A stretch of 64,000 nt of DNA from a virus: IMG/VR virus record IMGVR_UViG_3300035182_000347, positions 5,433 through 69,432 of that record; one strand, written 5' to 3'. Shown here one piece after another: positions 1 through 64,000 of this stretch. The first letter of the stretch is position 1. Each line of letters starts with the position of its first letter. The position numbers were made by a program, and so were the translations under genes. The notes below the pieces were generated by a model. That model was not told the DNA's origin and did not search any database. It saw only the letters and a list, made by a program, of their open reading frames with translations.

Positions 1-18
1 TACTATGCCTACGCCGCG

Positions 19-858
19 ATGGCTGCCGCCTACATGGCTGCCATCGACGAACTCCGGGCCGCGCTTGGCCTGGAGACGCACGCGGCTATCGCCGCAGCCG
101 CGCGTGAGGTGCGCAACCAGGCGGCGCGTGACGCTGCCGAAATCCGCGCTACGCAAGAAGTCGCGGCGCAAGCGAAAATCGCGGCGACAGAACAAGCCGC
201 CCGCACGGCGGCGTGTGACGCCATGACCACTCTGTTCGTGGATGGTCGCGGCCAGCGTGTCGCCATCGCCGACAAAACCTCGTATTCAGAGGGGAGGTTT
301 TCAAGCCTTGGCGGCTGGAACGAAGGCGGCGACGTAATTGGCCGCCGCATGAGCATGACGGCCGAAGACGGGCGGGACGTGACCGGCGAGGTCGTAGTTA
401 TGCCCGATGGCGAGTTTCGCCTGGAGCAGCCCTACTCCCGCTCATACCCCAATGGGGGCAAGTCCTGGCACGGTGGCAAGCTGGTGACTGTAGATACCAC
501 CGCCACCAGCGAGTGGCTGCCGGAAGGCGCGGTAGTGCCTGAGTGGCGCTCCGAGTCTCGGGTTGCATGCGACTGGGAAGCAGCCTACCAGGCGCGGGCC
601 GACGAAGTCATGCTTGCCGACCTGGAAGCCATGCCGGAAGCGTGGTTGCAAGGGCGGGCCAGGCTGGTAGAGGCGTTCTCCGCCGACTATTCCGCCACCT
701 ACGGCGGCCAGAACGGGCGGAAATACTCCGTGCGCACAGAATTACGCGCCGACCTGGACGAGTACCAGGCGGTACAACGCGCCGCCGATGCGGAAAAGTC
801 CGCCCGGATGGCATCTTCACCTTTCGCGGCGCTTGCCGCACTACGGAGAGCAGCATGA
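19..858 (+). CDS. hypothetical phage protein (start may lie upstream)
   Basis: 279-aa ORF; stop overlaps next ATG (ATGA at 855-858). Confidence 0.6.
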   Translation: MAAAYMAAIDELRAALGLETHAAIAAAAREVRNQAARDAAEIRATQEVAAQAKIAATEQAARTAACDAMTTLFVDGRGQRVAIADKTSYSEGRFSSLGGWNEGGDVIGRRMSMTAEDGRDVTGEVVVMPDGEFRLEQPYSRSYPNGGKSWHGGKLVTVDTTATSEWLPEGAVVPEWRSESRVACDWEAAYQARADEVMLADLEAMPEAWLQGRARLVEAFSADYSATYGGQNGRKYSVRTELRADLDEYQAVQRAADAEKSARMASSPFAALAALRRAA

Positions 859-1289
859 GCATCATCAATCTGACCCAGCACCCCGCTACGCCGGAGCAAG
901 TCGCGGCGGGCGTATTTGATCTGCCGCCGAATCTGCGCGGAGACCTGTCCGCGCTGCTTACCTTTGACGCCATCCCCGGCGTCGAGGAAATCAAGGTCCG
1001 CGCCCACGACATCGGCCTGATGGCGGCGATGCTCGCCAGTGGTGCGGATCGCACCGAGGAAGTGGACGGCGAGGTAGCGGACACCGACAGGGGCGCGTTT
1101 GCGCTGCAAGCCATGATAGGCGGCGCCCCCTACCTCATGGCCCCGCTTGAATCCGCCTTGCGCGAGAACGGCATTGAGCCGGTGTACGCATTCTCGGTAC
1201 GCGAAAGCGTCGAGCAGACCCAGCCGGATGGCACTGTGCGCAAGGTCAACATCTTCCGCCACGCCGGGTTTGTTCCGGCTGTGGCGTGA
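855..1289 (+). CDS. conserved-looking phage hypothetical protein
   Basis: Start reassigned to MSIINLTQHPAT (ATG 855) after GGAG; coupled to upstream stop. Confidence 0.7.
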   Translation: MSIINLTQHPATPEQVAAGVFDLPPNLRGDLSALLTFDAIPGVEEIKVRAHDIGLMAAMLASGADRTEEVDGEVADTDRGAFALQAMIGGAPYLMAPLESALRENGIEPVYAFSVRESVEQTQPDGTVRKVNIFRHAGFVPAVA

Positions 1290-1471
1290 AGCCCGAAAAA
1301 CCCAAGGCGAAGGGCGGGAAACGTGAAGGGGCTGGCAGGAAATCAAAGGATGGCGCAACCGATCTTGTTCAGGTCGGATTGCGCATCCAGGCAGACCAAA
1401 AGCCGAAGCTATTGCGCCTTGGGGGCAGTATTTGGGTACGCCGGAAGCTGGATGAGGCGGATGAAATCTAA
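1286..1471 (+). CDS. small DNA-binding protein with GGxRxGAGRK motif
   Basis: KGGKREGAGRK followed by a ribbon-helix-helix-like segment. Confidence 0.6.
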   Translation: MKPEKPKAKGGKREGAGRKSKDGATDLVQVGLRIQADQKPKLLRLGGSIWVRRKLDEADEI

Positions 1472-1500
1472 CTCCAACTTAGGCTATAAAGGAGAAGTAC

Positions 1501-1734
1501 ATGGAACCAAAGATTGATATTGAACCAGACGCATGGGCAACGAAAGATATGTGCATAGGGCCGCATTTAGGGAATGTACGTTACGACAAATTACCTATTC
1601 AAAGTTTCAACCCGTTGCAATACACCCATGAAAAACTCTACTCAGAGAAAGCGGTAATTGGCTTGATGAAGGCCGCTTACTATGATGGCTACACGGAACG
1701 AGAGCAGGAATTAAGGGCGGTGCCGAACGCCTGA
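1501..1734 (+). CDS. hypothetical protein
   Basis: AAGGAG SD; C-terminus (VPNA*) runs into attC-like site at 1722. Confidence 0.65.
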   Translation: MEPKIDIEPDAWATKDMCIGPHLGNVRYDKLPIQSFNPLQYTHEKLYSEKAVIGLMKAAYYDGYTEREQELRAVPNA

Positions 1735-1785
1735 ATTAACCGGACGCCGCTTTAGCGGCGGTCCGAGTTGAATGAAATGTTAGAA
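1722..1785 (-). repeat. attC-like recombination site 1
   Basis: Minus strand reads TTCTAAC-ATTTC-ATTCAACTCGGACCGCCGCTAAAGCGGCGTCCGGTTAAT-TCAGGC-GTTCGGC, closely resembling the aadA-type attC as recalled; extrahelical G on + strand. Confidence 0.85.
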
Positions 1786-2026
1786 CTGACGACTGCACAC
1801 TGTTTTAAGGTGGCGTACCACCTGACATTCACGGATCGTATGCCGTGGAGAGTTCGATAAATGACCGGGGAATCCACGTTTACGGTCAGCCGAAATGCCA
1901 GAACGCGAGCCGCAAGGCAGCGCACCAAAACTGGCCGGTGCGGACGATGGCAGTGTGCAGCCATGAGTTCTAACGCGGGTTATCCGCCACCCATGGAAGC
2001 GCGGCAACACTGAAAAGGAAACAACG

Positions 2027-2389
2027 ATGCGCGAACTGAACGAACACAAGATTAACCCCGGCAACGACACGCTCAAGATTACCGTGCTGGACGAACCTGG
2101 GCACGGTGGCGCAAACCACGCCTACGATATTGAGGGCGGCGAGGCGGTGCCGACACACCTGCGCTTTCAAAACGGACCGATCAACGCGGACGGTAACGGC
2201 GTGAATGGCATTACCCATGAGGCGCTGCTCGTGGTGCTGTGCGACCGCCTGCGCGGGTTTCAGGCGGGGCCGTATGCCTGCAAGGCGAACGCTTGCGCGC
2301 TGACACACTTGGAAGAAGCGCAACACTGGTTGCAGCAGCGCACCATCGAGCGTATGCGGCGAGGCGTCGAAGGCACGCATACGGTTTAA
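2027..2389 (+). CDS. tad1: Tad1-like (Acb2/Tad1 family) anti-Thoeris/anti-CBASS nucleotide-signal sponge
   Basis: MREL...HxY...FQNGPI..GVNGIT.E.L..L.DRL..FQ.GP.AC..N..A.T.LEEA..WL..RT..R.RRGVEGT matches the recalled Tad1 pattern; AAGGA SD. Confidence 0.8.
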   Translation: MRELNEHKINPGNDTLKITVLDEPGHGGANHAYDIEGGEAVPTHLRFQNGPINADGNGVNGITHEALLVVLCDRLRGFQAGPYACKANACALTHLEEAQHWLQQRTIERMRRGVEGTHTV

Positions 2390-2447
2390 TTTTGTGGGCC
2401 GCAGATGGCCTTCTCTCTGCGTTTTTCGCAGCCTTTCGGCCAGCGGC

Positions 2448-2505
2448 GGCTAACGCCTGAGTTCAGGCGCGGCCGGAGGCTGTCACCTGGAACGACGGGT
2501 TGTGC
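2448..2505 (-). repeat. attC-like site 2
   Basis: + strand GGCTAAC-gcctga-GTTCAGG...CCTG(G)AAC-gacgg-GTTGTGC, 58 bp. Confidence 0.8.
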
Positions 2506-2532
2506 ATCTTGCGGTGATACGGAGAAAGAAGA

Positions 2533-3303
2533 ATGAACAGAATTGTTTGCCAGTTTTCCTGCGGCGCTGCCTCGGCGGTGGCGACTAAGTTGGCGCTTTC
2601 GCAGTACGGCGACCGCTGCGTGGTGCTGAATGCCTACATTGCAAACGAGCATGAGGACAACCGCCGCTTTGCCGCCGACTGCGAAAAGTGGTTTGGGCGT
2701 ACGATGACCGTACTGCGTGACGAGAAGTACGACGCGGACGCTATCACTGTTTTTGAGCGGGTCGGCTACATCAAGGGGCCGAAGGGCGCGGCATGTACCA
2801 CCAGGATAAAGCGGGGTTTGCTTCGTGCGTTTGCGCAACCCGGAGACGTGCTAGTGCTCGGCTACACGGCGGAGGAACAGTGGCGATTTGACGACTTTGA
2901 AGCCAACTGGCCCGACCTCCCCGTAGTGGCTCCTCTGATCGAGCGCGGACTGACCAAGGAAGACTGTAAGGCGCTTGTTGAGCGCGCAGGGATGGTGCTG
3001 CCGATGATGTACCGGATGGGCTACGACAACGCCAACTGTATTGGCTGCGTAAAGGGCGGGCTTGGGTACTTCCGCGCAATCCGCGATGACTTCCCCGATC
3101 AGTTCGAGCGGTTGGCGCAAGCGGAGGACAAGGTTGCCGAACTGCATGGAACGAACGCCTACATCCTGCGCCACCGATCCGGGCCGCTTAAAGGGCATAG
3201 GTTCCCGTTGCGCGAGTTACCACCGGGTCCAATTGTAAGAAACGAGGCGCTACCGTCATGCGGGTTGTTTTGCGATGCAGCAGAGCAGGAATACGCGGCA
3301 TGA
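2533..3303 (+). CDS. PAPS-reductase-like / adenine nucleotide alpha-hydrolase protein with Cys cluster
   Basis: N-terminal FSCGAASAVA loop, CTTRIK, NANCIGCVK, terminal CGLFC. Confidence 0.7.
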   Translation: MNRIVCQFSCGAASAVATKLALSQYGDRCVVLNAYIANEHEDNRRFAADCEKWFGRTMTVLRDEKYDADAITVFERVGYIKGPKGAACTTRIKRGLLRAFAQPGDVLVLGYTAEEQWRFDDFEANWPDLPVVAPLIERGLTKEDCKALVERAGMVLPMMYRMGYDNANCIGCVKGGLGYFRAIRDDFPDQFERLAQAEDKVAELHGTNAYILRHRSGPLKGHRFPLRELPPGPIVRNEALPSCGLFCDAAEQEYAA

Positions 3304-3310
3304 TTTTGAC

Positions 3311-3399
3311 GCACAACGCTGAGCTAACCGGGCGCGATGAACCGGACGGCTCGAAGTAAACCCGCATTCCGCGCGCTCCGGTTGAGCGCCGTGTTGGAC
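3311..3399 (-). repeat. attC-like site 3
   Basis: GCACAAC-gctga-GCTAACCGG...CCGGTT(G)AGC-gccgt-GTTGGAC. Confidence 0.8.
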
Positions 3400-3409
3400 G
3401 GAGGATGAT

Positions 3410-3691
3410 ATGGATAGACCAATTACATACGGTGAGCTATTCGCGCGCATGAGAATGCCTGCATCTGTTGAGTTCGATGATCCGCGCTGGTGGCGGCCAA
3501 TCGGTATGGAGATTGATCGGCTGCGCGCGGCATTGAAGCCATTTTCCGCACATCCGCAATTCCAAGCGCCAGACGACTGGCCAGTGACGGTAATTGACCG
3601 GAACGAACCGACCGGAGACCCAGTTGCAGGGGTAACCGCTGGAGATTTTCGACGCGCGGCAGAGGCCATGACGCCCAAGTCACCTGACTGA
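3410..3691 (+). CDS. hypothetical cassette protein
   Basis: GGAGG SD directly after attC-like site 3; stop lies inside site 4. Confidence 0.6.
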   Translation: MDRPITYGELFARMRMPASVEFDDPRWWRPIGMEIDRLRAALKPFSAHPQFQAPDDWPVTVIDRNEPTGDPVAGVTAGDFRRAAEAMTPKSPD

Positions 3692-3734
3692 CGCGGCCTT
3701 ATCGCGGCAGGTCAGGTGGACTTCCGGGTTATGC
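3666..3734 (-). repeat. attC-like site 4 (left core degenerate, GAC instead of AAC)
   Basis: gcccaa-GTCACCTGAC...GTCAGGTG(G)AC-ttccgg-GTTATGC; left arm shares ACGCCCAAGTCAC with site 7. Confidence 0.7.
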
Positions 3735-3758
3735 CGCGCGAATACTACAAAGAAAGGA

Positions 3759-4052
3759 ATGGGCATGAAGATTCAAGGTCCGGTGGAAGTGGAATTGAAA
3801 ATCAGCATCACAAACGAAGAACAACATGGAGTCGTAACTATCAGCATGGGGAAAGGCAGCTACCCAACAGAAGGAGAACTGCGCGAACGGGTAGTTCAGT
3901 TTGAAAATGAAGAAATGCCGACAGGATTCCGCTTGATGACCAAGCGCGAATGGTGGGACTCTGTTTGCCCTCCGTCCTACGACGAGGACGAGGATGGTGT
4001 GCGCAACAAGACGCGCTTTGCTGTTCCAGGTGGCGATGACTACGACGCATAA
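3759..4052 (+). CDS. hypothetical acidic cassette protein
   Basis: AAGGA SD; TAA stop lies within GCATAAC core of site 5. Confidence 0.7.
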   Translation: MGMKIQGPVEVELKISITNEEQHGVVTISMGKGSYPTEGELRERVVQFENEEMPTGFRLMTKREWWDSVCPPSYDEDEDGVRNKTRFAVPGGDDYDA

Positions 4053-4115
4053 CACTGAATGTGAGGCGACTGGCGTGGATTTATGCGGCAGGTCGACTCG
4101 ACCGTACTGTTACCA
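4047..4115 (-). repeat. attC-like site 5
   Basis: GCATAAC...GTGAGGCGAC...GTCGACTC(G)AC-cgtact-GTTACCA. Confidence 0.7.
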
Positions 4116-4126
4116 CGGAGAATGGA

Positions 4127-4402
4127 ATGGAACATATATTTAGCGACAAAATCGTTACAGCGAAGAAGCGCCATCACTGCGACGCAAGCGAACAGTGGCG
4201 ACGAGCTGGCTTCACCATTGCCGACTGCGAAACGGACGAGCAGCGGCTGATGGTTGCCGCTGCCGAGGTAGACAACTGGCGCATCTTGCCTGGGCAAGCC
4301 TACCGTAGGGTGATCGGAATTCACGAAGGCGGATTGAGCACCTACAGGGCGAGGCCGGGCATGGACGCAGTGTGCAGCGACCTTGATATATGGGACGAGT
4401 GA
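4127..4402 (+). CDS. hypothetical cassette protein (HxCD motif)
   Basis: GGAG SD; AKKRHHCD and ILPGQAYRR resemble small phage Zn-finger-like proteins. Confidence 0.65.
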   Translation: MEHIFSDKIVTAKKRHHCDASEQWRRAGFTIADCETDEQRLMVAAAEVDNWRILPGQAYRRVIGIHEGGLSTYRARPGMDAVCSDLDIWDE

Positions 4403-4406
4403 GATT

Positions 4407-4463
4407 GCCTAACGCCTGAATTCAGGGGCGGCGAAGCCGTCCCGCTGGATTGACGTGTTAGGG
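4407..4463 (-). repeat. attC-like site 6
   Basis: GCCTAAC-gcctga-ATTCAGGGGCGGCGAAGCCGTCCCGCTG(G)ATT-gacgt-GTTAGGG, 57 bp. Confidence 0.8.
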
Positions 4464-4482
4464 GCGGAAATTTGGAGAAGAA

Positions 4483-4989
4483 ATGGGATACGGAGCACAC
4501 GAAAAACCGAACGAAGGCGCGACCAATATTTGGCTCACACCACCGCGCATTATTGAAATGCTTGGGCCTTTTGACCTTGACCCATGCGCAGCACCGGAGC
4601 CGCGACCGTGGCCGACAGCACACGCGCACTATGCCGAGGCAGACGGTGATGGGCTGCAACGGGAATGGCATGGGGTTGTGTGGGTGAACCCGCCATACGG
4701 CGACAAGGCCGAGGCGTGGCTGCACAGGCTGGCTAGGCACGGAGAGGGCATCGCGCTGGTTTTCGCCAGGACGGAAACGGCATGGTTTCAGCGCGTAGCG
4801 CGGCACGGCTGGCTTTTGTTTTTCCCGTCAGGGCGGCTGACCTTTCACAAACCGAATGGAGAGCGCGGGGTCGGTAATGCAGGGGCACCGAGCGTTTTCC
4901 TTGCCATTGGCGAGGAAAGCAAACTGCGCCTGAGAAGCTGCGGGATGGAAGGGTTCTTCTGCGAGCCTGAGTTTTTCGCGACGCAATGA
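4483..4989 (+). CDS. phage DNA N6-adenine methyltransferase (Dam-like family)
   Basis: WLTP, FDLDPCA, DGL..W, WVNPPY, ARTET.WF, GRL.F motifs. Confidence 0.9.
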   Translation: MGYGAHEKPNEGATNIWLTPPRIIEMLGPFDLDPCAAPEPRPWPTAHAHYAEADGDGLQREWHGVVWVNPPYGDKAEAWLHRLARHGEGIALVFARTETAWFQRVARHGWLLFFPSGRLTFHKPNGERGVGNAGAPSVFLAIGEESKLRLRSCGMEGFFCEPEFFATQ

Positions 4990-5079
4990 CGCCCAACGCA
5001 GGATATACACCAAGTGACCAGTAACACCCGAAAACACAGAATATAGGACACCAGTAAGCAACAGAACCAGCAGCGAAGA

Positions 5080-5145
5080 ATGAACAATGAACTGATGTTT
5101 TCGAGCAAGACCGATATGTTGTCAACACCACAAGCGTTCTTTTGA
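5080..5145 (+). pseudogene. N-terminal remnant of a second phage Dam-type methylase
   Basis: Translates MNNELMFSSKTDMLSTPQAFF*, resembling the recalled FSSK.D.W.TPQ.FF start of phage Dam proteins. Confidence 0.6.
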
Positions 5146-5150
5146 CAGCA

Positions 5151-5205
5151 ATAAAAACATTTGATGAAGAATCTTCTTGTGTTACCGGAAACGGTGGTCT
5201 ATAGT
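5151..5205 (+). promoter_or_regulatory. sigma70-type early promoter with upstream repeated operator-like element
   Basis: TTGTGT(5177)-17 nt-TATAGT(5200); 28-bp upstream block shared with 8208-8235. Confidence 0.65.
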
Positions 5206-5234
5206 TACACCATCAACAACGCACGGAGCGCAAA

Positions 5235-5984
5235 ATGAAAGTCGAAATCAAAAGTCGTTTTACAGGCGAGGTTCAATTCGCACTTGAGTGCGAAGGGAAC
5301 ACTGTGGCCATTACGCTGGCCGAGGCCGTAAGGTTAGGCACCAACCTGTATGGCGCATACCTTAGCGGCGCGGACCTTAGCGGATCGTCACTGGGGGGCG
5401 CAAATCTTCACTGTGCGAACTTGATGGGCGCTAGCCTTATGGACGCGGACTTGATGTCCGCGGACCTCTATGGATCTGATCTCAGCAGTGCGTCCCTTGA
5501 GGACGCGAATCTCAATGGCGCGAACCTTAGGTCTGCGAATCTTTATGGGGCCTACATGAGGTCCGCGAAACTTCGCAATGCAAACCTTAGCAATACGAAC
5601 CTTATGGACGCGGACTTGATGTCCGCGGATTTGGTTGCCGCCAATTTGTACGGTGCGGACTTTGTCAGTGCGAACCTATCTTGGGTGGATTTGCAGGACG
5701 CAAACATTGATGGCGCGGACCTTAATGGCGCGATCCTTAAGGGTGCCAATCTTGATGGCGCGTCCATCGGGGACGCTGGTAAGCTGACTGGCGAAAGCCC
5801 GTATTTCACTGTTATCTTTGGAGTTAATGCGGAACGCATTGAGTCGTTTCGCACAGAGAAGGGGATTTTTATCCGCAGCGGGTCATTCTTTGGCACTGCG
5901 GCGGATTTCCGGGGCAACAACCCCGCCGGCGGAGTGTACCAGGCCGCCTTGGACCTGGTTGAAGCCCATTATCGGCTGGTCTGA
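5235..5984 (+). CDS. pentapeptide repeat protein
   Basis: Long run of A(D/N)Lxx repeats; IKSRFTG N-terminus and IRSGSFFGT C-terminus. Confidence 0.9.
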   Translation: MKVEIKSRFTGEVQFALECEGNTVAITLAEAVRLGTNLYGAYLSGADLSGSSLGGANLHCANLMGASLMDADLMSADLYGSDLSSASLEDANLNGANLRSANLYGAYMRSAKLRNANLSNTNLMDADLMSADLVAANLYGADFVSANLSWVDLQDANIDGADLNGAILKGANLDGASIGDAGKLTGESPYFTVIFGVNAERIESFRTEKGIFIRSGSFFGTAADFRGNNPAGGVYQAALDLVEAHYRLV

Positions 5985-6033
5985 AGATTTCCGGGACCGC
6001 GTTCTCGCGGCCGGTTTCAAGTTTGGATTGGAG

Positions 6034-6234
6034 ATGAGAGTGAAAACTTCAAAGTATAGGGTGGCGGCTCTGCGAAAGCGGGCCGCCGCGATTGGCCTGA
6101 AGCGCCGTGAAATCTATTCGCATGAGGATGACTGGCCAGCAATTAAAGCGCTGGCAGAATATCTTATAAAACGCAGAGAGAAGGCCGCGAAGGTGGCGGA
6201 TAACGCCAATTTAACCATTACCAATTTCACTTAG
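6034..6234 (+). CDS. small basic hypothetical protein
   Basis: RVAALRKRAAAIGLKRREIY; start uncertain (ATG 6034 or GTG 6040). Confidence 0.55.
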   Translation: MRVKTSKYRVAALRKRAAAIGLKRREIYSHEDDWPAIKALAEYLIKRREKAAKVADNANLTITNFT

Positions 6235-6242
6235 GATCAGAC

Positions 6243-6698
6243 ATGACCATCACGCTTGAGGCCATCAAGGCAGAGCAGAAACGCATTGCCGCGATGATTT
6301 CGGAGTTTGAGAAGCAACCCGCTGCATTGGCATTCCCGATCAGCATCCGATTTCCCGATCTTGCGGAGGGCGAAAAGTTTGTCGGCGTCATCATCAGCGC
6401 GGACGGTAGCCGCAAGCATGCGGTGATTCTGCTGCCGGGCGAAGCCGATATCGCCAACTGGAAAACGCAACACAAGTGGGCAGAGAGCATAGGCGGCGAA
6501 CTATTTGACCGTGTTGAAGGCGCTCTGCTGTTCGCCGCGATGAAGGATGAATTCAAGCCCGAATGGTATTGGACTTGCGAGAAGCACGAAGTCGACTCGG
6601 CCTATGCCTGGGATCAGGACTTCGGACACGGCTACCAGTACGGCCACGATACGAGCTACAAGTTCAGAGCCCGAGCAGTCCGCAGGGTTTCACTCTGA
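6243..6698 (+). CDS. DUF1566/C-type-lectin-fold protein
   Basis: WAESIGGEL, WYWT, AYAW.QDF..G.Q, RARAVRR C-terminus. Confidence 0.8.
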   Translation: MTITLEAIKAEQKRIAAMISEFEKQPAALAFPISIRFPDLAEGEKFVGVIISADGSRKHAVILLPGEADIANWKTQHKWAESIGGELFDRVEGALLFAAMKDEFKPEWYWTCEKHEVDSAYAWDQDFGHGYQYGHDTSYKFRARAVRRVSL

Positions 6699-6769
6699 AC
6701 ACCATCGAAGTCTCACTATTGACGTAACTTCCCCCGCCATAAAAGACGGGGTTCTAGGAGCAAAATCTG

Positions 6770-7198
6770 ATGAACAACTGGAACTTCACCGGAAACATCG
6801 GCAAGGATGCCGAAACGCGATTCATCCAAAGCGGCGAGGCTGTCGTTCAATTCTCGGTCGGTGTGAAATCTGGCTACGGCGACAAAGCCACAACCACATG
6901 GGCGCGTTGCACCATGTGGGGCAAGCGTGGAGAGTCTGTCGCGCAATACCTCACCAAAGGATCGCTTGTCGGAATCTCCGGCGAGGTCACGCTGCGCGAA
7001 TTCACCAACAAGGAAGGCAACAAGCAGACGACGCTGGAAGTGCGCGTGAATGATCTGACGCTTATGGGAGGCCGAAAGGACGGCGGTAGCTCACCAGATA
7101 ACGAGTCACACCAGTCAAGCGCTCTATCTAGGTCAAGGCCGCAGCCAGCAAGCGGCGGCAATGCGTTTGATGATCTAGATTCAGATATCCCGTTCTGA
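6770..7198 (+). CDS. ssb: single-stranded DNA-binding protein
   Basis: GNIGKDAE, YLTKGSLV.ISG, acidic DSDIPF tail. Confidence 0.95.
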   Translation: MNNWNFTGNIGKDAETRFIQSGEAVVQFSVGVKSGYGDKATTTWARCTMWGKRGESVAQYLTKGSLVGISGEVTLREFTNKEGNKQTTLEVRVNDLTLMGGRKDGGSSPDNESHQSSALSRSRPQPASGGNAFDDLDSDIPF

Positions 7199-7247
7199 CA
7201 ATTACCTCAATGCCTCAAAAACGCAGAGAGAAGGCCGCGAAGGTGGC

Positions 7248-7312
7248 GGCTAACGCCCAAGTCACAGGCGCGGCGGCATCATCGACGCGTCCTGTAGACT
7301 GACGTGTTATGC
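7248..7312 (-). repeat. attC-like site 7
   Basis: GGCTAAC-gcccaa-GTCACAGG...CCTGT(A)GAC-tgacgt-GTTATGC. Confidence 0.8.
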
Positions 7313-7324
7313 ATTCGGGGTGAT

Positions 7325-7690
7325 ATGCCATACCTAAACGAAGACGGGACGATAGACACATGGAAAGGCTACATACGCAAATGCGGACACTGCGGAGCGA
7401 TAGAAAAGGTATTTGATGAGGCCACAGACCAAAACGTAGGACGATATGAAGAAATCTACGCATTGGAAGCTACGATATGCAAATTGTTCAGTGGGACGCG
7501 CGGGCCGGGGTTGCCAAATGTTTTGTGCGTTGAGTGCATGACGAGGCTGATGCCAAACCTGCACAAGCTGAGGGATGCAATTGAACTAGATATTTTCGTA
7601 AATAGACTGAAAGGTGCAATAAATGAAAAACGAAAGCAAGGAACTAAAGACAACCGGACAACTACGGACGATGCTTGCGAATGCTGCTAA
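7325..7690 (+). CDS. hypothetical protein with two CxxC pairs
   Basis: CGHC and CVEC; starts 13 nt after site 7. Confidence 0.6.
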   Translation: MPYLNEDGTIDTWKGYIRKCGHCGAIEKVFDEATDQNVGRYEEIYALEATICKLFSGTRGPGLPNVLCVECMTRLMPNLHKLRDAIELDIFVNRLKGAINEKRKQGTKDNRTTTDDACECC

Positions 7691-7862
7691 AGGTGTACTC
7701 AACGGAGACTTGGACATCGAGCGTGCCACGGCGCTGCACAAGCTGGCGAAGAACATCAGCGAGAGCCTGTACAGCGAAACCAAGATAGCAATGTTCAGCC
7801 ATGAGATCGGCAGCGCCATTCCGAAGATGGGAGACCTACCGCTTGGCGGCAGCGATGAATAA
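7623..7862 (+). CDS. hypothetical phage protein
   Basis: 79 aa; TAA stop lies in GAATAAC cassette end. Confidence 0.65.
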   Translation: MKNESKELKTTGQLRTMLANAAKGVLNGDLDIERATALHKLAKNISESLYSETKIAMFSHEIGSAIPKMGDLPLGGSDE

Positions 7863-7875
7863 CGCAGGAAACGAA

Positions 7876-8184
7876 ATGACAACGCCTATCGCACAAGGTC
7901 CGGATGAAAATGTGGAGCAGGACGCCGCCCGTTACCGCTGGTTGCGTGACCGGATGGAGGTGCTCTACAAAGAAACGATGTCTGGCCGGGAACCCCGCGC
8001 CACGCTGGCTATGCGCATTGGGCATGAATTTCTGGATAGCAAAATGCGCCCGGCCGCTGGGTGGATGGCCACCCTATATTTCGACGAATGCCGAGAGAAG
8101 GTGGACGCTGCAATAGACGATGCCATGAAGATGGCTAACAACCAAGCTAAGTGTCCTGGCTGCAGTTTTCCCGGTCCCGCTTGA
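7876..8184 (+). CDS. hypothetical protein (DAARYRWLR motif, Ead/Ea22-like)
   Basis: DAARYRWLRD...DAAIDDAM is common in phage early genes; runs into site 8. Confidence 0.65.
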   Translation: MTTPIAQGPDENVEQDAARYRWLRDRMEVLYKETMSGREPRATLAMRIGHEFLDSKMRPAAGWMATLYFDECREKVDAAIDDAMKMANNQAKCPGCSFPGPA

Positions 8185-8198
8185 GCGCAGAGTTAGCC
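8133..8198 (-). repeat. attC-like site 8
   Basis: GGCTAAC-aaccaa-GCTAAG...CTT(G)AGC-gcaga-GTTAGCC; cores perfectly complementary. Confidence 0.75.
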
Positions 8199-8207
8199 GC
8201 GACATCC

Positions 8208-8261
8208 ATAAAAACATTTGAGGAAGAATCTTCTTTCGAATCTTTGAATTATACGTATAAT
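8208..8261 (+). promoter_or_regulatory. sigma70-type early promoter, second copy
   Basis: TATAAT at 8256-8261; upstream block 27/28 identical to 5151-5178. Confidence 0.65.
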
Positions 8262-8285
8262 TAAATCGTCAACAACGAACAAGGA

Positions 8286-8525
8286 ATGAAAATGACGTCA
8301 ATGTTCAAAACCCAAGAGCATCCAATGATGGTTGAGGCCACCGCTCATATTTTTACCTTGCTTAACGGTAAGGTTTATGAGTTTGTGAACATAGACGGAA
8401 CAGACCAATTTGCGTTGTCTGGATCGTCCAACTATTACGACGCCGCCCAGTTTGGGCGCGCCAAAGAAAATGCGATCTCCAAGGGGGCAGTGTTCACCGA
8501 ATCTCGCGGCTGGACCTTCAAGTAA
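8286..8525 (+). CDS. hypothetical protein
   Basis: AAGGA SD downstream of promoter. Confidence 0.6.
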   Translation: MKMTSMFKTQEHPMMVEATAHIFTLLNGKVYEFVNIDGTDQFALSGSSNYYDAAQFGRAKENAISKGAVFTESRGWTFK

Positions 8526-8573
8526 GTAAACAACCCGCTCATAGATGGGCGGGAAACAAATCAGGAGAACACT

Positions 8574-8948
8574 ATGACCGCTTATACCCCATACGTCTAT
8601 GGCGCAAGCAGCACGACTTTTGAAGCCGAAAATGCCTGCGAAGTGGCTGAAAAGATTATGCGCTCGAACAGAATGCGAGAGGTGCTTGGCCTAAACGGCC
8701 TAGCAGGATACAACTTGCATGGCTTGAAGCTTGAAAGGGCTGTGATCACCAAGGACGGACTGACTCGTAAGCTGGTCATCCAGTGGCAGGCGATGCAGAC
8801 ACTGCCGCAAGAGCAAAATGGCGAGCATAACTCGATAGAAACCAAGACCGTTTATATGGAGCACGGTATCGACAACACGCCAGAAACAGAATGGCGTTGG
8901 GTGAAGGACGGAAAAGGCAAGCTAAATGCTCAAATTTTCCAATCCTAA
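8574..8948 (+). CDS. hypothetical protein
   Basis: AGGAG SD, 124 aa. Confidence 0.65.
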   Translation: MTAYTPYVYGASSTTFEAENACEVAEKIMRSNRMREVLGLNGLAGYNLHGLKLERAVITKDGLTRKLVIQWQAMQTLPQEQNGEHNSIETKTVYMEHGIDNTPETEWRWVKDGKGKLNAQIFQS

Positions 8949-9198
8949 AATCGGTGGCTCTCGCAATGGCGCAGGCCTGGCAACCGACGCTGCCGGCCTG
9001 AAAACCGCAAAGCACACCGTAACCCTGGACGTAGTGACGGTGGATCGCCTGAAGGAATTGGGTGCGGGAAATCTGTCTCGCGGAATACGACAAGCCGCTC
9101 GGCGACTGGCGGATAAGGCAAAAAGTGAGCCGACCAACCCGATGCAGCCCGCAATGCCAAGCATCGGCTGGCAAAGCAACACAAGGAGAGAACCATGA
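8926..9198 (+). CDS. small DNA-binding protein (GGxRxGAG motif)
   Basis: GGSRNGAG...VTLD...LGAGNLSRGIR. Confidence 0.6.
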   Translation: MLKFSNPKIGGSRNGAGLATDAAGLKTAKHTVTLDVVTVDRLKELGAGNLSRGIRQAARRLADKAKSEPTNPMQPAMPSIGWQSNTRREP

Positions 9199-10016
9199 GT
9201 AAGGTGAACGCATCAGACGTTTCAACCGAAGTCGAGGCTGAAATCGGCCTTCCGGTGTTGGTCGACAACGCCGTGGATTTGGTATTTAGAGGACCGGACG
9301 GGGCCATCGATCAGGCCCTTGCTACAGCCGACCGCTCAGCGGCCATGAACGCAGGCGACCGTTCGAAGGCCACGAACATAGGCGTCCGCTCGGCTGCCGT
9401 GAACATGGGTGACCATTCGGTTGCCATTAACGCAGGCGACCGTTCGACGGCAATAAACACTGGAGACCACTCAGAGGCCATGAACATGGGCTACCAATCG
9501 TCGGCCATGAATATGGGAGAATTTTCTGCGGCCACGAACACGGGAGAACAATCTGTGGCCATGAACATTGGCCGCCACTCAGCGGCCATGAACACGGGCT
9601 ACTGGTCGACGGCCATGAACGCGGGCGAATATTCGGAGGCCACGAACACTGGCAGCTACTCGGCTGCCGTGAACACTGGCGACCAATCGGTTGCCATGAA
9701 CGCAGGCTACCGTTCGACATCCATGAACACGGGGGAATACTCAACGTCCAAGAACGAAGGCGACCAGTCGTTTGCCCTGAACACGGGCTACCACTCGGTA
9801 GCCGAGGTGATGGGCACCGGTTCGGTCGCGGCATCCCTTAGCGCCCAAGGGCGCGCCCGCGCTGCCGCTGGCGGCGCAATCGTCCTCTGCTACCGCGACG
9901 AGATTAGCGGTCGCCTAATCAATATCCGCGCCAGCATAGTTGGCGAAAATGGCGTCAAGCCGGACACCTGGTACGTTCTCGACGCCGCTGGCGGATTTAT
10001 CGAGGTTACCGAATGA
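9195..10016 (+). CDS. 11-aa repeat protein (NTGxxSxAxxx)
   Basis: Roughly 14 tandem 33-nt repeats; C-terminal VGENGVKPDTWY; AAGGAG SD. Confidence 0.8.
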   Translation: MSKVNASDVSTEVEAEIGLPVLVDNAVDLVFRGPDGAIDQALATADRSAAMNAGDRSKATNIGVRSAAVNMGDHSVAINAGDRSTAINTGDHSEAMNMGYQSSAMNMGEFSAATNTGEQSVAMNIGRHSAAMNTGYWSTAMNAGEYSEATNTGSYSAAVNTGDQSVAMNAGYRSTSMNTGEYSTSKNEGDQSFALNTGYHSVAEVMGTGSVAASLSAQGRARAAAGGAIVLCYRDEISGRLINIRASIVGENGVKPDTWYVLDAAGGFIEVTE

Positions 10017-10103
10017 AAACGAACTGCGGGCAGACGACGAAGGCAACGAGCAATGCCAGTCCTATCTGACAGCGGGCCTGATTGAATACGCGGAGGAAGA
10101 GGA

Positions 10104-10469
10104 ATGCCAGTTTCTGAACTGATTGACGATCTACGCGGCCGGATAAACCCGGTATACGCGTCCCAGCCCGGAACAGAAAGCCATGAGCGCAGGCTGTGTG
10201 CCGAGGCACTGGAGGCGCAGCGCGACAGAATCAACGAACTTGAAGGAGCGATAGGCCGCGGCTACCGAATGCTGCTATCTGAGCCTGACACGAAAGGCGC
10301 TCTATTCAAAACCGAGAACATCCTGCGGGAAGCGCTGGAGCTGGCAGCCAAAAACCTGATCTCCGTCAGAGGCCGGCACCATACCGAGCAGGCGTACAAG
10401 CTGCCGCATGAGGCGGTTGAGAAAGTAGGCACCCTGCCGGAGTCGCAACGTAATGCCAAATCGTCGTGA
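10104..10469 (+). CDS. hypothetical protein
   Basis: GAGG SD, 121 aa. Confidence 0.55.
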   Translation: MPVSELIDDLRGRINPVYASQPGTESHERRLCAEALEAQRDRINELEGAIGRGYRMLLSEPDTKGALFKTENILREALELAAKNLISVRGRHHTEQAYKLPHEAVEKVGTLPESQRNAKSS

Positions 10470-10484
10470 GGATACTGTAGCGCC
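10463..10484 (+). promoter_or_regulatory. putative late promoter (variant GTCGTGAG), leaderless
   Basis: GTCGTGAG-GA-TACTGT-6 nt-ATG(10485). Confidence 0.65.
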
Positions 10485-10988
10485 ATGCCAAAAATAGTTA
10501 GATTCGACAAGGATGAAGCCCTTACCGACTGGAAAACCGGGAAATATACGGTACGCGATCTTGCGTCTAAATATAAGGTTTCACCGGGCACAATCCATAA
10601 GCTCGTTGTCGGAGTAGACAAGTCACTAGCCCCTTTAATAAACAAAGCAGTTGAAATAAAACAAGAACTTACAAATTTTAATGAACGGGAGATAAACAGA
10701 TTTGAACAAGAAGTAAGCGAGCGTACAAAACACATTCAATTCTTCACCAGCGCTAACGCACTGATTGCCAAGACGGTCATCAATAAAGTGCAGGCGGATG
10801 GCGATGAAGCCAGCTATCAGGACTTGAATGCAGCGGCCAATGCCATCACCAAGGCCCAAGAGAATGTTCTGGGCAAGCAGCCGGATAGTGTGGTCAATGT
10901 TGGGGTGACGCAGCGGACGGTGATTCAGTCGGCAGATCGGGTGCGCGAGATTCGACAAAAGCTGATAAGGGACATCTGTGGCGAGTAG
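10485..10988 (+). CDS. terS: terminase small subunit
   Basis: N-terminal HTH (TVRDLASKYKVSPGTI); overlaps terL. Confidence 0.75.
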   Translation: MPKIVRFDKDEALTDWKTGKYTVRDLASKYKVSPGTIHKLVVGVDKSLAPLINKAVEIKQELTNFNEREINRFEQEVSERTKHIQFFTSANALIAKTVINKVQADGDEASYQDLNAAANAITKAQENVLGKQPDSVVNVGVTQRTVIQSADRVREIRQKLIRDICGE

Positions 10989-12534
10989 CCTTTCGGAAGA
11001 GGATGAGATTCTGCGGGTAATGCTGCTGGATGACTTCCAGCTATTCGTCGAGTATTTCTTCCGGGCGCAGTACGGCCGGCGCTTTGTGGTGGCCGAGCAT
11101 CATGCGCAGATTACTGAGGCATTGACGCGGGTGGCGGCCGGAGAGTGCAAGAGGCTGATTATCAATATCCCGCCTCGCGCCGGAAAGACTGAGATTGCCG
11201 TCAAGATGTTCGTCGCTTGGTGCCTGGCGCACAATCCGGCGGCGAAGTTCATCCACCTTTCGTACTCCGATGACCTAGCACTGGACAACTCCAGCTCGAT
11301 TCGGGACGTGGTGAAGTCTGCCGAGTATCAGAAGCTCTTTCCGATTGCGCTCAAGGCTGACTCTGACAGCAAAAAGAAGTGGCTGACCAATGAGGCGGGC
11401 GGCATGTACGCGACGGCGGCAGGGGGCGCGATTACCGGATTCGGAGCGGGATTGATGCACCGAATCAGGACGGGAACGGAATGCGCGGCGGATGGATTTG
11501 GCGGCGGAATTTTAATTGACGACGCCTTGAAGCCAGATGATGCGTACTCGGAAACCGTGCGCGGCCGTGTTAATAATCGCTTCAACAACACCATCGCCAG
11601 CCGGGTGAATAGCCCGGATACGCCGATTGTCGTGGTCATGCAGCGGCTGCACGAAAACGACCTGACCGGCTATCTACTGGCCGGTGGAAGTGGCGAGAAA
11701 TGGGAGCACCTGTGCATTCCGGCGATCAATTCGCATGGTGAGTCAATTTGGCCAGACAAGTGGTCGATTGAACGGCTGCGGCAGATGGAAGCGGCAGACC
11801 CTTATACCTTCGCCGGGCAGTACATGCAGGTGCCGTCGCCACTTGAGGGGGGATTATTCAAGCCTGACAACATCGCCATCATTCTGGTATTGCCGGTTGA
11901 GTCAATCGAATGGGTACGCGGTTGGGACTTCGCCAGCACCACGACGGGCGACTGGACGGCGGGCGTAAAGTTGGGCAGATTGCGCGAGGGCCGATTGATT
12001 ATCGGCGATGTGGTGCGCATTCGCGTGGGTCCGGACGAACGCGATGCCGCGCTACTACATACGGCGGCGCGAGATGGCTATGAGTGCAAGCAATCCATCC
12101 CCCAAGACCCTGGGCAAGCCGGCGTAACGCAGGTCAAGTACCTCTTGCGCCAACTGGCCGGGTACAGCGTCAAGTCAAGCCCGGAGACGGGTAACAAGGT
12201 GGTGCGCGCCGAGCCGGTAGCGAGTCAGGTCAATGTCGGCAACGTGATGATGCTCAAGGCCGAGTGGAATTCGGCGTTGATCAACGAAATGCGCATGTTC
12301 CCCAATGGTACATGGGACGATCAGGTCGACGGTCTGAGCCGGGCGTTCGGTCTGCTGATCGGGCGCAACCCGTCAGAGATATTCATCCCTGACACCAGCA
12401 TCAAGGATGTCATTGCGGCGGCTGGGACGTGTGGGCGGTGCGCGTCATTCGGTGATGGCATGTGTAAAGAGAACTTCGGACTACAGGTAGGCGCATCGGA
12501 TATTGGGTGCGGGATGTTCATTGCGGGGTGGTAG
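10978..12534 (+). CDS. terL: terminase large subunit
   Basis: LIINIPPRAGKT Walker A, ILIDD Walker B, VMQRLHE.D, RGWDFA and DDQVD nuclease motifs. Confidence 0.95.
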   Translation: MASSLSEEDEILRVMLLDDFQLFVEYFFRAQYGRRFVVAEHHAQITEALTRVAAGECKRLIINIPPRAGKTEIAVKMFVAWCLAHNPAAKFIHLSYSDDLALDNSSSIRDVVKSAEYQKLFPIALKADSDSKKKWLTNEAGGMYATAAGGAITGFGAGLMHRIRTGTECAADGFGGGILIDDALKPDDAYSETVRGRVNNRFNNTIASRVNSPDTPIVVVMQRLHENDLTGYLLAGGSGEKWEHLCIPAINSHGESIWPDKWSIERLRQMEAADPYTFAGQYMQVPSPLEGGLFKPDNIAIILVLPVESIEWVRGWDFASTTTGDWTAGVKLGRLREGRLIIGDVVRIRVGPDERDAALLHTAARDGYECKQSIPQDPGQAGVTQVKYLLRQLAGYSVKSSPETGNKVVRAEPVASQVNVGNVMMLKAEWNSALINEMRMFPNGTWDDQVDGLSRAFGLLIGRNPSEIFIPDTSIKDVIAAAGTCGRCASFGDGMCKENFGLQVGASDIGCGMFIAGW

Positions 12535-12540
12535 CAGATA

Positions 12541-12562
12541 GTCGTGACGCCACAATAGACGC
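12541..12562 (+). promoter_or_regulatory. putative late promoter, leaderless
   Basis: GTCGTGAC-GC-CACAAT-6 nt-ATG(12563). Confidence 0.8.
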
Positions 12563-14779
12563 ATGAGCTCAGACCTTACCCATTCAGTCGCCTTTAACCA
12601 TTCCGCGCCACAAGATGAGCGCACCTCTGCGCTTGCAGAGCTGCAGAAGGCGGCCATGCCAACACGCGTCATTTCGGCTGAGGTTGTTGCCAAGATGATT
12701 GAGATGGCTGATATGACCAAAGCCATCAGCCAGAATGTCGTCCCGTTCCCTGGCCCAAACCAAGGAAAGCCGGGTATGCAGTCGATTCGGCTGGATGATC
12801 GGCAGCTTGGCCTGCAAGGTGAGTATTGGGAAAAGCCGGCCGCGATGAGCTTTGATGCTCTGCGCGCCATGGTCGATCAGACGCCCGTCCTGAACGCTGT
12901 GGTGATGACGCGGATACGCCAGGTGCAGCGCTTCTGTCGCGTGCAGGAATCCGGCGAAGGCATGGGCTTCACCATCAGACATGTGGACAAAGACCATCAG
13001 ATCAGCGCTAGCGAAAAAGAATCCATAGGCCTACTGAACAAGTTCATGGCGAATTGCGGCTGGGAGTTCAATGCGCGCAATCGGCGCAAGTTGCGGCGCG
13101 ACAACTTCGGAAACATGATGGGCAAACTGGTGCGGGATTCGCTGGTGCTTGACTCCTGCGCCATCGAGACTGAGTTCAAGCGTAACCGCGATGCCGGCAT
13201 GGATGGTATGGCGGCCATTGATGGCTCAACCATCCGTCTGACGGCAGAAGGCGGCTACAGAGGCAATGAGGATATTTTCGCCGTACAGGTGATTCAGGGG
13301 GCCATTCGTACCGCCTACACCTACGACGACCTGATATACGATCCGCGCAATCCACGATCTGACATCCTGGTGGGCGGCTACGGCCTGGGTGAGACGGAAT
13401 TGCTGGTGCGCGTGGTCACTGGCTTCCTCAATGCCATGACGCACAACATCACAGGATTTGACCGGAACGCTATACCAAAAGGAGTCCTGCATCTGTCTGG
13501 AGACTACACGCAAGATGATCTGGTGGCCTTCAGGCGCTACTGGAACAGCATGGTCAAGGGCACGAATAGTCAGTGGTCGGTGCCGGTGCTCATCAGTAAG
13601 GATCAGGAAAGCAAGGCCAGTTTTGAGAAGTTTGGTGTGGATTACGACGAGATGCATTTCTCGAAGTGGATGACCTTCCTGGCCAGCTTGATATGTGCCA
13701 TCTACGGCATGAGTCCGGCTGAAATCAACTTCGATGCCTTCTCGGGCGGTAATTCATCGCCTCTTAGTGGCTCAGATACCGCCGAAAAGCTGGCCGACTC
13801 GAAAGACAAGGGCCTGCGGCCTCTGCTGAGCTACTTCGAGAATCTATTCACCGACTACGTAGCCAATGACTTCAGCGACAAGTACGTGTTCCGCTGGACC
13901 GGGCTGGATGACAAAGATGTCGAGACCAAGGAAAAGCGCGCCGGCTTGATTTTGACGCTGAACGAAATGCGCGCCCAGGAGGGGTATGACGCAATCGAAG
14001 GCGACCTGGGCGATGCGCCATTGAATCCATCGCTGATTGGCCCATGGCTGCAGATGCAGCAACAAGCCCAGCAACCGGATACCGGAACCCCGCCAGAAGA
14101 CGGGCAAGGCGGCGACGATCCGCCCGAAGGCTTTGGTGGTGGCGATGGTGGCGGCGACTTCGGCCAGAAACCGGATGGCGATGATGATCAAGCTCAGGAC
14201 GGCGCTCCAACCAATGAAGACAGCGAAGAAGAAGCCTTTGGCAAGGCCATCAAGCCGACCGGGAACCCCGGCGTTGGCCTTGATGATGATGTGTTCTTCG
14301 ACCACGACGAGCATGGCCCAACGTCCGGAAAGGTAGTAGCCGTCGGCAAGGACGGATTCACCGTCAATCATGAGCTTACCGGGAAGACCGGTGTGCTGTG
14401 GGACAAGTTCCTAGGCCACAAGAAGCGAGCCGAGCGCAGGCTGATCCCAGTCATGCAAGGCGAGGACGGCATGATTGCCCGCGATGCAGCCACCGGCAAG
14501 CGGACATTCCTTGCTGGCGAACTGCCAGACGACGGGCAAGACGAAGAGATTGTCGGCGAACACATGCAGAAGGCGATGCAGATCATGGCCAGCAGCCAGT
14601 CAGACAAGGTTGATGCCGTGGCGGCGCTGGTTGAACGCATGGCTGAACAGTCACCAGACATTCAGGGTTTGGTTGATGGCCTGGGCGCTGTGATACAGAA
14701 GGCCATGGCCGACTCCGCAAACCAGCACGCCGGGCAACTCTCCGCGCTGGCGATTGCGGTTGAAAAACTAGCTCAGTAA
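12563..14779 (+). CDS. portal protein with long C-terminal extension
   Basis: Follows terL; IDGSTIR, YGLGE.E, PKGVL, SKDKGLRPLL, LTLNEMR resemble Twort/K-type portals. Confidence 0.9.
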   Translation: MSSDLTHSVAFNHSAPQDERTSALAELQKAAMPTRVISAEVVAKMIEMADMTKAISQNVVPFPGPNQGKPGMQSIRLDDRQLGLQGEYWEKPAAMSFDALRAMVDQTPVLNAVVMTRIRQVQRFCRVQESGEGMGFTIRHVDKDHQISASEKESIGLLNKFMANCGWEFNARNRRKLRRDNFGNMMGKLVRDSLVLDSCAIETEFKRNRDAGMDGMAAIDGSTIRLTAEGGYRGNEDIFAVQVIQGAIRTAYTYDDLIYDPRNPRSDILVGGYGLGETELLVRVVTGFLNAMTHNITGFDRNAIPKGVLHLSGDYTQDDLVAFRRYWNSMVKGTNSQWSVPVLISKDQESKASFEKFGVDYDEMHFSKWMTFLASLICAIYGMSPAEINFDAFSGGNSSPLSGSDTAEKLADSKDKGLRPLLSYFENLFTDYVANDFSDKYVFRWTGLDDKDVETKEKRAGLILTLNEMRAQEGYDAIEGDLGDAPLNPSLIGPWLQMQQQAQQPDTGTPPEDGQGGDDPPEGFGGGDGGGDFGQKPDGDDDQAQDGAPTNEDSEEEAFGKAIKPTGNPGVGLDDDVFFDHDEHGPTSGKVVAVGKDGFTVNHELTGKTGVLWDKFLGHKKRAERRLIPVMQGEDGMIARDAATGKRTFLAGELPDDGQDEEIVGEHMQKAMQIMASSQSDKVDAVAALVERMAEQSPDIQGLVDGLGAVIQKAMADSANQHAGQLSALAIAVEKLAQ

Positions 14780-14870
14780 GAGCCTTCTGGCGACGGAATA
14801 GTGAAGGCTTTCGCGGCGGAGATTAAAAACGCAAACACCTTAAACGCAGCAATCAAAAAGGAGTAAAGAC

Positions 14871-15254
14871 ATGCCTAAATGGGTACATTCTGACGTATTG
14901 GATGGTGGTTTGAATGCCATCAAGACAGTTGCGATAAAAATGATGCTGATCAAAGCCTACACGGCCGGCGACAGCTATACGACGGTCGCCACGACAAACA
15001 AGTTGGCTGAAGTAACGGTTGCTACGGGCGACTTCACCCTATCGAGCAGCGGAAACAATCGACTAATCACTACAGCGACAAAGAGCGCTTCCGCGACGGT
15101 GAGCTCGGGGGCTACACCCGACCTGCATATTGCCTTTACGGATGGCGTATCGAAAGTGCTTTGGGTTACTGACGAAACCTCGGATCAGGTGATCACCAGC
15201 GGCAACACGGTAAACTTCCCTGCGCTGACCTATACCAGCAACCAGCCGACTTGA
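14871..15254 (+). CDS. putative virion structural protein
   Basis: AAGGAG SD; Thr/Ser-rich beta-type sequence. Confidence 0.7.
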   Translation: MPKWVHSDVLDGGLNAIKTVAIKMMLIKAYTAGDSYTTVATTNKLAEVTVATGDFTLSSSGNNRLITTATKSASATVSSGATPDLHIAFTDGVSKVLWVTDETSDQVITSGNTVNFPALTYTSNQPT

Positions 15255-15271
15255 TCTCAGCTGACAACGCC

Positions 15272-15454
15272 ATGAGTCACGCACTGGAATTCACCAGCGA
15301 AACCGACCTAGATGCCGTATTTGTTTGCGCGACCTGCGGACAAATGGTTGGCTTCAATAAATCGGAAACGAGCGATCCGCACGCCGTAAAAGTCGGCGCT
15401 GACTGGACGGCACCTGCAAACCCCGATCAATGGATGTCGCCATGCACGCAATAA
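15272..15454 (+). CDS. small hypothetical protein (CATC)
   Basis: Fills the gap between co-oriented genes. Confidence 0.5.
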   Translation: MSHALEFTSETDLDAVFVCATCGQMVGFNKSETSDPHAVKVGADWTAPANPDQWMSPCTQ

Positions 15455-16662
15455 GCCGAGGCAAGCCAACTCACGCTGACAAGCTAGAACGCTGGCTCGG
15501 CAAGGATCAGGTCGAGCGTATTTCGCGCGAGTTCAAATCCTTCTACTGGCCTGTGCCGGTCAATGGCGTACCGGGCAAGGTGTTCGTCATGCCAGGCGGT
15601 GACTTCGCCGGAGAGATTCAGGCCGGCAGTTTCATGTCAGCGGCGGACGGCGCAGCCATGACCATCAAGAAACTGAAAGCCAAGATTGACGCCAAGGTGC
15701 GCGCAAGCAAGGCGCTGATGACGCTGGCCGACATCCTGCACGCCGAAGATCGGCGCATGTTTTCCGTCGGGGCCTTCGCCTCGATTGACGCCGTGGTCGC
15801 CGCCTATACTGGCGGAAAAGGTCAGTCCGTCATGTTCCAGAAAACCGGCGTTGCCTCGAACGCCATCGGAAACGCCAACGATCTTTGGACGCGGGCAGGC
15901 TTCCCTAGTGCAGGCGCAGCAGGATCGGCAGCACCGGTCGGCAAAGGCTGGTCGAAGAATGACAATGGTGCGTTACCCTACCTCAACACGGCCAGTGTTG
16001 ATGCGAACCACTACTTGAATTGGGCGTTGACCGCCTCCGTAGCCAATAACTCGCTATTGCTCTACGACCGCCTGTTCTCGGTTGCCAAGACCATGAACAG
16101 CACGACGGCCGAAGCGGTAACCGGTGTGCCGTCGCGCTACCAGAATACGTCGAGCAGCGCCGTAGAGTACGCGGGCGGAAACTTCATCACCATCTCCAAC
16201 CCGACAACGGTGCTTGCATCGACGGCGCACAACGTTACGGCGGCTGGTACTGCCGTCTGGAACTACACCAATCAAGTGGGGACGAGCGGCAGGAACCTCA
16301 ACCACAACGGCACGGCCGTTCAGACGCTCGCAGGAGTGTCTGCCTGCGTGGTGGGTGGTATCGACCTTGCAGTGGGCAGTTGGTTCATTCCGTTGGCTGC
16401 TGGTGACAGCGGCATTGCCTCGCTGCAACAGATGCAACTGTCGGCCTCTGTGGCGACCGGAACACTTGACGCTGTGATCGGTCATCCGATTGCCATCAAT
16501 GCCTGCCCGATAGCGAACATTGCCTGCCTGGACGATGGCCTTTATACGGCTATGAACCTGACCACTATTCTTGACGATGCCTGCCTGTCGTTCATCGAAT
16601 TGCCGAAGCCGGCGACCTCGGCCACGAACTATAGCGGCCTGCTGCGTTATGTAAGCGAGTGA
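15442..16662 (+). CDS. putative virion structural protein
   Basis: About 406 aa; LLYDRL motif; Gly/Thr/Ala-rich. Confidence 0.7.
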   Translation: MHAISRGKPTHADKLERWLGKDQVERISREFKSFYWPVPVNGVPGKVFVMPGGDFAGEIQAGSFMSAADGAAMTIKKLKAKIDAKVRASKALMTLADILHAEDRRMFSVGAFASIDAVVAAYTGGKGQSVMFQKTGVASNAIGNANDLWTRAGFPSAGAAGSAAPVGKGWSKNDNGALPYLNTASVDANHYLNWALTASVANNSLLLYDRLFSVAKTMNSTTAEAVTGVPSRYQNTSSSAVEYAGGNFITISNPTTVLASTAHNVTAAGTAVWNYTNQVGTSGRNLNHNGTAVQTLAGVSACVVGGIDLAVGSWFIPLAAGDSGIASLQQMQLSASVATGTLDAVIGHPIAINACPIANIACLDDGLYTAMNLTTILDDACLSFIELPKPATSATNYSGLLRYVSE

Positions 16663-16670
16663 GGTGACGC

Positions 16671-18620
16671 ATGGCGGCACGTGACTTGCTCCGGCTCCGG
16701 CTCCGGCTCCGGGGCGGCGGTGTCATACTTGCACCGAAAGGCGACTCGCTTGCCCCTGCTGTGCTGCCGATTAAGTTTCCCGGAGCGCAACTGGTCGGAG
16801 CGGCGTCTGTTCAATCGAACGCAGCAGCGACCGGTGTACTTTCGCAAACTCATAACCTTGTCGGCGCGACCAGCACGCAAGGCGGCATATCGGCGGCCGG
16901 GATCGTTGTCCAGCTACACGATCTCATTGGAGCGTCAAGCTCACAACCGAATGCAACGTCGACGGGATCGGCGACGCTGGTATATAACCTCGCTGGAACG
17001 CCGGCCTCGCAGTCATCGATAGCAGCGACCGGCGCGGTAACTCAAACGCACGTCATTTTTGGGGCCACAACGGATCAGGCGGGTGTTTCGGCTACTGGCG
17101 TAGCTACGCAAGCGCACCAACTGGCCGGATCGACTACCGCGCAAGCAAATACCACCAGCACCGGTGCGCTGGAAGCCACTTCCATAAGTTTATCCGGTGC
17201 GCCGTGCTCTCAAGGGGCTGTCGGCAGTACGGGCTCAGCTTCGCAGTCTCATGTTATAGCGGGCGCAGCGTCAAATCAGGCGCAGGCTTCTGCTACTGGA
17301 GCTATTGCGCAAGTTCATGCGCTGGCAGGGAGCGCCTCTGCACAAGCCAACTCAGCAGCCACAGGAATAGAAACACAGATTCACGTTTTAGTTGGCGCTC
17401 CCGCAATCCAGGCTAACGGCAGCGGTATCGGCGTCATCACTCAACTGGCTCAGCTAGTCGGCGCGACGAGTACGAATTCCAGTACATCATCAGCGGGCGC
17501 AGTTGCGCAAATCCACACCTTGCTTGGCGCTGCCTGCACACAAAGCCAATCAGCGGCAACAGGCGCGGAGACGCAAATTCACGTCTTGGCGGCAGTGTCA
17601 TGCAGCCAGTCCAGCGCGAGTGGCACTGGTTCGATCACGCAAGCTGTGCAATTGTCAGGCGCAACGAACGGGCAAACAAATGCGGCCGGTACTGGAAATA
17701 TTGCGCAGGTGCATGCGATTTCTGCTGCAGCCTGCGTGCAGGGCGCTGTGGCAGCGATTGCGGCTATTACGCAGGTGCATGCGCTTTCTGGCGCAGCAAG
17801 TGCAAATAGCGCATCAAGTGCGTCCGGTGCGGTAGCGCAAGTTCATTCGCTGGTTGGTACAGGAAGCGCGCAGACTAATGCGACCAGTGTGGCGGCTCTG
17901 GGCGAATTGATCATCTACATAGCCGGGGCTACGAGCTCGCAGGGCAATGTTTCGAGCAGCGCGACGGTAACACAGGCGCAGATGCTGGTCGGCGCGAATT
18001 CAGCGCAATCCGCCGTCTCACCAGGTCCGACTATCACGGCGTCTTATGTCTTGACCGTTGGCGCTTCCGCTCAAGCAAATAGCGCGCTCTCTGGCGCGGT
18101 GACACTGGTACAACAACTGGTTGGCTCTGCGTCATCGCAAACGAATCAGACATCAACAGGTCAAGTTAGTAACGAGATAATTTTGGCTGGTGCACCATGC
18201 AGTCAATCTGAAAGCTCGGCGGCGGGGGTTGTCGAACAAACTCACATCCTATCGGCCGGGGCGGCTACTCAGATAGTGCTATCGAGCGGCATGGCGATAA
18301 CGCAGGAACACGCCATCATCTGCGCGCCAAGCGTGCAGGACAGCATTGCCGACTCATCAAGAATCGTTCAGGAATACCTGTTGTATGGTGCAAGCGGACT
18401 ACAAATAAATAGTGCAGCCGCAGCCGTTGTGGCGATTACCTTTCTGCGGTACAAAACGCTCGCCAGCGTCTCGGCCAATAGATCGATGGTTGAGGCGTCT
18501 GCCAACAGGACGCTAGCCAGCGTATCGACCAATAGATCGATGGTTGAGGCGTCTACCAACAGGACGCTAGCCAGCGTCTTGGCCAACAGATTATTTTCAG
18601 AAACAACTATCGAGGCATAG
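16671..18620 (+). CDS. repetitive Ala/Ser/Thr/Gln-rich fibre-like protein
   Basis: About 25 degenerate 22-aa repeats (Q.H.L.GA...Q.....G); GAGGTG SD. Confidence 0.8.
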   Translation: MAARDLLRLRLRLRGGGVILAPKGDSLAPAVLPIKFPGAQLVGAASVQSNAAATGVLSQTHNLVGATSTQGGISAAGIVVQLHDLIGASSSQPNATSTGSATLVYNLAGTPASQSSIAATGAVTQTHVIFGATTDQAGVSATGVATQAHQLAGSTTAQANTTSTGALEATSISLSGAPCSQGAVGSTGSASQSHVIAGAASNQAQASATGAIAQVHALAGSASAQANSAATGIETQIHVLVGAPAIQANGSGIGVITQLAQLVGATSTNSSTSSAGAVAQIHTLLGAACTQSQSAATGAETQIHVLAAVSCSQSSASGTGSITQAVQLSGATNGQTNAAGTGNIAQVHAISAAACVQGAVAAIAAITQVHALSGAASANSASSASGAVAQVHSLVGTGSAQTNATSVAALGELIIYIAGATSSQGNVSSSATVTQAQMLVGANSAQSAVSPGPTITASYVLTVGASAQANSALSGAVTLVQQLVGSASSQTNQTSTGQVSNEIILAGAPCSQSESSAAGVVEQTHILSAGAATQIVLSSGMAITQEHAIICAPSVQDSIADSSRIVQEYLLYGASGLQINSAAAAVVAITFLRYKTLASVSANRSMVEASANRTLASVSTNRSMVEASTNRTLASVLANRLFSETTIEA

Positions 18621-18622
18621 CC

Positions 18623-18949
18623 ATGAACACACTCATTACGGGAGACGACACGCAAGTGCCGATGACTCTACTGAAAAATGGAGAGACGTTCGCGATTAAT
18701 CCGGCCGCGATCATAAAGGCGCGCTTGGTATCCACGAATCATGTCTATCCACTGACGGACGACATTGAACAATCATTCTCCGATCCAGGCGGGGATTGGT
18801 CTAAGTCGTTGGTCATGATTCAGTTGCCAGGAAGCGCTACGGTGCACGTCGGGCAGCAAGGGCCGGCGCTACTCGAAGTGCAAGTAGATGACAACGGGAA
18901 AGTGACATGGTTCACGGACATCAACATTGTTCTCGGGCAGATACCGTAA
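18623..18949 (+). CDS. hypothetical structural protein (BppU-N-like)
   Basis: TGDD..V..TL, EVQV motifs. Confidence 0.6.
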   Translation: MNTLITGDDTQVPMTLLKNGETFAINPAAIIKARLVSTNHVYPLTDDIEQSFSDPGGDWSKSLVMIQLPGSATVHVGQQGPALLEVQVDDNGKVTWFTDINIVLGQIP

Positions 18950-19012
18950 TGGGCAACATGAACAACCTGGACTTTGGCGACCTGCTTCTGAAGGGTGCGC
19001 GCTGCCTAGCTT

Positions 19013-19034
19013 GTCGTGACGCCACACTAGGCGC
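19013..19034 (+). promoter_or_regulatory. putative late promoter, leaderless
   Basis: GTCGTGAC-GC-CACACT-6 nt-ATG(19035). Confidence 0.8.
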
Positions 19035-20150
19035 ATGTGCGAAAACCACGATGCCCTACTGAAAGCCAAGCCACCAGACGATCACGACATCTGGGGGCCG
19101 CATGAGTCCCCCTTTATTCGCGACCTGATCGAGCGCTGGACAAGCGACGGGCTGGAGCGATTCGGCCAGACAAGCGCAGAATTGCTGTTGTGGGTAGCGG
19201 GCAAGATGCACAAGCCTGGCCCGTCTGTAATTCGTCCCGGACCCATGCTGCGCTGGTCGGCTGAAGACCTGGCCAGAGTCAAGCAATTCCTTGAGGCATT
19301 GCCGCCTGAAGCCTTTACCATCAATGAATGGATGCTGGTAGTCGACTATCTGTTCCAGCGCTACCTGCCAGCCGACGCCATGATGCAAGAATCGCAATGG
19401 CAGATTGCGCGAGCCTCAATGATGGGGCGCGTGCAATCGAACATTGCCGCCATGTCTGCCGCCTCTGCTGCGCATATTGCCATGACGATTCCGGCCAGCG
19501 TGCCAGATATTGAGACGCAATTCGGCATCAGCGAGATACAGAGAGCCGCGATTGAGTTCGGTCAGGCGCGGTGCGCGCAGTACGTAACCAACGTCACCGA
19601 CGGTCTTCGCGGCCGCATCAAGCTGGCCATTACTGACTGGCAGGAGCAAAAGTTCCTCGGCACGCCATCAAAAATTGCCAAGCAAGACCTGCAATCCAAG
19701 CTGCTGGATCAGTTCGGCGAGGCCAATCGAGACTGGCGAAGGATCGCCATCACGGAAGCCGGCGAAGCGGCGAATCAGGGGTTCATCGGGGCGCAACCGT
19801 TCGGGACGCAGGTCAAGCGGATTGAGCAGTACCGGGGTGTATGCCCGTTTTGCGCCTCTATCGACGGCAAAATCTATACCGTGGTATCGCCAGATAAGCA
19901 CGACAAAGATGGCGATACCGAGGTCTGGGCGGGAAAGAACAACATCGGCCGATCAGCGGCACAGCGCAAGCGCACGGCGGATGGCTGGGTGAATCGAGTA
20001 AAGAATGAAATGCTGTGGGCTCCGGCAGGGCTTGCGCATCCGCATTGTCGCGGGCGCTGGGTTCGAGTCAATCTTCCCACACTCCCGATTGATGCTGAAT
20101 TATCTAGTTGGCTACGACAACAAACTGAAGCGAGAAAAAAGAATGGCTGA
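19035..20150 (+). CDS. MuF/SPP1 gp7-like head morphogenesis protein
   Basis: RDWRRIAITE, CPFC...DGK, HPHCRG. Confidence 0.85.
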   Translation: MCENHDALLKAKPPDDHDIWGPHESPFIRDLIERWTSDGLERFGQTSAELLLWVAGKMHKPGPSVIRPGPMLRWSAEDLARVKQFLEALPPEAFTINEWMLVVDYLFQRYLPADAMMQESQWQIARASMMGRVQSNIAAMSAASAAHIAMTIPASVPDIETQFGISEIQRAAIEFGQARCAQYVTNVTDGLRGRIKLAITDWQEQKFLGTPSKIAKQDLQSKLLDQFGEANRDWRRIAITEAGEAANQGFIGAQPFGTQVKRIEQYRGVCPFCASIDGKIYTVVSPDKHDKDGDTEVWAGKNNIGRSAAQRKRTADGWVNRVKNEMLWAPAGLAHPHCRGRWVRVNLPTLPIDAELSSWLRQQTEARKKNG

Positions 20151-20355
20151 TGAGGTCGATCAAGCAAATGACAGGGCGCTGCGGGATAACGACTTATGCG
20201 TGAGTATGGCACGCGATGCGGCGGCGAGAATACCTGTGGGCGAGGCTGGTGATTGTGATACCTGCGGGTCTTGGAATGGACGCCTTGTTGGCGGCATGTG
20301 CTCCCCATGCCGAGATCGTTACTCACGAATGGAGGCTATCAATGGAAAACCGTAA
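20143..20355 (+). CDS. TraR/DksA-like C4 zinc-finger protein
   Basis: MADEVDQA (DxxDxA) plus CDTC...CSPC. Confidence 0.75.
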   Translation: MADEVDQANDRALRDNDLCVSMARDAAARIPVGEAGDCDTCGSWNGRLVGGMCSPCRDRYSRMEAINGKP

Positions 20356-22411
20356 AATGATGATCATCGTAACCGGCGAACTCGCCAAGTCGTATGTGTC
20401 TGCACATATCCGCACCCTACCCAGCGGCAAAGTGATTCAGATTAAGGCGCACAATGACCGGCGCAGCAAGAAAGTCGAGCCAGGCGAGGATTCGCGCACG
20501 CCGGATATGTTCAGGTCGCCATCGAAGCCCATGCCCAAGCGCGACATTCCTGACGAGTGCTGGCGCAATCCAGAGAAATGCACGCCAGATTTGTTCAGCG
20601 GGGATACGGAGCTAGAGGAAACGCAGAAAGTAGGCGCTGGCGGGACGGCGGTACCGAAGGAAGGATTGGAAGTTGTTCCGCTGAAAGACGTTCTTGCTAA
20701 TCGTGAAGCGGAATTGGATGCCGTAGAGGCGGATTACGCAGAACAGCTAAAGGGATTTATCGGTGATCTTTCCGCATTGGATAGCAAAGTAACGCCTGTT
20801 CGAGGAAAAAAGGAAAATAAAGATGCCTTGAATGAACGCGCTGGCAAGGCACGTCGGGATTACGAGCAAAGGATGCGCGACATAAGCATCAAGTACGATA
20901 AGATCATCAAGTTGCACCCGGAAGAGATTGCACGCAGAGCAGAGTCAAAACGCATCAACGAAGCCGCTGCCGCATCCTTACCTGCGAAGATGGGCGCTGG
21001 AACTACAGACCGGATGACCAAATCCAAGCCGCGCACCCTGTTCGTTAAATCCCACATCAAGCAATTCACCCGCAAAGACGGCACCATCGTCAAAGAACAC
21101 TACGACAAGCGTACCAAGAAAGCGGAAGCCCTCGTCCCAGGACGCAATCCTGGTGCGCCAGACGAAGGCAAAGACCCGGAAGACATTCGCGGTTCAGCCC
21201 ACGGCTACGGCACCCACAACATCGAGGAAGGCGACGCCTTGAAATTCAATGCTGGCGACTTTAAGGGCGGCGGCAGGGTCAAGTCCGTCGGCAAGGATGG
21301 CGCAGTTGTCACTGACGAATCCGGACGCGATCATAACGTGCATTGGCATGAGGTGACGGGATTCAAGGCGGATCGTGGCGACGGCGGGAAGAAGTCTCCT
21401 TCTGATGGCGGCAAGCCCGTGAAAGAAGGCGACGATGAGCCAAATAAGGGTCAAGGGAAGGCGTCAACGGTTCTTGGCAAGCAAGAGCCAATCCCAGCCG
21501 AATCCTTCAAGGCCAGCGACTATGCAAAGTCGCATGATCAGTCCGACGTGAGCGTCGATAGCATTCTGGCGAGCTTCCCGGAAGACACGAAGGGGAAGAT
21601 TGCGAAGGCGGCTGATCGGCTGGCGAACATCGAAGAGACGTTCAAAATGTTTCACGCCGACGGAGAGTGGACTACTGAGCGGCAAGAGCTGCACAGGAAA
21701 ATCATGTTTGACGGCGTGGTTGGAAAGGATGAAAACGGGGATGAGGTGAAAATACCTGGGATTCTATCGCCCGAACGGCAAAAGGCAGCGCGACCACAGG
21801 ACGGTGATCTGCCCACATTCGTTCTTCTTGGCGGCAGGGGTGGATCGGGGAAGAGCTCTCTCAAGGGGCTGGTCTATGATCCCGAGCAATGCATCGTCCT
21901 GGATGCGGACCATATCAAGTCCATGCTTCCGGAGTACGAAGGATGGAATGCCGCGCAAGTGCACGAGGAATCCGGCGAACTATTCGATATGGCCGCTGAG
22001 TATTCCAGGATCATGGGGCTGAATGTAGTCCTGGACAAGACCATGAAGACCGCCAAATCAGCTGTCTCCGACGTGCATAAATTCAAAAAAGCAGGCTATC
22101 GGACGGAGGCGCATTACATGCACCTGCCGCGCCAAGAGGCAGCGAAGAGGGCTGTTAAGCGGTTTCTAGATGGCGGCGAGTCTGGTCGGTACGTGCCAGT
22201 TGAAATAGTGCTGAGCAACACAGGCAACGAAGATTCTTTTGATCAAGTCAAAGGCATGTGCGATGCCTGGTCTTTCCATGACAACAACGTGCCTCGCGGA
22301 TCAAAGCCGATTCTGATTTCCCAGCATGGCGACCCCATTATGAAGCGCAAAGATGTATTGAAGAAGTCACTCGGCAAGCGTATTATCTTTGTGAGGAGTG
22401 TAGCAAAATGA
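20342..22411 (+). CDS. multidomain protein with C-terminal zeta-toxin-like P-loop kinase
   Basis: GGRGGSGKS, LDADHIKSMLPEY, VHEES, NVVLDKT, GRYVP. Confidence 0.85.
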   Translation: MENRKMMIIVTGELAKSYVSAHIRTLPSGKVIQIKAHNDRRSKKVEPGEDSRTPDMFRSPSKPMPKRDIPDECWRNPEKCTPDLFSGDTELEETQKVGAGGTAVPKEGLEVVPLKDVLANREAELDAVEADYAEQLKGFIGDLSALDSKVTPVRGKKENKDALNERAGKARRDYEQRMRDISIKYDKIIKLHPEEIARRAESKRINEAAAASLPAKMGAGTTDRMTKSKPRTLFVKSHIKQFTRKDGTIVKEHYDKRTKKAEALVPGRNPGAPDEGKDPEDIRGSAHGYGTHNIEEGDALKFNAGDFKGGGRVKSVGKDGAVVTDESGRDHNVHWHEVTGFKADRGDGGKKSPSDGGKPVKEGDDEPNKGQGKASTVLGKQEPIPAESFKASDYAKSHDQSDVSVDSILASFPEDTKGKIAKAADRLANIEETFKMFHADGEWTTERQELHRKIMFDGVVGKDENGDEVKIPGILSPERQKAARPQDGDLPTFVLLGGRGGSGKSSLKGLVYDPEQCIVLDADHIKSMLPEYEGWNAAQVHEESGELFDMAAEYSRIMGLNVVLDKTMKTAKSAVSDVHKFKKAGYRTEAHYMHLPRQEAAKRAVKRFLDGGESGRYVPVEIVLSNTGNEDSFDQVKGMCDAWSFHDNNVPRGSKPILISQHGDPIMKRKDVLKKSLGKRIIFVRSVAK

Positions 22412-22599
22412 GCGCCAAAGAAAATGCAACAAAAGATCCATTATGGAAGTCTCACCCCGAATTGTTTGACGGGTATGACGGTACCGAGCGCGATGGCGAG
22501 CGTCAGAAACAGTTCTCTGACTATTGCGCCGAAATGATGAAGTCAGCGCCTGATTACATCAAACAGGCCGTCGCAGACGGGCAAGGAAAATCAGCCTAA
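22408..22599 (+). CDS. small hypothetical protein coupled to the zeta-like gene
   Basis: GAGGAG SD; ATGA overlap. Confidence 0.65.
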   Translation: MSAKENATKDPLWKSHPELFDGYDGTERDGERQKQFSDYCAEMMKSAPDYIKQAVADGQGKSA

Positions 22600-22604
22600 C
22601 CAAT

Positions 22605-22624
22605 CCGCCCTTCGGGGCGGTTTT
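22605..22624 (+). terminator. intrinsic terminator-like hairpin
   Basis: CCGCCC-TTCG-GGGCGG-TTTT. Confidence 0.65.
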
Positions 22625-22643
22625 GCCTTTACGGGAGGTGAAG

Positions 22644-23201
22644 GTGTCGCGGTTCGATCAAGCCCTGCAACTTGCCACTGAAGCCCATGCCGGGCAGGTG
22701 CGCAAGAGTACCGACATCCCCTACATCACACACCCGGTAGCCGTCTCCGAGTTGATCCGCAAGTATGGCGGCGATGAAGATCAGGCGATTGCCGGCCTAT
22801 TGCATGATGTACTGGAAGACGGTGGTCCGCAATACCGCGAACCAATCAAGGCACACTTCGGCGAGCGCGTGCTGGGCATGGTCGAAGCCTGTACCGATGG
22901 CGTGCCTGATGCAACCGGAAATAAGCCGCCATGGAAGGCGCGCAAGGTGGCGTACCTTGAGCACTTGTCAGAATCAGCCGGTGATGCGCTACTGGTCTCC
23001 GCTTGCGACAAGCTGCACAACATGCAATCCATCCTTTCGGATCGCCGCGACATTGGCGACAAGGTATTCGACCGATTCACCGCCAGCAAGGCGGAAACGC
23101 TGTGGTACTACGGCGAATTGGTGGCAACACTGACTGACCGCGTGCCGGCCAATCTCGCGCATGCCTTGCGCGCAGCCAACAAGGAACTACAGCAGGCCTA
23201 A
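22644..23201 (+). CDS. RelA/SpoT-family HD hydrolase (small alarmone hydrolase/Mesh1-like)
   Basis: AHAGQVRK...PYITHP.AV, AGLLHDVLED, DKLHN; GGAGG SD before GTG 22644. Confidence 0.9.
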   Translation: MSRFDQALQLATEAHAGQVRKSTDIPYITHPVAVSELIRKYGGDEDQAIAGLLHDVLEDGGPQYREPIKAHFGERVLGMVEACTDGVPDATGNKPPWKARKVAYLEHLSESAGDALLVSACDKLHNMQSILSDRRDIGDKVFDRFTASKAETLWYYGELVATLTDRVPANLAHALRAANKELQQA

Positions 23202-23229
23202 AAAGTCGGCACTGGCTGGGCGGCGAGTA

Positions 23230-23245
23230 GTCGTGACTGCATCAT
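23230..23245 (+). promoter_or_regulatory. putative late promoter
   Basis: GTCGTGAC-TG-CATCAT upstream of 23273. Confidence 0.7.
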
Positions 23246-23272
23246 CGCGTAAACCCACTCTGCGATGCCGTC

Positions 23273-26200
23273 ATGCTCAATTCAGCGAACGTCAGAATTA
23301 TCCTGGTCATCAAGTCGCAAGGCATGCTCTTCGACATGCCGATTCAAGTTGGCTCATCCGTCGATAAGCATGGTCGCTTCCGGCAGGCGCACACCCGCAT
23401 TCAAAAGGTGCGCGCAAAAGAACTTCCTAGCGTGCGGGAGCCCATCGCTGAAGAAATAAAGCCGAATACGCGGCTGGCTGCGTGGCTCGATAAGCATGGC
23501 GGAATTGGATCGGTAGCGAAGATCGTCGCCGAAGCTCCAGATGCCGCGCAGGCCAAGATGATTGACCTCATGGCGGGCGTTGGCAAACTTACTCCGGAGC
23601 AAGCGCGCAAGCTGCTCGATAGCGCCATACCGAACGACAGCCAGGCGGATTTGTTTGCTCAGGCACCAAAAGCAACTGATGGGACGGACGATCTGTTTTC
23701 TCAGCCAGCAACCGTCAAGGGCAAGTGGAAACTGAAGTCCCCTCCTCCCGCAGAAGAAAGCCATGCTCAAGCCACCGAAGCCATCGAAACAGAACCGCCA
23801 AAAGCGCCCGAAGAAAAACCCGCCGCAAAGCTGACGGAAGCGCAAAAAGTCGGCGCTGGCGAGACGGCAAAGCTCGACTATGAAGGATTCCGCAAAGAGT
23901 ACGAGGAGCTTTTCAATCGCATGATGTCCTACTCGCCCAATGAAGTAGGGTCTGGCATCTATGCGGATAAAATGGCGAAGCTGTCTGATGATTACCCGGA
24001 GTTCATGGATCGGTTCGACCGCAACGACGATGAGATTCATAACCTGAAGCGCATCAAGGCCATCAATGAGCGGCAGGGGCTTGATCTTGATGTTGCTGGG
24101 ATGGCATCTCAAACACTGAAGGAAAGCGGGCGATTGCCCGAGGTATTTGCTGATGTACCAAGCGCACAACCAGTAACGGCACCGCCTCACGGCGAGGCCA
24201 TCCAATTCGGCGTCCAGGCCGGCATCACCAAGCAAGCCAGGCGTGACCTGAATGCGCAAGCCGTAGCCATCGTGCAGCGCGGCGGACCATTCTCAGATGA
24301 CGACAAAGCCATCTTGCGGCAATACTCCGGAAACGGCGGCTGCGGCGATTCGCTCAACGAGTATTACACTCGGCAAGACGTGGCCGCGGCCATGTGGGTG
24401 GCGCTGCAAAGCATGGGCGTGATGGGCGGCAGCGTATTGGAGCCGTCGTGCGGGCCCGGTGTGTTCCTGCATACCGCGCCGAATAGTTTCAAAGTCACTG
24501 GCGTAGAAATGGATGGCGTTTCGGCACAAGTGGCGAAAGCCCTGCATGGTGACCGCCATGAAATCCAGAATGCCAGCCTGGAGCGCTTCGCCGTACAGGA
24601 TAACAGGCAGTTTGATGCCGTCATCGGCAATGTGCCATTTGGCTTGCGTGGCAGTCTGATCAGGGATGACAAGCCGCACCTGAAGACCGCCGAAGCCTAT
24701 TTCTGCGACACGGCCATGGACAAGTGTAAGGCAGGCGGCATAGTGGGCCTGATCGTCCCTACGGGCGTTATGGATTCGCGCACTAATCGCAAGTTGCGCG
24801 AAATGCTGCTGCGCAAGGGTCAGTTTCTCGGCGCGCAGCGCATGCCCAATACGGCATTCGAGCATGCGCATACCGAGGTGACTACGGATATTATCTGGCT
24901 GCGCAAGTATCCAGACGACGTATCCGGGGCGCTATCAAGTTCGCCAGTCGGTCAATCGCAACTCAAGTCACTGGGCATTTGGGATGATGAGTTCCTGTCC
25001 GGAAGCTACTTCACCGGGCGCGGAGCAGCGAACATTCACGGCAGTATGGAAGCTGGCTGGCGGGCCAAGGCTGGCATTGGCGCGGACATTACCGTGACCG
25101 GATCAATGAAAGATGTGGCCGACTCGCTGGCGATGTTCAAGCCGGAAGTGGCGGCGAAAATTCCCACCGTGCCAGATATTATGGATGCCGTAGGCGCTGA
25201 CGAGAAGGCGCGGGCAAAGGTGCTGGGCGCAACCATGACGCGCCCTTACGAGAAGCAAGGTAAAGCGGGCGATACGAAGACAGTCGACGGCATCGCCTAT
25301 GTACTGCAAGGCCGCCCGCTGCGCTGGCACCGTGTGGATGAGGTGGTACAGTCCGAGGCGCTGATACAGGGGCGGGATATTGCGGCACGTATCGAAACGT
25401 TGATAGCCGGAAGTGCGCCAGTTGATCGGGACCAACTGCAAAAAGACCTGCATGCCTGGGTGGCTGCGCATGGTGTTCCGGCGAAGAACAAAGATGTTCT
25501 GCTTGGCGCGCAACAAGACAAGTCGCTATACCGCCTGATTGGTGCCGTTAATAGCCAGGGTGAGCTATCCGATTGGGTGACCGGCAAGGCGGCCAAAAAG
25601 GTCGCTGGCAATTTCGAGGCGACGGTGCAATCCCTGCTGAATGACCATGAAACTGCCGCCGTGCGCAGCATCGCACTGTCGGCCGGCATCCATGAAGAGG
25701 AGGCACTAGACCAGCTCTATGGCTCACCCAAGTACGCGATTGACCCAGCAACAGGCGAATGGACTACGCAGGACATTTACCTGTCTGGCGACTTGTGGGC
25801 AAAGTCAGATGCCGCAAAGGAATCGCTGACCAATATCGACCTAGCCCCGGAGATGCGCAGCAAACTGGAAAAGCAGTCCGCGATGCTGATGGAAGCGATT
25901 GCACCGGTCTCGCTGGAAGATGCATTCATTCAGGTGAATTCTGCTTTCCTGCCAACGTCGATTCTCTCATCCTTCCTGACGTGGCGAAACAAGGAAGGAC
26001 CGCAGGCGAGAGATTGGTCAAAATCCCTCGATCCGGTCGAGGTGACATTTGCGGATGGCGTCTACACCATCGAAGGCGGCAACAAGTGGGGCATGCAGAA
26101 AGACCTCGACAAGTACCTGAACCGCACCGGCCTGCGCAAAGACGATAAGCACACCATTGATGACCTGAATGTTGAATTCAAGGAATGGCTTTGCGCATCG

Positions 26201-29200
26201 CCGCAGTACCGCGAGCAAGCTGAAGACCTCTACAACCGAAAGTTCAGAGGGTTTGCTGAGCGTGAGTTCAGTAATGAGCCGATGGACATTCCGGGGATGA
26301 ATACGGAAGGGTTGAAGGATTACCAATGGGGAACGCTGCGCTGGGCGCTGAATGCCGGCAAGGGGATCATCGCCAGCGACGTGGGACTCGGGAAGGCCCA
26401 GCCGCTAGACGCGAAGATTCTGACGCCAACTGGCTGGAAGTTGATGGGGGAAATGCGCGTCGGAGACGAAGTGATTGCTGGCGACGGAACAGTGACGCAT
26501 GTGACTGGCGTATTCCCGCAAGGCGAGAAAGAGATATTCCGCGTCACCATGTCGGACGGGGCGACAACCGAGTGCTGCGATGAGCACTTGTGGCTTACCC
26601 AGACCACAAAAGAACGCAACAACGAAAGGCGCAGACTTGGCGAAAGCGGGAAGCCAAAAGTCCGCCAGCTATCAGATATTCGCGCAACGCTGCAAAACCT
26701 TGGACGAGAGAAGAATCACGCCATCCCAATGATTGGGCCGGTTGAATTTGCAGCCCGCGATGTGAAGATTGACCCGTATCTGCTTGGCGTTCTCATAGGC
26801 GACGGGAGCCTCGCTAGATGCACCCCGCAGATAAGCAACCCTGAGCCTGGAATTATTGAGGCGTTGCGCGATAAGTTGCCAGATGGATACGCGCTCAATA
26901 AGCAAGCAACAAATGGCGATAGATGCGCCTCATACAACCTATGTAAGTCTGGAACAAATACGCTCCCGAGGAATGGCTTTACGTCGTCCATAGAGGGATA
27001 TGGCTTAAATAAATTGAGCAACGGGAAGTTTGTCCCAGATGACTACAAGTACAACACAAGCGATGTTCGCGTAGCCATACTTCAGGGGCTAATGGATACC
27101 GATGGGTACGTCGACCGTAGGGGCGTGACCGTGCAATTCACCTCAGTTTCTGAGCGCCTAGCAAATGACGTGAAGTTTTTGGTGAACAGCATCGGCGGGA
27201 ATGCGACTATCAAGAGCAAGATTCCGACATTCACCTACAAAGGCGAAAAGAAGCAAGGCCAGCGTGCCTACACGGTACATCTTCGCCTACCTCCTTCAGT
27301 CTCTCCGTTCCTGCATAGCGTGAAGCGGGAGAGAGTCGTTCCGAAGAGCAAGTATCGGCCGGTACGGTACATCGTTGCCGCCGAATCAGTTGGTATGAAG
27401 CTGGCTCAGTGCATCGCTGTCGCACATGAAAGCCACCTGTACGTCACCGATGATTTCATCGTCACACACAATACCGTCGCATCGCTCATGCTGGTCAAGA
27501 CGCTGGTCGCAACAGGCCAAGCCAATCGCCCGATGATTGTCGTGCCTAAGTCGGTGCTGTCCAACTGGGCCGCCGAAGCTGAAAAGTGGTTTCCAGGCAG
27601 CAAGGTTCTGCTGATTGGTGCTGATGGCGATAATGCCCAAGAGCGTAAGCGCAAGTACCACGACATGCAGCAGAATCACTACGACTTCATCATTGTGTCC
27701 GAGCCGTCGTTCGAAGAACTTGATCTTGATCCGGCGACCAAGGTCGAATACAACGCTAGAGATTTTTGGGTACAGCGCGGCGACAGGCTGGGGAGTGCAG
27801 GAGACAAGCGAACCAACAAGATCAGGGAAGCCTGGAATCAGTCGCGCGCCGGGCAGGAGTTCAGCGGGAAGGATAGAACGGACGCGACCTACTTCAACCA
27901 GATGGGCGTGGACGCCATCGTATATGACGAAGCGCACCATACAAAGAACCTTGTTGGCGTGAAGTCCCGCTTTGGTGAGTCTCCGAAGTATCTCGGTGGC
28001 GGCGGGCTATCGATGCGCTCGCTCGACTTCAATCTTAAATCGCGCTGGCTGATGGATCACAACAACGGCAAGAACGTGTTTTTGTGCACGGCAACGCCTA
28101 CCAAAAATAGCCCACTGGAAATATTCAGCATGATCTCGCATGTTGCGCCAGAGTTATTCGAGCGAATCGGCGTGCGCAACAGCGAGGAATTTCTCGACCG
28201 CTTTGCAAAATTCGAGAACGGCATGGCGCTGGACACGGGCGGCACAATGAAAGAGGCGCTGATTACCGCTGGCTTCCAGAATATGGACGAGCTGCGCGCC
28301 ATCATGAAGCGTGCGATTCGGCGCAAGACGGCCGATGACGTTGGCCTCAAGCTCCCGCAACGCCAGGACGTACAGCACATGATCCAGATGGACGACGCCC
28401 AGCAGGCCAAGTATGCTGAGTTGCGTGAGTTAGCGGCGGAGGCTGGCAGCAGAGACGCGACGGGCGACTCGCACATTTTCAGCATCATGGACAAGATGAA
28501 CAAGGCGGCGACGGATATGTCTTTGCTTGATTCCGACTACGATGCCACCAAGTCACCAAAGTACGTCGCCTGTGCTGCCGAGATTGTCAAAAACATGAAG
28601 GACGGCGGACAGATCGTGTTTTCAGATTACGTCGACTCGCACGAAAAGATTGCGGCGGCACTGGTGGCGTCCGGCATTCCGCGCAAGCAGATCGGCATCC
28701 TCAACGCCAAGGCGGCATCCTCGTCGGAAAAACGCCAGAAGATTGCCGACGACTTCAATGCCGGAAAGCTGCGCGTGGTGATCGGCAACACGGCGGTGAT
28801 GGGAGAGGGCTTGAACCTGCAAAAAGGCACCAGCGATATTCACCACCTCGACCTGCCATGGGAGCCAGCCTCGATGCAGCAGCGCAATGGCCGCGGCTTG
28901 CGGCAAGGAAACACCAATGCCGGCGTGCGCATCCATAACTACTTGGCGCGCGGCAGCTTTGACGGTTACCGCCTGCAGGCCATCATGGCGAAAAAGGATT
29001 GGCAGGACGCGGTATGGAATGGCGGCAATGAGGTGGAAAACCTCAACAAGCAAGACATCAATCGCGAAGAGCTGATGATCATGCTGGCCGCTGACCCAGA
29101 TCAGGCCCGCGAAGCCTACGAGTCGAATAACAAAGACAAGGAGGCGCGACTGATTGCCGGCAAGACGGCAGAGTCGGCGCAGCGCTTCGACAAGTTTCAG

Positions 29201-30643
29201 GAGATCAAGCGCAGTTTCAATGCCATCAAGGACAAGGATACGCAAAGCGCCATACGACTCAAGGCCAAAATGGACAAGGAATACTCTGCCCTGCGGGCGG
29301 ATCGCTACTTCACTGCCAAGGCAGCCTTGGACATGGATCAGGTCATCGTTAATTCATCCGGGGTCATGCTGCATTCAGGGGCCGGGATCGACCTGGGTGA
29401 TGAAGGGCGCTATGTGGTGACCGAGGTTGATCCGCGCAAGGGCGATGTATCGATGCGGCGCTACGGCGATGAAACAGGGCTCTTCAAGCGAGTGATAGCA
29501 GCAAGGGACATTGCCAAAATCAAGCCATTCGCCTTTAGCAAAGACGAAGAGAACGAGGAAATTGCCCGCAAGATTGCATCAAAGCCGCTGGAGATCAAAT
29601 CGATGGATGATGTCTATAAGCTGCCTGACGGAGCAATTAATGCCAACCGCGACAAGATTCAGGCGCAGTTATGGGAGGGCTTGCGCAACTACAGCATCCA
29701 CTCTTATGGCGTTATTCCGCTGATCGAAAAGTCGACCGGGAAGGTGGTTACGGCCAATAGCTACGATGTGACCAGCAAGTCGCCGAAGTACAGCGAAGCG
29801 GAATACGATATTCTGACGCCGACGATTGAGAACAAAGCCAAGCTGCTGGAAGCGTGGAAGGATGCCGAGCGCAAGGCAGAATTCAGCACGCAACATTACC
29901 AAGCAAAGCGCGGAAAAAGCACATCGATAGCAAGACGCGCCTATGGGACGTCCATCACCTATGAAAACCCGCTCTCGGACATCATCAAGAAAGTGACCGG
30001 CGGCAGTGGACAGTATTACGACGACGACCACCCAGCCATCAAAGCGGTGCGCGAAGAATTGCATGCGGAGCAGTTGCAGCGCATGCGGCGCGCAACCACG
30101 TTTGACGATGCGCTACAGGCCGCCAAGCCGCTGGGCGAAATCAAGTTCGCGCAATCAGGCTACGACGCGCGAGTCGATTTACCAAAAAAGGCTATTGCAA
30201 TTCTGTGGGCTAAAGCTCGCCAGCAAGGCATCCTTGGCGAGAAGATTAACGAGCATCTATTGAACGGACGGGGCAGCTACTTTATTAAGAATGGCCACAA
30301 TCAAATCCATCAGGCATTGCTCGAAATGGCGAACAGTTCAGGCCATGATGATTTGGTGCATGCGATTGCCGATGCCGGAATCCGGCACCACAAGGGAGCG
30401 GATCACGCTGCGGCGCTGAACGGGCTGGCGCAAGGCTTTGCCCATTCTGTTGATAAGGTGGCCGCCATGCAAAAACTCGCCGATGCAGCCGGAATGATGG
30501 ACCGAAAGCGCAATCAGGGATTCGTGGGCGGGGCTTTAGTCGCACCCTCGTGGAATAAAGAAGAAGGCGAGCAAACCATCCGCGATAAACTGAGCGAAAT
30601 GCTTGAGGAAGCGCAAAAACGCGAACAGGGGAAAGTGAAGTGA
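23273..30643 (+). CDS. DarB-like N6-adenine methyltransferase-SNF2 helicase fusion, intein-containing
   Basis: VLEPSCGPG, IGNVPF; GLGK[intein]T, DEAH, TATP, QRNGRGLRQG. Confidence 0.9.
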   Translation: MLNSANVRIILVIKSQGMLFDMPIQVGSSVDKHGRFRQAHTRIQKVRAKELPSVREPIAEEIKPNTRLAAWLDKHGGIGSVAKIVAEAPDAAQAKMIDLMAGVGKLTPEQARKLLDSAIPNDSQADLFAQAPKATDGTDDLFSQPATVKGKWKLKSPPPAEESHAQATEAIETEPPKAPEEKPAAKLTEAQKVGAGETAKLDYEGFRKEYEELFNRMMSYSPNEVGSGIYADKMAKLSDDYPEFMDRFDRNDDEIHNLKRIKAINERQGLDLDVAGMASQTLKESGRLPEVFADVPSAQPVTAPPHGEAIQFGVQAGITKQARRDLNAQAVAIVQRGGPFSDDDKAILRQYSGNGGCGDSLNEYYTRQDVAAAMWVALQSMGVMGGSVLEPSCGPGVFLHTAPNSFKVTGVEMDGVSAQVAKALHGDRHEIQNASLERFAVQDNRQFDAVIGNVPFGLRGSLIRDDKPHLKTAEAYFCDTAMDKCKAGGIVGLIVPTGVMDSRTNRKLREMLLRKGQFLGAQRMPNTAFEHAHTEVTTDIIWLRKYPDDVSGALSSSPVGQSQLKSLGIWDDEFLSGSYFTGRGAANIHGSMEAGWRAKAGIGADITVTGSMKDVADSLAMFKPEVAAKIPTVPDIMDAVGADEKARAKVLGATMTRPYEKQGKAGDTKTVDGIAYVLQGRPLRWHRVDEVVQSEALIQGRDIAARIETLIAGSAPVDRDQLQKDLHAWVAAHGVPAKNKDVLLGAQQDKSLYRLIGAVNSQGELSDWVTGKAAKKVAGNFEATVQSLLNDHETAAVRSIALSAGIHEEEALDQLYGSPKYAIDPATGEWTTQDIYLSGDLWAKSDAAKESLTNIDLAPEMRSKLEKQSAMLMEAIAPVSLEDAFIQVNSAFLPTSILSSFLTWRNKEGPQARDWSKSLDPVEVTFADGVYTIEGGNKWGMQKDLDKYLNRTGLRKDDKHTIDDLNVEFKEWLCASPQYREQAEDLYNRKFRGFAEREFSNEPMDIPGMNTEGLKDYQWGTLRWALNAGKGIIASDVGLGKAQPLDAKILTPTGWKLMGEMRVGDEVIAGDGTVTHVTGVFPQGEKEIFRVTMSDGATTECCDEHLWLTQTTKERNNERRRLGESGKPKVRQLSDIRATLQNLGREKNHAIPMIGPVEFAARDVKIDPYLLGVLIGDGSLARCTPQISNPEPGIIEALRDKLPDGYALNKQATNGDRCASYNLCKSGTNTLPRNGFTSSIEGYGLNKLSNGKFVPDDYKYNTSDVRVAILQGLMDTDGYVDRRGVTVQFTSVSERLANDVKFLVNSIGGNATIKSKIPTFTYKGEKKQGQRAYTVHLRLPPSVSPFLHSVKRERVVPKSKYRPVRYIVAAESVGMKLAQCIAVAHESHLYVTDDFIVTHNTVASLMLVKTLVATGQANRPMIVVPKSVLSNWAAEAEKWFPGSKVLLIGADGDNAQERKRKYHDMQQNHYDFIIVSEPSFEELDLDPATKVEYNARDFWVQRGDRLGSAGDKRTNKIREAWNQSRAGQEFSGKDRTDATYFNQMGVDAIVYDEAHHTKNLVGVKSRFGESPKYLGGGGLSMRSLDFNLKSRWLMDHNNGKNVFLCTATPTKNSPLEIFSMISHVAPELFERIGVRNSEEFLDRFAKFENGMALDTGGTMKEALITAGFQNMDELRAIMKRAIRRKTADDVGLKLPQRQDVQHMIQMDDAQQAKYAELRELAAEAGSRDATGDSHIFSIMDKMNKAATDMSLLDSDYDATKSPKYVACAAEIVKNMKDGGQIVFSDYVDSHEKIAAALVASGIPRKQIGILNAKAASSSEKRQKIADDFNAGKLRVVIGNTAVMGEGLNLQKGTSDIHHLDLPWEPASMQQRNGRGLRQGNTNAGVRIHNYLARGSFDGYRLQAIMAKKDWQDAVWNGGNEVENLNKQDINREELMIMLAADPDQAREAYESNNKDKEARLIAGKTAESAQRFDKFQEIKRSFNAIKDKDTQSAIRLKAKMDKEYSALRADRYFTAKAALDMDQVIVNSSGVMLHSGAGIDLGDEGRYVVTEVDPRKGDVSMRRYGDETGLFKRVIAARDIAKIKPFAFSKDEENEEIARKIASKPLEIKSMDDVYKLPDGAINANRDKIQAQLWEGLRNYSIHSYGVIPLIEKSTGKVVTANSYDVTSKSPKYSEAEYDILTPTIENKAKLLEAWKDAERKAEFSTQHYQAKRGKSTSIARRAYGTSITYENPLSDIIKKVTGGSGQYYDDDHPAIKAVREELHAEQLQRMRRATTFDDALQAAKPLGEIKFAQSGYDARVDLPKKAIAILWAKARQQGILGEKINEHLLNGRGSYFIKNGHNQIHQALLEMANSSGHDDLVHAIADAGIRHHKGADHAAALNGLAQGFAHSVDKVAAMQKLADAAGMMDRKRNQGFVGGALVAPSWNKEEGEQTIRDKLSEMLEEAQKREQGKVK
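26396..27472 (+). mobile_element. intein (359 aa, class 3-like) with LAGLIDADG homing endonuclease
   Basis: Starts AQPLDAKILTPTGW, ends IVTHN before Thr; LLGVLIGDG and LQGLMDTDG; splits Walker A. Confidence 0.92.
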
Positions 30644-31560
30644 ATACCAAACAAGTCTTCCGCATCAAGCCAGCGCCAATCATTTTGCTATTCAAATCCG
30701 TCAGTCGCGGCGACAAATATACGCTTGATATGTTTGGCGGAAACCAAGGCGGTCTATTCACTGCGCCATCGAACGTGCATGGCTACACCGACAAGAATGG
30801 ACGTACCGTCGCTCCGCACACAGCAGGGCATAAGCATAAAATAATGCTTGCAAAGCCGAAAACGGAAACGCAGAATAAAGACGTTGGCGCAACGCCAGCA
30901 GCGCAAGCAAGCGCAAGTCGTGCGACGGACAATCAGTCGCTGGAGATGAAGATGAGCAATACTTACACGTTCCACCAAGATCATTCAATAAAAGACTTGC
31001 GCGGGAAGACGTTCACTGTGGCGAAATTTGACAAGATATTGAACAACGGCAAGCGAGTGGACGCGGCCGTTTTCAAGGAATCGTTTCAAGGAAAACCGAT
31101 CATGGCGCTGGTATCTGGAAAGCCTGAGCTTGAGGCTATGCTAGCAGCGAAGAATGCAGAAAAGGAACGGAAAGCCGCCGCTGATCGCGCTGCTGCCGCC
31201 GCTGATCGCGCTGAATTGGAGGCGGCAGTTCCAGGCGTTACCGAGTACGAATCGGCGATGCGGAAGTACCAAAACGCACAGGCAGACTATGAACGCGCCT
31301 CTGAGCGCGGATACCCCGCGAAAGAAGCCGCTGCTGCATCTGCTGCTGATGTTGAGTTGCGGGCAGTCATGAAAAAATACCCGGCGACCGCATTATGGCG
31401 CAAGGTCCAGGGGTACGTTAATGCCAGTAATTACGACAAGCAAGGTGCTGGCATGGCGGCAGATAGCGCAATCAGGTCAGGCACGCCAATAGCCGATGCT
31501 GTCGAAGAAATGGAAGCGGCGTGGAAGTCTGACGCCGAGCGCGCCATGTGGAATTCATGA
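30640..31560 (+). CDS. putative virion-internal protein
   Basis: IILLFKS leader and VHGYTDKNGRTVAPH motif shared with neighbours. Confidence 0.7.
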   Translation: MNTKQVFRIKPAPIILLFKSVSRGDKYTLDMFGGNQGGLFTAPSNVHGYTDKNGRTVAPHTAGHKHKIMLAKPKTETQNKDVGATPAAQASASRATDNQSLEMKMSNTYTFHQDHSIKDLRGKTFTVAKFDKILNNGKRVDAAVFKESFQGKPIMALVSGKPELEAMLAAKNAEKERKAAADRAAAAADRAELEAAVPGVTEYESAMRKYQNAQADYERASERGYPAKEAAAASAADVELRAVMKKYPATALWRKVQGYVNASNYDKQGAGMAADSAIRSGTPIADAVEEMEAAWKSDAERAMWNS

Positions 31561-31856
31561 AAATTCACCTACACTTTCCCGATGGCGGGATTGCCGCCAT
31601 CAATGAACTCGGCCTACGTCAGCGCAACCCTGAGAAGTTGCGCCTCGTCACTGATCACCCGGCGAGCAGTTACGGTATCGGCGTGATTCTGCGCGGCAAT
31701 ACTGGCGAGATATTGGATGGCCGCTCATTTGCTGCCCTCAATAAAGCCTTTGGAGCGTGGATCGAATGCGATAGCGCCGATACTAAACGCAGAGTAGAGA
31801 ATGCGCTGGCAACGGCCGCCGCCGAGCTTGATGACTTCATAAAGGTTTCACCATGA
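31557..31856 (+). CDS. hypothetical protein
   Basis: ATGA-coupled on both sides. Confidence 0.65.
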   Translation: MKIHLHFPDGGIAAINELGLRQRNPEKLRLVTDHPASSYGIGVILRGNTGEILDGRSFAALNKAFGAWIECDSADTKRRVENALATAAAELDDFIKVSP

Positions 31857-32188
31857 TCAACCCCATGCTTCCACCTGACCAGATTGCCGCCAATATCCGC
31901 AAGGTGCTGGACAACAAGATTGAGACGTATCACAACTTCGGCGTCTACTGGTATTTCGTCAAAGCATTCCTGAAGCGATACTACGATCAGATGCAAATGC
32001 CTATTCTGGGTAATTTTGAACAGGCCGATGTCGTCTCCAGAATGCCGCAGTACGACAACTTCGCGGACGCTATGCATGATGCACTGCTGTTCTGGCGAGC
32101 GAACTACGAAAACAACGGCAATGACGCGACCAGCATTGCGCCAGATGATGAGCCAGTGACCTTGTTTGATGAGGATATCGGAATGTAG
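31853..32188 (+). CDS. hypothetical protein
   Basis: ATGA-coupled, 111 aa. Confidence 0.7.
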   Translation: MINPMLPPDQIAANIRKVLDNKIETYHNFGVYWYFVKAFLKRYYDQMQMPILGNFEQADVVSRMPQYDNFADAMHDALLFWRANYENNGNDATSIAPDDEPVTLFDEDIGM

Positions 32189-32212
32189 CCGTACCGCCAG
32201 CGCCAACTTCCC

Positions 32213-32234
32213 GTCGTGACGAGATCATGGCGTG
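32213..32234 (+). promoter_or_regulatory. putative late promoter, leaderless
   Basis: GTCGTGAC-GA-GATCAT-6 nt-ATG(32235). Confidence 0.75.
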
Positions 32235-35200
32235 ATGGAAAAGATCATTCTGCTCATCAAGGCGCAACCAACGCCAGCACAGGCCGAGGCCGGCAACTAC
32301 AAAAAGCGCAAACTCGCATGGCGCGGCCTGACCATCTCAATTGAGAATGAGGCCGGCAGCGTCCGCAAGGGCGTCGGCTGGCGGACGAAGATGCTGTACC
32401 CATACGGGTACATCAACCGCACCGAAGGAAGCGACGGTGATCAAATCGACGTTTATATCGGGCCGGATGAGGCTGCCGATACCGTCTATGTGGTGCATCA
32501 GCGCAAGTATGGCGACTGGGGCAGGTACGACGAGGACAAGTGCATGCTCAATTTCTCGTCAGAGTCGGCGGCGCGCGCAGCCTATCTGAAGCACTACGAT
32601 GATCCGCGCTTCCTTGGGCCGATTACCGCCATCCCGGTGGATGAGTTTGTCGATAAATCGCTGGCGGCAAACGGGCGGATGGTGAAGTCCATTACCCTGA
32701 TTTTCCCCAATGGCAATCGGCATCTAGTTGCTGGTGGTGATTGGGCATTCGATAACACCCTCGCCAAATCCGATCTTTCTCCTGGGCAGCGTTGGATAAC
32801 TGTTCATTCACACTCACACGGTGAAGGCAAGGGTACGCCCGTCCTAGTGCAAGAGGTTCCGCACAGCCCAGGCGTATATCACGTCATTGGCGGTGCTGGC
32901 GGCAAGCTCAACATGCTCAAGATGACCGGCATCAAGCCACAATCAAGCTACAAGGAGCATTTGGCAAAGAAAGCCAAGGAGAAAGCTGATCAGAAAAAGA
33001 AGCTGCGCGAACGCGACAAGGAGATGGGCATCGAGAAGGGCAAAGGCAAGGCGCGCGAAGCTGTCATGTCGCAAAAGCATGAGGCGCAAAAGGGATTCAT
33101 CAAGAAAGTGGCCGAGAAAATGGGCTGGAAGGATGAAGACCTTGCGCCCAATATACCGGCGAACGTCTCCGATGTGACGCGCAACAAGCTCGAAGCGAAG
33201 CACCATAGCGAATTGTTGAGAAAGGCGCACCAGGCGGTTGATTTGCAGCGGCAGAATCTGCTGACTGATGTGGTGGCGCGGCAGGAGGCCGGCATTGCAC
33301 CAGAGCCCAATGAGCACGACGATTCGACGCTTTCCACAGCGGACCTTGACGACACGCGGCCACAAGCGAAATCCGGGCTGGGCTTTTCCGCCCACTACGC
33401 CGAGCGCGCCGAAGCGCAAGGGGCAACGCAGGAAGTCATCCAGAAGGAAGCCGACGAAAAGAAAGCCGCTCGGCAGGCCATGCTGACCGATGGCCAACGC
33501 TCAGACATCAAGCATCGCGGCACGGTGCAGGCCCAGATCAAGGAAGAAATCAAGGCCATTCGCGAGCCCGTCACGAAAGACGTAAAAGCCGTGCTAGCTG
33601 ACGCCAAGAGCGCGGTGGAATTGCTCAAAGCGCAGAATCAACTCAAGGCCATTGAGAAGTCGGCCGGCGCTGCCATGAAGGACATTGACGAAGCGAAAGA
33701 AGTCAAAGCCTACAACCTGGAAGTGTCGGCACCGGATGATGCCTCAATCGAAGAGGGCATCGAAAACGACCTGCGCACCATTCGCACCAAAGCCTTCCTT
33801 TCAGCCATCGATAAAGAATTCGATGATCCAGAAAAGCAGATTCGTCAACATGTCGGCGCGGGCGCGTTCAACTCGGTCAACTCTCTCGCCATCACCAAGG
33901 GCGGCGCGGCGCTGGTAGATCGCTCCGTGGTCGATGTGCTCGGTATAAGTGGTGCAGCTCAGGTATTAGTGCGGCGGCTGTATGCTGACTTGCCGGCCGA
34001 CGAGATGGAAAAGCTCGTGGGCGAAATGGAGGATTACCATCTACATCACTACATGGAAACCTCGCAAGACGCGCTCAAGGAAGCGAAAGACCTGCATGAT
34101 GCTGCAAAGGAAATTCAGCTTGGCGAAGCGTCGCATGGCGATGATTTCGAGGCGGCGCGGGAGATCGGCGCACGGCGTAAGGCTTGTATCGAGCAAGCTC
34201 ATCAGATACTTGGGACTGCGCTGGGTGAAATGGAGGCCAATGCCGCGCTGGTAGTCGCCCTCAAGGGCGGGCGCAACGACAATCCGCTGGAAGTGCCGCT
34301 TGGCAAGATAGCCGACGAAGATGCAATTCGCCAGGCACGCGCCATCGGCCTGCAACGCGGCGACTACAGCATCACCAAGATCGCCGGCAATCAGGTATTG
34401 ACCGTGACACCGGGGGGTATGGACCGCCTTGCAAAGCCGGTCGACAAGGCCGAATTGGAGCGCACGCGCAACACGCTGGACATCATCAACGGCGGGCAGG
34501 ATGAAGACGACTGGCTACCCATGGGATTCTCGAACCGGCCAGACTTGGCGCTTGACCTGAAACCGGGCGTGGCCGCGACATTGGCGCAACCCTTCGCGCC
34601 ATCGGCCGACCTGGAACAGTCGCTGCGCGACTACATCGGCGGGCGCACGGCCGACGGCGATTCTCCGAGTGACATCGTGGCCGATATTCAGTCATCGGAT
34701 TTTTTCGACAAGGCCGGCAACAACGAAGCCTACCGGGCGGCGCTGGATGCGGTGGCACCACTCAAGGGCAAAGACGGCAAGATGGCGCGCGCCGAATCAC
34801 TGGCCGACGCCTTCAACCAGTACGCCGATACCTTTGTCGGAGGCAAGGCTTCAACCTTGCAGCGTCAGAACTTTACCCCTGACGCAGTGGCGCAAGATGC
34901 ACTGCATCGCGCTCTCGCAGACGAGCCAGCCGGAGTCGTCGCCTACAAGCCCATTGGAGAGCTGTCGCACGACGATCAGGCAGTCTTGCGCAAGTATTTT
35001 TACGCCAATGTAGCTCACGAAAGCCCGGAAGCGGCCAACTTGCGCGAGCGTCTTGAGACCATTGGCGCGCACGAACCAGAAAAAGAGTCGGTCGATATGT
35101 TTGGCGACACGACGATCAATCAGGAATGGTACGACTGGAAAGCGCAACGCGATACGCTGGCCGAAGAGGTCAATAGCGCCTCGCTGAACTGGCAGAAGTA

Positions 35201-37271
35201 CGCCAGCGCCATGAACGGGCATGAGAAGGCCTACGCGACCATGCAGGACATGATTCGCTCGAAGATCGGGCAGTCATTCCAGCAGCACTACAACACGCTG
35301 AATCCATCCGCGCCCATGAAGCTCGGCCGGCAGGTCATACGCAACAACCTGAATCACCTTGACGCGGTTGATCCGCAGGCGCGCGCTGCACGCGAAGAGC
35401 AAGAGCGGCAACTGATCGACCGCCTGCGTGAACGCAACCAGGGCAAGTACGCCAGCGGTAGCGTCTCTGACAAGCTAGATGCCGAACGCGAACAGAAAGA
35501 AGCCTTCGAGCAGTCGCAAATGGGCTTCTTCTCGGCTGAGGCGGAACCGGATATGTTTGGCGATGCGCCAAAGCCGGCAAAGCCGCTGGCGGTAGATGAG
35601 CGCCATACCCTCGGGCATGCCGCAGAACGCACGCTGGCCGGCATGATGGGGGTGGTCGGGAAGAACTTCAAACCCGGTCAGCCGGTGAAGATATTCAATC
35701 CCACCATGTCCGGGACGGATGGGGTGCTACGGCAGCGCGCCATCAAGTTCATCGAGGCGAACAAGCGCATGTCTCTCGCAGCCGGGACAGGCAGCGGAAA
35801 AACTTCCATGATTCTGGGGGCGTACTCTCACTTGCAGGCGCAAGGCAAGGCGAAGAAAGGCATCATCGTTTGCCCCAGCACCGTGATAGGCGGCGTGGGT
35901 GCCGATGCCTTGCGCTTCATGGAGCCTGGCAAATTCAAGTTTCACTGTGACCCCGGCGCATCTTTCGAGGAGCGGCTGGCCTCCTACAAAGACCCGGAAA
36001 CGCATTTCTCGGTCGTTACGCATCAATCATTCCGCGATGACCTGCTGAAAATGGCTTCGATGAAGTCGGGTGAGGAATCGGGTGCGATTGCCGAAAAGAT
36101 GAGCACCATGAGCCGCAAGGAGCGCGCTTCCTTCATCAAGGACGTGCTCGCGCACCACGGCGTGAATTTCGATTTCTCGGCCATTGATGAAGGGCATAAC
36201 CTGCTTGATCGCGCCGGCAAAGATAATTCCATGATGTCGAACGTCATTGGTGGCGTCACGGATAATACGGAGTACATGATCAGTTCCACGGCTGACGTGG
36301 TAAAGAATGACCTCAGCGAACTGCACTCAGCATTGGAAAAGATTGACCCGGAACGCTACAAAGATCGCGATGCCTTTATGCGCCAGTACGGCGTCAATAC
36401 CGAAGGGGCGAAAGAAGCCCTTAGGCGTGAAATGGTCAATCGCGTCCTGCCGTTCAAGATTGAGCCAAAGGTGCGCACCGACAAGAAAGAGATTGCAGTC
36501 ACGCCATCGCCGGAACAGTCCGCGGCGCTGGCCGACCTGGACAAGAACATCGGCAAGGCGCGCATGGCGCGCATGGAAGGCAAGGTTGATGTAGCGGCCG
36601 TCAAGGCCATCTCGCCACGCCAGTTCAAAGACGCGCCGGTAGAACAGCACGAAGCCATCGCCAAAGAGCTATCGCAAAGCCTGGGCATCATCAAAGGCTC
36701 GGCGGTACGGGCGATTCTCGACGCTTACCCTAAATCATCCAAGATCGATGCGCTGGCGAAGATCGCCAACGAGCGCAAGGGCAAGCCCGGCGTGGTATTT
36801 GCGCATAGCCTGGAGGCCGTCGAGAACATCAAGAAGCGCCTTGAGGCGGATGGTCACCGCGTCGTCACGCTGACAGGCGGCGATTCATCGGCGGAGAAGG
36901 CGGCAAAGATTCGCGGTTTCAATCCAGACAAAGGAGACCGCACGCACGACATCATGGTGGCGTCGGACGCCGGCAGCACTGGGGCAAACCTGCAATCGGG
37001 ACAATGGCTGACTCAGTTTGACTCACCCATGACGGCCATGGTGCATGCTCAGCGACAGGGCCGCATTAACCGCGTTGGGCAGCGCAATAATGTCGAGCTG
37101 ATGGATTTGGTTTCCGATCACCCTTCGGAGCGAAAAGCCCGCGAACGCCTGAAAACCAAGTATGCGCTGCGCGACATGCTGACTTCGCCCATGGACAATC
37201 TGGACGATACCGGGCTTGCCGCCTTCCTGAATCAGCGCAAGGTGATACAGCAAAATGCCGAGCTGTTTTGA
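32235..37271 (+). CDS. polyvalent protein: inorganic-pyrophosphatase-like domain plus SNF2-like helicase
   Basis: EAGNYKK, ISIEN..GS.R, YGYI..TEG.DGD.IDVY, DEDK; AGTGSGKT, DEGH, QRQGRINRVGQ. Confidence 0.88.
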   Translation: MEKIILLIKAQPTPAQAEAGNYKKRKLAWRGLTISIENEAGSVRKGVGWRTKMLYPYGYINRTEGSDGDQIDVYIGPDEAADTVYVVHQRKYGDWGRYDEDKCMLNFSSESAARAAYLKHYDDPRFLGPITAIPVDEFVDKSLAANGRMVKSITLIFPNGNRHLVAGGDWAFDNTLAKSDLSPGQRWITVHSHSHGEGKGTPVLVQEVPHSPGVYHVIGGAGGKLNMLKMTGIKPQSSYKEHLAKKAKEKADQKKKLRERDKEMGIEKGKGKAREAVMSQKHEAQKGFIKKVAEKMGWKDEDLAPNIPANVSDVTRNKLEAKHHSELLRKAHQAVDLQRQNLLTDVVARQEAGIAPEPNEHDDSTLSTADLDDTRPQAKSGLGFSAHYAERAEAQGATQEVIQKEADEKKAARQAMLTDGQRSDIKHRGTVQAQIKEEIKAIREPVTKDVKAVLADAKSAVELLKAQNQLKAIEKSAGAAMKDIDEAKEVKAYNLEVSAPDDASIEEGIENDLRTIRTKAFLSAIDKEFDDPEKQIRQHVGAGAFNSVNSLAITKGGAALVDRSVVDVLGISGAAQVLVRRLYADLPADEMEKLVGEMEDYHLHHYMETSQDALKEAKDLHDAAKEIQLGEASHGDDFEAAREIGARRKACIEQAHQILGTALGEMEANAALVVALKGGRNDNPLEVPLGKIADEDAIRQARAIGLQRGDYSITKIAGNQVLTVTPGGMDRLAKPVDKAELERTRNTLDIINGGQDEDDWLPMGFSNRPDLALDLKPGVAATLAQPFAPSADLEQSLRDYIGGRTADGDSPSDIVADIQSSDFFDKAGNNEAYRAALDAVAPLKGKDGKMARAESLADAFNQYADTFVGGKASTLQRQNFTPDAVAQDALHRALADEPAGVVAYKPIGELSHDDQAVLRKYFYANVAHESPEAANLRERLETIGAHEPEKESVDMFGDTTINQEWYDWKAQRDTLAEEVNSASLNWQKYASAMNGHEKAYATMQDMIRSKIGQSFQQHYNTLNPSAPMKLGRQVIRNNLNHLDAVDPQARAAREEQERQLIDRLRERNQGKYASGSVSDKLDAEREQKEAFEQSQMGFFSAEAEPDMFGDAPKPAKPLAVDERHTLGHAAERTLAGMMGVVGKNFKPGQPVKIFNPTMSGTDGVLRQRAIKFIEANKRMSLAAGTGSGKTSMILGAYSHLQAQGKAKKGIIVCPSTVIGGVGADALRFMEPGKFKFHCDPGASFEERLASYKDPETHFSVVTHQSFRDDLLKMASMKSGEESGAIAEKMSTMSRKERASFIKDVLAHHGVNFDFSAIDEGHNLLDRAGKDNSMMSNVIGGVTDNTEYMISSTADVVKNDLSELHSALEKIDPERYKDRDAFMRQYGVNTEGAKEALRREMVNRVLPFKIEPKVRTDKKEIAVTPSPEQSAALADLDKNIGKARMARMEGKVDVAAVKAISPRQFKDAPVEQHEAIAKELSQSLGIIKGSAVRAILDAYPKSSKIDALAKIANERKGKPGVVFAHSLEAVENIKKRLEADGHRVVTLTGGDSSAEKAAKIRGFNPDKGDRTHDIMVASDAGSTGANLQSGQWLTQFDSPMTAMVHAQRQGRINRVGQRNNVELMDLVSDHPSERKARERLKTKYALRDMLTSPMDNLDDTGLAAFLNQRKVIQQNAELF

Positions 37272-37272
37272 C

Positions 37273-37294
37273 ATCGTGACGGCACAATAGGCAA
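37273..37294 (+). promoter_or_regulatory. putative late promoter, leaderless
   Basis: ATCGTGAC-GG-CACAAT-6 nt-ATG(37295). Confidence 0.75.
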
Positions 37295-39622
37295 ATGCCT
37301 ACCTACACACATGACCGCATGCCGGCGCTGCTGGCCTACTACGGCGACAAGCTCAAGCCCAAGGACAAATCGCCGCTGACATTCATGAAAGCGCACTTTG
37401 GTATTGCGGATGATCCGCTGGTGAAGGCCGTCGACAAGAAAGACACGCATACCTTGTCGATGTTTGGCCCGAATGATTCTGTGCAATACCAGGTGCGCAG
37501 TGACGGGCGCGGGCAGCGCTATCACCATACGATCAAGCAAGAGGATGAGCAGTCCGGCGAGGATGTGGGCGACGGGGAATCGAGCAAGGATGGACGCATT
37601 ACCGAAAAGACCGGATTGTTTGACGGAGAAACGATTACCGACGCAAAAGGCTTGCCATATCGAGTGCATTATCAGCGCAAAAGCCTGATTATTGCGCATC
37701 CGATTATCAACGGAAAGGCGCAAGTCAATAGAGATACCGCCATCCGATTCTGGGTTGACGCTGCGCGCATCCCGGCCGGAGAAAATGATAGGACTGATCC
37801 GGTCTATCGCGCCAATGAATTCATCAAATCACCGTCTGGCGCGGCGGGCTTTGTAGGCTCAACTCCTGATGCCGGTGAATTGGCCCCCATGGTTAGCCAA
37901 CAGAGTGATTCAACTATAGCCCAGCCAGCACCCGAAGGTAATGTCGTCAAAAAGTTTGGGGCGCGCGAAGAAAGCGACCAAGACAGGTCGTGGCGCGAGT
38001 GGGAGGAAAACTACGCGAAAGTCAGCGGCGCAGCCGACCTAACTACGCTCGACACAAAATCAATCGAGCGCGCGCTTGGCTATGGCGAATCGTTTGTGCA
38101 GCGCGAAAAACGGAAGGGGTGGGATGGTGGTGCGGTAAATTTTGACCTGATACGATCTATCGAAGTTGATCTTTACGCATTCAAGAGCGAACTCAAGGCG
38201 CGCGGTCTATACAAATCCTTCCCCCTCATCCTCTTCACCAAAGGCGGCAAGCCCGGCGCTCCAGGCCTGTACGAACGCGCCATCACCGGCAAGGACGGCA
38301 TCAAGCGCATCCATTGGATGAAGTTGCCGGGCGGCACAAAGACGGCGCATAATGACGCACAGGCTGAACTGTTCAATCCAGATGGAACACCGTACCAATC
38401 ACTTGAGACTCGCCGAGGCACCACCGACAAGCAACGGCACGTCGGCATGGATGCCCTCGCGGCGCTTAAGCGACGGGTCAATCTTCTACGGGATAATCGA
38501 GGATCGGCCGCCACCCTACTTGGTGCTCGTCTCTACGCCGGATTCGTCGCGTCAGGCGGGAATCAACTCACCGGCCAGAAGATAACCTCTCCCGCCGATC
38601 TGGCCGCGCTGGCGCAGGTCTATCGTGATCCGCGCTTCGAGACATTCCGCTGCATCTACCTGAAGGACAACGAGGTCGTCGGCGAAACCGCTTATTCATC
38701 GCGCCTGCCGGGTGCGGTTCTCATGCCGGAAGATTACAAGCGGCTTATTAAAAACGACAAGCAGCGCTTTGGGGCTAATGGGTATTACATACTGCACAAT
38801 CACCCGAGCGGGGAGTCGCGGCCATCGAAGGCCGATGAACAACTGACGGTCGACCTGAACGCGGCGGTATCGGGAATGCGGGCGCACGTCATCATTGACC
38901 ACAACGAGTATTCCGTAATCGAGAAAGGCGGCGCGGTACGCACGCATCAAGCGCCCGAGCTATCCGGCACGGACTATCACGCCACGCCATCAATCGACCA
39001 TCCACTGCTAGGCACAAAGCTCGGATCGCCAAAAGACGTTGCACTGGCCGCTAAGACGCTGCAACAGGAACTGAAGGCCGGCGCTCCGGTGCTGATCATG
39101 ACCAAGGGCTACCATTCGGAAGTCGATTTGATCGCGTCTGCCCCGCTATCACTAATGATGCAGAAAACAAGTCGCGTCAAGGCGTGGCTACGCGGCACTG
39201 GCCGTGCAGCAGGAGCCAGTGCCTATGCCTTCCTGGTCGTATCAAATTCCGACTACCAATCTCATTATGCTGCCTTGTCCAGTCTCATTGAGGATGGGAT
39301 TGTGACTGATGTTGTTTCGGAAAGCGGTATGTCCACTCGCGAGAAAAGGCCGCTAATGATCATCAATGACGATGTTTTCAGGCCGAGAAAGGCCGGCCGC
39401 AAGGTCGCCGAGCCGCAATGGCTTGAGGATGATCTGGTCGCGCAAGAACGCTACCTGACCGACGGCGCGAAGGCGCTGGGTTATGCCACGATAGACGATA
39501 TGGCCGTTGCCGACTACTCGGCATTCGAGCGTTTGGCGATGGATTGGCGCGCTGAACATCAGATAGAGGATGCGCTATATCAGCCGGCATCTGGATACAA
39601 TCAAGACGGGAAAAAGCCATGA
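37295..39622 (+). CDS. polyvalent protein with RadC-like JAB domain
   Basis: ITSPADLA...RDPRFETF...LHNHPSG...PSKAD...HVII. Confidence 0.85.
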   Translation: MPTYTHDRMPALLAYYGDKLKPKDKSPLTFMKAHFGIADDPLVKAVDKKDTHTLSMFGPNDSVQYQVRSDGRGQRYHHTIKQEDEQSGEDVGDGESSKDGRITEKTGLFDGETITDAKGLPYRVHYQRKSLIIAHPIINGKAQVNRDTAIRFWVDAARIPAGENDRTDPVYRANEFIKSPSGAAGFVGSTPDAGELAPMVSQQSDSTIAQPAPEGNVVKKFGAREESDQDRSWREWEENYAKVSGAADLTTLDTKSIERALGYGESFVQREKRKGWDGGAVNFDLIRSIEVDLYAFKSELKARGLYKSFPLILFTKGGKPGAPGLYERAITGKDGIKRIHWMKLPGGTKTAHNDAQAELFNPDGTPYQSLETRRGTTDKQRHVGMDALAALKRRVNLLRDNRGSAATLLGARLYAGFVASGGNQLTGQKITSPADLAALAQVYRDPRFETFRCIYLKDNEVVGETAYSSRLPGAVLMPEDYKRLIKNDKQRFGANGYYILHNHPSGESRPSKADEQLTVDLNAAVSGMRAHVIIDHNEYSVIEKGGAVRTHQAPELSGTDYHATPSIDHPLLGTKLGSPKDVALAAKTLQQELKAGAPVLIMTKGYHSEVDLIASAPLSLMMQKTSRVKAWLRGTGRAAGASAYAFLVVSNSDYQSHYAALSSLIEDGIVTDVVSESGMSTREKRPLMIINDDVFRPRKAGRKVAEPQWLEDDLVAQERYLTDGAKALGYATIDDMAVADYSAFERLAMDWRAEHQIEDALYQPASGYNQDGKKP

Positions 39623-39861
39623 GCCACGAACAGGCCACCGCCGAACTGCGCAAGCGCATTGGCCAAACAACCGCCCTCCTGCACCAATGCAAGGCGCAAG
39701 ATTGGGCGATTACCGAAGGCGCTACCAACAGGGCAAGGCAAGTCGAATCCCGTCTCGCGGAACTGCGTAGGACGGCGATTACCGATCCTGCTGCCGCCAA
39801 CGAGTATATGGAGCTGACAAAGGAGAAGGGCGCGCTGCTGCGCACACTGGCGAAGTCGTGA
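39619..39861 (+). CDS. hypothetical protein
   Basis: ATGA-coupled; ends LAKS*. Confidence 0.65.
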   Translation: MSHEQATAELRKRIGQTTALLHQCKAQDWAITEGATNRARQVESRLAELRRTAITDPAAANEYMELTKEKGALLRTLAKS

Positions 39862-39870
39862 CGCCATCCT
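39855..39870 (+). promoter_or_regulatory. putative late promoter (leadered)
   Basis: GTCGTGAC-GC-CATCCT; AAGGA SD before ATG 39910. Confidence 0.7.
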
Positions 39871-39909
39871 GTTTCCAGTCAACTACTTCCCCCATTAAAG
39901 GATTCAATT

Positions 39910-40218
39910 ATGACACTCTCCACTGATGCCGTAAAACGCCTGAAAACCGCCGTTACCTCCAATGCCGTTGGCGCAGAACTCGCTGCCGCCATCGATGCCT
40001 CCGGAAGCGGACCTGCCGCACTGGTCGCTGCATTGGCCGCATCAACCAATCTGCCGGCCGCCGCCTGTGCCGGCGCTGCAACCCCCTCGGCAACCAATGT
40101 CAATGCCGCCATAGACACCGTTTCCGCCGTTGCCGAAACGCGACTCGACAATCTGGAGATCAAGGTCAATGCGATTCTCGCAGCCCTCAAGGCGGCGAAC
40201 CTAATGGCATCGTCCTGA
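39910..40218 (+). CDS. putative head decoration/fibre protein
   Basis: Ala-rich; C-terminal KVNAILAALKAANLM; own promoter and terminator. Confidence 0.6.
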   Translation: MTLSTDAVKRLKTAVTSNAVGAELAAAIDASGSGPAALVAALAASTNLPAAACAGAATPSATNVNAAIDTVSAVAETRLDNLEIKVNAILAALKAANLMASS

Positions 40219-40240
40219 ACATTGATCACGCTCAGCAAAC

Positions 40241-40262
40241 AGCCAGCTTCGGCTGGCTTTTG
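40241..40262 (+). terminator. intrinsic terminator
   Basis: AGCCAGC-TTCG-GCTGGCT-TTT. Confidence 0.8.
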
Positions 40263-40274
40263 CTTTTAAGGAAG

Positions 40275-40297
40275 GTCGTGACGCCACACTCTCGGAC
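40275..40297 (+). promoter_or_regulatory. putative late promoter, leaderless or 1-nt leader
   Basis: GTCGTGAC-GC-CACACT-7 nt-ATG(40298). Confidence 0.8.
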
Positions 40298-41182
40298 ATG
40301 ATTACCGACGATCAACTACTGGCCACACTGCCCGATTTCGTGCGCTTTGACACGATGATGAAGGCCCGCCCTGCGACCGAGGGAGACGAGCGCCTTGTCT
40401 ATGTCGAAGCCTCCACCGAGGCACGCGACCAAGAAGGCGAAGTCGTTCTGTCGAAAGCACTGAAGGATTCGCTCGACGTATTTATGAAGTTCGGCGTAGT
40501 CGACCTGGATCACAAGTCCATGCCGTCGGTCGCGCAGAAATATGGCATCCCGCAAGAGGATTGCCCGAAGTGGATCGTTGGTCAACCGGTGGCAGTGCGT
40601 TTTGACGGTGACAAGACACTGGTCAAGGCCAGGCTCCGGCAAGGCGATACCCCGCTGGCCGCGCAAGCCAATCAGATTTGGGATGGGCTCACCAAGCTCA
40701 ATCCGCCAGATCGATACTACGCGTCGGTGGGTGGATCAGTCCTAGCGCGAGAGATTCGCATTGATCCAACGACAAAAGATCGCATCCCCGTCATCACCAA
40801 GACGCGATGGAACAATCTGGCCCTGAGCCTGCAGCCGGTTAATCAACACCTGGATGCCGCATCTACGGTGCCGATTGGCACCTTCGCCAAAGCCTTTGGT
40901 GGATTCGTGCTGAAGGCCCTTGAAGCCGGCTACGCTACGGACGCATCAGCCATGACTGGCGGGCAAGCGCTGTCCATGCAGTCGCTGGACCGCGGCATTG
41001 CCAGCTACTTTGATTTCCGCGAGCGCATCTCGGCGGATATTCGCGCCGGTAAAGTTGGTCGTGACGTTACAAAGTACGCCATGACTTCGTATGGCCTTTC
41101 TGCTGACAAAGCATCCACTTGGGCAGAGAAATTCCTGCAAGACATTACCCGTTCGTCGGCCAAAAACCGGCGTCTCACATAG
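40298..41182 (+). CDS. prohead protease
   Basis: ASTEARDQEGEVV, DLDH, SVGG, ALS.QPVN; position before scaffold and MCP. Confidence 0.8.
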   Translation: MITDDQLLATLPDFVRFDTMMKARPATEGDERLVYVEASTEARDQEGEVVLSKALKDSLDVFMKFGVVDLDHKSMPSVAQKYGIPQEDCPKWIVGQPVAVRFDGDKTLVKARLRQGDTPLAAQANQIWDGLTKLNPPDRYYASVGGSVLAREIRIDPTTKDRIPVITKTRWNNLALSLQPVNQHLDAASTVPIGTFAKAFGGFVLKALEAGYATDASAMTGGQALSMQSLDRGIASYFDFRERISADIRAGKVGRDVTKYAMTSYGLSADKASTWAEKFLQDITRSSAKNRRLT

Positions 41183-41192
41183 GAGAAATACA

Positions 41193-41804
41193 ATGTCGTA
41201 TGAACTGCTGCTGAATGACCTAGAGGCGCTGCAAAAGAGCTACGCCGCCGATGAAGACGATAAGGCCATTCGGGCCGCCGCTGAAGGTAACGACGAGGAA
41301 CTTGATGAAGATGGCAATCCCATCGCCAAGAAGCCTGCCGCCAAACCCGATGGCGACGAAGGCAAGCCGTTTGGTAAATCATTCACGTTGATTGCTGAGG
41401 ATGGCACAGAAGCCGAAGCGATTGATGGCACTGATCTGATCAAGTCGCTGCAAGATGAGGTGGTCGCACTGGGCCAATCCGCCAAGGATGAAAAAGAAGA
41501 CCTCACCAAGTCAATCACCATTCTGTCTAATGTCATCAAGAGCCAGGGGTCATTGATCAAGTCGCTGCAAGAGGATGTCGCCAAGCTGTCGAATCAAGGT
41601 GCCGGCCGCAAGTCGATCATGGCCCCTACGCAAGACATGGCGAAGAGCATGCAGCCCATCAGTACCGAAACCTTCATGATGAAAGCCAATGCCGCCTTCA
41701 ATGCCGGGCGGATCAGTGGCAAGGAATTGACCGTGTGCGATGTATCCATGCGCCACAACGAATCCATTGAACCGGCGCTAATCAGCAAGATTTTTGCCGA
41801 ATAA
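41193..41804 (+). CDS. scaffold-like protein
   Basis: AGGAG SD; acidic coiled coil with many LxKS motifs; between protease and MCP. Confidence 0.75.
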   Translation: MSYELLLNDLEALQKSYAADEDDKAIRAAAEGNDEELDEDGNPIAKKPAAKPDGDEGKPFGKSFTLIAEDGTEAEAIDGTDLIKSLQDEVVALGQSAKDEKEDLTKSITILSNVIKSQGSLIKSLQEDVAKLSNQGAGRKSIMAPTQDMAKSMQPISTETFMMKANAAFNAGRISGKELTVCDVSMRHNESIEPALISKIFAE

Positions 41805-41832
41805 ACGATTTACAACCTTCAGGACAATCAAA

Positions 41833-43341
41833 ATGAACCCGCAAGAACTCATGCAACAATTTGCCAGCATGCAAGCTGGTGGTGCCCCGGTACTCGGCGG
41901 CTCGGTCGGCGGCGCATTGGGCGATGCCCAAGAGCTGCAAAAAGCCTTGACTGCCAGCAATTACCAAACCGACGTAGCCAGCCTTACAGGCGGCGGCGCA
42001 ATGGGCGTGCAATCGCTCGATACTGCCATGAAGACCGTCGTGCAGGAAGAAGAGCACTTCGTCCTGTTCAAGAAGCTCCAGCAGTCTAACGCCACCAACA
42101 TCGTTGATGAATACACCCGCCAGAACAGCATCGGCGGCGTATTGGGCGGCTCCACCAATAGCCAGATGGGCGTTGTGCGTTCGGCGCAAGGCGAGTACAG
42201 CCGCGAAGTGGGCATGGTGAAGTTCCTCATGACGCTGCGTCAAGTCGGCTACGTGCTGAACATCGGCAAAAACATGGTCGAGCCGATGGCTGTTGAAGAG
42301 CGCAACGGCGCACTGCAACTGCTGACCGATGCCGAGTACCTGCTATTCCATGGCAATGCCGCTGCTTCGCCGACGCAATACGATGGCATCTTCACCCAGA
42401 TCGAAGCCGCCATCGCCGCTGGCAAGGTCAGTTCCGATCATGTGGTCGATATGCAAGGCGTCAAGCTCAATACCATCGAGCCATTCACCAAGCTGCAGGC
42501 TGCCATTCAAGACTACGGCAACTGGGGTCGCATCACCGAGACCTTCCTGCCTACGGCAGTGCAAACCGACCTGAACATGGGCCTTGATCCCGCCTTCCGC
42601 TGGAATGCACAGCCGAATGCCGTCTCCACCATCGGCGCACACGTCGAAGGTATCCGCCTGACCGAAGGCGTGTTAAAGACCAATATCGACACCTTCCTGC
42701 ATCACGGCGAATTCCCGATGGCCAAGCCGATTGAGCTGACCTGGCCGGCAACCGCTACCGCCAACGTCGCCTTCAAGCCGGCGTCCGTTACGGTCGATGC
42801 CACCACCAGCGACGCCTCCAGCTCGTTCAATACAGCCCGCGCCGGCAACTACTACTACGCGGTCGCTGGTGTTGGCGCGAATGGCGAAGGCTTGACGGCA
42901 GTTACGTTATCAGGTCAAACATCCATCGCTTCTGGCAAGAAAGCCGTGCTGACCATCACCGCATCGGGCGCAGCCAGCGAAAGTGGCTACGCGATTTACC
43001 GTTCGCGCCAGGATGGCACCAACGCCGTGTCCGACTTCCGCCTGGTCAAGATCATCCCGAAGGCGGGCGCAACGACCACCTTCACCGATCTGAACAAGGA
43101 CATTCCAGGTACGGTATCTGTGCCCTGCTTGAACATGAACCCGTCGTCCGATGCCATCGGCTGGCGTCAGTTCCAGCCGATGACCAAGATTCCCCTGCCG
43201 TTCGGTGTTGGCGGCGTCCCTGTGAATTCATGGTTCCAGTTCCTGTTCGGCTACCTCCGTGTGACCAAACCCAAGCATCACGGGTTCATAAAGAACATTC
43301 TACCCAGCTCGGCGACGTGGTTGCCGCACACCACGGTTTAA
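41833..43341 (+). CDS. major capsid protein (Twort/K-like)
   Basis: ELQKAL, QSLD, EY.LFHGN, QYDGI resemble recalled Herelleviridae MCP; followed by terminator. Confidence 0.9.
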   Translation: MNPQELMQQFASMQAGGAPVLGGSVGGALGDAQELQKALTASNYQTDVASLTGGGAMGVQSLDTAMKTVVQEEEHFVLFKKLQQSNATNIVDEYTRQNSIGGVLGGSTNSQMGVVRSAQGEYSREVGMVKFLMTLRQVGYVLNIGKNMVEPMAVEERNGALQLLTDAEYLLFHGNAAASPTQYDGIFTQIEAAIAAGKVSSDHVVDMQGVKLNTIEPFTKLQAAIQDYGNWGRITETFLPTAVQTDLNMGLDPAFRWNAQPNAVSTIGAHVEGIRLTEGVLKTNIDTFLHHGEFPMAKPIELTWPATATANVAFKPASVTVDATTSDASSSFNTARAGNYYYAVAGVGANGEGLTAVTLSGQTSIASGKKAVLTITASGAASESGYAIYRSRQDGTNAVSDFRLVKIIPKAGATTTFTDLNKDIPGTVSVPCLNMNPSSDAIGWRQFQPMTKIPLPFGVGGVPVNSWFQFLFGYLRVTKPKHHGFIKNILPSSATWLPHTTV

Positions 43342-43357
43342 TCGCCGACGAAACCAG

Positions 43358-43381
43358 CAGGGGCTTAGGCCCCTGTTTTTT
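43358..43381 (+). terminator. intrinsic terminator
   Basis: CAGGGGC-TTAG-GCCCCTG-TTTTTT. Confidence 0.85.
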
Positions 43382-43402
43382 CTCGTTTTAAGGAGAACTA
43401 AA

Positions 43403-43660
43403 TTGGCAAAAGTAATCTGCGCTCGCCCTAATGCCAGCAACTTGATCAACGGCGTGCCGTTTGAGGCTGAAGATGGGTTCATGGTCGCATACAACGTCAG
43501 CGATGAAGTGGCTGCGGTATTTGCTGAATGCGATGGATACCTCATCGAAAGCGATGGCAAAACTACTGCCGATGCGGATCAAACGGAAGGCGAAGACCAA
43601 TCGTCAAATGGTGGTGCTGCCCGTCGCGGCCGCAATCCCAAAGAAGTACCTGCCGCCTGA
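43403..43660 (+). CDS. small head-associated hypothetical protein
   Basis: AAGGAG SD with TTG start; RRGRNPK tail. Confidence 0.65.
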   Translation: MAKVICARPNASNLINGVPFEAEDGFMVAYNVSDEVAAVFAECDGYLIESDGKTTADADQTEGEDQSSNGGAARRGRNPKEVPAA

Positions 43661-43687
43661 AGCCGGCCAGCGTGCCGATCTCACACG

Positions 43688-43714
43688 AAACCCGCTCACG
43701 AGGCGGGTTTTTTT
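43688..43714 (+). terminator. intrinsic terminator
   Basis: AAACCCGC-loop-GCGGGTTT-TTTT. Confidence 0.85.
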
Positions 43715-43720
43715 GTTGCC

Positions 43721-43742
43721 GTCGTGACGCCATAATCAAGCC
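43721..43742 (+). promoter_or_regulatory. putative late promoter, leaderless
   Basis: GTCGTGAC-GC-CATAAT-6 nt-ATG(43743). Confidence 0.85.
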
Positions 43743-44624
43743 ATGAAGCCAATCATCCTACTCATCAAGGCCATCGATAAACGCGATACGCACACGGGCA
43801 GCCTGTTTGACGAGCGCGTTGAAACGCATACGCGCAAGGATGGCGTGGTGCAGCGGTACCACGTCAGCGCCGTCCCGCAGATCGTCACTGTGGCGCGAAT
43901 TAACACCATTCACGACAAGCGGCAGCTGGTAGACAAGCGCGACATGCTGCGTGACTTTTTGAGCACCAAGCCGGAGTCGCCGAACGCCGATAGTTGGCGC
44001 AAGCAGATTGCAGAAATTGACGCGCAGATTAGCCCGCACGCTGACCCGAAGAAAGAGTCTGCCAAGAAGCAAACCCCGGATATGTCCGGCTGGAGCGAAC
44101 ACCAGCAGGCCGCCTACGGTCTGCGCAAGGAGTACGAAGACACATTCATGTACGCGAGCCCGAAGGAGCTGGGTGAGTTCAAGCGGAAAATCCGGCGCGT
44201 AGCGAAGACCATCCCAGAGAGCGATGAGAGGGCCGTTACGCAGGTCGACCTACTGGTCACGCGCGTATGGGGTGCCGACTTCGATCCAAGGCGGGCCGAC
44301 GTTGAATTCGCCAAACCAGCCAATCAATCGCTTCCAGCACCAGAAGGAAGTCACTCTGCCGCCGTCCCGCCAGCGCCGACTTATGACGCTGCGACAATGG
44401 AAAGCATGATCGCCGTAGCCGCTGACTCATTGGCGAAGCTACGCAAGGTCGATGTATTTCGGGTGCTCGAAAGCAACAGCCGCAACACGCAACTCGCAAG
44501 GTACATCGCCGCAAACCGTCAAGACTTGGCTATTGAGGTCAGAGAAGTCATGGAAGACGAATTTGGCATCAAGGACTGGATGACCAAATCCATGCGATTC
44601 CGAATCATCCAGAGGAACCCATGA
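43743..44624 (+). CDS. putative virion-internal protein
   Basis: IILLIKA leader; HTRKDGVVQRYH motif. Confidence 0.7.
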   Translation: MKPIILLIKAIDKRDTHTGSLFDERVETHTRKDGVVQRYHVSAVPQIVTVARINTIHDKRQLVDKRDMLRDFLSTKPESPNADSWRKQIAEIDAQISPHADPKKESAKKQTPDMSGWSEHQQAAYGLRKEYEDTFMYASPKELGEFKRKIRRVAKTIPESDERAVTQVDLLVTRVWGADFDPRRADVEFAKPANQSLPAPEGSHSAAVPPAPTYDAATMESMIAVAADSLAKLRKVDVFRVLESNSRNTQLARYIAANRQDLAIEVREVMEDEFGIKDWMTKSMRFRIIQRNP

Positions 44625-45382
44625 GCCTATTCCCCACCAAATCCACCATCGTGTCTGAATTGCGCGCAGACCGCCTTGTTTTGGCTAGCAAGTATTTCAA
44701 GGCATCCGCACTGTCAGACGACTACCTCTACAGCAAAGTGCTCACGGCGGAAGCGCAGGCAGCGCGTAGCTTGCGTGTGCCACTGGAGCCCACCACGTTC
44801 TTTGCTGGCGAACCCACTGCCGAAGAAATCACGGCGGCCGGCACCAATCCATGGCAGGAAGAATCGGCTTATGACTACGAGCCCGGTTTATGGAACCCAG
44901 ATGACTGGGGCTACCTGGTGCTGCGACAAAAACCCGTCATCAGCGTATCGTTGATCGAATTCGTCTATCCGTCGCCCGTCGCAGGAACTTTTGCCATTCC
45001 CGCCAACTGGATTCGCCTCGACAAAAAGGCTGGGCATATCCGCTTTGTGCCGGCCGGGGCATCGGTCATGTCGGGCGCATTCGGGTCAATGATCCTCTCC
45101 TTGGTGGCTGGCGGGCGAAATGTGCCGCAGATGATTCGTGTGCGCTACGTCGCCGGCCTGAGCAATGCGGCAACCGCGTACCCTGACTTGATCAACCTAA
45201 TCAAGAAAATGACCGTCCTGAGCATCATGAGCGATGCCTTTACGGAGCAGTCTGGATCAATCTCTGCCGACGGACTCAGCCAGTCGTTTTCGGCCGATCT
45301 GGATAAATTCAAGGGTAGCATTGATGGCGAGCTGGATACGCTGCGGCAGTCGATTCACGGCATCCGAATGGCGGTGCTGTGA
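44621..45382 (+). CDS. head-tail adaptor/neck protein
   Basis: Position; LRQKPVISV, VRYVAG, SISADGLSQS. Confidence 0.7.
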   Translation: MSLFPTKSTIVSELRADRLVLASKYFKASALSDDYLYSKVLTAEAQAARSLRVPLEPTTFFAGEPTAEEITAAGTNPWQEESAYDYEPGLWNPDDWGYLVLRQKPVISVSLIEFVYPSPVAGTFAIPANWIRLDKKAGHIRFVPAGASVMSGAFGSMILSLVAGGRNVPQMIRVRYVAGLSNAATAYPDLINLIKKMTVLSIMSDAFTEQSGSISADGLSQSFSADLDKFKGSIDGELDTLRQSIHGIRMAVL

Positions 45383-46011
45383 TGCAGCTTGACCCCGGCG
45401 CTTTCAATGACTTCCTGAATTGCATTGGCCAGAACATGTCATGGCGACGGGCATTTGCTTGCCCCTGCCTGAATCCGAACTCGGGATCGCCTAACCCTGT
45501 CTGCCCATCCTGCAATGGCAAGGGGCGCACCTGGGCCGTGGCGGTTACTGGTATGTCCGGCATTGCCGGCATGAAGGTACAGCGCGAGTGGGCGCAGTAT
45601 GGCCTATGGGAATCCGGCGATGTGGTGCTAACCATTCCGTCGGATTCTCCTTTGTACGCGATGGGCCCATTTGACCGGGTGGTTTTTACCGATGCCAGCG
45701 AACCGTTTTCCATCAGCATGACGCGCGGCGACAATGACGTTCTGCGCTTTCCGGTTGTCGCGATTGACCGGGTTTTCTGGCTCAATGGATCGAGCGCTAT
45801 CGTTGAAGGCGGCATTCCAACGGTGAGCACTGCCGGTGTTCTGACATGGGCCACTGGCGAGCCAGCAGCAGGAACGCAATACAGCATCACTGGTCGCCAG
45901 CGGCCGGAATACTTCATGTTTCAGGAAATGCCGTCTGACCGGGCGTTTCACTCCGGGGCCGCGCTGCCTCGTCGCGTAACCTTGCGTAAATATGACCTCT
46001 ATGGCAGGTAA
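45382..46011 (+). CDS. neck/head-closure protein with Zn-binding Cys
   Basis: CPC...CPSCNGKG, as in Twort-like neck proteins. Confidence 0.7.
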   Translation: MQLDPGAFNDFLNCIGQNMSWRRAFACPCLNPNSGSPNPVCPSCNGKGRTWAVAVTGMSGIAGMKVQREWAQYGLWESGDVVLTIPSDSPLYAMGPFDRVVFTDASEPFSISMTRGDNDVLRFPVVAIDRVFWLNGSSAIVEGGIPTVSTAGVLTWATGEPAAGTQYSITGRQRPEYFMFQEMPSDRAFHSGAALPRRVTLRKYDLYGR

Positions 46012-46783
46012 CGATATTCAGCTGGAGCTTTCCAGCCTTAAAGATTTTCCTGCGGCCATGAAGGGAGTGCTGGATGTGGCCATTGCCGGCGCGATGGTTA
46101 ATATCGCTACGCAGATCAAGGCGGATTGGCAGGAGACTATTCAGCGATCTGGAGGCAAAGGCGGCCTTAATGCATGGGAGCGCGACACCTACGCCAATAG
46201 CCTGAAATGGGAGGCATCCGCCTACTCCGCCCGGATATGGTCTGACTGGAAGCTTTCTGACGAGGTGGAGGCCGGACGCCCGGAGCGCGACATGAAGATG
46301 ATGTTGCGCACTAGCACCAAGGTTCGACAAACCAAGGCCGGCAAGCGCTATCTCATCATCCCATTCCGGCATAACGTACCTGGCAGCAACGCCCATGCAC
46401 AGTCAATGCCAAAAGAGGTGTATGCCGCGGCAAAGGAACTCACCAAGTCGCACGTTACCGGCATGGGGCTGCGCCGCTCGGCATCCGGTCATCTCGTTGC
46501 CCAGCGCACCTACCTGTGGGGCGGTAAGTTGCCGGAAGGTCTTGCGCCAAAACTGCAATCCAAGTCGGACCATTACGCCGGCATGGTGCGCATGGATACC
46601 TCATCAGGTAAGCAGAAATCCTCAGCCTACCTCACCTTCCGCGTCATGTCGGAATATTCATCTGGCTGGATCATGCCGGCGAAGCCTGGGTTATTCATCG
46701 TGCAAGGCGTTGTTGACCGCATGCGCGGTGCAGCCAGCCAATCACTGAATGATGCAATTCTGAATATCGCGCATAGCGCCTGA
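46001..46783 (+). CDS. neck/tail-completion protein
   Basis: RYLIIPFRH, YLTFRVMS...W. Confidence 0.65.
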   Translation: MAGNDIQLELSSLKDFPAAMKGVLDVAIAGAMVNIATQIKADWQETIQRSGGKGGLNAWERDTYANSLKWEASAYSARIWSDWKLSDEVEAGRPERDMKMMLRTSTKVRQTKAGKRYLIIPFRHNVPGSNAHAQSMPKEVYAAAKELTKSHVTGMGLRRSASGHLVAQRTYLWGGKLPEGLAPKLQSKSDHYAGMVRMDTSSGKQKSSAYLTFRVMSEYSSGWIMPAKPGLFIVQGVVDRMRGAASQSLNDAILNIAHSA

Positions 46784-46798
46784 AAGTCGCGAATTCAG

Positions 46799-46814
46799 GT
46801 CGTGACTTCAGAAT
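46799..46814 (+). promoter_or_regulatory. putative late promoter for the lysis cluster
   Basis: GTCGTGAC-TT-CAGAAT. Confidence 0.7.
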
Positions 46815-46832
46815 ACAGTCAAACCACAAATC

Positions 46833-47291
46833 ATGCGAGGCACCGTGAAAATCGTTTTCATCTATGGCAATCAGCTGCCCTCTGTGCTGAGCAAGGCCTT
46901 CACCGGCTCGACCTGTTATCACGTCGGCTTCACCGATGGCGCGCGCTTCTGGGACATGAACCTGCTGCGCCGTCGCCGGCTGTGGCCGTGCTATCCGGCA
47001 GAGCGCGTGATTCTTGCCGAGTGCCCCGTCGATGTTCCTGCGGACTACCTAGAGCACATGCTCGACATCGATGATGCCACGTATGGATGGCGCGATTATT
47101 TGCTGTTCGTGCTGCGCCCGCTGTATCACCTATTCGGCAAAAGCACGCGTAATGCCGGAGGCGTGATCTGCTCTGAAATGGTTGCCAATGACCTGATCGC
47201 AATGGGATGGCCAGTTCGATTTTCCGAAGTTCCAAGCCCCGCAGACCTTGAACTCTCAATCCTCGGAAAAAAGGACGCCATTCATGGTTGA
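46833..47291 (+). CDS. permuted papain-like (NlpC/P60 superfamily) protein
   Basis: YHVGF His before ICSEMVA Cys; terminal SPADL. Confidence 0.7.
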   Translation: MRGTVKIVFIYGNQLPSVLSKAFTGSTCYHVGFTDGARFWDMNLLRRRRLWPCYPAERVILAECPVDVPADYLEHMLDIDDATYGWRDYLLFVLRPLYHLFGKSTRNAGGVICSEMVANDLIAMGWPVRFSEVPSPADLELSILGKKDAIHG

Positions 47292-47574
47292 AAAATGTAA
47301 CGCACAACAAGGCGATTGCCCGCAGGCATCGCAGCAGGCATCGCAGCAGGCATCTCAGGCGGCAGATGCCGCCGTTAAAAGGGTGTTTGCCATTTTGGGC
47401 GTCGATATTGACAAACCAGAGTCGGTCGAGGAATTCCGCGAAGACCTGCGATTCGGCAAGAAGCTGCGGCGAGTGGCCGACCAGAGCTTGCTGGCGCTGT
47501 TCGGCGTCGTCATGGCTGGCCTGGCTGCCGCTGTCTGGGCTGGAATTGTCTCCAGTATTCCGAGGGGGCACTAA
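47284..47574 (+). CDS. membrane protein (lysis cluster)
   Basis: FREDLRF followed by one C-terminal TM helix. Confidence 0.65.
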   Translation: MVEKCNAQQGDCPQASQQASQQASQAADAAVKRVFAILGVDIDKPESVEEFREDLRFGKKLRRVADQSLLALFGVVMAGLAAAVWAGIVSSIPRGH

Positions 47575-47653
47575 TGACTTTTCCTCAGCGCCACAATCAG
47601 CGCGTATGCGCGAGTCATCAATTGCCGTTCCGTGCCGAGTGAGAGGTTATCTT

Positions 47654-47863
47654 ATGATGATCCCGAATTGGAAGCGCGTCTTGCGCAAGGCATGGAGCAT
47701 CCGGCTGATGGTGCTCGCCGGGTTCCTGTCTGGCTGCGAGGTCATCCTGCCGATGTACCAGGAATCTATCCCGCGTGGCACCTTCGCCATGCTGTCGATG
47801 CTGGCCATTGGCGGCGGATTTATTGCGCGGATCGTCTCACAGAAAGGCATGAGAGATGAATAA
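47654..47863 (+). CDS. putative holin
   Basis: MMIPNWKRVLRKAWSIRL, two TM segments, GAGG SD. Confidence 0.7.
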   Translation: MMIPNWKRVLRKAWSIRLMVLAGFLSGCEVILPMYQESIPRGTFAMLSMLAIGGGFIARIVSQKGMRDE

Positions 47864-48041
47864 GTATGGCTCCCGCAAGTTCATCATTGCCGTGCTGGTG
47901 CTGGTTACCGCGACATGGTTACGGATCGAGGCACTGATCGAGTCCACCGACTTCGTGAGGCTTGCCATTGCTGTCCTGGGTCTGTATGGTCTGTCGAATG
48001 TCGGGCAGAAAGTGTGGGGCAAAGATGCAGCTGCGCAATAA
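47856..48041 (+). CDS. second putative holin/antiholin
   Basis: SRKF, two TM segments, NVGQK. Confidence 0.65.
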   Translation: MNKYGSRKFIIAVLVLVTATWLRIEALIESTDFVRLAIAVLGLYGLSNVGQKVWGKDAAAQ

Positions 48042-48501
48042 GAGGCTTACCGCTGCTGCCGCTATTGCCGCGGCTGCCGCCATTCAGGCTGAGGGATTGC
48101 GTCAGGTGGCTTACTACGATCCCCCCGGAATCCTGACCGTTTGCTATGGCTCAACCACAGACGTGCAGCCCGGCAAGGTGTACTCGCTAACCGAATGCCG
48201 CGCCAGGCTCGATCATGACATGCAGGCCGCCGTCGAGATGGTGGAGCGCTGTGCGCCAGGCCTTGGCGAAAACCAACTCGCCGCCTTTGCTGATGCGGCT
48301 TACAATATTGGGCCGAAAGTCGCTTGCGACACCAAAAACTCTACAGCGGCACGCCTTCTCAGGTCAGGCCAGATCGGCGCGGCCTGCGCGCAACTACCGC
48401 GCTGGAATAAAGCGCGCGTGGCTGGGGTGACGGTCGAACTTCCGGGGCTGACGAAGCGCCGGCAGGTGGAATACGCTTTGTGCATGCGTGGGCTGACGTG
48501 A
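48025..48501 (+). CDS. endolysin, GH24 lysozyme (possible SAR)
   Basis: Ala-rich N-terminus, EG...YYD..G..TVCYG.T, YNIG, GLTKRR. Confidence 0.92.
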   Translation: MQLRNKRLTAAAAIAAAAAIQAEGLRQVAYYDPPGILTVCYGSTTDVQPGKVYSLTECRARLDHDMQAAVEMVERCAPGLGENQLAAFADAAYNIGPKVACDTKNSTAARLLRSGQIGAACAQLPRWNKARVAGVTVELPGLTKRRQVEYALCMRGLT

Positions 48502-48692
48502 CCAGCGCCCTAATAAAGCACTGCACCGTGGCGCACTGCGCTTGGCGTGATCGCTGCGCGAACCATGCACCGCAGACGACGAGAACGACGGGGATGATCT
48601 GGCTAATAAAGGCGGAGGATGCCTGCGACTGGTATGAACAAAAGCCGCCAAAGGCGTGGGGCCACGGCCGCGATAACGAGGAGAACGACTGA
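48498..48692 (+). CDS. small Cys-rich hypothetical protein
   Basis: HC...HC..R..C...C.WY; fills gap with overlaps. Confidence 0.45.
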   Translation: MTSALIKHCTVAHCAWRDRCANHAPQTTRTTGMIWLIKAEDACDWYEQKPPKAWGHGRDNEEND

Positions 48693-49255
48693 TGCCGGAT
48701 ATCCGAATCATGCTGATGATTGCAGCTGTGGCGCTTTCAGCGCTGGCCGGCTGGGCAACGCGCGGCTGGAAGGAAGATGCCGCTCGGCTGGCGGCAGAGC
48801 GTGCGGCAGTGAAACAGTTGCAGGAAGTGTCCGGCCGGTATGGCCAGGCGCTCAACAATGCAAACGACGCGCTGGCGAAGGACCACCTGCAGTCCAGCGC
48901 AGAACGGCATGATTTCAACAGGAGATTGCGCGATGCGAGAAAAAATGGAACGAAACTCGTTGGGTTTGACGCCAGGCTTGACGCTGGCGGACCGACTGAT
49001 TTTGGCGGCCGGGTGCATTTTGACCCTGTTTTTGTCCAGCTGTGGGACGACGGCCTTGCCGTTGGCCTGCCCTCCGCCTACCGCACCGCCAGCCCTGACC
49101 GATCCGGTACCGGGTCCGATCTACTTGACCCCGAAGACCTCCTCGATAACGTCGCTGAAAACGGAGAGCAGTGTAACGAAATTAGGAACAGGCTTTTGGT
49201 CGCAAAGCAATGGGCTGTCGAAATAGGGGCGGCGAAGCAAGGTAAATCCCAATGA
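48692..49255 (+). CDS. Rz-like spanin
   Basis: N-terminal TM (AGW..RGW), coiled coil, follows endolysin. Confidence 0.65.
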   Translation: MPDIRIMLMIAAVALSALAGWATRGWKEDAARLAAERAAVKQLQEVSGRYGQALNNANDALAKDHLQSSAERHDFNRRLRDARKNGTKLVGFDARLDAGGPTDFGGRVHFDPVFVQLWDDGLAVGLPSAYRTASPDRSGTGSDLLDPEDLLDNVAENGEQCNEIRNRLLVAKQWAVEIGAAKQGKSQ

Positions 49256-50076
49256 TCACTTTCGCCATCCCGCTTCCTGTAGGCAATGCCAACAAGATCA
49301 TTCTTGCGCCGATTGCCGGGGCGACGAAATGGAAACTGCTACGCAAAAGCGAGGACACCTTTACCGGCCACGACGATTCGGGCGCGCTGCTGGTGCATGA
49401 AGGCACAGAAATCTATTTTCTCGATACTGCCTCAATTGCCAATGGTCAGGCGTACTACTACCGCGCTTATTACCTGATAGGGGCAACATGGATCGCCTCT
49501 GCGACAGTCAGCGTTACGCCGGCCTGCACCTTTGTTGGCGCGATGGATGTGATGAACACCTTGCGCGACCGATTGGATTCCGGATTGCGGTCGCTGCTCG
49601 CCAGAAACATCGTCGCGCATCCAAAGGGACATATCCCTGTCCTGCTTGCGCCGCCCGCGCTGGAAGATTCGACCTTCCCAGTCGTGACGCTACATTTGAC
49701 TTCGGAAACATCGTCCGATCACTTCATTGGCGACTTGCTGGGTCGGGATGTCAGGCTGGATAACGGCGATTGGCAAGAAGGAAGCGGATGGTGGCAGCGC
49801 GTGCAGGTATCCATTGTCGGCTGGAGTCAAAACCCCGACGAACGCGCCATGTTGCGGATTGCCGTCCGCGATGTGGTGCTGGCCAACCTGGAAGTGTTTG
49901 CCGCCGTAGGGATGATGCAGATCGAGTTTAGCCAGCAGCAGATTGAGGATTTCGCGAGTTACGGTGCCCCGATGTACGAAGCCATGGGAAACCTGACCTG
50001 CACCACACCAGTAATGGTGACATCGACGGTCAATCCGATTGGCGATGTGACCATAACGCAAGGCGTTACGAACTAA
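49252..50076 (+). CDS. tail terminator/neck protein
   Basis: Upstream of sheath; FPVVTLHL, WSQNPDER. Confidence 0.6.
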   Translation: MITFAIPLPVGNANKIILAPIAGATKWKLLRKSEDTFTGHDDSGALLVHEGTEIYFLDTASIANGQAYYYRAYYLIGATWIASATVSVTPACTFVGAMDVMNTLRDRLDSGLRSLLARNIVAHPKGHIPVLLAPPALEDSTFPVVTLHLTSETSSDHFIGDLLGRDVRLDNGDWQEGSGWWQRVQVSIVGWSQNPDERAMLRIAVRDVVLANLEVFAAVGMMQIEFSQQQIEDFASYGAPMYEAMGNLTCTTPVMVTSTVNPIGDVTITQGVTN

Positions 50077-50080
50077 GGAG

Positions 50081-50326
50081 ATGGAAATGGAAAATACACC
50101 CACGGAATATGGCGAAGATGTTGCGGAGTCGGTCACGACGCCACAGAGCGAAGTTGCCGAATTTGACCTTACGCTGCAAGAGTTCTGCATGCGACTGTCG
50201 AACATTGACAAGCGTGTTGAGCTGATAGGCGGCTTTGAGCACTCGGAGCGTGTTGCCGGCCGGGCGAAGGATACCGAATCCGCCTATCGCCAGCGCTACA
50301 CCGCCTTCATCAATCGCCCTGCTTAA
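50081..50326 (+). CDS. hypothetical protein
   Basis: AAGGAG SD; small gene before sheath. Confidence 0.7.
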   Translation: MEMENTPTEYGEDVAESVTTPQSEVAEFDLTLQEFCMRLSNIDKRVELIGGFEHSERVAGRAKDTESAYRQRYTAFINRPA

Positions 50327-50340
50327 TCTAGGAGACTATC

Positions 50341-52056
50341 ATGGGTGTTTTCTTCAATGGCCGGCTGTGGATCAGCCCGGCAACAATGAGCGTAGTCGAT
50401 GACTCCGCGATGTACAACAAAAACCTGTCGGTCGGCAATGTGCTGGCTTTGGTGGGTCGATCCGAGGGCGGGAAGCCTGCTACCGCATTGCGATTCGGTT
50501 CCGCCGAAGAGGCGCGCGCCGTCCTGCGGTCTGGAGATCTACTGAAGGCGGTTGAAAAGGCATTCGACCCGTCAAGCCAGACCTATGGACCCTCGACCGT
50601 GATTGCGTTGCGCGTGAATCCTGCCACTCAAGCTGCGCTGACTCTGAAAGATGGCACTGCGGCCGATGTCATTGATCTGCTCTCGACCGACTACGGCCTC
50701 TACACCAACCAGATCAAGGTCAAGGTTGAAACTGCGTCGACCAAGGGCAAGAAACTGACAACGCAGTTTGGAGACAGTTATTTCTCGGCCGATAACGTCT
50801 ACCGTGATGCCTTCTCGGTGGTTTATACCGGGGCACAAGTCACCGCGACGATCAGTATCACTGACTCGACCGTCACGCTCTACGCGCCGGCTGCCACATC
50901 CGTGGCCACCATTGACCTCAACAGCTACAACACGATTGTCGAAGTCGTGGATCGCATCAATGCCGTTTCCGGCTTCGCGGCGACCGTGCTCGATGGCAAT
51001 GCTGAAAAAGCATCGCTCAGTGCACTGGACGCCATCACTGCGCAAAGCGTTAAGACTACGGACTATACCGTGACAGCCAACCTGCAGGCGATTGTCGACT
51101 GGCTCAACGGCACGGGCGAGGGGTATGTCACCGCGACGCGTAAGGCCAATGCCGGGACAGTTCCGGCCAATATCGCCTTCACCTATCTGGCAGGCGCAAC
51201 CGATGGCTCGGTAACCAACACCGAGTGGGGCAACTGCTTCACCGCGCTTCAGTCCGAGGACGTTCAGTGGGTGGTTCCGGTTTCATCCGATCCGTCGATT
51301 CACGCCATGACGGACACGCACTGCTCGTACATGAGCAACATTGCCCGCATGGAGCGCCGCTGCATCGTGGGGGGCGATACCGGAGCAACGGATGATGCCG
51401 CGATTGCCGCTGCCAAGGCGCTGAACGACGACCGCACATCGTATGTGCATCTCGGCTTCTACGACTACAACGATGCCGGGAAGCTGACCCTTTACCCGCC
51501 CTACATCCTTGCCGCGCAATTGGCGGGAATGTTCTCTGGCGTCAACCCAGGAACCGCCCTGACCAACAAGTCGATCAAGGTTCGTGGCCTGGAGCGCAAG
51601 CTGCGCAACCCGACCGATACCGACAATTTGATTGAGGGTGGCGTGCTGTGCGTGGAAGACACCCCGAAGGGCTACAAGGTGGTGAAATCCATCTCTACGT
51701 GGCTCATCAACGACAACTACAACCGCGTGGAAGTCTCTACGGGCGTAGCGTGCGACTTCATCTCCCGTAACGTTCGCAATATTCTGGATGATCTGCGCGG
51801 GATGAAGGGCACGCCGGTACTGTTGGCAAGCGCGGTCTCTCGCGTCAAGTCGACGCTGGACAAGCTGGCAGAACCGGAACCGATGGGCCCGGCTGTTATT
51901 GTGGGCGACAAGGAAAATCCAGCCTACAAAAACGTGACGGCCAGTCTTGAGGGCGACGTGATGAAGGTTTCCTTTGAGTGCCATCCGGTGATCAGCGTGA
52001 ACTACATTCCCGTGGTGATCTACGCCGTGCCGTACAGCGGAAGCGCATCGGCCTAA
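50341..52056 (+). CDS. tail sheath protein
   Basis: VGRSEGGKP...AR.VLRSGDLL.A resembles recalled Twort/K sheath; 571 aa. Confidence 0.92.
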   Translation: MGVFFNGRLWISPATMSVVDDSAMYNKNLSVGNVLALVGRSEGGKPATALRFGSAEEARAVLRSGDLLKAVEKAFDPSSQTYGPSTVIALRVNPATQAALTLKDGTAADVIDLLSTDYGLYTNQIKVKVETASTKGKKLTTQFGDSYFSADNVYRDAFSVVYTGAQVTATISITDSTVTLYAPAATSVATIDLNSYNTIVEVVDRINAVSGFAATVLDGNAEKASLSALDAITAQSVKTTDYTVTANLQAIVDWLNGTGEGYVTATRKANAGTVPANIAFTYLAGATDGSVTNTEWGNCFTALQSEDVQWVVPVSSDPSIHAMTDTHCSYMSNIARMERRCIVGGDTGATDDAAIAAAKALNDDRTSYVHLGFYDYNDAGKLTLYPPYILAAQLAGMFSGVNPGTALTNKSIKVRGLERKLRNPTDTDNLIEGGVLCVEDTPKGYKVVKSISTWLINDNYNRVEVSTGVACDFISRNVRNILDDLRGMKGTPVLLASAVSRVKSTLDKLAEPEPMGPAVIVGDKENPAYKNVTASLEGDVMKVSFECHPVISVNYIPVVIYAVPYSGSASA

Positions 52057-52093
52057 TCGCAGCGCGCAGTACCCCAGGCGTTCAGCCGAAACA

Positions 52094-52128
52094 AACTCCC
52101 CGGTGGGCAATTTGCTCCCCGGGGAGTT
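52094..52128 (+). other. long GC-rich hairpin in the sheath-tube intergenic region
   Basis: AACTCCCCGG-T-GGGCAA-T-TTGCTC-C-CCGGGGAGTT. Confidence 0.6.
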
Positions 52129-52195
52129 GCATTTTGGGCGGTCGCTTTGTCGATGCAGGCCATGCCACCGAAATTGTCATCGTAACCGTCCACCA

Positions 52196-52211
52196 GTCGT
52201 GACGCCATGAT
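52196..52211 (+). promoter_or_regulatory. putative late promoter (leadered)
   Basis: GTCGTGAC-GC-CATGAT; GGAGG SD before 52241. Confidence 0.75.
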
Positions 52212-52240
52212 AGCCCAATCTACCCCACGGAGGCTCCATC

Positions 52241-52666
52241 ATGGCAACTACGAACGTCCAAGCAAAATCTGCCAACCGAATCGCCATTCTCTACGACGGC
52301 AAGCAAGTTGGCGCGTGCAAAAGCGTTTCCTTGCACGAGAGCTACAACCACGAAACCGTGACCGGAATTGGCGACATCCACGTCATCGAGCATGTGCCGA
52401 CACTGGCTGCCTATTCGGTGCAGATCGAGGCGATGGTGCTGGAAAAAGAAGCCTTGCGCTCGGCGCAAATTCTCACTGAAGACGGCGATGATACCCTTGT
52501 CGGCCGCGTCTTCGACATCTCCGTGATTCACCGTGATACTGGCGAGGAGTTGCGCAAGTTCTCCGGCTGCACCTACGATTCCGGCGACATTCGCATCACT
52601 GCCAATCAGGTCATCAGCACCAGCGCCCAATTCAAAGCGCTGCGCGTTTCTGGCATGGGAGCGTAA
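52241..52666 (+). CDS. tail tube protein
   Basis: SANR....DGKQVG, V.GIGDI...EHV; follows sheath. Confidence 0.88.
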   Translation: MATTNVQAKSANRIAILYDGKQVGACKSVSLHESYNHETVTGIGDIHVIEHVPTLAAYSVQIEAMVLEKEALRSAQILTEDGDDTLVGRVFDISVIHRDTGEELRKFSGCTYDSGDIRITANQVISTSAQFKALRVSGMGA

Positions 52667-52669
52667 TTC

Positions 52670-53074
52670 GTGCGACCAGCCAAAGATACCGACTTTCTGG
52701 TTGATCTTGAAGGCGTTGGCAAGTTCCGCTTTGCGCGCCGCACCTTTGGTGACCGCATCAAGATTCGTGGCGAAATTGCTCGCATGTCGCGTGACTTTGG
52801 CGACGATCTTGATTCGGTTGCCGAGGTCTCGGTAGTCGCCATCTATAAAACGCTGATCGTCTCATGCCCGAAAGGCTGGGAGGATATTGAGGCGATTGAT
52901 CTGGTTGAGCATCCAGAAGCGGAGGAGCAGGCATGGCAGCTTTTCATCAAGCTGAACGACGCCGAAGACCGATTTCGCGAAGAGCGAAACAAGTCGCACA
53001 AAAAAGATGGGCAAAAAAATAGCGCACTCGATTCCGTTCTGGTTTCGACAGCGGTATCACCTGCCGCCAAATGA
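52670..53074 (+). CDS. tail assembly chaperone
   Basis: Between tube and tape measure. Confidence 0.75.
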   Translation: MRPAKDTDFLVDLEGVGKFRFARRTFGDRIKIRGEIARMSRDFGDDLDSVAEVSVVAIYKTLIVSCPKGWEDIEAIDLVEHPEAEEQAWQLFIKLNDAEDRFREERNKSHKKDGQKNSALDSVLVSTAVSPAAK

Positions 53075-53273
53075 TCCTCGCTTCCTCGCTTTAACCCCGG
53101 AGGAGGTCGAGACTGAATTCTGGGCTTGCCAGTACGCCGAAAAGCCAGCCACGGAAGATTACGAAGACGACTCGATTGATATTGAGGAAATACTTGCTCA
53201 GGCTGATCGGGAAGAGGCGGCGCTGCGCGCGGCGAAGTCTGACGAATGGGAAGAGGTAATCAACGATGGCTGA
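53007..53273 (+). CDS. second tail chaperone ORF (probable frameshift extension)
   Basis: FWFRQRYHLPPNDPRFL; overlaps upstream ORF at A-runs. Confidence 0.65.
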   Translation: MGKKIAHSIPFWFRQRYHLPPNDPRFLALTPEEVETEFWACQYAEKPATEDYEDDSIDIEEILAQADREEAALRAAKSDEWEEVINDG

Positions 53274-56151
53274 AATCAATGTCAAGGTGGCGATGGAGGG
53301 TGGGCTGAATGCGCCCGGCCAGACTCCGCAGCAACCGGCTGGTACAGGTCGGCCTGAACCAGGCAAACCAAATAAAGAAAGTCCAGCCGATGCCGCGCTT
53401 GAACGAGAGAAGCGCCTTGAAGCGGCCGCTCGGCGTGAAATCATCAAGCGCATGGGCAAGGCGACGGACGAGCAAGTCCGCTCCGTGCGGGCAGGCGTTG
53501 CCGAGTTGGCGCAGTTTGATCGACGCATACGCAAGTTTGGCGGCGATCTGGAAAAGCTGGTCCAAGGCTACAGCAAGACATTCGTCAGCCCGTCATTAGG
53601 GGCGCAGCATCACCGCGACCTGATGAGGCGCTTGGGCCTGCCAGAGCAAGGCATGCAACAGGCGGGCGGCATCATGGGTATGCTGGGAACGGCTGCTCGC
53701 GGCATGATTAGGGCTACCGGCATTGGCGGGGGCGTTGCTGGCGGCATCATGAATAGTTCCATTCAGCAGGCGCAAGACATGGATGGTGGGGCGGCGTCGG
53801 CTGGCGGGATAAGCATGCTCGCAAAGGGGGCCGGTGTTGCGGCGCTGGCCTATGCCGGAATCAAGGTCATCCAGAAAGTTGGCGAGAAAGTTGGCCAGGC
53901 GCAAGACGAGGCGATTGGCTACAGTGATCTGCGGCGCGCACTCGGCGGCAATGTCGAGGCCATGGAGACACTGCAAGGCTCGGTCAATAAGTCCGTCCTG
54001 AATCTTGGGGTGCTGACCAGTGATGCGCTGGCGCTGGCAAAGAACTACTCAACGTCGTCTCAGGTCTACGGCAAGGCATCCGGTGAAGTCGGGCAAGCCG
54101 TCGGCATCGGGGTGGGGCTATCGCGCGGCATGGGGATCGACCCGGCATCAGGCGTTTCATTCCTGGGCGGCATGCGCCACTTTGGCGCATCGGATGGTAC
54201 CGACAAAGACAATCGCCGACTGGCGCTTCTGATTGGCGATGCGGTAGGGAAAACGCGCGCCTTCAGCAAAGCCGACGACGTATTGCAGGCCATCTCGTAT
54301 TATGTCGAGACATCAACTCGGCAAACCTTTAACAGAGCCAACACCGAAGGCTATGCAGGGTTCCTTGGGGCGCTTGGGTCGCTGAAACTCCCCGGACTGG
54401 ATGCAGCCGGGTCGGCAAACATCATGGGCAAGGTGGCTGCCGGCTGGAATGGAGGTGGTGAAGCCGGGCAAAACTTGCGCCTTGGGTGGCTACAAAAGCA
54501 TGGCGTAACTGCGCTCGAAATGGGGGCGATTGATGATGCCGGGCCGTGGGCGCTACCCAGCAAGGCATTTGATGAAAATTCGTCGTATTACAAGGCGGCG
54601 GAAGCCGGGTTAAAGGGTGCAAAAACCAATGAAGACAAGGCAAAGTATCGCGCCGAAATGGAGCGCGCAAAGCAGATATCTGCCAGCATGTCCGCTGGCG
54701 GGCAGGAAAAAACGGCGCTAGTTCAGGAGCTTGAATACATCAAGCAGCAGCAGCCGAACATGCTGCGCCAGAGCATCATGGGAAAGCTCAACCTGAGCTG
54801 GTCAGAGGCTGGCGTAATCAAGTCTGCACTGGATAGCGGAGACCTTGGGTCACTGGATAAGAAGGTTGAAGCAGCTCTAGGCAAAAACAGAAATGGGTTC
54901 GTTGGGGCTGGCAAGTCGATGTCCGAAATCGATCCCAACAAATTCAGCGAACTGGCAATGATCCAGTTCGGCGATGAAAAGTCACTCAAAGCCATGCGCG
55001 ACAAGGACCTGAACAGGGGCGATGCCACCGCCACCGAGAAGTCTGCGCTGGTGGGCGCGAAAGATACCGATGCCCTACGTGAAGTTTTGACGCAATTCGA
55101 GGCATTCCGCGACACCAGCGACAAAGGCGAAGAGGCGCGCAAGGCCGCTGTCAATCTCGACAATCAATTCAAAGCCTACGCTGCATCAATCATCCCACTG
55201 ACCAATGCTATTCAGCAGGGGGTATTTGCGCTATTGCCATCTTGGGTAAAGACGAACGAGCTCAAGCAGATTGAGGCAGATGTGGGCTTCCAGCGCAAGA
55301 TTGATGCGGCGGCTGGTGATCAAGGCAAGATCAAGGCTATCACAGATGAAGCCGTGGCCATAGCCAGAAAGGGGCAGATGTCGAGCGAGGAGGAGCAAGA
55401 TAGGCGACACGCAGTAACCCATCTTTTTGGAAGCGCGGCGGAGAGAGGCGAAAAAATTAAGGCGATTACAGAGGAGCGCGACCGGAGAAACGCGATAATC
55501 CCATCCCAAATCCAGTCGCTTGTAAGCCGAATTGACGAAAACGCTGCGACCATGGCGTCATCACATGGCGTAGCACCCAATCAGCGCGATATAAAAGCAC
55601 GCAAAGGCATGCAGCTCACCGCCGAGGAGCTGGCCTACCTGGCAGAAACGGACAAGTTGCTTGGCGCAAAACCGGGAACGTCTGCCGCGCAAATACAGGT
55701 GGAAAGCGGCAATAACCCAGATGCTATTTCAAAAACCGGGGCATGGGGTTTGGGTCAGATCATGCCAAGAGAGCGCGCCATCATGGAGCAGCGCATGGGG
55801 CGGAAGATTAAGACGCGCAAGGATCAGCTTGAGGCGCACCGCTTGATGATGCTCGAAAACAAAAAGAAATACAAAACCGTTGAAGACTCTTTAAGGGCGT
55901 ACAACGGCGGGTGGTCGCCGGATACGTGGTGGAATAGAGAAACGTCAGAATACGTTGGTAAAGTCGCCGCAGCGCGTGGCGACACGGATGCCCAAGTCCC
56001 AGCAGCCGCCAGGCCGGCTAATGCCGCTATTGTAGCCTCCGGCAGCGTCGATATGTCGCTGACACTCAATGGGCCAAGCATCACCCCTACGGAAGTTCAA
56101 AAGAGAATCCCGCTTGGGTTCAAGGGCTCGCTTGCAGGGTTGCCGGCATGA
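53266..56151 (+). CDS. tape measure protein with C-terminal lytic transglycosylase
   Basis: Gly/Ala-rich; QVESG.NP.A.S..GA.GLGQIMP, AYNGG. Confidence 0.9.
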   Translation: MAEINVKVAMEGGLNAPGQTPQQPAGTGRPEPGKPNKESPADAALEREKRLEAAARREIIKRMGKATDEQVRSVRAGVAELAQFDRRIRKFGGDLEKLVQGYSKTFVSPSLGAQHHRDLMRRLGLPEQGMQQAGGIMGMLGTAARGMIRATGIGGGVAGGIMNSSIQQAQDMDGGAASAGGISMLAKGAGVAALAYAGIKVIQKVGEKVGQAQDEAIGYSDLRRALGGNVEAMETLQGSVNKSVLNLGVLTSDALALAKNYSTSSQVYGKASGEVGQAVGIGVGLSRGMGIDPASGVSFLGGMRHFGASDGTDKDNRRLALLIGDAVGKTRAFSKADDVLQAISYYVETSTRQTFNRANTEGYAGFLGALGSLKLPGLDAAGSANIMGKVAAGWNGGGEAGQNLRLGWLQKHGVTALEMGAIDDAGPWALPSKAFDENSSYYKAAEAGLKGAKTNEDKAKYRAEMERAKQISASMSAGGQEKTALVQELEYIKQQQPNMLRQSIMGKLNLSWSEAGVIKSALDSGDLGSLDKKVEAALGKNRNGFVGAGKSMSEIDPNKFSELAMIQFGDEKSLKAMRDKDLNRGDATATEKSALVGAKDTDALREVLTQFEAFRDTSDKGEEARKAAVNLDNQFKAYAASIIPLTNAIQQGVFALLPSWVKTNELKQIEADVGFQRKIDAAAGDQGKIKAITDEAVAIARKGQMSSEEEQDRRHAVTHLFGSAAERGEKIKAITEERDRRNAIIPSQIQSLVSRIDENAATMASSHGVAPNQRDIKARKGMQLTAEELAYLAETDKLLGAKPGTSAAQIQVESGNNPDAISKTGAWGLGQIMPRERAIMEQRMGRKIKTRKDQLEAHRLMMLENKKKYKTVEDSLRAYNGGWSPDTWWNRETSEYVGKVAAARGDTDAQVPAAARPANAAIVASGSVDMSLTLNGPSITPTEVQKRIPLGFKGSLAGLPA

Positions 56152-57632
56152 AAGTTCACAAGCCGCTTATCAAGGTCACACTGATCAAGACGCGGGCGCG
56201 CAATTTTGTCACGGGGCTGCTACCCGCCTCCGGTGCCAGATACAAAACGCCGCGTATTCTTGATCTGACACCCTACTTATCTGATGGCGGCGTGGTCACG
56301 CACAAAAATGTTCGTGAGCCTGCTGGGTCATTCACCGTCAGCCTGCTGCCGCGACCATACTCGCACAATGGCGTGCCATTGCTTGAGTCGCTGGACATGC
56401 TGATCGAGCCAATGGATATTGTAGAAATCCGCATGGCGCACAATCCTCCAGATCAAAGCCTGCCGCAAGAAGAGCGCTTGAAATGGCCGCCCATCATCAT
56501 GCGCGGCTTTGTCTCTCGGGTGGCAAAATCAGAATCAATCAGCAATGGCACTCCAGCGCGCTCAATCATGATCAGCGGGCAGGATTTCGGAAAGATTTTG
56601 CAGATCATCCAGATTTACTACCTCAACAACTCGGTAGTCGGCGATAACCTGGTATCGGCGCTCAAGTTCTTCCAGAAGTACGCGCCAAGTGGTGATGTGA
56701 AGAACGAAAAAGCCAGCGATTTTGTTTTGAAGCTGCTGAAAGAGGTTATCAATCCGTATTTGTCTGTAATATCAGCGCTGACCGAGAAAAGCGGCGGCGT
56801 GCCATCGGAAATGAAGCCAGATATAAGCGCGGAAGGCGTGGTTTCCCCGTTTGGCGTGGGCGGCGCGCAAGACATGACGATGCACCAGTTGCTGACCAAG
56901 TTCCTTGATGTTGGCGCATACAACGAGCTGTACATCGAAGATCGCGGGCCGGACGTGTATCTCGTATTGCGGCCAATGCCATGCTGGGGCGGCGACGGAC
57001 TTCCTTATAAGCCAGAAGACGCCATCCCATCAATTGCCAAGATTGGTTTGGGGGATGTGGTTAGCACACAGTTGATGCGGAGCGATGAGGGCCTATACAA
57101 CATCTTTGAGGTCACGTCGTCTCGGGTGTCCGTGGTGGATAACGGCATTTACCGTCTTATCGCCATGAGCTCGGAAGCAGGCAATCCGTTGCGGCTTCAG
57201 GTGCAAAACCACGAGGCCGCATTTTTTGGCATTCGTCGCGTCGCCGTTGATGTCATGCTGAACAACCCGGCACTGGTGACAACTGACGCAGACAAAAAAG
57301 AAGCTAGCGGGACAAGCCTGAAGAATGCCGAGCAATGGATTCAAGATCGGCGTGAACGACTATTTCTGCTGAACAAGGACGCCTCGGTATTCGAGACCGG
57401 ATCGCTGCGACTCAAAGGCAACGAAAACCTGCGTGCCGGCATGCGGCTGGAAGTCGCACATTCCGGCGGCATGATCGTCAGCTACTACGTACCAGCCATT
57501 ACCCATGAATTTATTCCAGGCCAAGGGTTTTTCACCACGGCTCAGGTAGAGCGCGGCAATAGTTTCATTCTGTCAGCCGGAATCAACCAAGCGCCCGATC
57601 TTCGGCGGCGCGACCTGGGGGGCGTTAGATGA
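56148..57632 (+). CDS. baseplate hub protein
   Basis: Follows TMP; ISGQDFGK, NELYIED, G.L.LKGNE.LRAG. Confidence 0.75.
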   Translation: MKVHKPLIKVTLIKTRARNFVTGLLPASGARYKTPRILDLTPYLSDGGVVTHKNVREPAGSFTVSLLPRPYSHNGVPLLESLDMLIEPMDIVEIRMAHNPPDQSLPQEERLKWPPIIMRGFVSRVAKSESISNGTPARSIMISGQDFGKILQIIQIYYLNNSVVGDNLVSALKFFQKYAPSGDVKNEKASDFVLKLLKEVINPYLSVISALTEKSGGVPSEMKPDISAEGVVSPFGVGGAQDMTMHQLLTKFLDVGAYNELYIEDRGPDVYLVLRPMPCWGGDGLPYKPEDAIPSIAKIGLGDVVSTQLMRSDEGLYNIFEVTSSRVSVVDNGIYRLIAMSSEAGNPLRLQVQNHEAAFFGIRRVAVDVMLNNPALVTTDADKKEASGTSLKNAEQWIQDRRERLFLLNKDASVFETGSLRLKGNENLRAGMRLEVAHSGGMIVSYYVPAITHEFIPGQGFFTTAQVERGNSFILSAGINQAPDLRRRDLGGVR

Positions 57633-58441
57633 TCGATGAACTGGGCAAGGTGGTTGCCATCCACCCTGAATCGAACTGCGTGGACGTGGTTCTCTACCGG
57701 ACGGGACTACGCTTGCCAGCGGTTCGCGTGTTAGGCGACATGGCGACCGGTCAGACTGGGGTTGCCAATCTTCATGTACCTGACTGCAAGGATGGCTTTG
57801 ATTCAGCCAACACCGGCAAGCGGGACATTGTGGCTGCGATTGCCTACTACAAAGAATTTCCGATGGTTGTTGGCTTCATGTTCCCTGAAGTGGCGGAATG
57901 CCTGTTTGCGCGCAATGATTTCAAGGTCGACCGCCATGCATCGGACGTGTACTCAACCATTGACGCCGATGGCAACATGGAGACCTATCACCCATCTGGA
58001 ACCTACCTGCGCATCGGCACGTCTCCCGCTCACGAGGATTTGACCGGAAAGGATTACGACGCCATCTGGAAAATCGAACGCAATACGCAAAAGGCCGTGC
58101 ATGTGCATCTCGTGGTCGCCAATGCTGGCGCGGTAAAGGCGACGATTGATATTGACCAAAATGGAAATATCACAATCTCCAATGCTGGGAATACCCAAAT
58201 CAACACGTCTGGCACGCTTGCCGCGGTTATCGGTGGAGAAACCTCAATCACTACGCCAAAGGTCACGATGACAACTTCAGAGCTGATGGTGACTGGGAAG
58301 ATTACAGCCAACGGCACGATTACCGATCTGGCTGGTAGCAGCGGCAAGAGTATGAGCGGAATGCGCGCCACTTACAATTCGCACACGCATCCGGAAAACG
58401 GTAACGGCGGACCAACGAGCGCACCGAATCAGCCCATGTAA
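57629..58441 (+). CDS. baseplate spike (gpV-like)
   Basis: OB-like N-terminus, HPSG, beta-helix-like repeats, YNSHTH metal-binding tip. Confidence 0.85.
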   Translation: MIDELGKVVAIHPESNCVDVVLYRTGLRLPAVRVLGDMATGQTGVANLHVPDCKDGFDSANTGKRDIVAAIAYYKEFPMVVGFMFPEVAECLFARNDFKVDRHASDVYSTIDADGNMETYHPSGTYLRIGTSPAHEDLTGKDYDAIWKIERNTQKAVHVHLVVANAGAVKATIDIDQNGNITISNAGNTQINTSGTLAAVIGGETSITTPKVTMTTSELMVTGKITANGTITDLAGSSGKSMSGMRATYNSHTHPENGNGGPTSAPNQPM

Positions 58442-58465
58442 AAGTCGGCGTTGGTGAGATGGCGC

Positions 58466-58487
58466 GTCGTGACGTTATCGTCAGCGC
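58466..58487 (+). promoter_or_regulatory. putative late promoter, leaderless
   Basis: GTCGTGAC-GT-TATCGT-6 nt-ATG(58488). Confidence 0.8.
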
Positions 58488-59651
58488 ATGGCTACCCAAA
58501 GCAATCCAGACAAGCTAGGTGCAAAAGAGCGCCCTATCGCCTTTGTTCTGCACGACACTAATCCTGGCGGCAGGCCAACAAAGGTGCAGCTCTGGGTGCG
58601 CCCAGAAGACTTGTCGATTACCTCGCCGTCACGCATGGCCATCACGAATACCTTTGGACAGGATGGAGGCTGGGCCGATAGCTTTGGAGAAGGCGTCAAG
58701 ACCATCACGCTATCAGGCATTACTGGATGGGGCGGTCCGCGTACCAACGGTGGATCAGACGATGGCTATCAGCACTTTGTTGATCTACACAATACCGTGT
58801 TTCGTTCATGGCACGCCCTGCGGGACGCGGCGGCGCGACTTGGAAATGACCCGGACAAGGTAAAACTCATCCTGGCCGATGGGTTGGACCAGTTGACATG
58901 GGTCGTGGCTCCGCAGAACTTCGTGCTCAAGCGCAATAAGTCACGCCCGTTGATGGTGCAGTACAACATCACCATGCACCGCATCGCCGATGGAATTGAA
59001 GAGTTGGCAGCGGCAGGGCCGGACATTGAGGAAAAGAAGGCGGCGGCCATCAAAAGCCTGGAAAACACAGTGAATGATTTGGACAATGCCGCAACGGCCA
59101 TCGCTAAAGCGGCCTCTGCGGCGCTAGCCACTTTCAAAGAAGGGTTGGTGAGTTTTGTAAAGATGACGGCAAACCTTCTGCGCAAGGTGGTGGCTGGCGT
59201 CAAGTCATTGACTGGGGCCGTTGGCGGCGTATTTGGTGACCTCATCGTAATTGCGAAAGACATCGCCCGCGCCGGAATGAACATCGCACACACCATCGCC
59301 GCAGTGATGACCTTGCCGGCGCAGATCAAGAACGAGTTCTCCAAGTTGGCGAGCGCCTACTCGAACATGATGTGCGTGCTGAAAAATGTTTTTCGCAAGC
59401 GCCGCTACTTGCCTCAGTACGACATCAACGGCAGCGGAAACTGCGCTTCTACGGCAGGTGGCAGCGGCATTTCGCCCTACGTTTCGGAGAACACATTTTC
59501 AGCCGTGCTCAAGTCGGATAAGGCGCTTGTTTCAGTCACCAAGCTGGCGTCGGAATCCATTGCACAAACAGGGAAGCTAGACCCGCTGGTTGCGCCGATT
59601 GAAAGCATTCTGCGCACTCCAGGCCTGATTGCCAGCGGGGTGAGTATCTGA
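58488..59651 (+). CDS. baseplate/tube-initiator-like protein
   Basis: RPEDL, W.DSFG.G...ITLSG.TG, RPL..QY.I. Confidence 0.65.
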   Translation: MATQSNPDKLGAKERPIAFVLHDTNPGGRPTKVQLWVRPEDLSITSPSRMAITNTFGQDGGWADSFGEGVKTITLSGITGWGGPRTNGGSDDGYQHFVDLHNTVFRSWHALRDAAARLGNDPDKVKLILADGLDQLTWVVAPQNFVLKRNKSRPLMVQYNITMHRIADGIEELAAAGPDIEEKKAAAIKSLENTVNDLDNAATAIAKAASAALATFKEGLVSFVKMTANLLRKVVAGVKSLTGAVGGVFGDLIVIAKDIARAGMNIAHTIAAVMTLPAQIKNEFSKLASAYSNMMCVLKNVFRKRRYLPQYDINGSGNCASTAGGSGISPYVSENTFSAVLKSDKALVSVTKLASESIAQTGKLDPLVAPIESILRTPGLIASGVSI

Positions 59652-60247
59652 TGGCCGACATTTCCGTCCGCTACGCCGAGACAAATTACGGCGACACCTT
59701 GCAGGCGATTGCGCTGCGCGAGCTGGGCAATTCAGATCACTGGACCGATCTGATCTGGTTAAACGACCTGATCCCGCCTTTTATTACCGACGATGCCACC
59801 TTGGCTGGCGCACGAGTCCTACTGTCTGGCGAAAAAATCGCCCTACCGATGGGCGATTCCGGTATCTCTCCGGACGAGCGCGAGACCTTTGGCGTGGACG
59901 TCGCGCTCACTGATGTTGGCGTACTCACTGTGAGCGATGGTGATTTTGTGGTCGAGGATGGATTCAAAAACCTGCAATACGCTATTTGCCGGCGCATTGT
60001 CACCGAAAAGCGCACCAAGGGGTTCTCACCGGAATACGGCTGCTGGGTCGGCCTGCTGCGCGGCGAACGGCTGGGTGCGGCAAATCTGGCGCTGGCAGCA
60101 TTTTATGTGCAGTCGGCCATCCGCGAAGATGATCGGGTGGCAGATGTGCTGTCTTGTGTGGCCACGGCAGAGGGCGATGCAATCAAGATCAATGCCGTGG
60201 TCAAGCCGATTGAAGGCCGCGATTTGAAATTGGAGGTATTGGTGTGA
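59651..60247 (+). CDS. LysM-like plus gp25-like baseplate wedge protein
   Basis: GDTLQAIA.R.LG; PEYG...DDRV. Confidence 0.75.
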   Translation: MADISVRYAETNYGDTLQAIALRELGNSDHWTDLIWLNDLIPPFITDDATLAGARVLLSGEKIALPMGDSGISPDERETFGVDVALTDVGVLTVSDGDFVVEDGFKNLQYAICRRIVTEKRTKGFSPEYGCWVGLLRGERLGAANLALAAFYVQSAIREDDRVADVLSCVATAEGDAIKINAVVKPIEGRDLKLEVLV

Positions 60248-61365
60248 GTTTCCAGACAAAGAACTTCCTGACTATCCTGCTGGGCATGACCAATCTCGCC
60301 AAAGCAACGCAGGATAAGATTACTGACTTCCGAGTGGGATCAGTGGCGCGCACTCTCTTGGAAGCGTCGGCAGCGGAAATTGATGAGTTGTACCAGAACA
60401 TGTTTATTGGCCTGAAAGAGGCAATTCCTGTAGCCATCTACAACTCGTTCGAGTTCGGATTGCTGCCAGCCGTCTCGGCAAGCGGATTAGTGAGGGTAAC
60501 AATCACCTCATCGGACTTGGTAACAAATATTCCTGCCGGCACGGAATTTTCAATAAATGCGTCATCGCAGAGGTATATAAGCTTGTCGGATGCGATTATT
60601 CCGGCTGGGAATACCTATATCGATGTTGCGGTGGCTGCCAGTAGTGCTGGTATTGGCGGCAATATACCGGCTGCGCAGTCGTTTTCCTTGACGCCATCGC
60701 CTGCTGGTTTTCTGTCGGCATCAAATAGCGCTGAATTTATCAACGGGGCAGAATCTGAGACAAGTGAGCAGAGAAAATCAAGGTTTGTTGACTTTGTGCA
60801 GACGCTAAATCGAGGAACGGTTTCCGCGTTGCAATATGGCGCGAAGCAATCCAAATTGATGGATGCAAGCGGAAGCATCATAGAGCAAGTAAATAGTTCG
60901 GTGGTTATCGAGCCGTGGCTGACGAACCCTGGCGCACCGGTAGCCCTTGTAGAGCTTTACATTCACAACGGCGCTAGTGGTGCTAGTGGTGCGCTGATTG
61001 CTGAAACATCCAAAGTTATTGATGGCTACATTGACGGCAATGGGGCGCGTGTAGCGGGCTGGAAATCTGCGGGCGTAAAAGTAAATGTTTACGCGGCAGC
61101 GCTAACTCAAGTAAATATCACGGCCTTTGTGTCCATTACTGATGGCTTTGATGCCGCGGCAACCATAGCAAGCGTGACAGCAGAAATCGCGAACTACATC
61201 GATCAACTGCCAATTGCAGGAAATGTTTTGCTGGCGGAAATTATTTCCTCGGCAATGGGCATCGCTGGTGTTGATAACTTCACAATTGTCACGCCTGGCG
61301 CTGACGTTAGCATTGGTGCGACCAACAAGGCCTTCGCTGGAATAATTGCCGTCACGGAGCCATGA
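60244..61365 (+). CDS. baseplate J-like protein
   Basis: TDF.VGSVARTLLEA, IPAGT, G..GN, NGAESE...RGT. Confidence 0.9.
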   Translation: MSFQTKNFLTILLGMTNLAKATQDKITDFRVGSVARTLLEASAAEIDELYQNMFIGLKEAIPVAIYNSFEFGLLPAVSASGLVRVTITSSDLVTNIPAGTEFSINASSQRYISLSDAIIPAGNTYIDVAVAASSAGIGGNIPAAQSFSLTPSPAGFLSASNSAEFINGAESETSEQRKSRFVDFVQTLNRGTVSALQYGAKQSKLMDASGSIIEQVNSSVVIEPWLTNPGAPVALVELYIHNGASGASGALIAETSKVIDGYIDGNGARVAGWKSAGVKVNVYAAALTQVNITAFVSITDGFDAAATIASVTAEIANYIDQLPIAGNVLLAEIISSAMGIAGVDNFTIVTPGADVSIGATNKAFAGIIAVTEP

Positions 61366-61366
61366 T

Positions 61367-62545
61367 ATGCGCCTGACAGACAAACTTTTGGGGTATCTGC
61401 ACGGAGTTTTTAACAAAACTCCTGCGGAGTTCGTTGCCTTCCGAGCGCGCCACTTTTCAGATGCGTTCCGATATGTCGTGAGCGACTTTGTGCTGGAATG
61501 TTTTGATGGTGATGTCTCGCTATTTACTGCAAACCTGAACAATTACACCCTGTTAGGTCTGGCTGAATTTATTGGAAATCAGTCGGGCATGTCAGTTAGC
61601 TATCACGGCGATGACGTAACGCGCACGCTATCTGCCCGCGTGTTGCTAGAAAGATCGTCGGCACAAATAGACTCCAATGGCGACCAATTTATCGCCTACT
61701 CATCTCTGCTTTGGAGTTATCTCGATAGCGTTGGAGAAAGTCTTGCGACCGCTCGATTCGACATAGTTTCAGCACTGGATCAGATGTCAATCAAAACTGC
61801 CGACGATGATTGGCTTGATGAGTGGGGCGGCTACTTCGGCATACCACGAATATCCGCAGAAACTGACACCAGTTACGCCAATCGGATTGTCATCGAAATA
61901 ATGCGTCCGCGTGGCAACAATAAAGCCATTGAGATGGCATTGCTTGAGAGTTTTGGTCAAGAAGCGTCAGTGATTGACTTGGAAAAACGATTAATCACCG
62001 AAAGGACTTACAACGGCAGCAGCCTGCACAATGGGCTGATAAATCATGATGCTACCGACGATCCATTTTACGGATTGTTCGCCGTTGCAATTGGGTACGA
62101 TATTGAGGCTGGGGGTGACCTTCTGGAATACGCTGGTCGCGTGCGTCAATTTATTGAACAATTCCGTGACGCCGGTACGCACATGGAGAGCCTTCGCCTG
62201 TCGGAATCAGTATTGAATGACAGCTACCCAGGAACCATGGTTGATGCCGGTTATTCGGCAGTTGTTGAGCTGATTGGCTGGCGCGGGTCTGATCGCTCAT
62301 ACGATGGATCCCGTTACTACGACGGAAGTTTCAGCCATGATTCAACCGTATTCGGCGACTATTGCGACCCATCCCAAGATAGTGATTTCACTTCGGATGC
62401 ATCGCTCACATTGAGTGACACAAGCGATGCGGCGCTTGATGATGGATCGCTTGATATTACCTACACCACAACCTATGGCGGGCTGCGCTACTACAGCGGA
62501 ATGGTTCAGTATCAGAGTGGGAACACCGTATCAATGACGCTGTAG
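61367..62545 (+). CDS. baseplate wedge (gpI-like) protein
   Basis: WLDEWG.YFGIPR...ETD..Y..RI; YDGS repeats. Confidence 0.75.
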   Translation: MRLTDKLLGYLHGVFNKTPAEFVAFRARHFSDAFRYVVSDFVLECFDGDVSLFTANLNNYTLLGLAEFIGNQSGMSVSYHGDDVTRTLSARVLLERSSAQIDSNGDQFIAYSSLLWSYLDSVGESLATARFDIVSALDQMSIKTADDDWLDEWGGYFGIPRISAETDTSYANRIVIEIMRPRGNNKAIEMALLESFGQEASVIDLEKRLITERTYNGSSLHNGLINHDATDDPFYGLFAVAIGYDIEAGGDLLEYAGRVRQFIEQFRDAGTHMESLRLSESVLNDSYPGTMVDAGYSAVVELIGWRGSDRSYDGSRYYDGSFSHDSTVFGDYCDPSQDSDFTSDASLTLSDTSDAALDDGSLDITYTTTYGGLRYYSGMVQYQSGNTVSMTL

Positions 62546-62549
62546 GCCG

Positions 62550-62565
62550 GTCGTGACGATAGCCT
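62550..62565 (+). promoter_or_regulatory. putative late promoter (leadered)
   Basis: GTCGTGAC-GA-TAGCCT upstream of 62595. Confidence 0.7.
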
Positions 62566-62594
62566 GCTAAAACTCAATTACCCAAGGTCTGATC

Positions 62595-63041
62595 ATGATC
62601 AATCTAACCGATATTGCGGGTCCGCCAATGGGTCGCCTGCATATTGAGGCTTTTCGCGATGGGCAGTTATTTGATGTCCTGGACGAAAAAAACCTGATTG
62701 TCGATGTCTCAAAAACGATTCATTCACGCCTCTTGGGCGGAGCGACGACTGGCAAGATTATTACAAAAATCGGATTTGGTACCAACGGGACAGCGCCATC
62801 TGCCGGTAATACCAGCCTGACTGGTCCGTACATCAAGCTCCTTGACTCCGTTTCCTATCCGACCTCAAACCAGGTGCAATTCAATTTCTCGCTAGGTTCG
62901 TCTGAAAACAACGGTGTCGGAATACTTGAGTTCGGCTTGATTTCTGGCGATGGAAGTCTATACGCCCGTCGCGTCAGGGCTGGCGCGCTTAGCAAGGAAT
63001 CCGACATTTCGTTGACCGGCTACTGGACGATCACTTTTTAA
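62595..63041 (+). CDS. tail fibre attachment/baseplate protein
   Basis: NLIV, IGFGT.GT, I.EFGL...G.LYAR, W.I.F. Confidence 0.75.
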   Translation: MINLTDIAGPPMGRLHIEAFRDGQLFDVLDEKNLIVDVSKTIHSRLLGGATTGKIITKIGFGTNGTAPSAGNTSLTGPYIKLLDSVSYPTSNQVQFNFSLGSSENNGVGILEFGLISGDGSLYARRVRAGALSKESDISLTGYWTITF

Positions 63042-63051
63042 GGAATAACTC

Positions 63052-64000
63052 GTGGCAAACTTAACTGAAACGACAACCTACGATGCAGGGGTGTACCAGC
63101 TCGAAACTACAGACCCTGTGGTTGGTGGTGCAGCAGGCGTATCTAACGCGCCGCTGAAAAACCTTGCCAATCGAACGAATTACCTCAAGAGCCGGGTAGA
63201 CCTGATTGAATCCGGGACTACAGTTCCGCCTACAGTAGCCACCTTGGCCTCGCCTACATTTACGGGCGACCCAAAAGGGCCAACTGCAGGACTAGGTGAT
63301 AACGATACATCATTGGCCACCACGGCCTTTGTGCAAACCACCGTTGGCGGAAGGCTCGTCAAGAGCGTGGCTGGCGGATCGACGGTTGCACTGACAGCAA
63401 TAGAAGCGGGTAACGGAATTCTGGAATTTACCGGCATCTTGACGGCAAACATCGCCGTGACCGTTCCAGTTTCCCCAACTCGTCCGTGGTTCGTGTTCAA
63501 CAACACAACTAGCGCATTCACTTTAACCGTCAAAACGCCAGCGGGATCGGGTGTCGTGGCGACGCAAGGCATGAGGTCCATCCTGTATTGCGATGGGACA
63601 AATGTAGTCGCGGCGAGTAGCGACATATTGGCGGCGATGCTTGCTGTGGATGGTTCCGGCTCTGGACTGGATGCCGACTTACTGGATGGTCAGCACGGTG
63701 CGTACTATTCCCCCTTGGACTCGCCTACATTTACGGGCGACCCAAAAGGACCAACTGCAGGACTAGGCGATAACGATACATCATTGGCCACCACGGCCTT
63801 TGTGCAAAGCACCGTTGGCGGAAGGCTCGTCAAGAGCGTGGCTGGCGGATCGACAGTTACACTGACAGCAACGGAAGCGGGTAACGGAATTCTGGAATTT
63901 ACCGGCATCTTGACGGCAAACATCGCCGTGACCGTTCCAGTTTCCCCAACTCGTCCGTGGTTCGTGTTCAACAACACAACTAGCGCATTCACTTTAACCG
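63052..64000 (+). CDS. tail fibre protein (runs off window; absent from ORF track)
   Basis: AAGGA SD with GTG; ANLTE...VYQLETTDPVVGG..G.SN....LANRT.YLK, SPTFTG.P, LATTAFV, LDADLLDG. Confidence 0.88.
   Translation, partial: MANLTETTTYDAGVYQLETTDPVVGGAAGVSNAPLKNLANRTNYLKSRVDLIESGTTVPPTVATLASPTFTGDPKGPTAGLGDNDTSLATTAFVQTTVGGRLVKSVAGGSTVALTAIEAGNGILEFTGILTANIAVTVPVSPTRPWFVFNNTTSAFTLTVKTPAGSGVVATQGMRSILYCDGTNVVAASSDILAAMLAVDGSGSGLDADLLDGQHGAYYSPLDSPTFTGDPKGPTAGLGDNDTSLATTAFVQSTVGGRLVKSVAGGSTVTLTATEAGNGILEFTGILTANIAVTVPVSPTRPWFVFNNTTSAFTLT
63242..64000 (+). repeat. near-identical direct repeat within the tail fibre gene (period 471 nt)
   Basis: 63242-63529 matches 63713-64000 with about 8 substitutions. 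Confidence 0.9.

What the first reader, a model, noticed from the sequence alone, without database searches (positions are those of the whole stretch)
1722..8198. Phage early region organised as integron-like gene cassettes: eight attC-like sites, no integrase in view
Seen: eight 57-89 bp imperfect palindromes at 1722-1785, 2448-2505, 3311-3399, 3666-3734, 4047-4115, 4407-4463, 7248-7312 and 8133-8198. Each has the layout (N)YYYAAC-like core, 5-7 nt, L arm, variable stem-loop, L arm with one unpaired base (G in seven, A in one), 5-6 nt, GTT core. They sit at gene boundaries and differ in primary sequence while keeping structure. Established: this is the attC architecture recognised by IntI integrases, and site 1 read on the minus strand closely resembles the aadA attC as I recall it. 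Inference: the phage acquires or shuffles accessory genes (methylase, PAPS-reductase-like, unknowns) by integron-type single-strand recombination, using a host IntI or a phage recombinase outside the window. I am not aware of cassette arrays being a described organising principle of phage early regions.
Basis: partly seen in the sequence, partly recalled or inferred. Interest (0 to 1): 0.93.

Follow-up and report, generated by a model that had tools for sequence, protein, structure and literature searches.

The report
Reversed integron gene cassettes in a phage
This uncultured tailed phage keeps small accessory genes, one of them an anti-immunity gene, in swappable units bounded by the folded DNA sites that bacterial integrons use, but each site lies ahead of its gene and the phage has no integrase.

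Summary
Seven take ranks 1-7 of the 64-kb window; the eighth (4047-4115) is weak. Site 1 is 79.7% identical to a class 1 integron attC.

- Cassette ends show the integron footprint. In 19 of 36 adjacent site pairs the outer core bases are perfectly cross-complementary, against 6% for random pairs. Real bacterial arrays give 32 of 46.
- Related contigs share exactly one unit, from just after AAC of a site's 5' core through attC, leader and ORF to the next ...AA|C.
- Metagenome contigs lack two or four cassettes, with the joints in AAC.
- No integron integrase or other tyrosine or serine recombinase is in the 69-kb record.

The twist: the coding strand is the attC bottom strand, so each attC precedes its gene. 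This is the reverse of bacterial arrays and of the published phage TJE1.

Phage attC clusters are already in print (Qi et al. 2023). This scan has also noted reversed phage arrays on other genomes. I rate it a new variant of a known kind.

The parts
1722..1785 (+). attC site 1 (bottom strand on +); the stop codon of ORF 1501-1734 lies in its 5' part
   Evidence: R1 37.2 bits, E 7.2e-7. Its minus strand is 79.7% identical over 64 nt to the attC after qacL in a class 1 integron.
1968..1985 (+). Collapsed site: TTCTAAC-GCGG-GTTATCC, both cores without the hairpin
   Evidence: Coordinates. TTCTAAC is the perfect complement of site 1's 3' core GTTAGAA. In runs X1 and X2, contigs that match from 1976 onward are preceded by other letters ending like the 3' arm of a full site (table 7).
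2027..2389 (+). Cassette gene: Tad1 (Thoeris anti-defence 1) homologue, 120 aa
   Evidence: PDB Tad1 chains 8KBG and 7UAV, E 2.6e-17; phrog_2428, E 2e-32.
2448..2505 (+). attC site 2
   Evidence: R1 27 bits, E 2.4e-4. Its 3' core GTTGTGC is perfectly complementary to site 3's 5' core GCACAAC.
2533..3303 (+). Cassette gene: PAPS-reductase-like protein, 256 aa
   Evidence: phrog_424, E 7e-48.
3311..3399 (+). attC site 3
   Evidence: R1 28.3 bits, E 1.1e-4. Contig joints 3314/3318->4995 in run X4 start in its 5' core.
3410..3691 (+). Cassette gene of unknown function, 93 aa; its end overlaps the 5' half of site 4
   Evidence: ORF list; no Pfam or PHROG match.
3666..3734 (+). attC site 4 (5' core has GAC instead of AAC)
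   Evidence: R1 15.6 bits, E 0.16. Homology to L139 and L140 begins just after this core.
3759..4052 (+). Cassette gene of unknown function, 97 aa. With site 4 and its leader it forms a unit shared with other contigs.
   Evidence: The unit 3673-4052 is about 79% identical to L139, with no homology outside it. The same attC, leader and gene are in L140. 61 homologues in metagenomes.
4047..4115 (+). attC site 5, degenerate
   Evidence: R1 only 9.8 bits, E 4.4; fold z -1.1. Its 5' core GCATAAC is the perfect complement of site 4's 3' core. It is also the left end of the 944-nt skip seen in three runs.
4127..4402 (+). Cassette gene, 91 aa, phage family of unknown function
   Evidence: phrog_13613, E 2.6e-19; start position.
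4407..4463 (+). attC site 6
   Evidence: R1 38 bits, E 4.5e-7 on +, against 9.1 bits on -.
4483..4989 (+). Cassette gene: Dam-type DNA N6-adenine methyltransferase, 168 aa
   Evidence: PF05869, E 2.7e-9; phrog_111, E 1e-31.
4991..5026 (+). Hairpin-less terminal half site GCCCAAC plus a conserved ~30-nt element. It sits where attI would be when the array is read in canonical orientation.
   Evidence: Coordinates. It is the right end of the skips 4050->4995 and 3314->4995. The element after AAC is conserved in L024 and L137 behind different left flanks.
5235..7198 (+). Block without full sites between the two arrays: pentapeptide-repeat protein (5235-5984), ORF 6034-6234, ORF 6243-6698, SSB (6770-7198). 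A candidate half site GGATAAC lies at 6198-6204.
   Evidence: Pfam and PHROG matches; coordinates; no R1 hit above background here.
7248..7312 (+). attC site 7 (extra base is A)
   Evidence: R1 13.6 bits, E 0.51; alignment A1.
7325..7862 (+). Two overlapping ORFs (7325-7690 and 7623-7862) forming one block shared with L137
   Evidence: 94% identity to L137:1494-2043. The homology ends at GAATAAC|GC.
7857..7863 (+). Hairpin-less half site GAATAAC
   Evidence: L137 carries a full attC at the same point (R1 23 bits; sequence).
7876..8184 (+). ORF of 102 aa whose 3' end runs into site 8
   Evidence: only a weak phrog_13871 match.
8133..8198 (+). attC site 8; its own two cores are perfectly complementary
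   Evidence: R1 21.6 bits, E 0.0052; no stable fold (z +0.7).

Best explanation
The region is a cluster of genuine integron-type attC sites without an integrase (a CALIN), carried by a contractile-tailed phage and built in reverse.

The coding (+) strand is the attC bottom strand, the strand that integron integrases fold and cut. The crossover point AA|C therefore lies in the first core of each site. The mobile unit is C + attC hairpin + short leader with ribosome-binding site + gene + ...RYYYAA. Arrays run 1722-4997 (six full sites, one collapsed site, and a hairpin-less terminal half site where attI would be) and 7248-7863, with a solo site at 8133-8198.

Most likely mechanism (inferred): in a host that expresses an integron integrase, the phage's + strand becomes single-stranded and the sites fold. 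The integrase recombines two sites, or a site and a half site, so that cassettes are excised as circles and inserted into co-infecting phage genomes, prophages or arrays. The genes are then read by run-through phage transcription.

Shown here: the site architecture, its homology to attC, its polarity, unit boundaries at AA|C, the circle footprint, and the lack of any recombinase in the record.

Inferred: the enzyme (host IntI), the circular intermediates, and the timing.
For: 1. Identity of the sites.
- R1, built from bona fide attC sites, hits 7 of 8 sites above all background, and only on +.
- The same model finds the 3 published attC sites of phage TJE1.
- Site 1 is 79.7% identical to a class 1 integron attC.
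- The 17-mer TAACGCCTGARTTCAGG of sites 2 and 6 is also the bottom-strand start of an attC site in the Salinisphaera array beside its IntI.

2. Polarity.
- In four real integrons the extra base lies in the 3' arm of the bottom strand. In the phage it lies in the 3' arm of the + strand.
[quoted passage not shown] 2016, abstract read).

3. Reversal.
- 52 of 60 phage sites are followed within 70 nt, on the bottom-strand sense, by a ribosome-binding site, a start codon and an ORF. Only 5 of 60 show this on the other strand.
- Bacterial arrays give 10 of 76 against 30 of 76.
- TJE1 is canonical.

4. Circle footprint.
- The 3' core of site n and the 5' core of site n+1 are perfectly complementary in 19 of 36 adjacent pairs.
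- A site's own two cores are so in 6 of 60 cases, and random pairs in 6.2% (permutation p<1e-4).
- Real arrays give 32 of 46.

5. Unit boundaries.
- L139 and L140 share exactly site 4's interior, 3' core, leader and ORF up to GCATAA|C, with unrelated DNA on both sides.
- L137's homology ends at AAC|GC.
- Contigs skip 4051-4994 in three runs and 3315-4994 in one run, with AAC or AACGC shared at the joint.

6. No recombinase.
- TIGR02249, PF00589 and PF00239 find nothing in the 69-kb record.
- No IntI is found in any of 20 other site-bearing viral records.
- A generic tyrosine recombinase is found in 4 of 21.
Against: - No integrase, no host and no experiment: the catalyst is inferred. The record is only 75% complete.
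- The hairpins are not unusually stable: 2 of 8 have z below -2. Site 5 is within R1 background, and sites 4 and 7 have E of 0.16 and 0.51.
- Not every boundary is at AA|C. The left end of the L137 homology starts 4 nt after site 7's 3' core, and L137 has no site there.
- Of the 17 viral loci that encode a relative of the 97-aa gene, three carry an attC directly upstream (L140, and L148/L149, which look like duplicates). The other 14 show no R1 site next to the gene at E<=1.
- Identical site interiors sit between unrelated genes: 73 pairs at >=80% identity. This fits a homogeneous attC family, but gene conversion or homologous recombination between repeats could contribute.
- The read evidence is Logan contigs at 85% likeness with short sides of 24-42 nt, so some joints may come from relatives.
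- Only 3 of the window's own 8 junctions are perfectly cross-complementary.
Confidence: 0.7

Rival explanations
1. The sites are real cassette boundaries, but a phage-encoded recombinase, not a host integron integrase, moves them. It would lie in the missing quarter of the genome or belong to an unrecognised family.
For: The record is 75% complete. The reversed layout differs from bacterial integrons. Earlier notes of this scan describe integron-like phage arrays that use their own small recombinase in Bacteroidota phages (unchecked AI notes).
Against: The sites are sequence homologues of IntI substrates, including class 1 attC. Three site-bearing viral records that are 93-95% complete have no tyrosine recombinase at all. 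No protein family is shared by more than 5 of the site-bearing loci, and that one is SSB (only the up to 14 kb held per locus was searched).
Confidence: 0.1
2. The arrays are fossils. Cassettes were assembled by integrase in the past, or picked up from a bacterial array. The hairpins now persist as inert spacers or as RNA elements in the polycistronic transcript (stabilisers, processing or weak termination signals).
For: Each site lies between a stop codon and the next ribosome-binding site, on the transcribed sense. In one group the conserved block runs 16 nt past the site through the ribosome-binding site. Several sites are degenerate or collapsed. Qi et al. note that attC sites are thought to contain weak terminators.
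Against: AAC and GTT stay invariant while the outer core bases pair with the neighbouring site, not with their own partner. An RNA hairpin has no need for that. None of the eight sites is called terminator-like (11 found, 12.7 expected, none at a site). Cassette-level differences among near relatives and within four metagenomes point to recent movement. The genes are phage-type, not a captured bacterial array.
Confidence: 0.12
3. The repeats are linkers for ordinary homologous recombination, like the promoter-stem-loop cassettes of T4-type phages, and resemble attC only by descent or chance.
For: Near-identical 50-60-nt repeats flank unrelated small genes in many phages. A 31-nt direct repeat (6169-6199 and 7219-7249) and a 26-nt repeat (5153-5178 and 8210-8235) show that repeat-mediated rearrangement is plausible here.
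Against: Homologous exchange within repeats would not give cross-complementary outer core bases (19 of 36). It would not give homology that starts exactly at the core triplet. It would not give half sites that keep only RYYYAAC.
Confidence: 0.05

Closest known systems
CALINs (clusters of attC sites lacking an integrase) in virulent phages: Tetrasphaera phage TJE1, Pseudoalteromonas phage PH101, Polaribacter phage P12002L (Qi et al. 2023, PMC9892861; abstract, section 3.4, tables and legends read)
   Same: attC sites between small co-directional genes in a phage with no integron integrase. A DNA methyltransferase is among the cargo. The sites are detectable with an attC covariance model.
   Different: Here the genes run on the attC bottom strand, so the attC is upstream of its gene. 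In TJE1, R1 places the three sites on the strand opposite to the genes, each at a gene's 3' end, which is the canonical layout. Only TJE1 was checked. There are also more sites here (8 in the window and at least 11 in the record, against 3 in TJE1). The site family is shared by many uncultured phages. There are hairpin-less terminal half sites and a Tad1 gene. The paper's supplementary list of all 17 CALINs could not be seen.
Sedentary chromosomal integrons of Gammaproteobacteria (arrays beside IntI in Salinisphaera, Marinobacter and Wenzhouxiangella fetched here; Vibrio-type arrays recalled)
   Same: A homogeneous attC family is repeated between unrelated genes. Cassette ends are cross-complementary (32 of 46 there, 19 of 36 here). 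R and L boxes and spacers are shared down to a 17-nt identity.
   Different: There is no IntI, no recognised attI and no cassette promoter. The element is on a phage. Gene orientation is reversed. The sites are shorter (56-89 nt against 60-138 nt).
Off-site cassette insertion by integron integrase into simple genomic sites (preprint 10.1101/2022.09.11.507474; only the start of the abstract seen in a search listing)
   Same: It offers a route by which an integrase could place cassettes into a genome that has no attI. The hairpin-less half sites at 4991-4997 and 7857-7863 could be such landing sites.
   Different: Not tested here. The half sites carry a conserved ~30-nt tail in three phages, which suggests a dedicated site more than a chance triplet.
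PeSL promoter-stem-loop 'mobile regulatory cassettes' of T4-type phages
   Same: Repeated intergenic elements flank small accessory genes in a plastic region of a myovirus, and are proposed to shuffle genes through circles.
   Different: PeSLs carry an early promoter and are thought to work by homologous recombination. The present sites are attC homologues with a site-specific footprint, and no promoter or terminator is called in them.

Membership tests
Integron attC recombination site | Outer inverted cores RYYYAAC ... GTTRRRY (R boxes) | tested here: met
   GTT is present in 8 of 8 sites and AAC in 7 of 8 (site 4 has GAC). These pairs are invariant or nearly so across 20 phage sites.
Integron attC recombination site | Inner L boxes with an extra-helical base on one arm, and a 5-6 nt unpaired spacer between the R and L boxes | tested here: met
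   The extra base is G in 7 sites and A in 1, always in the 3' arm of the + strand. Spacers are 5-6 nt (alignment A1). The layout matches bona fide arrays.
Integron attC recombination site | Detection by a covariance model of known attC sites | tested here: met
   IntegronFinder's own model was not available. The surrogate R1 (13 bona fide sites) puts 7 of 8 above all background and gives 5 of 8 an E<0.01; 1 of 8 is within background. Positive control: 3 of 3 TJE1 sites are found. R1 E-values are rough because calibration was short.
Integron attC recombination site | Recombination by an integron integrase on the folded bottom strand | not testable with these tools
   This needs an attC x attI conjugation assay. 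Qi et al. showed it for 5 of 6 other phage attC sites.
Integron gene cassette array | Cassette ends that rebuild a paired R box on circularisation (cross-complementary neighbouring cores) | tested here: met
   19 of 36 adjacent pairs are perfect, against 6.2% of random pairs. The control on real arrays gives 32 of 46. Within the window, 3 of 8 junctions are perfect and 2 more match 3 of 4 bases.
Integron gene cassette array | Gene upstream of its attC, on the attC top strand (canonical cassette polarity) | tested here: not met
   Genes lie on the bottom strand with the attC upstream: 52 of 60 against 5 of 60. The shared unit is attC, leader, then ORF.
Complete integron | intI gene with adjacent attI and cassette promoter | tested here: not met
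   TIGR02249 finds 0 matches in the 69-kb record. PF00589 and PF00239 find 0. A candidate attI-like half site is at 4991-5026, but no integrase is beside it.
CALIN (cluster of attC sites lacking an integrase) | Two or more attC sites within a few kb and no integron integrase nearby (definition recalled from the IntegronFinder papers) | tested here: met
   Sites 1-6 lie within 2.8 kb, with sites 7 and 8 further on. No IntI is in the record.
Intrinsic terminators / T4-type PeSL regulatory cassettes | G+C-rich stem followed by a T run; or an early promoter joined to a stem-loop | tested here: not met
   None of the 11 terminator-like or 3 promoter-like calls in 1-10500 falls on a site.

The most novel reading that the evidence does not exclude
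Many unrelated uncultured phages share a phage-side cassette pool that mirrors the bacterial integron. Its units are of reversed polarity (attC, leader, gene) and are silent if captured by a bacterial integron, but are expressed in phage operons. They land at short hairpin-less attI-like sites. They are moved by the host's own, SOS-inducible integrase during infection, so that phages trade anti-defence genes such as Tad1 and methyltransferases with the same machinery bacteria use to trade defence genes.
Probability: 0.4. Interest if true: 0.85.

Novelty: new variant of a known kind. Interest (0 to 1): 0.72.

Why it matters
Integrons are known as bacterial gene-capture devices. Recent preprints report that their cassettes hold many anti-phage defence systems (10.1101/2024.07.02.601686 and 10.1101/2024.07.02.601719; only starts of abstracts seen in listings).

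The same kind of site bounds phage accessory genes here, including a clear Tad1 anti-Thoeris homologue and a Dam methylase. Both sides of the conflict may therefore draw on one recombination system.

The reversed polarity would keep phage cassettes and bacterial cassettes functionally apart even though they share an enzyme. That is a testable idea about how the two pools stay separate.

In practice, the small unknown genes between sites (3410-3691, 3759-4052, 4127-4402, 7325-7862, 7876-8184) are good candidates for new counter-defence functions. The attC family could also serve as a probe for such genes in viromes, and as a hint to hosts that carry integrons.

Tried and rejected
- **Rfam:** at gathering thresholds it gave nothing for the window.
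- **Cultured phages:** megablast of 1-12000 against 50,697 phage records found nothing. The distant search found only 9 gene-level matches. Site 6 alone found only a chance match. No cultured relative or host was obtained.
- **Folding energies** were not decisive.
- **My own palindrome scanner** was far too permissive (168 candidates on one strand) and was dropped in favour of R1.
- **Summed ORF length per strand** did not tell the coding strand in this G+C-rich DNA. I replaced it with the ribosome-binding-site-plus-start test.
- **First linkage test:** my first attempt to link sites to flanking genes failed for lack of homologous genes among the pattern-selected loci (1 pair each way among 1770). 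L139 and L140 later answered the question.
- **N4-like idea:** I first suspected an N4-like phage with hairpin promoters. PHROG matches show a sheath-bearing phage. The repeats at 5153-5178 and 8210-8235 look like an operator or promoter element and remain uninterpreted.
- **Genome-collection scan:** the 17-mer scan gave 102 loci, most of them apparent chance matches. R1 was run on 100 of the 102 (L125 and L126 left out) and gave 54 hits at E<=0.01, concentrated in about 20 proteobacterial loci. No host can be named from this.
- **Co-occurring recombinase:** I searched for a protein family that co-occurs with the sites. At most 5 contigs share a family, and that family is SSB.
- **Joints not used:** 2465->4409, 3392->4424, 6193->7913, 7963->8077, 2611->3022, 5221->5983 and 8285->8365 are out of register, short-sided or unexplained, so I made no use of them. 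Parts of the stretch without cover in a run are not interpreted.
- **Terminal half sites:** support is only moderate (12 of 23 last sites have the exact complement downstream, against 5 of 23 in the upstream control).
- **Published phage arrays:** only 1 (TJE1) was checked for polarity. PH101 and P12002L were not fetched.
- **Supplements:** supplementary tables of Qi et al. 2023 were not seen and may list arrays like this one.
- **Literature:** searches found no text on reversed phage cassettes. That covers only the held library.

Full report
**What the record is.** The window is bases 5433-69432 of a 69,432-base linear IMG/VR virus record rated 75% complete. All long ORFs lie on the + strand. 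PHROG matches identify a large terminase (10978-12534), portal (12563-14779), major head protein (41794-43341) and tail sheath (50341-52056). It is therefore a real contractile-tailed phage. The finding lies in the small-gene region upstream of the packaging genes. No close relative exists among 50,697 deposited phage records.

- arrays lying beside integron integrase genes (scores over the TIGR02249 cut-off) in a Salinisphaera, a Marinobacter and a Wenzhouxiangella genome;
- a class 1 integron on plasmid pVAS3-1, ordered intI1, qnrVC4, qacL, aac(6')-Ib, cmlA5, blaOXA-10.

Thirteen of these sites, written as bottom strands, gave covariance model R1. I left out the one site that matched my search motif.

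R1 was run over the whole window, both strands, filters off, and listed 17 hits at E<=10. The best unrelated hit has 11.3 bits. The eighth site (4047-4115) has 9.8 bits.

As a positive control, R1 finds the three attC sites of the published phage TJE1.

Site 1, read on the minus strand, is 79.7% identical over 64 nt to the attC that follows qacL in the class 1 integron. It finds 569 plasmid records in all. Across 20 phage sites the R and L helices are kept through compensatory changes.

Two weaknesses remain. Folding energy alone is weak, and Rfam has no matching family.

**Polarity.** In all four real integrons the strand that carries the cassette genes (top strand) has the extra base in its 5' arm. 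The bottom strand reads RYYYAAC, spacer, L', loop, L'' with the extra base, spacer, GTTRRRY. The phage's + strand has this bottom-strand form. R1, a bottom-strand model, scores site 6 at 38 bits on + and 9.1 bits on -.

According to the abstract of Nivina et al. 2016, integrases select the bottom strand, and the position of the extra-helical bases directly favours that choice. The phage genes therefore run on the recombining strand, the opposite of the usual cassette.

This is general for the family, as these counts show:

| Set | Sites followed within 70 nt by RBS + start + ORF >=40 aa, bottom-strand sense | Same test, other strand |
|---|---|---|
| Phage sites (n=60) | 52 | 5 |
| Bacterial array sites (n=76) | 10 | 30 |

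The 60 phage sites were assembled as follows: 52 viral R1 hits with E<0.05, minus 3 rows of L015 that duplicate L001, plus 11 sites of this record.

In TJE1 the sites lie on the strand opposite to the genes and at their 3' ends, which is the canonical form.

**Are these cassettes or just hairpins?** Three lines say cassettes.

1. *Circle footprint.* If a unit is cut out at the conserved triplets and closed, its two ends must rebuild a paired R box. The four outer bases of the 3' core of site n should then complement those of the 5' core of site n+1, not those of its own 5' core.

   | Comparison | Perfectly complementary |
   |---|---|
   | Adjacent phage sites (n with n+1) | 19 of 36 |
   | A site's own two cores | 6 of 60 |
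   | Random pairs from different contigs | 6.2% (permutation p<1e-4) |
   | Adjacent sites in real bacterial arrays | 32 of 46 |

   In the window, the junctions site 1 to the collapsed site, site 2 to site 3, and site 4 to site 5 are perfect.

2. *Shared units.* Metagenome contig L139 is about 79% identical to the window from just after the core of site 4 (3673), through the site's interior, GTTATGC, the leader and ORF 3759-4052, to GCATAA|C. It is unrelated on both sides, and a different attC and gene follow. Viral contig L140 carries the same attC, leader and gene behind yet another neighbour. A 41%-identical homologue in a lower-G+C phage (L148/L149) is also preceded by an attC whose 3' core complements the next 5' core. 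Contig L137 shares 7316-7865 at 94%, ending at GAATAAC|GC. There L137 continues with a full attC, while the window has a hairpin-less sequence.

3. *Population variants.* Four public runs from four studies of sediment and microbial-mat metagenomes hold parts of the region as Logan contigs.
   - Contigs in three runs join 4050 to 4995 with AAC common to both sides. This removes site 5, its gene, site 6 and the methylase.
   - A contig in one run joins 3314 to 4995 with AACGC in common, which removes four units.
   - These joints have short sides (24-42 nt) and were laid at 85% likeness. I treat them as supporting evidence only.

The right-hand end of these skips is a half site, GCCCAAC (4991-4997), with no hairpin. 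The 30 nt after its AAC are conserved in L024 and L137 behind different left flanks. Read in canonical orientation, this is where attI would sit.

**The site family.** The 17-mer shared by sites 2 and 6 occurs in 24 IMG/VR loci, and 19 of them have a complete site. R1 finds 69 hits at E<=1 in the 24 loci plus the record's upstream part, with arrays of 4 to 7 sites. Three more sites lie in this record upstream of the window.

Apart from two close relatives (L008 and L024), these contigs share little but the sites themselves with this phage at the DNA level. Site interiors that are 80-100% identical stand between unrelated genes (73 pairs). Homology starts sharply at AAC. This is the pattern of a sedentary chromosomal integron, but spread over different phages.

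**The enzyme.** None is in view.
- TIGR02249, PF00589 and PF00239 find nothing in the record.
- No integron integrase is found in any of 20 other site-bearing viral records.
- A generic tyrosine recombinase is found in 4 of 21, and in none of the three records that are 93-95% complete.
- The one I inspected (L002) looks like an ordinary phage integrase.
- No other protein family recurs with the sites.

The simplest reading is that a host integron integrase acts in trans, as Qi et al. showed to be possible for other phage attC sites. This is inference.

**Cargo.**
- ORF 2027-2389 is a clear Tad1 homologue (E 2.6e-17 to solved Tad1 structures).
- ORF 4483-4989 is a Dam-type methyltransferase.
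- ORF 2533-3303 is PAPS-reductase-like.
- The rest are small proteins of phage families or without matches.

**Rivals.** An RNA or terminator role does not explain invariant AAC/GTT with outer bases that pair with the neighbouring site, and no site is called terminator-like. Repeat-mediated homologous recombination does not explain the footprint or the sharp boundaries. It may still add to the shuffling, because direct repeats are present. A dedicated phage recombinase cannot be excluded in an incomplete record.

**What is known.** Qi et al. 2023 screened 10,705 phage genomes and found 17 CALINs. They showed IntI1 recombination for five of six sites and noted methyltransferase cargo. In the passages I read they do not discuss gene polarity relative to the attC strand. 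Five searches of the held library found no other paper on the subject.

I tested those four points here.

**Verdict.** This is a new, reversed variant of a known kind, with unusually direct comparative evidence that the units move.

Noticed in passing
window 2027-2389: A clear homologue of the Thoeris anti-defence sponge Tad1 (E 2.6e-17 to PDB 8KBG and 7UAV). It sits behind a collapsed attC. Contigs of relatives in four runs cover 1976-2395 at about 88% identity.
   Followed up: partly
window 6169-6199 and 7219-7249: A 31-nt perfect direct repeat. Each copy runs into a core (GGATAAC at 6198-6204, GGCTAAC of site 7). The first copy is the 3' end of ORF 6034-6234; the second is non-coding. It suggests that the 1-kb block with ORF 6243-6698 and SSB was inserted or duplicated at a core, but I have no explanation that fits.
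   Followed up: no
window 5153-5178 and 8210-8235: A 26-nt repeat (one mismatch) containing the palindrome GAAGAATCTTC, each copy about 35-40 nt upstream of a -10-like TATAGT or TATAAT and a gene start. It is probably a regulated promoter. In all four runs, contigs join the end of site 8 to the 5151 copy through 10 other letters.
   Followed up: partly
L136 (record bases 1671-1740, 2672-2739, 5036-5156): Three more attC sites upstream of the window (R1 25.7, 24.4 and 28.2 bits). Two are followed by strong -35/-10-like promoters. BLAST hints at further sites near 3877-3944 and 4408-4477 of the record.
   Followed up: partly
L148 and L149, 231-660: Phages with lower G+C (site G+C 0.44-0.49) carry a 41%-identical homologue of the 97-aa gene in the same reversed cassette form, with perfectly cross-complementary cores. 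The arrangement is therefore not confined to one attC type or host G+C range.
   Followed up: partly
L001, L002, L005, L011, L015, L019, L021 (positions): After the last cassette of many arrays stands a hairpin-less RYYYAAC that complements the last 3' core. It is followed by a loosely similar motif (about 5 nt, then TAG or TAA, then G or C-rich bases), like an R box plus L box without the second arm. This is a possible attI-like consensus shared by unrelated phages.
   Followed up: partly
window 5235-5984: A 249-aa pentapeptide-repeat protein directly behind the first repeat-promoter. Its function is unknown. Similar genes occur in Caulobacter phages.
   Followed up: no
L002 8149-9298: An ordinary-looking phage tyrosine integrase lies just downstream of a four-site reversed array, next to what looks like a tRNA-like stretch. 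It is an example of the site family in a probably temperate phage.
   Followed up: no

Follow-up and report, generated by a model that had tools for sequence, protein, structure and literature searches.

How does a phage come to carry a long row of small genes separated by attC-like hairpins, and what moves them? The question is raised by the window, that is, the whole stretch of 64,000 nucleotides that was analysed (positions 5,433 to 69,432 of the IMG/VR virus record IMGVR_UViG_3300035182_000347). The array occupies 1466-7863 of the window and 5.4 kb upstream of it, 13.3 kb in all, and this cassette region is the early region of the phage, which is uncultivated. It holds about 15 hairpin sites and about six remnants from which the hairpin has been deleted. 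Very probably it is a phage-borne CALIN, since the integrase is absent from the phage contig, and its units are moved as circles by a host integron integrase (IntI) between phages and host integrons. The data support the reading of these units as integron cassettes.

Integron integrases fold the bottom strand of an attC site and cut it between A and C of 5'-RYYYAA|C-3'. The + strand of the window is this bottom strand. Along it, a unit consists of C, an attC hairpin and GTTRRRY, then a ribosome-binding site and a small gene, or in some units two, and finally RYYYAA. A preliminary description had rightly read the array as cassettes but had placed the split at G|TT of the right core; since the + strand is the bottom strand of attC, the split lies instead at AA|C of the left core. 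AA|C is also the point at which that description had itself proposed to circularise the units. With the crossover there, the attC of a gene is on the upstream side of that gene; each hairpin belongs with the gene to its right, and the polarity is the reverse of the usual one. At 48 of 55 sites, the start of an ORF of 50 or more codons is no more than 60 nt past the right core, compared with 28 of 55 in the other-strand mirror test. The contig has 13 nhmmer matches to the site, all on the + strand and all in its first 12.7 kb, with none in the remaining 56.7 kb. At 15 other loci with at least two matches, those within a locus share one strand.

The separators are imperfect hairpins with attC anatomy, and full sites are 56-121 nt long. 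Fold z-scores of sites A, D, F and I range from -2.3 to -3.6, while 45 distinct sites in other loci have a mean of -2.88, with 35 of them below -2. The fold is weak at site B and at site S6 (upstream locus L001 3336-3391). When the units were circularised in silico, as had been suggested, 11 of the 15 sites gained a stronger fold (Wilcoxon P=0.048). Small bulges at the other loci favour the 3' arm, where there are 96, over the 5' arm, with 25; those seen most often are T24 (23 sites), G17 (20), G20 (12), G16 (12) and T23 (10). Read as attC bottom strands, the + strand sites carry extrahelical G16/17 and T23/24 opposite AAC. Site C (3311-3399, GCACAAC ... GTTGGAC; -21.8 kcal/mol) is a textbook attC bottom strand, with bulges G16 and T23 placed 6 bp apart, as described for extrahelical G and T of that strand (Nivina 2016, PMC5027507). 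One observation tells against the preferred explanation: the two bulges of family-1 sites (G20, T24) are only 3 bp apart, whereas 6 bp is reported to be necessary for IntI1 (Nivina 2016, PMC5027507).

Insertion of a circle would split the incoming attC each time, so that a right core would be complementary to the next left core. The preliminary description had reported such pairs, and the cores of all of them are in place. Complementarity is 9/9 between GTTAGAACT (1779-1787) and AGTTCTAAC (1966-1974), 7/7 between GTTGTGC (2499) and GCACAAC (3311), 7/7 between GTTATGC (3728) and GCATAAC (4047), and 6/7 between GTTATGC (7306) and GAATAAC (7857). At the four variable positions it is weak for 4109/4407 (1/4) and 4457/4991 (2/4) and absent for the C->D pair, 3393/3666 (0/4), again as claimed.

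In the permutation test, only the variable positions were scored and left cores were shuffled among pairs. Taken alone, the seven pairs first described are borderline evidence, with 18 of 28 positions complementary against a permutation mean of 13.6 (P=0.077) and P=0.0099 for at least three perfect pairs. Twelve added consecutive pairs of this contig, of which 10 lie upstream of the window and 2 within it, give 37/48 against a mean of 25.2 (P=4.5e-5). All 19 pairs, from sites chosen by eye with the expected pattern already known, reach 55/76 against a mean of 36.4 (P=2e-6); six are perfect and four match poorly, scoring 1, 0, 1 and 2 out of 4. Chance level is found in the contig for the two cores of one site (35/76), for left core n with right core n+1 (34/68) and for right core n with left core n+2 (28/72). 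A replicate used automatic calling, with nhmmer matches in other phage loci and cores at fixed profile positions. Its 33 consecutive pairs score 108/132 against a permutation mean of 70.8, a value equalled in 0 of 200,000 permutations; 20 of the 33 are perfect, and own-site core pairs score 94/180. Left cores end in AAC in 18 of 21 cases in the contig, and right cores begin with GTT in 18 of 19.

Within the window, where all features lie on the + strand, the first is a hairpin-less remnant at 1466-1484 (ATCTAAC, 5 nt, CTTAGGC; no fold). Its left core matches the preceding right core (upstream locus L001 5150-5156) at 4/4 variable positions, and a metagenome contig (joint 3891->6911) has a full hairpin ending G+TTAGGC at the same place. 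Site A (1722-1785, GCCGAAC ... GTTAGAA; fold z -3.61, nhmmer E 1.9e-8) has bulges A20 and G26 in its 3' arm. It is followed by a short unit with no confident gene (1786-1967), flanked by the 9/9 cores, with a 24-nt inverted repeat (1779-1802 and 1951-1974, 88% complementary) closing it off. Site A2 (1968-1985, TTCTAAC, 4 nt, GTTATCC; no fold, z +1.08) is read as an attC whose hairpin was deleted. The gene after it (2027-2389, 120 aa), with flanking cores that match 3/4, has a weak Acb2/Tad1 hairpin match under the cut-off (E 0.0046).

A tandem array of five cassettes had been proposed for 2454-4996, and five units are found there: hairpins B, C, D, E and F with one gene after each. The AAC boundaries are at 2452-2454, 3315-3317, 3670-3672 (degenerate, GAC), 4051-4053, 4411-4413 and 4995-4997. 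Site B (2448-2505, GGCTAAC ... GTTGTGC; nhmmer E 5.4e-8), with its weak fold (z -0.95; -7.4 kcal/mol), precedes a gene of 256 aa (2533-3303) that has no Pfam match and whose relatives in phages are annotated 'FAD synthetase-related enzyme' or 'integrase'. Site C is followed by a gene of 93 aa (3410-3691, no family found), the final codons of which overlap site D (3666-3734, degenerate left core CCATGAC ... GTTATGC; fold z -2.95; bulges G17 and G25). The next gene (3759-4052, 97 aa) has its TAA stop within the left core of site E (4047-4115, GCATAAC ... GTTACCA; fold z -1.95, nhmmer E 2.3e-4; bulge G25). A gene of 91 aa (4127-4402, no family found) separates E from the family-1 site F (4407-4463, GCCTAAC ... 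GTTAGGG; fold z -2.29; bulges G20 and T24). The last cassette encodes a Dam-family DNA N6-adenine methyltransferase (4483-4989, 168 aa; Pfam PF05869, E 2.7e-9) and ends at the orphan left core G (4991-4997, GCCCAAC), which has no hairpin after it. Homology to the related phage L016 begins directly after this core, and its AAC is the landing point of two metagenome joints.

Another orphan left core, GGATAAC (6198-6204), lies inside the end of ORF 6041-6234. It is part of a 40-nt repeat (6168-6207 and 7218-7257, 98%), the second copy of which adjoins site I (7248-7312, GGCTAAC ... GTTATGC; fold z -2.92, nhmmer E 2e-8; bulges A17 and T23). The unit from I to J (7325-7862) holds two small genes, 7325-7624 and 7623-7862, with a TAA stop inside the orphan left core J (7857-7863, GAATAAC), which is not followed by a hairpin and matches the right core of I at 3/4 variable positions. 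An uncertain degenerate site (8133-8197, GGCTAAC ... GTTAGCC) is a repeat whose 3' arm resembles F and whose own two cores are mutually complementary; it gave neither a stable hairpin (z +0.55) nor an nhmmer call.

If the units are cassettes, they should occur elsewhere with the same boundaries and different neighbours. Such cases exist in related phages and in metagenome contigs, where cassettes have been exchanged or lost, with breakpoints at AAC cores. Homology to the related phages L016 and L006 stops exactly at an AAC (contig 1049-1051). These phages also have the contig block 3344-3888 in common, with different neighbours on both sides, and both its edges are left cores. L004/L007 and L008 have the right flank in common and differ on the left. 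In Logan metagenome contigs (4 runs), where joints lie at repeated sequence and some may therefore come from other phages or from misassembly, 22 of the 30 endpoints of 15 listed joints fall within sites, which make up 8.6% of the region (P about 1e-17), and 12 of the 30 are in left cores. In one joint, the RYYY of a left core runs into the AAC of a different left core, the position being ambiguous by 2 nt, and one cassette-sized deletion was found in three runs. Joints that "go back" fit either a circle or a rearranged array; the units may once have been free circles. A point against the preferred explanation concerns gene 2533-3303: by the profile built here, a site within 1.5 kb is absent in 16 of 19 viral loci with homologues (42-68% identity). 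The L054 homologue (47% identity) is also a cassette, between GTTAGCC and GGCTAAC.

The phage sites are linked to real integron arrays. A 21-mer of the 3' arm of site F has exact copies in at least 15 other viral contigs and in five MAG contigs, in one of which the copy lies within an integron array. All five MAGs have integron-integrase matches, four over the curated cut-off. Two site families are present in register in integron arrays of Methylococcaceae MAGs, beside intI. In G005:C111, a family-1 site lies about 4.2 kb from intI, in register (as read by eye) with five ordinary attCs, and the cores of its cassette match 7/7 (GTTAGGG / CCCTAAC). The bottom strand of this array corresponds to the phage + strand, and the strand relation is the same in G011, where the first attC next to intI is of the phage family-2 type, like site C, and has 84% identity to site S4 (left core L001 2672). 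No relative of the MAG cassette carrying the family-1 site was found in IMG/VR. The family-1 site is present in 3 of 301 Methylococcales genomes searched, one of the three flagged unpublished, so exchange with hosts may be rare.

The inverted cassettes described within integrons are mostly toxin-antitoxin cassettes. An example is found in G005:C111 (ORF at L045 17121-17531), where, as in the phage, the bottom strand carries the gene; a family-1 attC is at the 5' side of that gene. Unlike this single inverted cassette among ordinary ones, the phage polarity rules the whole array.

The enzyme could be one other than IntI. The contig yielded no tyrosine recombinase, serine recombinase or Y1 transposase; it is about 75% complete, and a recombinase could therefore lie in the missing part. 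That a phage-lineage recombinase, from the missing 25% or an unsearched family, moves the sites in place of host IntI is improbable. Tyrosine recombinases of 399 and 367 aa do occur in two related viral records, and the rarity of the family-1 site in host genomes is what a phage-owned system predicts. However, an integron-type integrase is absent from five related viral records (92-95% complete in three cases), PF00589 has no match in site-carrying viral records 93% and 95% complete, and the same site stands in a host array beside intI, correctly oriented and with matched cores. That phages exchange these genes by ordinary homologous recombination, through conserved repeats between genes, and that the attC likeness is a relic, is more doubtful still. 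The site families are few and have about 50 nt in common, enough for exchange, and the 40-nt repeat upstream of site I does resemble homologous rather than site-specific exchange. Yet exchange inside a repeat gives no complementarity between right core n and left core n+1, breakpoints also join different families sharing just AAC and one or two bases (joint 2962->7158), and the extrahelical bases are conserved at attC positions.

The hairpins might also be transcription terminators or RNA processing sites, with end complementarity arising by chance. Being intergenic and on the coding strand, they are part of the mRNA as well, and attC sites are said to be weak terminators (PMC9892861, section 3.4). 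As the sole explanation this is scarcely credible, being contradicted by the core permutation tests in the contig and in other loci and by the tie of the same sites to integron arrays. A scan gave 14 terminator-like matches against 16.2 expected, the sole one touching a site being 5135-5150, at the end of S10, and no Rfam family matched at E<=0.1. The hairpins may have an extra role at the RNA level.

T4-type phages have "mobile regulatory cassettes" of promoters and stem-loops, proposed to act through homologous recombination; these are not known to have AAC/GTT cores. Both systems place repeated intergenic stem-loops beside the small accessory genes of a hyperplastic phage region, but the present one differs in its cross-complementary ends, attC-type extrahelical bases and integron link.

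Phage CALINs have already been published (Qi, Rajabal, Ghaly, Tetu and Gillings 2023, Front Microbiol, PMC9892861). That survey reports 17 CALINs in 10,705 phage genomes, and IntI1 recombined five of the six phage attCs tested. The present array resembles them in having attC sites and cassettes in a phage without intI, DNA methyltransferase cassettes, and gene exchange with bacterial integrons as the proposed route. Judged against the example in the main text (3 attC sites and 4 ORFs, an arrangement its authors call typical), it is unusually large, and it is inverted; unlike the CALINs presented there, it has its genes on the attC bottom strand and one site family common to at least 15 other viral contigs. 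Sedentary chromosomal integrons, such as the Vibrio cholerae superintegron as treated in PMC11023631, likewise have long co-oriented arrays of one-gene cassettes, attC families and cross-complementary cores, and they recombine, as the phage array presumably does, by the bottom strand only. They differ in having intI, attI and the Pc promoter, most of their genes on the top strand, each attC downstream of its gene, and bottom strands on the leading-strand template, which limits folding (PMC11023631). The phage array, in contrast, is without intI, attI and Pc, and it is the bottom strand that carries the genes.

In the cassette explanation preferred here, the integron integrase of the infected cell, presumably IntI, would excise units as circles. 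These would insert at other attC sites, carried by co-infecting phages or by the host chromosomal integron, and such exchange with host integrons probably continues today. Occasional deletion of a hairpin would leave AAC, four bases and GTT, or an orphan AAC core, and would fix the cassette in place. With an early region made of single-gene cassettes and attC hairpins, the phage thus appears to trade accessory genes by the machinery that bacteria use for gene-cassette collection.

The window covers bases 5433-69432 of a linear IMG/VR virus contig. This 69,432-bp contig, whose completeness is estimated at 75%, carries the genes for the terminase large subunit (window 10978-12534, + strand) and the portal (window 12563-14779, + strand), which mark it as a tailed phage. 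All of its long ORFs lie on the + strand, which is G-rich in the first 38 kb and is also the coding strand. A search of the GenBank phage collection in distant mode, with 1400-8400 as query, found no cultured close relative; the 9 records returned gave only short gene-level matches. The late region encodes giant proteins that form an unusual cargo within the structural module: 731 aa with a Zeta-toxin-type kinase domain (window 20216-22411), 2456 aa (23273-30643), 1679 aa (32232-37271) and 775 aa with a RadC-like JAB domain (37295-39622).

Among the small genes 5′ of the terminase gene sit attC-like sites. These are imperfect hairpins spanning 56-121 nt in which, on the + strand, a 5′ seven-mer ends in AAC (mostly followed by GCC) and a 3′ seven-mer begins with GTT. 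The hairpin sites of the window, all read on the + strand, are A (1722-1785), B (2448-2505), C (3311-3399), D (3666-3734), E (4047-4115), F (4407-4463) and I (7248-7312). The same strand has hairpin-less remnants at 1466-1484 and 1968-1985 and orphan left cores at 4991, 6198 and 7857. The array structures run on into the 5.4 kb ahead of the window (L001), where there are 8 further hairpin sites and 2 further remnants. On this contig AAC closes 18 of 21 left cores and GTT opens 18 of 19 right cores, and 42 automatically called sites at other loci have both triplets. A candidate at 8133-8197 is of uncertain status: its own cores are complementary at 7/7 positions, yet it forms no hairpin.

Two repeats accompany these sites. 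A 40-nt repeat (98%) with an AAC core at its end forms the coding end of ORF 6041-6234 at 6168-6207, and recurs as non-coding sequence at 7218-7257, where it abuts site I; 20 nt of it are present as a perfect inverted copy at 2407-2426, ahead of site B. The pair looks like the remnant of a duplicated gene end, which misfits simple site-specific exchange. A 35-nt AT-rich direct repeat (91%) at 5144-5178 and 8201-8235 lies just 5′ of genes 5235 and 8286, closing both stretches that bear attC-like sites, and may be a phage promoter or operator.

As single-stranded DNA, most of the hairpins exceed shuffled sequence in stability. The z scores are -3.61 for A, -2.95 for D, -2.29 for F and -2.92 for I; C (-1.53) and E (-1.95) fold less stably, and B folds poorly (-0.95), being together with the upstream site S6 a weak-hairpin exception. 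Elsewhere, 45 distinct sites have a mean z of -2.88, with 35/45 below -2 and 44/45 below 0. A consensus structure was replaced by a sequence profile (nhmmer) and the fold of each site. RNAalifold predicted 0 pairs on a MAFFT alignment of 17 sites because the variable loops were not structurally aligned, and Rfam, which has no attC-type family, gave 0 matches at E<=0.1 in the 14.5-kb region. Integron attC sites have a central spacer of about 5-6 nt, unpaired, between the R and L boxes. At this place the predicted folds of A, E and I have internal loops (9+9, 7+7 and 3+3 nt), and those of C, D and F have only single mismatches; minimum-energy folds pair spacers where possible.

When the AAC:GTT pairing is imposed, single-base bulges appear on the 3′ arm, facing AAC. 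They are G16 and T23 in site C, with a 6-bp stem between them, G20 and T24 in F and in the upstream site S8, A17 and T23 in I, G17 and G25 in D, and A20 and G26 in A. At the 45 sites of other loci, 96 small bulges lie on the 3′ arm and 25 on the 5′ arm. T24 is the most frequent (23), followed by G17 (20), G20 (12), G16 (12) and T23 (10), which gives 33 for T23/24 and 32 for G16/17. According to Nivina et al. 2016 (PMC5027507), the bottom strand of attC has 5′-RYYYAAC-3′ in R′ and GTTRRRY in R′′, its extrahelical bases on the arm facing AAC are usually G16 and T23/24, and for IntI1 6 bp separate the first and last of them. Bulge positions and cores match that bottom strand, and the phage + strand is thus the attC bottom strand. 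Family 1, the type of site F, departs from the 6-bp spacing, since its G20 and T24 are merely 3 bp apart.

Other kinds of hairpin were considered. Transcription terminators would be one explanation for hairpins between genes, and the sites are not terminator-like. Repeats of the REP/RAYT or IS200/IS605 type are also hairpins; the Y1/HUH transposase family (PF01797) that such elements would call for is absent from the contig. Searching the whole contig for any AAC...GTT hairpin at <= -9 kcal/mol did not discriminate and was dropped: the + strand gave 193 and the - strand 174. The nhmmer profile gives 13 matches, all on the + strand, at contig 1300-12743, and 0 in the other 56.7 kb. Every other locus with at least two profile matches has them on a single strand throughout, for instance the viral loci L021 (9) and L011 (6).

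A complete integron would join intI to an adjacent attI and a promoter. The 69-kb contig has no match to TIGR02249 or PF00589 and no intI, although at about 75% completeness the rest of the phage genome may contain one; tyrosine recombinases, serine recombinases and Y1 transposases were likewise not found in it. Five related viral records, three of them 92-95% complete, contain no integron-type integrase; ordinary tyrosine recombinases occur in two of these records. With 13 profile matches on one strand within 11.4 kb, the array is instead a CALIN, a group of at least two close attC sites with no integron integrase nearby.

At 48/55 sites an ORF of at least 50 codons begins within 60 nt past the right core, compared with 28/55 in an opposite-strand mirror test. 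The order of the unit is therefore C, hairpin, GTTRRRY, gene, RYYYAA, and the cut is predicted within the left core, at AA|C. For several genes the TAA stop lies inside the left core, at the extreme end of the cassette (4050-4052 at E, 7860-7862 at the orphan left core J). A long ORF ends near the left core at 19/55 sites and at 14/55 in the mirror test, which is no usable excess. In another phage (L054, 1413-1510), a homologue of gene 2533-3303 seemingly begins at an ATG in the loop of its 5′ attC-like site, so that the hairpin there would be partly coding. The three best sigma-70-like promoter matches of the 14.5-kb region, at L001 1767-1794 (12/12), 3410-3438 (10/12) and 5174-5201 (11/12), each lie 20-30 nt past the right core of S2, S6 and S10, and some cassettes may have their own promoter; the region has 10 promoter matches compared with a shuffled expectation of 7.6, no excess. 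The 120-aa cassette protein of 2027-2389 may be an immune-signal sponge, a candidate role suggested by its weak similarity to the Acb2/Tad1 hairpin domain (17.6 bits, below the cut-off of 27; E 0.0046).

One prediction for integrated cassettes is that the right core of a site should complement the left core of the next site, not its own. The preliminary description had listed seven such pairs, weak and unmatched ones included, and all the cores it quoted are present where it placed them. Complementarity was scored at the four variable positions of each seven-mer only, against a null of shuffled left cores. Taken by themselves those seven pairs are borderline at 18/28 (P=0.077), with three perfect (P=0.0099). 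All 19 consecutive pairs score 55/76 with 6 perfect (shuffle mean 36.4, P=2e-6), and the 12 pairs that had not been listed give 37/48 when taken alone (P=4.5e-5). In the controls, two cores within one site score 35/76 and two other mismatched pairings 34/68 and 28/72. Poor pairs, scored out of 4, are S4 to S5 (1), C to D (0), E to F (1) and F to the orphan left core G (2).

Because the sites of this contig had been chosen by eye, the test was repeated blind. A sequence profile from 17 sites was run with nhmmer across all loci fetched, and cores were taken at fixed profile positions. At the other loci, with duplicates removed, 33 consecutive pairs score 108/132, and 20 are perfect. The permutation mean is 70.8, and 0/200,000 permutations attain the observed score; own-site core pairs give 94/180. 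The right core thus complements the left core of the next site and not that of its own.

The preliminary description had also suggested circularising each unit in silico and folding the junction. Giving a site the left core of its successor makes the fold lower in energy at 11/15 sites, with a mean change of -0.83 kcal/mol (Wilcoxon P=0.048). By fold energy, the next site's left core also beats the average of other left cores at 11/15 sites (P=0.013). The effect of circularisation is modest, as expected when merely four bases differ.

Evidence that these units move can be found by comparing natural variants. Homology of 95.5% with the related phages L006 and L016 stops precisely at AAC (contig 1049-1051), and beyond it the cassettes are unlike. 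The block at contig 3344-3888, in which the S6 hairpin is followed by a promoter, two genes and finally a left core, recurs in L016 between other neighbours on either side, and each of its edges is 2-10 nt past a left core. Viral loci L004 and L007 have their right flank in common with L008 and a different left flank. The L054 homologue (47% identity) of gene 2533-3303 is itself a cassette, running from GTTAGCC to GGCTAAC. As evidence on the other side, at 16/19 viral loci with homologues of this gene, no sites were found within 1.5 kb. The non-coding stretch 5072-5147 is what remains of a replaced methylase cassette: it matches, at 92% identity, the opening 75 nt of another Dam-like methylase gene, one that is full-length in L016 (4349-4423).

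Four metagenome runs of sediment or microbial mat, each from a different study, supply further variants in the form of Logan contigs aligned to the first 14.5 kb. In the 15 joints listed, 22 of 30 endpoints fall in sites, which make up 8.6% of the region (P about 1e-17), and 12/30 fall in left cores, which make up 1.5%. Joint 2962->7158 links RYYY of S5 to AAC of A with a 2-nt ambiguity, and joint 2958->3359, present in three runs, drops one cassette. Full hairpins stand where this phage has only remnants in two cases, joint 3891->6911 and the loose end 4817, which supports the view that sites of the form AAC-4 nt-GTT are hairpin deletions. All these joints are contig-level and at repeated sequence, and may belong to related phages instead of the present one; parts of the region with low or zero contig cover in run X4 were set aside. 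Joints that go back along the region were set aside as evidence for circles, since contigs cannot tell circles from rearranged arrays. At L046 1453-1936, upstream of the window, contig depth is 497-839 in 4/4 metagenome runs compared with about 4-47 in neighbouring bins (20-100x), and many contigs there have the S2 hairpin in common from AAC on, with unlike sequence before AAC. The S2 site type is highly repeated in the four metagenome communities.

Sites of the same types also occur in host integrons. Beyond this phage, 15 IMG/VR contigs and 5 MAG contigs (3 Methylococcaceae, 1 Nitrosomonadales, 1 Propionivibrio) contain an exact copy of a 21-mer from the 3′ arm of F. All of these contigs have a conserved block of ~50 nt from AAC to GTT, and their flanks diverge outward from RYYY/RRRY. 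Integron-integrase matches are present in 5/5 of these MAGs, and 4 exceed the curated cut-off of 265 bits. An example is MAG contig G005:C111, where a phage-type site lies ~4.2 kb from intI, within and in register with ordinary attCs (read by eye). The preceding attC ends in GTTAGGG, and the phage-type site opens with CCCTAAC on the array top strand. The phage + reading corresponds to the array bottom strand, and the cassette ORF of that site (136 aa) is also on the bottom strand, making the cassette "inverted". No relative was found when IMG/VR was searched with this MAG cassette protein. In the same Methylococcaceae integron a 418-aa ORF on the - strand (L045 13497-14753) separates intI from the first cassette and may be an inserted transposase. 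In another MAG, G011, the first attC beside a frameshifted intI is of family 2, the S4 type; it matches S4 at 84% identity and in strand relation, and its left core complements the attI-side GTTAGAAC.

The natural breakpoints at AAC and the presence of the same site types in arrays beside intI are indirect signs of a putative AA|C cleavage of the bottom strand by an integron integrase. The breakpoints themselves, the site anatomy, the strand, the core rule and the array context are shown; a mechanism is proposed on top of them. Most likely, host IntI would fold the bottom strands while the + strand is single-stranded, cut at AA|C, excise cassettes as circles and insert them at other attCs. Early accessory genes would thus be traded among phages, and occasionally with host integrons. 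Speculatively, replication in the direction of transcription would put the bottom strands on the lagging-strand template, a placement described as raising cassette excision in Vibrio (PMC11023631).

More broadly, a whole uncultivated phage group may organise the accessory genes of its early region, such as methylases, small unknowns and perhaps anti-defence genes, in the manner of an "inverted integron without an integrase". Its attC families would be phage-adapted, with the recombining bottom strand on the coding, G-rich strand, probably the lagging-strand template. During infection it would borrow the SOS-induced IntI of its host, shuffling cassettes quickly among phages and now and then with host integrons, and hairpin deletion would fix useful cassettes. 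This picture is tentative, a serious possibility that falls a little short of probable.

Integrons are gene-capture devices of bacteria, and bacterial integrons store anti-phage defences. Phages bearing a few attC sites were first reported in 2023 (PMC9892861); by the main text of that study (Qi et al. 2023), 10,705 phage genomes contain 3 integrons and 17 CALINs, and IntI1 recombines 5/6 phage attCs tested, so this kind of array is already known. Going by the same main text, the present array is larger than the phage CALINs reported, and full-text literature searches, including that main text, gave no report of phage arrays of such size or polarity. Here the hyperplastic early region of a phage is organised almost wholly as attC cassettes, whose site families recur across many viral contigs, two of them also in host integron arrays. 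This offers a testable mechanism for phage mosaicism at single-gene resolution and for gene traffic between phage accessory regions and bacterial integrons. Two of its simple predictions, reversed gene polarity and scars left by hairpin deletion, are open to bench assay.

Follow-up and report, generated by a model that had tools for sequence, protein, structure and literature searches.

The open reading frame at positions 2027–2389 (+) encodes a homologue of Tad1. This gene is very probably the cargo of an integron-type cassette in a phage-borne array of CALIN type (a cluster of attC sites without an integron integrase), acquired by IntI-type recombination. The window, meaning the whole 64,000-nt stretch of DNA analysed, was taken from a metagenomic phage contig of 69,432 bases with an estimated completeness of 75%. 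Positions refer to the window unless the contig is named. Megablast of positions 1–12000 against the phage collection gave no match, and Rfam gave nothing at E ≤ 1 for the same part.

The gene and its leader are as follows.

2027..2389, +, Tad1-family sponge gene (predicted function), ORF of 120 aa, assigned from sequence, homologues, model and Foldseek
2015..2019, +, RBS-like AAGGA, 7 nt before the ATG; the leader is kept in related loci L004, L005 and L008

All the motifs from which the original prediction had read a Tad1-like protein were found in the 120-aa translation, namely FQNGPI (residues 47–52), GVNG (58–61), RLRGFQ (74–79) and the C-terminal C85..N88..A91.T93.LEEA..WL..RT..R..RGVEGT (the last six residues at 112–117). 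In a phmmer search of the PDB, residues 23–119/120 matched six Tad1 sequences with E-values from 2.6e-17 (CbTad1) to 1.5e-16 (CmTad1). The protein also matched PHROG 2428 (E 2.1e-32). By tblastn, 179 phage records were hit, including Agrobacterium phage OLIVR5, whose match covered 97% of the length, and 4,089 representative relatives were collected at E ≤ 0.001. Identity to the relatives was 84–89% in nucleotides versus 92–99% in protein, a pattern that fits purifying selection.

In a Pfam scan, the Acb2/Tad1 hairpin domain (PF24729) scored 17.6 bits, under the gathering cut-off of 27 bits, and a precomputed PF24729.3 hit was present in all 120 close homologues listed. This common hairpin domain was the sole tie to Acb2. 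No molecule named Acb2 appeared among the 21 PDB sequence hits (E ≤ 10) or among the Foldseek matches listed, and an assignment to Acb2 was dropped.

An AlphaFold model from the single sequence reached a pLDDT of only 33 and was discarded. The model from a 50-sequence alignment (pLDDT 92.8, pTM 0.81) showed an N-terminal antiparallel beta-sheet followed by two long C-terminal helices. Among the Foldseek matches listed, those ranked before 21 were only chains of CbTad1 and CmTad1 (TM 0.77–0.84). The Tad1 structures matched included 8KBF, 8SMD, 7UAW and 8KBB, with TM to CbTad1/CmTad1 of about 0.83. The first match other than Tad1 had an E-value of 0.26.

Mutation of F82, N92, R109 or R113 of CbTad1 is described as abolishing binding of gcADPR and 2',3'-cGAMP (bioRxiv 10.1101/2023.11.15.567273). 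These residues aligned with F78, N88, R105 and R109 of the window protein, all four being kept (mapped from the phmmer alignment; the index of the 7uav chain is the paper numbering plus one). All four were invariant or nearly so in the 50-sequence alignment. Of the contacts to cyclic trinucleotides, CbTad1 T97 was kept (T93) and R90 was conservatively changed to K86. The claim of a Tad1-like sponge was thus supported by sequence, fold and pocket residues, with binding as the predicted property.

By homology, the product would bind and hide the Thoeris signal gcADPR, and probably the cGAMP isomers of CBASS and perhaps cyclic trinucleotides. Signals sequestered in this manner could not switch on the Thoeris or CBASS effectors, and the phage would be protected. 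A protein with the Tad1 fold might instead have another job in this lineage, such as binding only CBASS nucleotides, binding another signal, or not acting as a sponge. Consistent with this are the identity to CbTad1 of only 34%, the lysine in place of R90, and the loop at residues 51–60, where the model has its lowest confidence (mean pLDDT of the block, 73). Tad1 homologues are also described as varying in their spectrum of cyclic dinucleotides (bioRxiv 10.1101/2023.11.15.567273). Against it stand the four conserved residues for gcADPR and 2',3'-cGAMP. In addition, T93, E96/E97 and W101 align with CbTad1 T97, E100/E101 and W105, whose CmTad1 counterparts (T95, Q98/E99 and W103) are given in the same report as hexamer-interface residues. 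We consider another job unlikely, and the sponge remains our reading of the gene.

The limits of the cassette were located by comparison with related viral loci.

1974..2453, +, Tad1 cassette, bounded by AA/C crossover points, from blastn homology limits and box positions
1968..1985, +, collapsed attC of the Tad1 cassette (18 nt), TTCTAAC-GCGG-GTTATCC; only 11 bits (E 0.86) with the covariance model R1 described below
2398..2449, +, 3' stem-loop after the stop codon and ahead of the GGCTAAC box, from folding and inverted repeats

Blastn homology to the relatives started at 1962/1976 and stopped at 2402–2453. The two boxes, GTTATCC (1979–1985) and GGCTAAC (2448–2454), are complementary at six of seven positions. 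A lone 7-mer pair of this quality about 470 nt apart is by itself no more than chance. It gains meaning because the relatives carry matching boxes at the same place. In all eight loci shown (L004–L010 and L013; Tad1 94–99% identical in amino acids) the upstream box was GTTAGCC. The downstream box was GGCTAAC in seven of them, complementary at all seven positions, and GGCTAAA in L008.

At the place of the upstream box, the relatives have a full attC of 56–76 nt ending in GTTAGCC, complete in L004–L008 and L013; L010–L012 show a different partial collapse. The site in the window has lost its L boxes and variable loop. With its own attC collapsed, the Tad1 cassette now forms one fused unit with its upstream neighbour. 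The earlier suggestion of a cassette with a collapsed attC was therefore supported as to its boxes and the cassette, with the refinement that the collapse affects the upstream site, at 1968–1985. GGCTAAC at 2448 does end the cassette, and it serves at the same time as first box of the complete attC (2448–2505) of the next cassette. The stem-loop before it includes, in inverted form, a 20-nt copy of a repeat that also occurs at 6168 and 7217; the relatives have another stem there in the same layout.

The attC sites were searched for with a covariance model (R1), built from 14 sites that were realigned and given a structure by hand. RNAalifold had found no pairs in the first MAFFT alignment of the sites because that alignment was not structure-aware. 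A hairpin scan had picked up only part of the sites, plus hits inside genes, and the covariance model was used instead. In the R1 alignment 77.9% of the cells paired, versus 27–53% when the partners were slid. Compensatory changes were present in pairs 21–63, 23–61 and 24–59.

Within the contig, R1 gave 10 matches at E < 0.01, all 10 on the + strand, from contig position 1668 to window position 7315; seven were seeds of the model and three were not. Beyond window position 8201 nothing scored under E 0.4. The attC-like sites in the early region of this phage thus number at least ten and form an array on one strand only. A search for PF00589 in the 69,432-base contig gave no match at E ≤ 1. With no integrase in the contig, the array is of CALIN type.

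The sites and cassettes around and downstream of the Tad1 gene are these.

1722..1785, +, attC-like site E5 (GCCGAAC ... GTTAGAA), R1 57.0 bits, E 3.6e-13, seed
1728..1973, +, cassette upstream of Tad1, with ends GTTAGAAC (1779) and GTTCTAAC (1967–1974); variable box positions 4/4 complementary
2448..2505, +, complete attC-like site E7 (GGCTAAC ... GTTGTGC), R1 60.8 bits, E 3.5e-14, seed
2454..3316, +, PAPS-reductase-like cassette (ORF 2533–3303), PHROG 424, E 7e-48; variable box positions 4/4 complementary
3311..3399, +, attC-like site E8, R1 23.2 bits, E 4.6e-4, non-seed
3666..3734, +, weak attC-like site ending in GTTATGC, R1 8.7 bits, E 3.5, fold -20.5 kcal/mol
4047..4115, +, weak attC-like site (GCATAAC ... 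GTTACCA), fold -13.6 kcal/mol, no R1 match at E ≤ 10
4407..4463, +, attC-like site E10, the top-scoring copy, R1 77 bits on + and 8.6 bits on -, seed
4483..4989, +, Dam-type N6-adenine DNA methyltransferase cassette gene, PF05869 37.4 bits, PHROG 111
7248..7312, +, attC-like site E13, R1 45.4 bits, seed

Features described for attC sites include an imperfect hairpin of 57–141 nt, RYYYAAC and GTTRRRY-type boxes, L boxes, an unpaired spacer, an extrahelical base and a variable loop (PMC5027507). They were present in E5, E7 and eight more sites of the contig. Several of the boxes do not follow the purine/pyrimidine consensus strictly. Half sites were found at 4992 and 6199.

Under the AA/C rule, E5 was assigned to the cassette at 1728–1973. 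This cassette is strongly self-paired, its 24-nt inverted arms (1779–1802 and 1951–1974) being 88% complementary; it gave no convincing ORF and no Rfam match. The first box of E7 closes the Tad1 cassette, and its core is part of the next one. The GTTGTGC of E7 is complementary to GCACAAC at 3311 at all seven positions.

When a cassette is inserted as a circle, the footprint left is a complementarity of its first bases to its own inverse core. Over 26 cassettes, the ends of the same cassette were complementary at 3.08 of the four variable positions. The corresponding values were 1.90 for pairs within one site and 1.95 for all-against-all pairing. In 20,000 permutations, a sum as high as the observed one never occurred. 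The set of sites included four weak ones of our choosing. The ends of the Tad1 cassette were complementary at 3/4 positions in the window and at 4/4 in L005 and L013.

Contig joints in the sequencing runs were seen at AAC boxes (3318 to 4995, 4050 to 4995 and 7256 to 7866), the evidence being weak with short sides; the joint from 4050 to 4995 was seen in two runs.

In six loci with near-identical Tad1, tblastn showed Tad1 as the only common + strand ORF, except for one distant gene in L011. L006, L007 and L013 had the core and Tad1 in common and differed in their neighbours on both sides. L013 also contained an integron integrase, which scored 465.9 bits with TIGR02249 (cut-off, 265) and lay 458 nt downstream of Tad1, two cassettes away. 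True IntI genes were found beside the arrays of L013/L148, L151, L153 and L155. The recombinases on the L005 and L011 contigs were also considered as IntI and rejected; they are ordinary phage integrases (29 and 28 bits with TIGR02249).

Outside the array, L148 and L151 were 99.9% identical on one side and 100% on the other. Inside it, 2,749 nt comprising four detected attC sites and Tad1 were replaced by 355 nt. The breaks were exact: one directly followed TGCTAAC(G), the other lay at xxxxAAC, 60 nt ahead of the intI start codon. The integron-cassette nature of the Tad1 unit, part of the original prediction, thus gained support from the IntI that adjoins this cassette in L013, the swaps at AAC boxes and the complementary ends. 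IntI would be the maker of these swaps. Recombination of this type at the AA/C of attC boxes would have spread the Tad1 cassette to unrelated phages. Its attC would then have collapsed after arrival in the phage of the window, with fusion to the cassette upstream.

The hairpins could instead be regulatory elements of the phage (terminators, processing sites or PeSL-like units), and the modules could have been shuffled by homologous recombination at short motifs without IntI. Every site does lie between co-directional genes, and the contig of the window is without an integrase. Sigma-70-like promoters follow several sites, the best being TTGACA-16-TACAAT (11/12 matches, contig 5174–5201). Compared with shuffled sequence, however, there was no excess of promoter-like sites (3 vs 5.1) or terminator-like sites (13 vs 13.3). 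Homologous recombination would also leave unexplained the complementarity at the variable box positions of cassette ends, the exact AA/C breaks including that before intI, the true IntI beside the related arrays and the placement of R1 matches in bacterial integrons. We regard this explanation as highly unlikely, and retain IntI-type recombination.

Another possibility was that the array is non-phage DNA, from chimeric assemblies or from pieces of bacterial chromosomal integrons mislabelled as viral. The contigs are metagenomic, assemblies break at repeats, and the IMG/VR labels are predictions. On the other hand, the array in the window continues on the same strand directly into the genes for the small and large terminase, portal and major capsid protein. 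A contig from a public sequencing run matched positions 1–2038 with zero differences. The contigs with IntI also carry phage genes (primase/helicase, repressor, RusA, and a reverse transcriptase adjoining a tail-like protein), and an identical IntI with the same flanks occurred in five separate viral contigs. None of 12 window proteins matched in 72 bacterial integron loci. A non-phage origin is therefore extremely improbable, and we continue to read the array as part of the phage.

The orientation of the cassette genes was determined relative to R1. In viral IntI loci, 11 of 12 R1 matches had the strand of intI and lay upstream of it. The same held for all nine in bacterial integrons, where the matches were weak (19–32 bits). 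Only ORFs supported by homology were counted, since strand tallies of greedily called ORFs are noisy in this GC-rich DNA. Twelve such ORFs lay on the R1 strand, which is the bottom strand of attC and the reverse of canonical cassettes. They were the genes for Tad1, the PAPS-reductase-like protein, Dam, a pentapeptide protein and SSB in the window; Tad1, RNA ligase and methylase in L005; DHH, DUF7736 and Tad1 in L013; and Dam in L153. In the bacterial locus L087, four Pfam-supported cassette ORFs lay on the strand opposite R1.

With ORFs on the bottom strand, a Pc promoter on the attI side is not usable by the cassettes. The reversed orientation would need an explanation of its own and bears on how cassettes are made.

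Dam, N6/N4 methylases and RNA ligase, all of counter-defence type, were among the annotated cargo of the window and related arrays. The small ORFs at 3410, 3759, 4127, 7325 and 7623 gave nothing in Pfam or NCBIfam. In PHROGs, the first four gave a sole match, of the 4061/4127 ORF to a function-unknown family, and none of these four matched PDB sequences under E 0.01. By guilt by association, these neighbouring ORFs may be candidate anti-defence proteins, as had been proposed.

The occurrence of the Tad1 cassette in unrelated phages, the IntI adjoining it in one of them, and the near-identical contigs whose sole difference is in cassettes swapped at AAC boxes together suggested a gene-by-gene trade of counter-defence genes among phages via site-specific recombination. 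A wider reading is possible, though we hold it only tentatively. Phages may run integrons of their own as platforms for counter-defence exchange, in which temperate phages with IntI and phages without integrase would share a pool of Tad1, DNA methylases, RNA ligase and many small ORFs, the five ORFs above being new anti-defence proteins. Because the cassette genes are on the bottom strand of attC, the whole array and the intI at its end would, on such a platform, be read by early transcription from phage promoters. If phages do trade counter-defence genes gene by gene, such arrays are a ready list of candidate anti-defence genes. They also form a testable system, since integrase, attI region and sites are all available.

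Compared with the known Tad1 proteins (CbTad1, 7UAV/7UAW/8SMD/8KBE-H; CmTad1, 8KBB-D), the window protein is alike in length class, fold, the four pocket residues and phage origin. It differs from CbTad1 in its 34% identity, the K for R90, its carrier, an integron-type cassette, and in being known from sequence and a model.

The array also resembles the PeSL mobile cassettes of T4-type phages, which are single small genes between repeated stem-loops in a plastic region, shuffled among relatives. PeSL cassettes are promoter-stem-loop units recombined by homology. Unlike these, the arrays of the window and its relatives have AAC/GTT core boxes, complementary cassette ends and, in related loci, an integrase.

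For phage genomes, 17 CALINs have been reported, and phage attC sites were recombinable by IntI1 (Qi et al. 2023, PMC9892861). The present array is like the phage CALINs and integrons described there in its attC arrays and methyltransferase cargo, mostly without an integrase. It is unlike them, as described, in that the cargo includes a known signal sponge and the homology-supported ORFs are all on the bottom strand of attC. Further, a related phage here has a complete unit of IntI, attI and array, with evidence of recent swaps. As to scale, their 17 CALINs compare with co-oriented arrays of this one attC type in 32 of the 79 viral loci sampled. The 16-mer pattern scan of viral contigs was by itself near chance expectation on a rough estimate, and only its follow-up with R1 was counted.

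Anti-defence genes have been recorded within IntegronFinder-called cassettes of bacterial genomes in the AntiDefenseFinder survey (PMC11370490). Supplementary lists aside, that survey is not known to describe a link between Tad1 and integrons, or phage-borne arrays. We found neither such a link nor phage arrays with anti-defence cargo in the literature, where the supplementary tables of PMC9892861 and PMC11370490 may hold cases. Tad1 is an established counter-defence protein and phage attC arrays are known; Tad1 as integron cargo joins both.

Sedentary chromosomal integrons of bacteria are reported to carry anti-phage defence cassettes (bioRxiv 10.1101/2024.07.02.601686). As described, they share with the phage array a recombination platform and small single-gene cassettes in the conflict between phage and bacterium. 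Here, in contrast, the carrier is a phage, on the opposite side of that conflict, and the genes lie in the opposite orientation to attC.

The following ORF, proposed in the original prediction as an immune-signal sponge of the Tad1 type, was confirmed as an ORF, and its translation contained all the listed Tad1 motifs.

2015-2019, + strand, AAGGA, 5' of the Tad1 ATG
2027-2389, + strand, Tad1 ORF, 120 aa

In a phmmer search against PDB chains, residues 23-119 of the window protein aligned to six sequences of Tad1, with E-values from 2.6e-17 to 1.5e-16. Among them were CbTad1 (7UAV/7UAW/8SMD/8KBE-H) and the sequence in entries 8KBB-D, assigned to CmTad1 from Foldseek titles. The next match was 8Y6V ('gp184', 230 aa) at E 2.8e-11, and further ones were at E 0.1 or worse. 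The ORF also matched PHROG 2428 (unknown function) at E 2.1e-32. In a Pfam scan, the Acb2/Tad1 hairpin domain scored 17.6 bits on the window protein, against a cut-off of 27 bits. This is a large family. Among 2,031 candidate relatives in the 90% clusters, 2,024 were at E <= 1e-5, with a precomputed PF24729.3 hit in 120/120 among the relatives listed. At E <= 0.001 the 50% clusters gave 4,089 representatives, and tblastn found relatives in 179 phage records.

A single-sequence model (pLDDT 33) was discarded, and a 50-row alignment, A1, was used instead. The resulting model (pLDDT 92.8, pTM 0.81) had two long C-terminal helices and four strands. Structure comparison, which had been proposed as a check, gave 20 Foldseek matches in the PDB at E <= 0.001. 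The rows listed above rank 21 were all chains of CbTad1 or CmTad1, with query TM scores of 0.77-0.84, and the next was at E 0.26. No molecule named Acb2 appeared in the PDB sequence search or the PDB Foldseek search.

In CbTad1, F82A/N92A and R109A/R113A lose binding of gcADPR and 2',3'-cGAMP, and R90A and T97A lose binding of cA3, according to the accessible part of the preprint (bioRxiv 10.1101/2023.11.15.567273). The index of the 7UAV chain (125 residues) is the paper numbering plus one, as checked at 6/6 residues. In the phmmer alignment, F82, N92, R109, R113, R90 and T97 corresponded to window F78, N88, R105, R109, K86 and T93. The gcADPR/cGAMP pocket was intact, since the counterparts of F82, N92, R109 and R113 were all kept. 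A lack of Tad1 pockets had been named as grounds for refutation; for this pocket, 4/4 residues were present by alignment. In the trinucleotide site, T93 was kept and R90 became K86, a conservative change. F78, N88, R105 and R109 were nearly or fully invariant in A1. We concluded that the product is a Tad1-family member, and we infer its probable ligands by homology.

A scan of viral contigs gave 68 loci with Tad1 relatives. Eight of these (L004-L010 and L013; Tad1 94-99% identical) were compared. GTTAGCC was found 5' of Tad1 in 8/8, and GGCTAAC 3' of it in 7/8, with GGCTAAA in L008. Beyond these boxes, sequence and genes differed between loci. Blastn homology of window 1-12000 to all loci was confined to 1962/1976 through 2402-2453, except for a PAPS-reductase fragment in L068 and one attC in L005. 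In tblastn, Tad1 was the only + strand ORF of six of the closest loci that matched in the contig. The exception was L011, where three overlapping frames matched the window 19.0-20.1 kb gene on the opposite strand (38-41%).

The window corresponds to bases 5433-69432 of a linear IMG/VR virus record of 69,432 bases. The record is an estimated 75% complete, and its sizeable genes were all on the + strand. Three late genes were located by homology, and an internal virion or lytic protein was also among the late genes by homology.

10978-12534, + strand, large terminase
12563-14779, + strand, portal
41794-43341, + strand, major head protein

The structural module also contained two giant ORFs at 23273-30643 (2,456 aa) and 32232-37271 (1,679 aa). 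The early region spans roughly the first 10,000 nt of the window and the 5.4 kb of contig before it. It was a series of small genes, and homology identified among their products a PAPS-reductase-like protein, a Dam-type methylase, SSB and a protein with pentapeptide repeats. ORF 9195-10016 consisted of 14 tandem 27-nt units, which encode nonapeptide repeats with a high content of N, G, S and A.

Many intergenic regions contained an imperfect hairpin of 57-95 nt, laid out as xxxxAAC, about 5 nt, arm, variable stem-loop, arm plus one extra base, about 5 nt, GTTxxxx. Fourteen clear copies, seven from the contig and seven from related loci, were aligned on a hand-drawn 20-pair structure as the seed of a covariance model, R1. 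In this alignment 77.9% of cells were paired, versus 27-53% with partners slid, and 4-5 double changes were present at each of pairs 21-63, 23-61 and 24-59. The observed covariation score was reached in 1/500 shuffles, which is not a probability. The element is asymmetric, because the best site scored 77 bits on the + strand versus 8.6 on the - strand. The repeated hairpins had no match in Rfam.

R1 gave 10 contig matches at E < 0.01, all on the + strand and all between contig 1668 and window 7315. Seven of the ten were seeds; the non-seeds were window 3308-3402, L072 5033-5159 and L072 2669-2742. Weaker matches were as follows.

1965-1988, + strand, 11 bits
3663-3737, + strand, 8.7 bits
8130-8201, + strand, 10.9 bits

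Beyond window 8201, R1 found nothing better than E 0.4, and the candidate site 4047-4115 was not detected by R1. A 40-nt direct repeat (6168-6207 and 7218-7257, 98% identical) had GG(A/C)TAAC boxes at its end, and a 20-nt inverted copy of it lay at 2407-2426, within a stem-loop just 3' of the Tad1 stop codon.

In the 68 Tad1 loci, R1 gave 21 matches at E <= 0.01 (seven of them seeds), 21/21 on the Tad1 strand. These fell in only ten loci (L004-L008, L010-L013 and L019), with ten in L005 alone. L009 had no match at E <= 0.01, and the more distant Tad1 genes, including those of L014 and L015 (92% identical), lay in ordinary gene contexts without R1 sites.

L006, L007 and L013 had both Tad1 and the attC core 5' of it in common, and both flanks differed. 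A cassette here is therefore core, GTTxxxx, gene, xxxxAA. By this definition, the Tad1 cassette of the window is 1974-2453, its own attC is an 18-nt remnant at 1968-1985, and the intact site 2448-2505 is part of the PAPS-reductase cassette. The collapsed attC suggested for the Tad1 cassette was thereby identified, at the upstream site and not at 2448. L010-L012 showed another form of partial collapse at the same joint. The cassette 5' of Tad1 (1779-1974) had inverted arms of 24 nt and folded very stably, with no convincing ORF and no Rfam match. In L010-L012, a cassette whose end boxes are the same contains an ORF of 68 aa.

Complementarity between the ends of a cassette is a known footprint of circular cassette insertion. 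In 26 cassettes from four arrays, the opening GTTxxxx and closing xxxxAAC were complementary at 3.08 of 4 variable positions, compared with 1.90 between both boxes of a single site and 1.95 in an all-against-all comparison. The observed sum was reached in 0/20,000 permutations. Four of the sites used were weak ones, picked by eye or taken from matches with low scores (window 1965-1988 and 3663-3737; L013 7986-8078 and 10393-10466). Individual cassettes were as follows.

Tad1, GTTAGCC/GGCTAAC, 4/4 in L005 and L013; 3/4 in the window (GTTATCC)
PAPS-reductase, GTTGTGC/GCACAAC, 4/4
Cassette adjoining attI in L013, GTTGGCC/GGCCAAC, 4/4

No tyrosine recombinase was found at E <= 1 in the 69,432-base contig. 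Three of the five related records searched had one, two of which were ordinary phage integrases. The third, in the L013 contig, was a 338-aa integron integrase (TIGR02249, 465.9 bits, cut-off 265, full profile length). Its gene, intI, had its start at L013 10822 and shared the strand of Tad1 (L013 10001-10363), with one 357-nt cassette between them. This contig also encoded a primase/helicase, a repressor-like protein, a DHH phosphoesterase, RusA and a methylase. A second contig with the identical integrase (L152) had, at 5480-8709 (- strand), a reverse transcriptase (PHROG 1423, E 1.5e-93) beside a tail-like protein, a region that looks like a diversity-generating retroelement. From the genes of both contigs, we read the carrier as a temperate phage. 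The identical IntI occurred in five viral contigs, and relatives at 67%, 59% and 46% identity in three others.

Two of these contigs, L148 (that of L013) and L151, were 99.9% identical over 7,189 nt left of the array and 100% identical over 1,335 nt right of it, intI included. Between these flanks, L148 had 2,749 nt (7189-9937) with four detected attC sites and Tad1, versus 355 nt (9583-9937) in L151. This is read as a recent cassette exchange, with exact junctions at two AAC boxes. On the left, identity ended after TGCTAAC-G. On the right, it began from the AAC of GGCCAAC (L148) or GCTTAAC (L151), 60 nt 5' of the intI ATG; this junction is likely the attI crossover point. According to the accessible part of PMC5027507, IntI cleaves attC on its bottom strand, inside the 5'-AAC-3' of the R' box, where the cut separates A from C; the site also has an extrahelical G near L''. 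Both the AAC cut position and the placement of the extrahelical G fit the + strand here. In window 1-9000, joints in metagenome contigs (3318->4995, 4050->4995 in two runs, and 7256->7866) linked AAC boxes and skipped whole cassettes. With matched sides of only 24-42 nt, these hint at alternative array orders.

In the textbook integron, cassette genes are opposite to the intI strand. The phage IntI found 72 bacterial loci (best identity 64%), in which R1 gave nine weak matches (19-32 bits) at E <= 0.1, 9/9 upstream of intI and on its strand. In eight viral IntI loci, 11/12 R1 matches were likewise upstream of intI on its strand. In the bacterial integron L087, the Pfam-supported cassette genes (Zn_protease, PsiE, DUF454 and HicB) were opposite to the R1 and intI strand. 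In the phage arrays, the R1 strand carried 12/12 homology-supported ORFs. From these strands, the sites are oriented to intI in the usual way, but within the cassettes the gene direction is reversed, so that the genes face intI. As they face attI, a promoter on that side presumably could not serve them. The nearest strong promoter-like site (TTGACA-16-TACAAT, contig 5174-5201) was just after a site, about 2.3 kb 5' of Tad1; such matches were no commoner than in shuffled sequence.

Arrays of this attC type reach well beyond the window phage. A 16-nt 3'-arm pattern occurred in at least 120 viral stretches, near chance expectation by a rough estimate. In 79 of the viral loci (L156-L234), R1 gave 123 matches at E <= 0.001 in 50 loci. 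Two or more matches (arrays of 2-9 sites) were present in 32 loci, in 31 of which all were on one strand.

Named cargo was as follows.

Window: PAPS-reductase-like protein, Dam methylase
L005 (9693-11302): RNA ligase (PF09414), N6/N4 DNA methylase
L153 (a viral IntI locus): Dam methylase
L013: DHH phosphoesterase (8383-9195), DUF7736 protein

The pentapeptide-repeat protein and SSB lay in an array stretch bounded by half-sites only. ORFs 3410, 3759, 4127, 7325 and 7623 had no Pfam or NCBIfam match, and the first four had none in a PDB search; the 4061/4127 ORF matched PHROG 13613, a family of unknown function. Among cargo genes, methylases are the classic anti-restriction type. The RNA ligase, N6/N4 methylase and DHH phosphoesterase are plausible counter-defence enzymes, a reading that is only suggestive for the non-methylase cargo. 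Inspection by eye showed a protein of 94-98 aa and unknown function in both arrays, at contig 2400-2684 (5' of the window) and at L153 6795-7091. The L153 copy was in the cassette adjoining the 67%-identical IntI, and the protein appears to be another cassette cargo that unrelated contigs share.

The carriage of Tad1 on an integron-type cassette is real. Our literature search found nothing tying Tad1 to integrons, or on anti-defence cargo in phage arrays. In the accessible parts of the sources, phages have integrons and 17 CALINs (attC clusters lacking an integrase) with methyltransferase cargo, and phage attC sites are recombined by IntI1 (Qi et al. 2023, PMC9892861); the AntiDefenseFinder survey notes anti-defence genes within integrons (PMC11370490). 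The comparative evidence for the Tad1 cassette forms a chain that is unusually complete.
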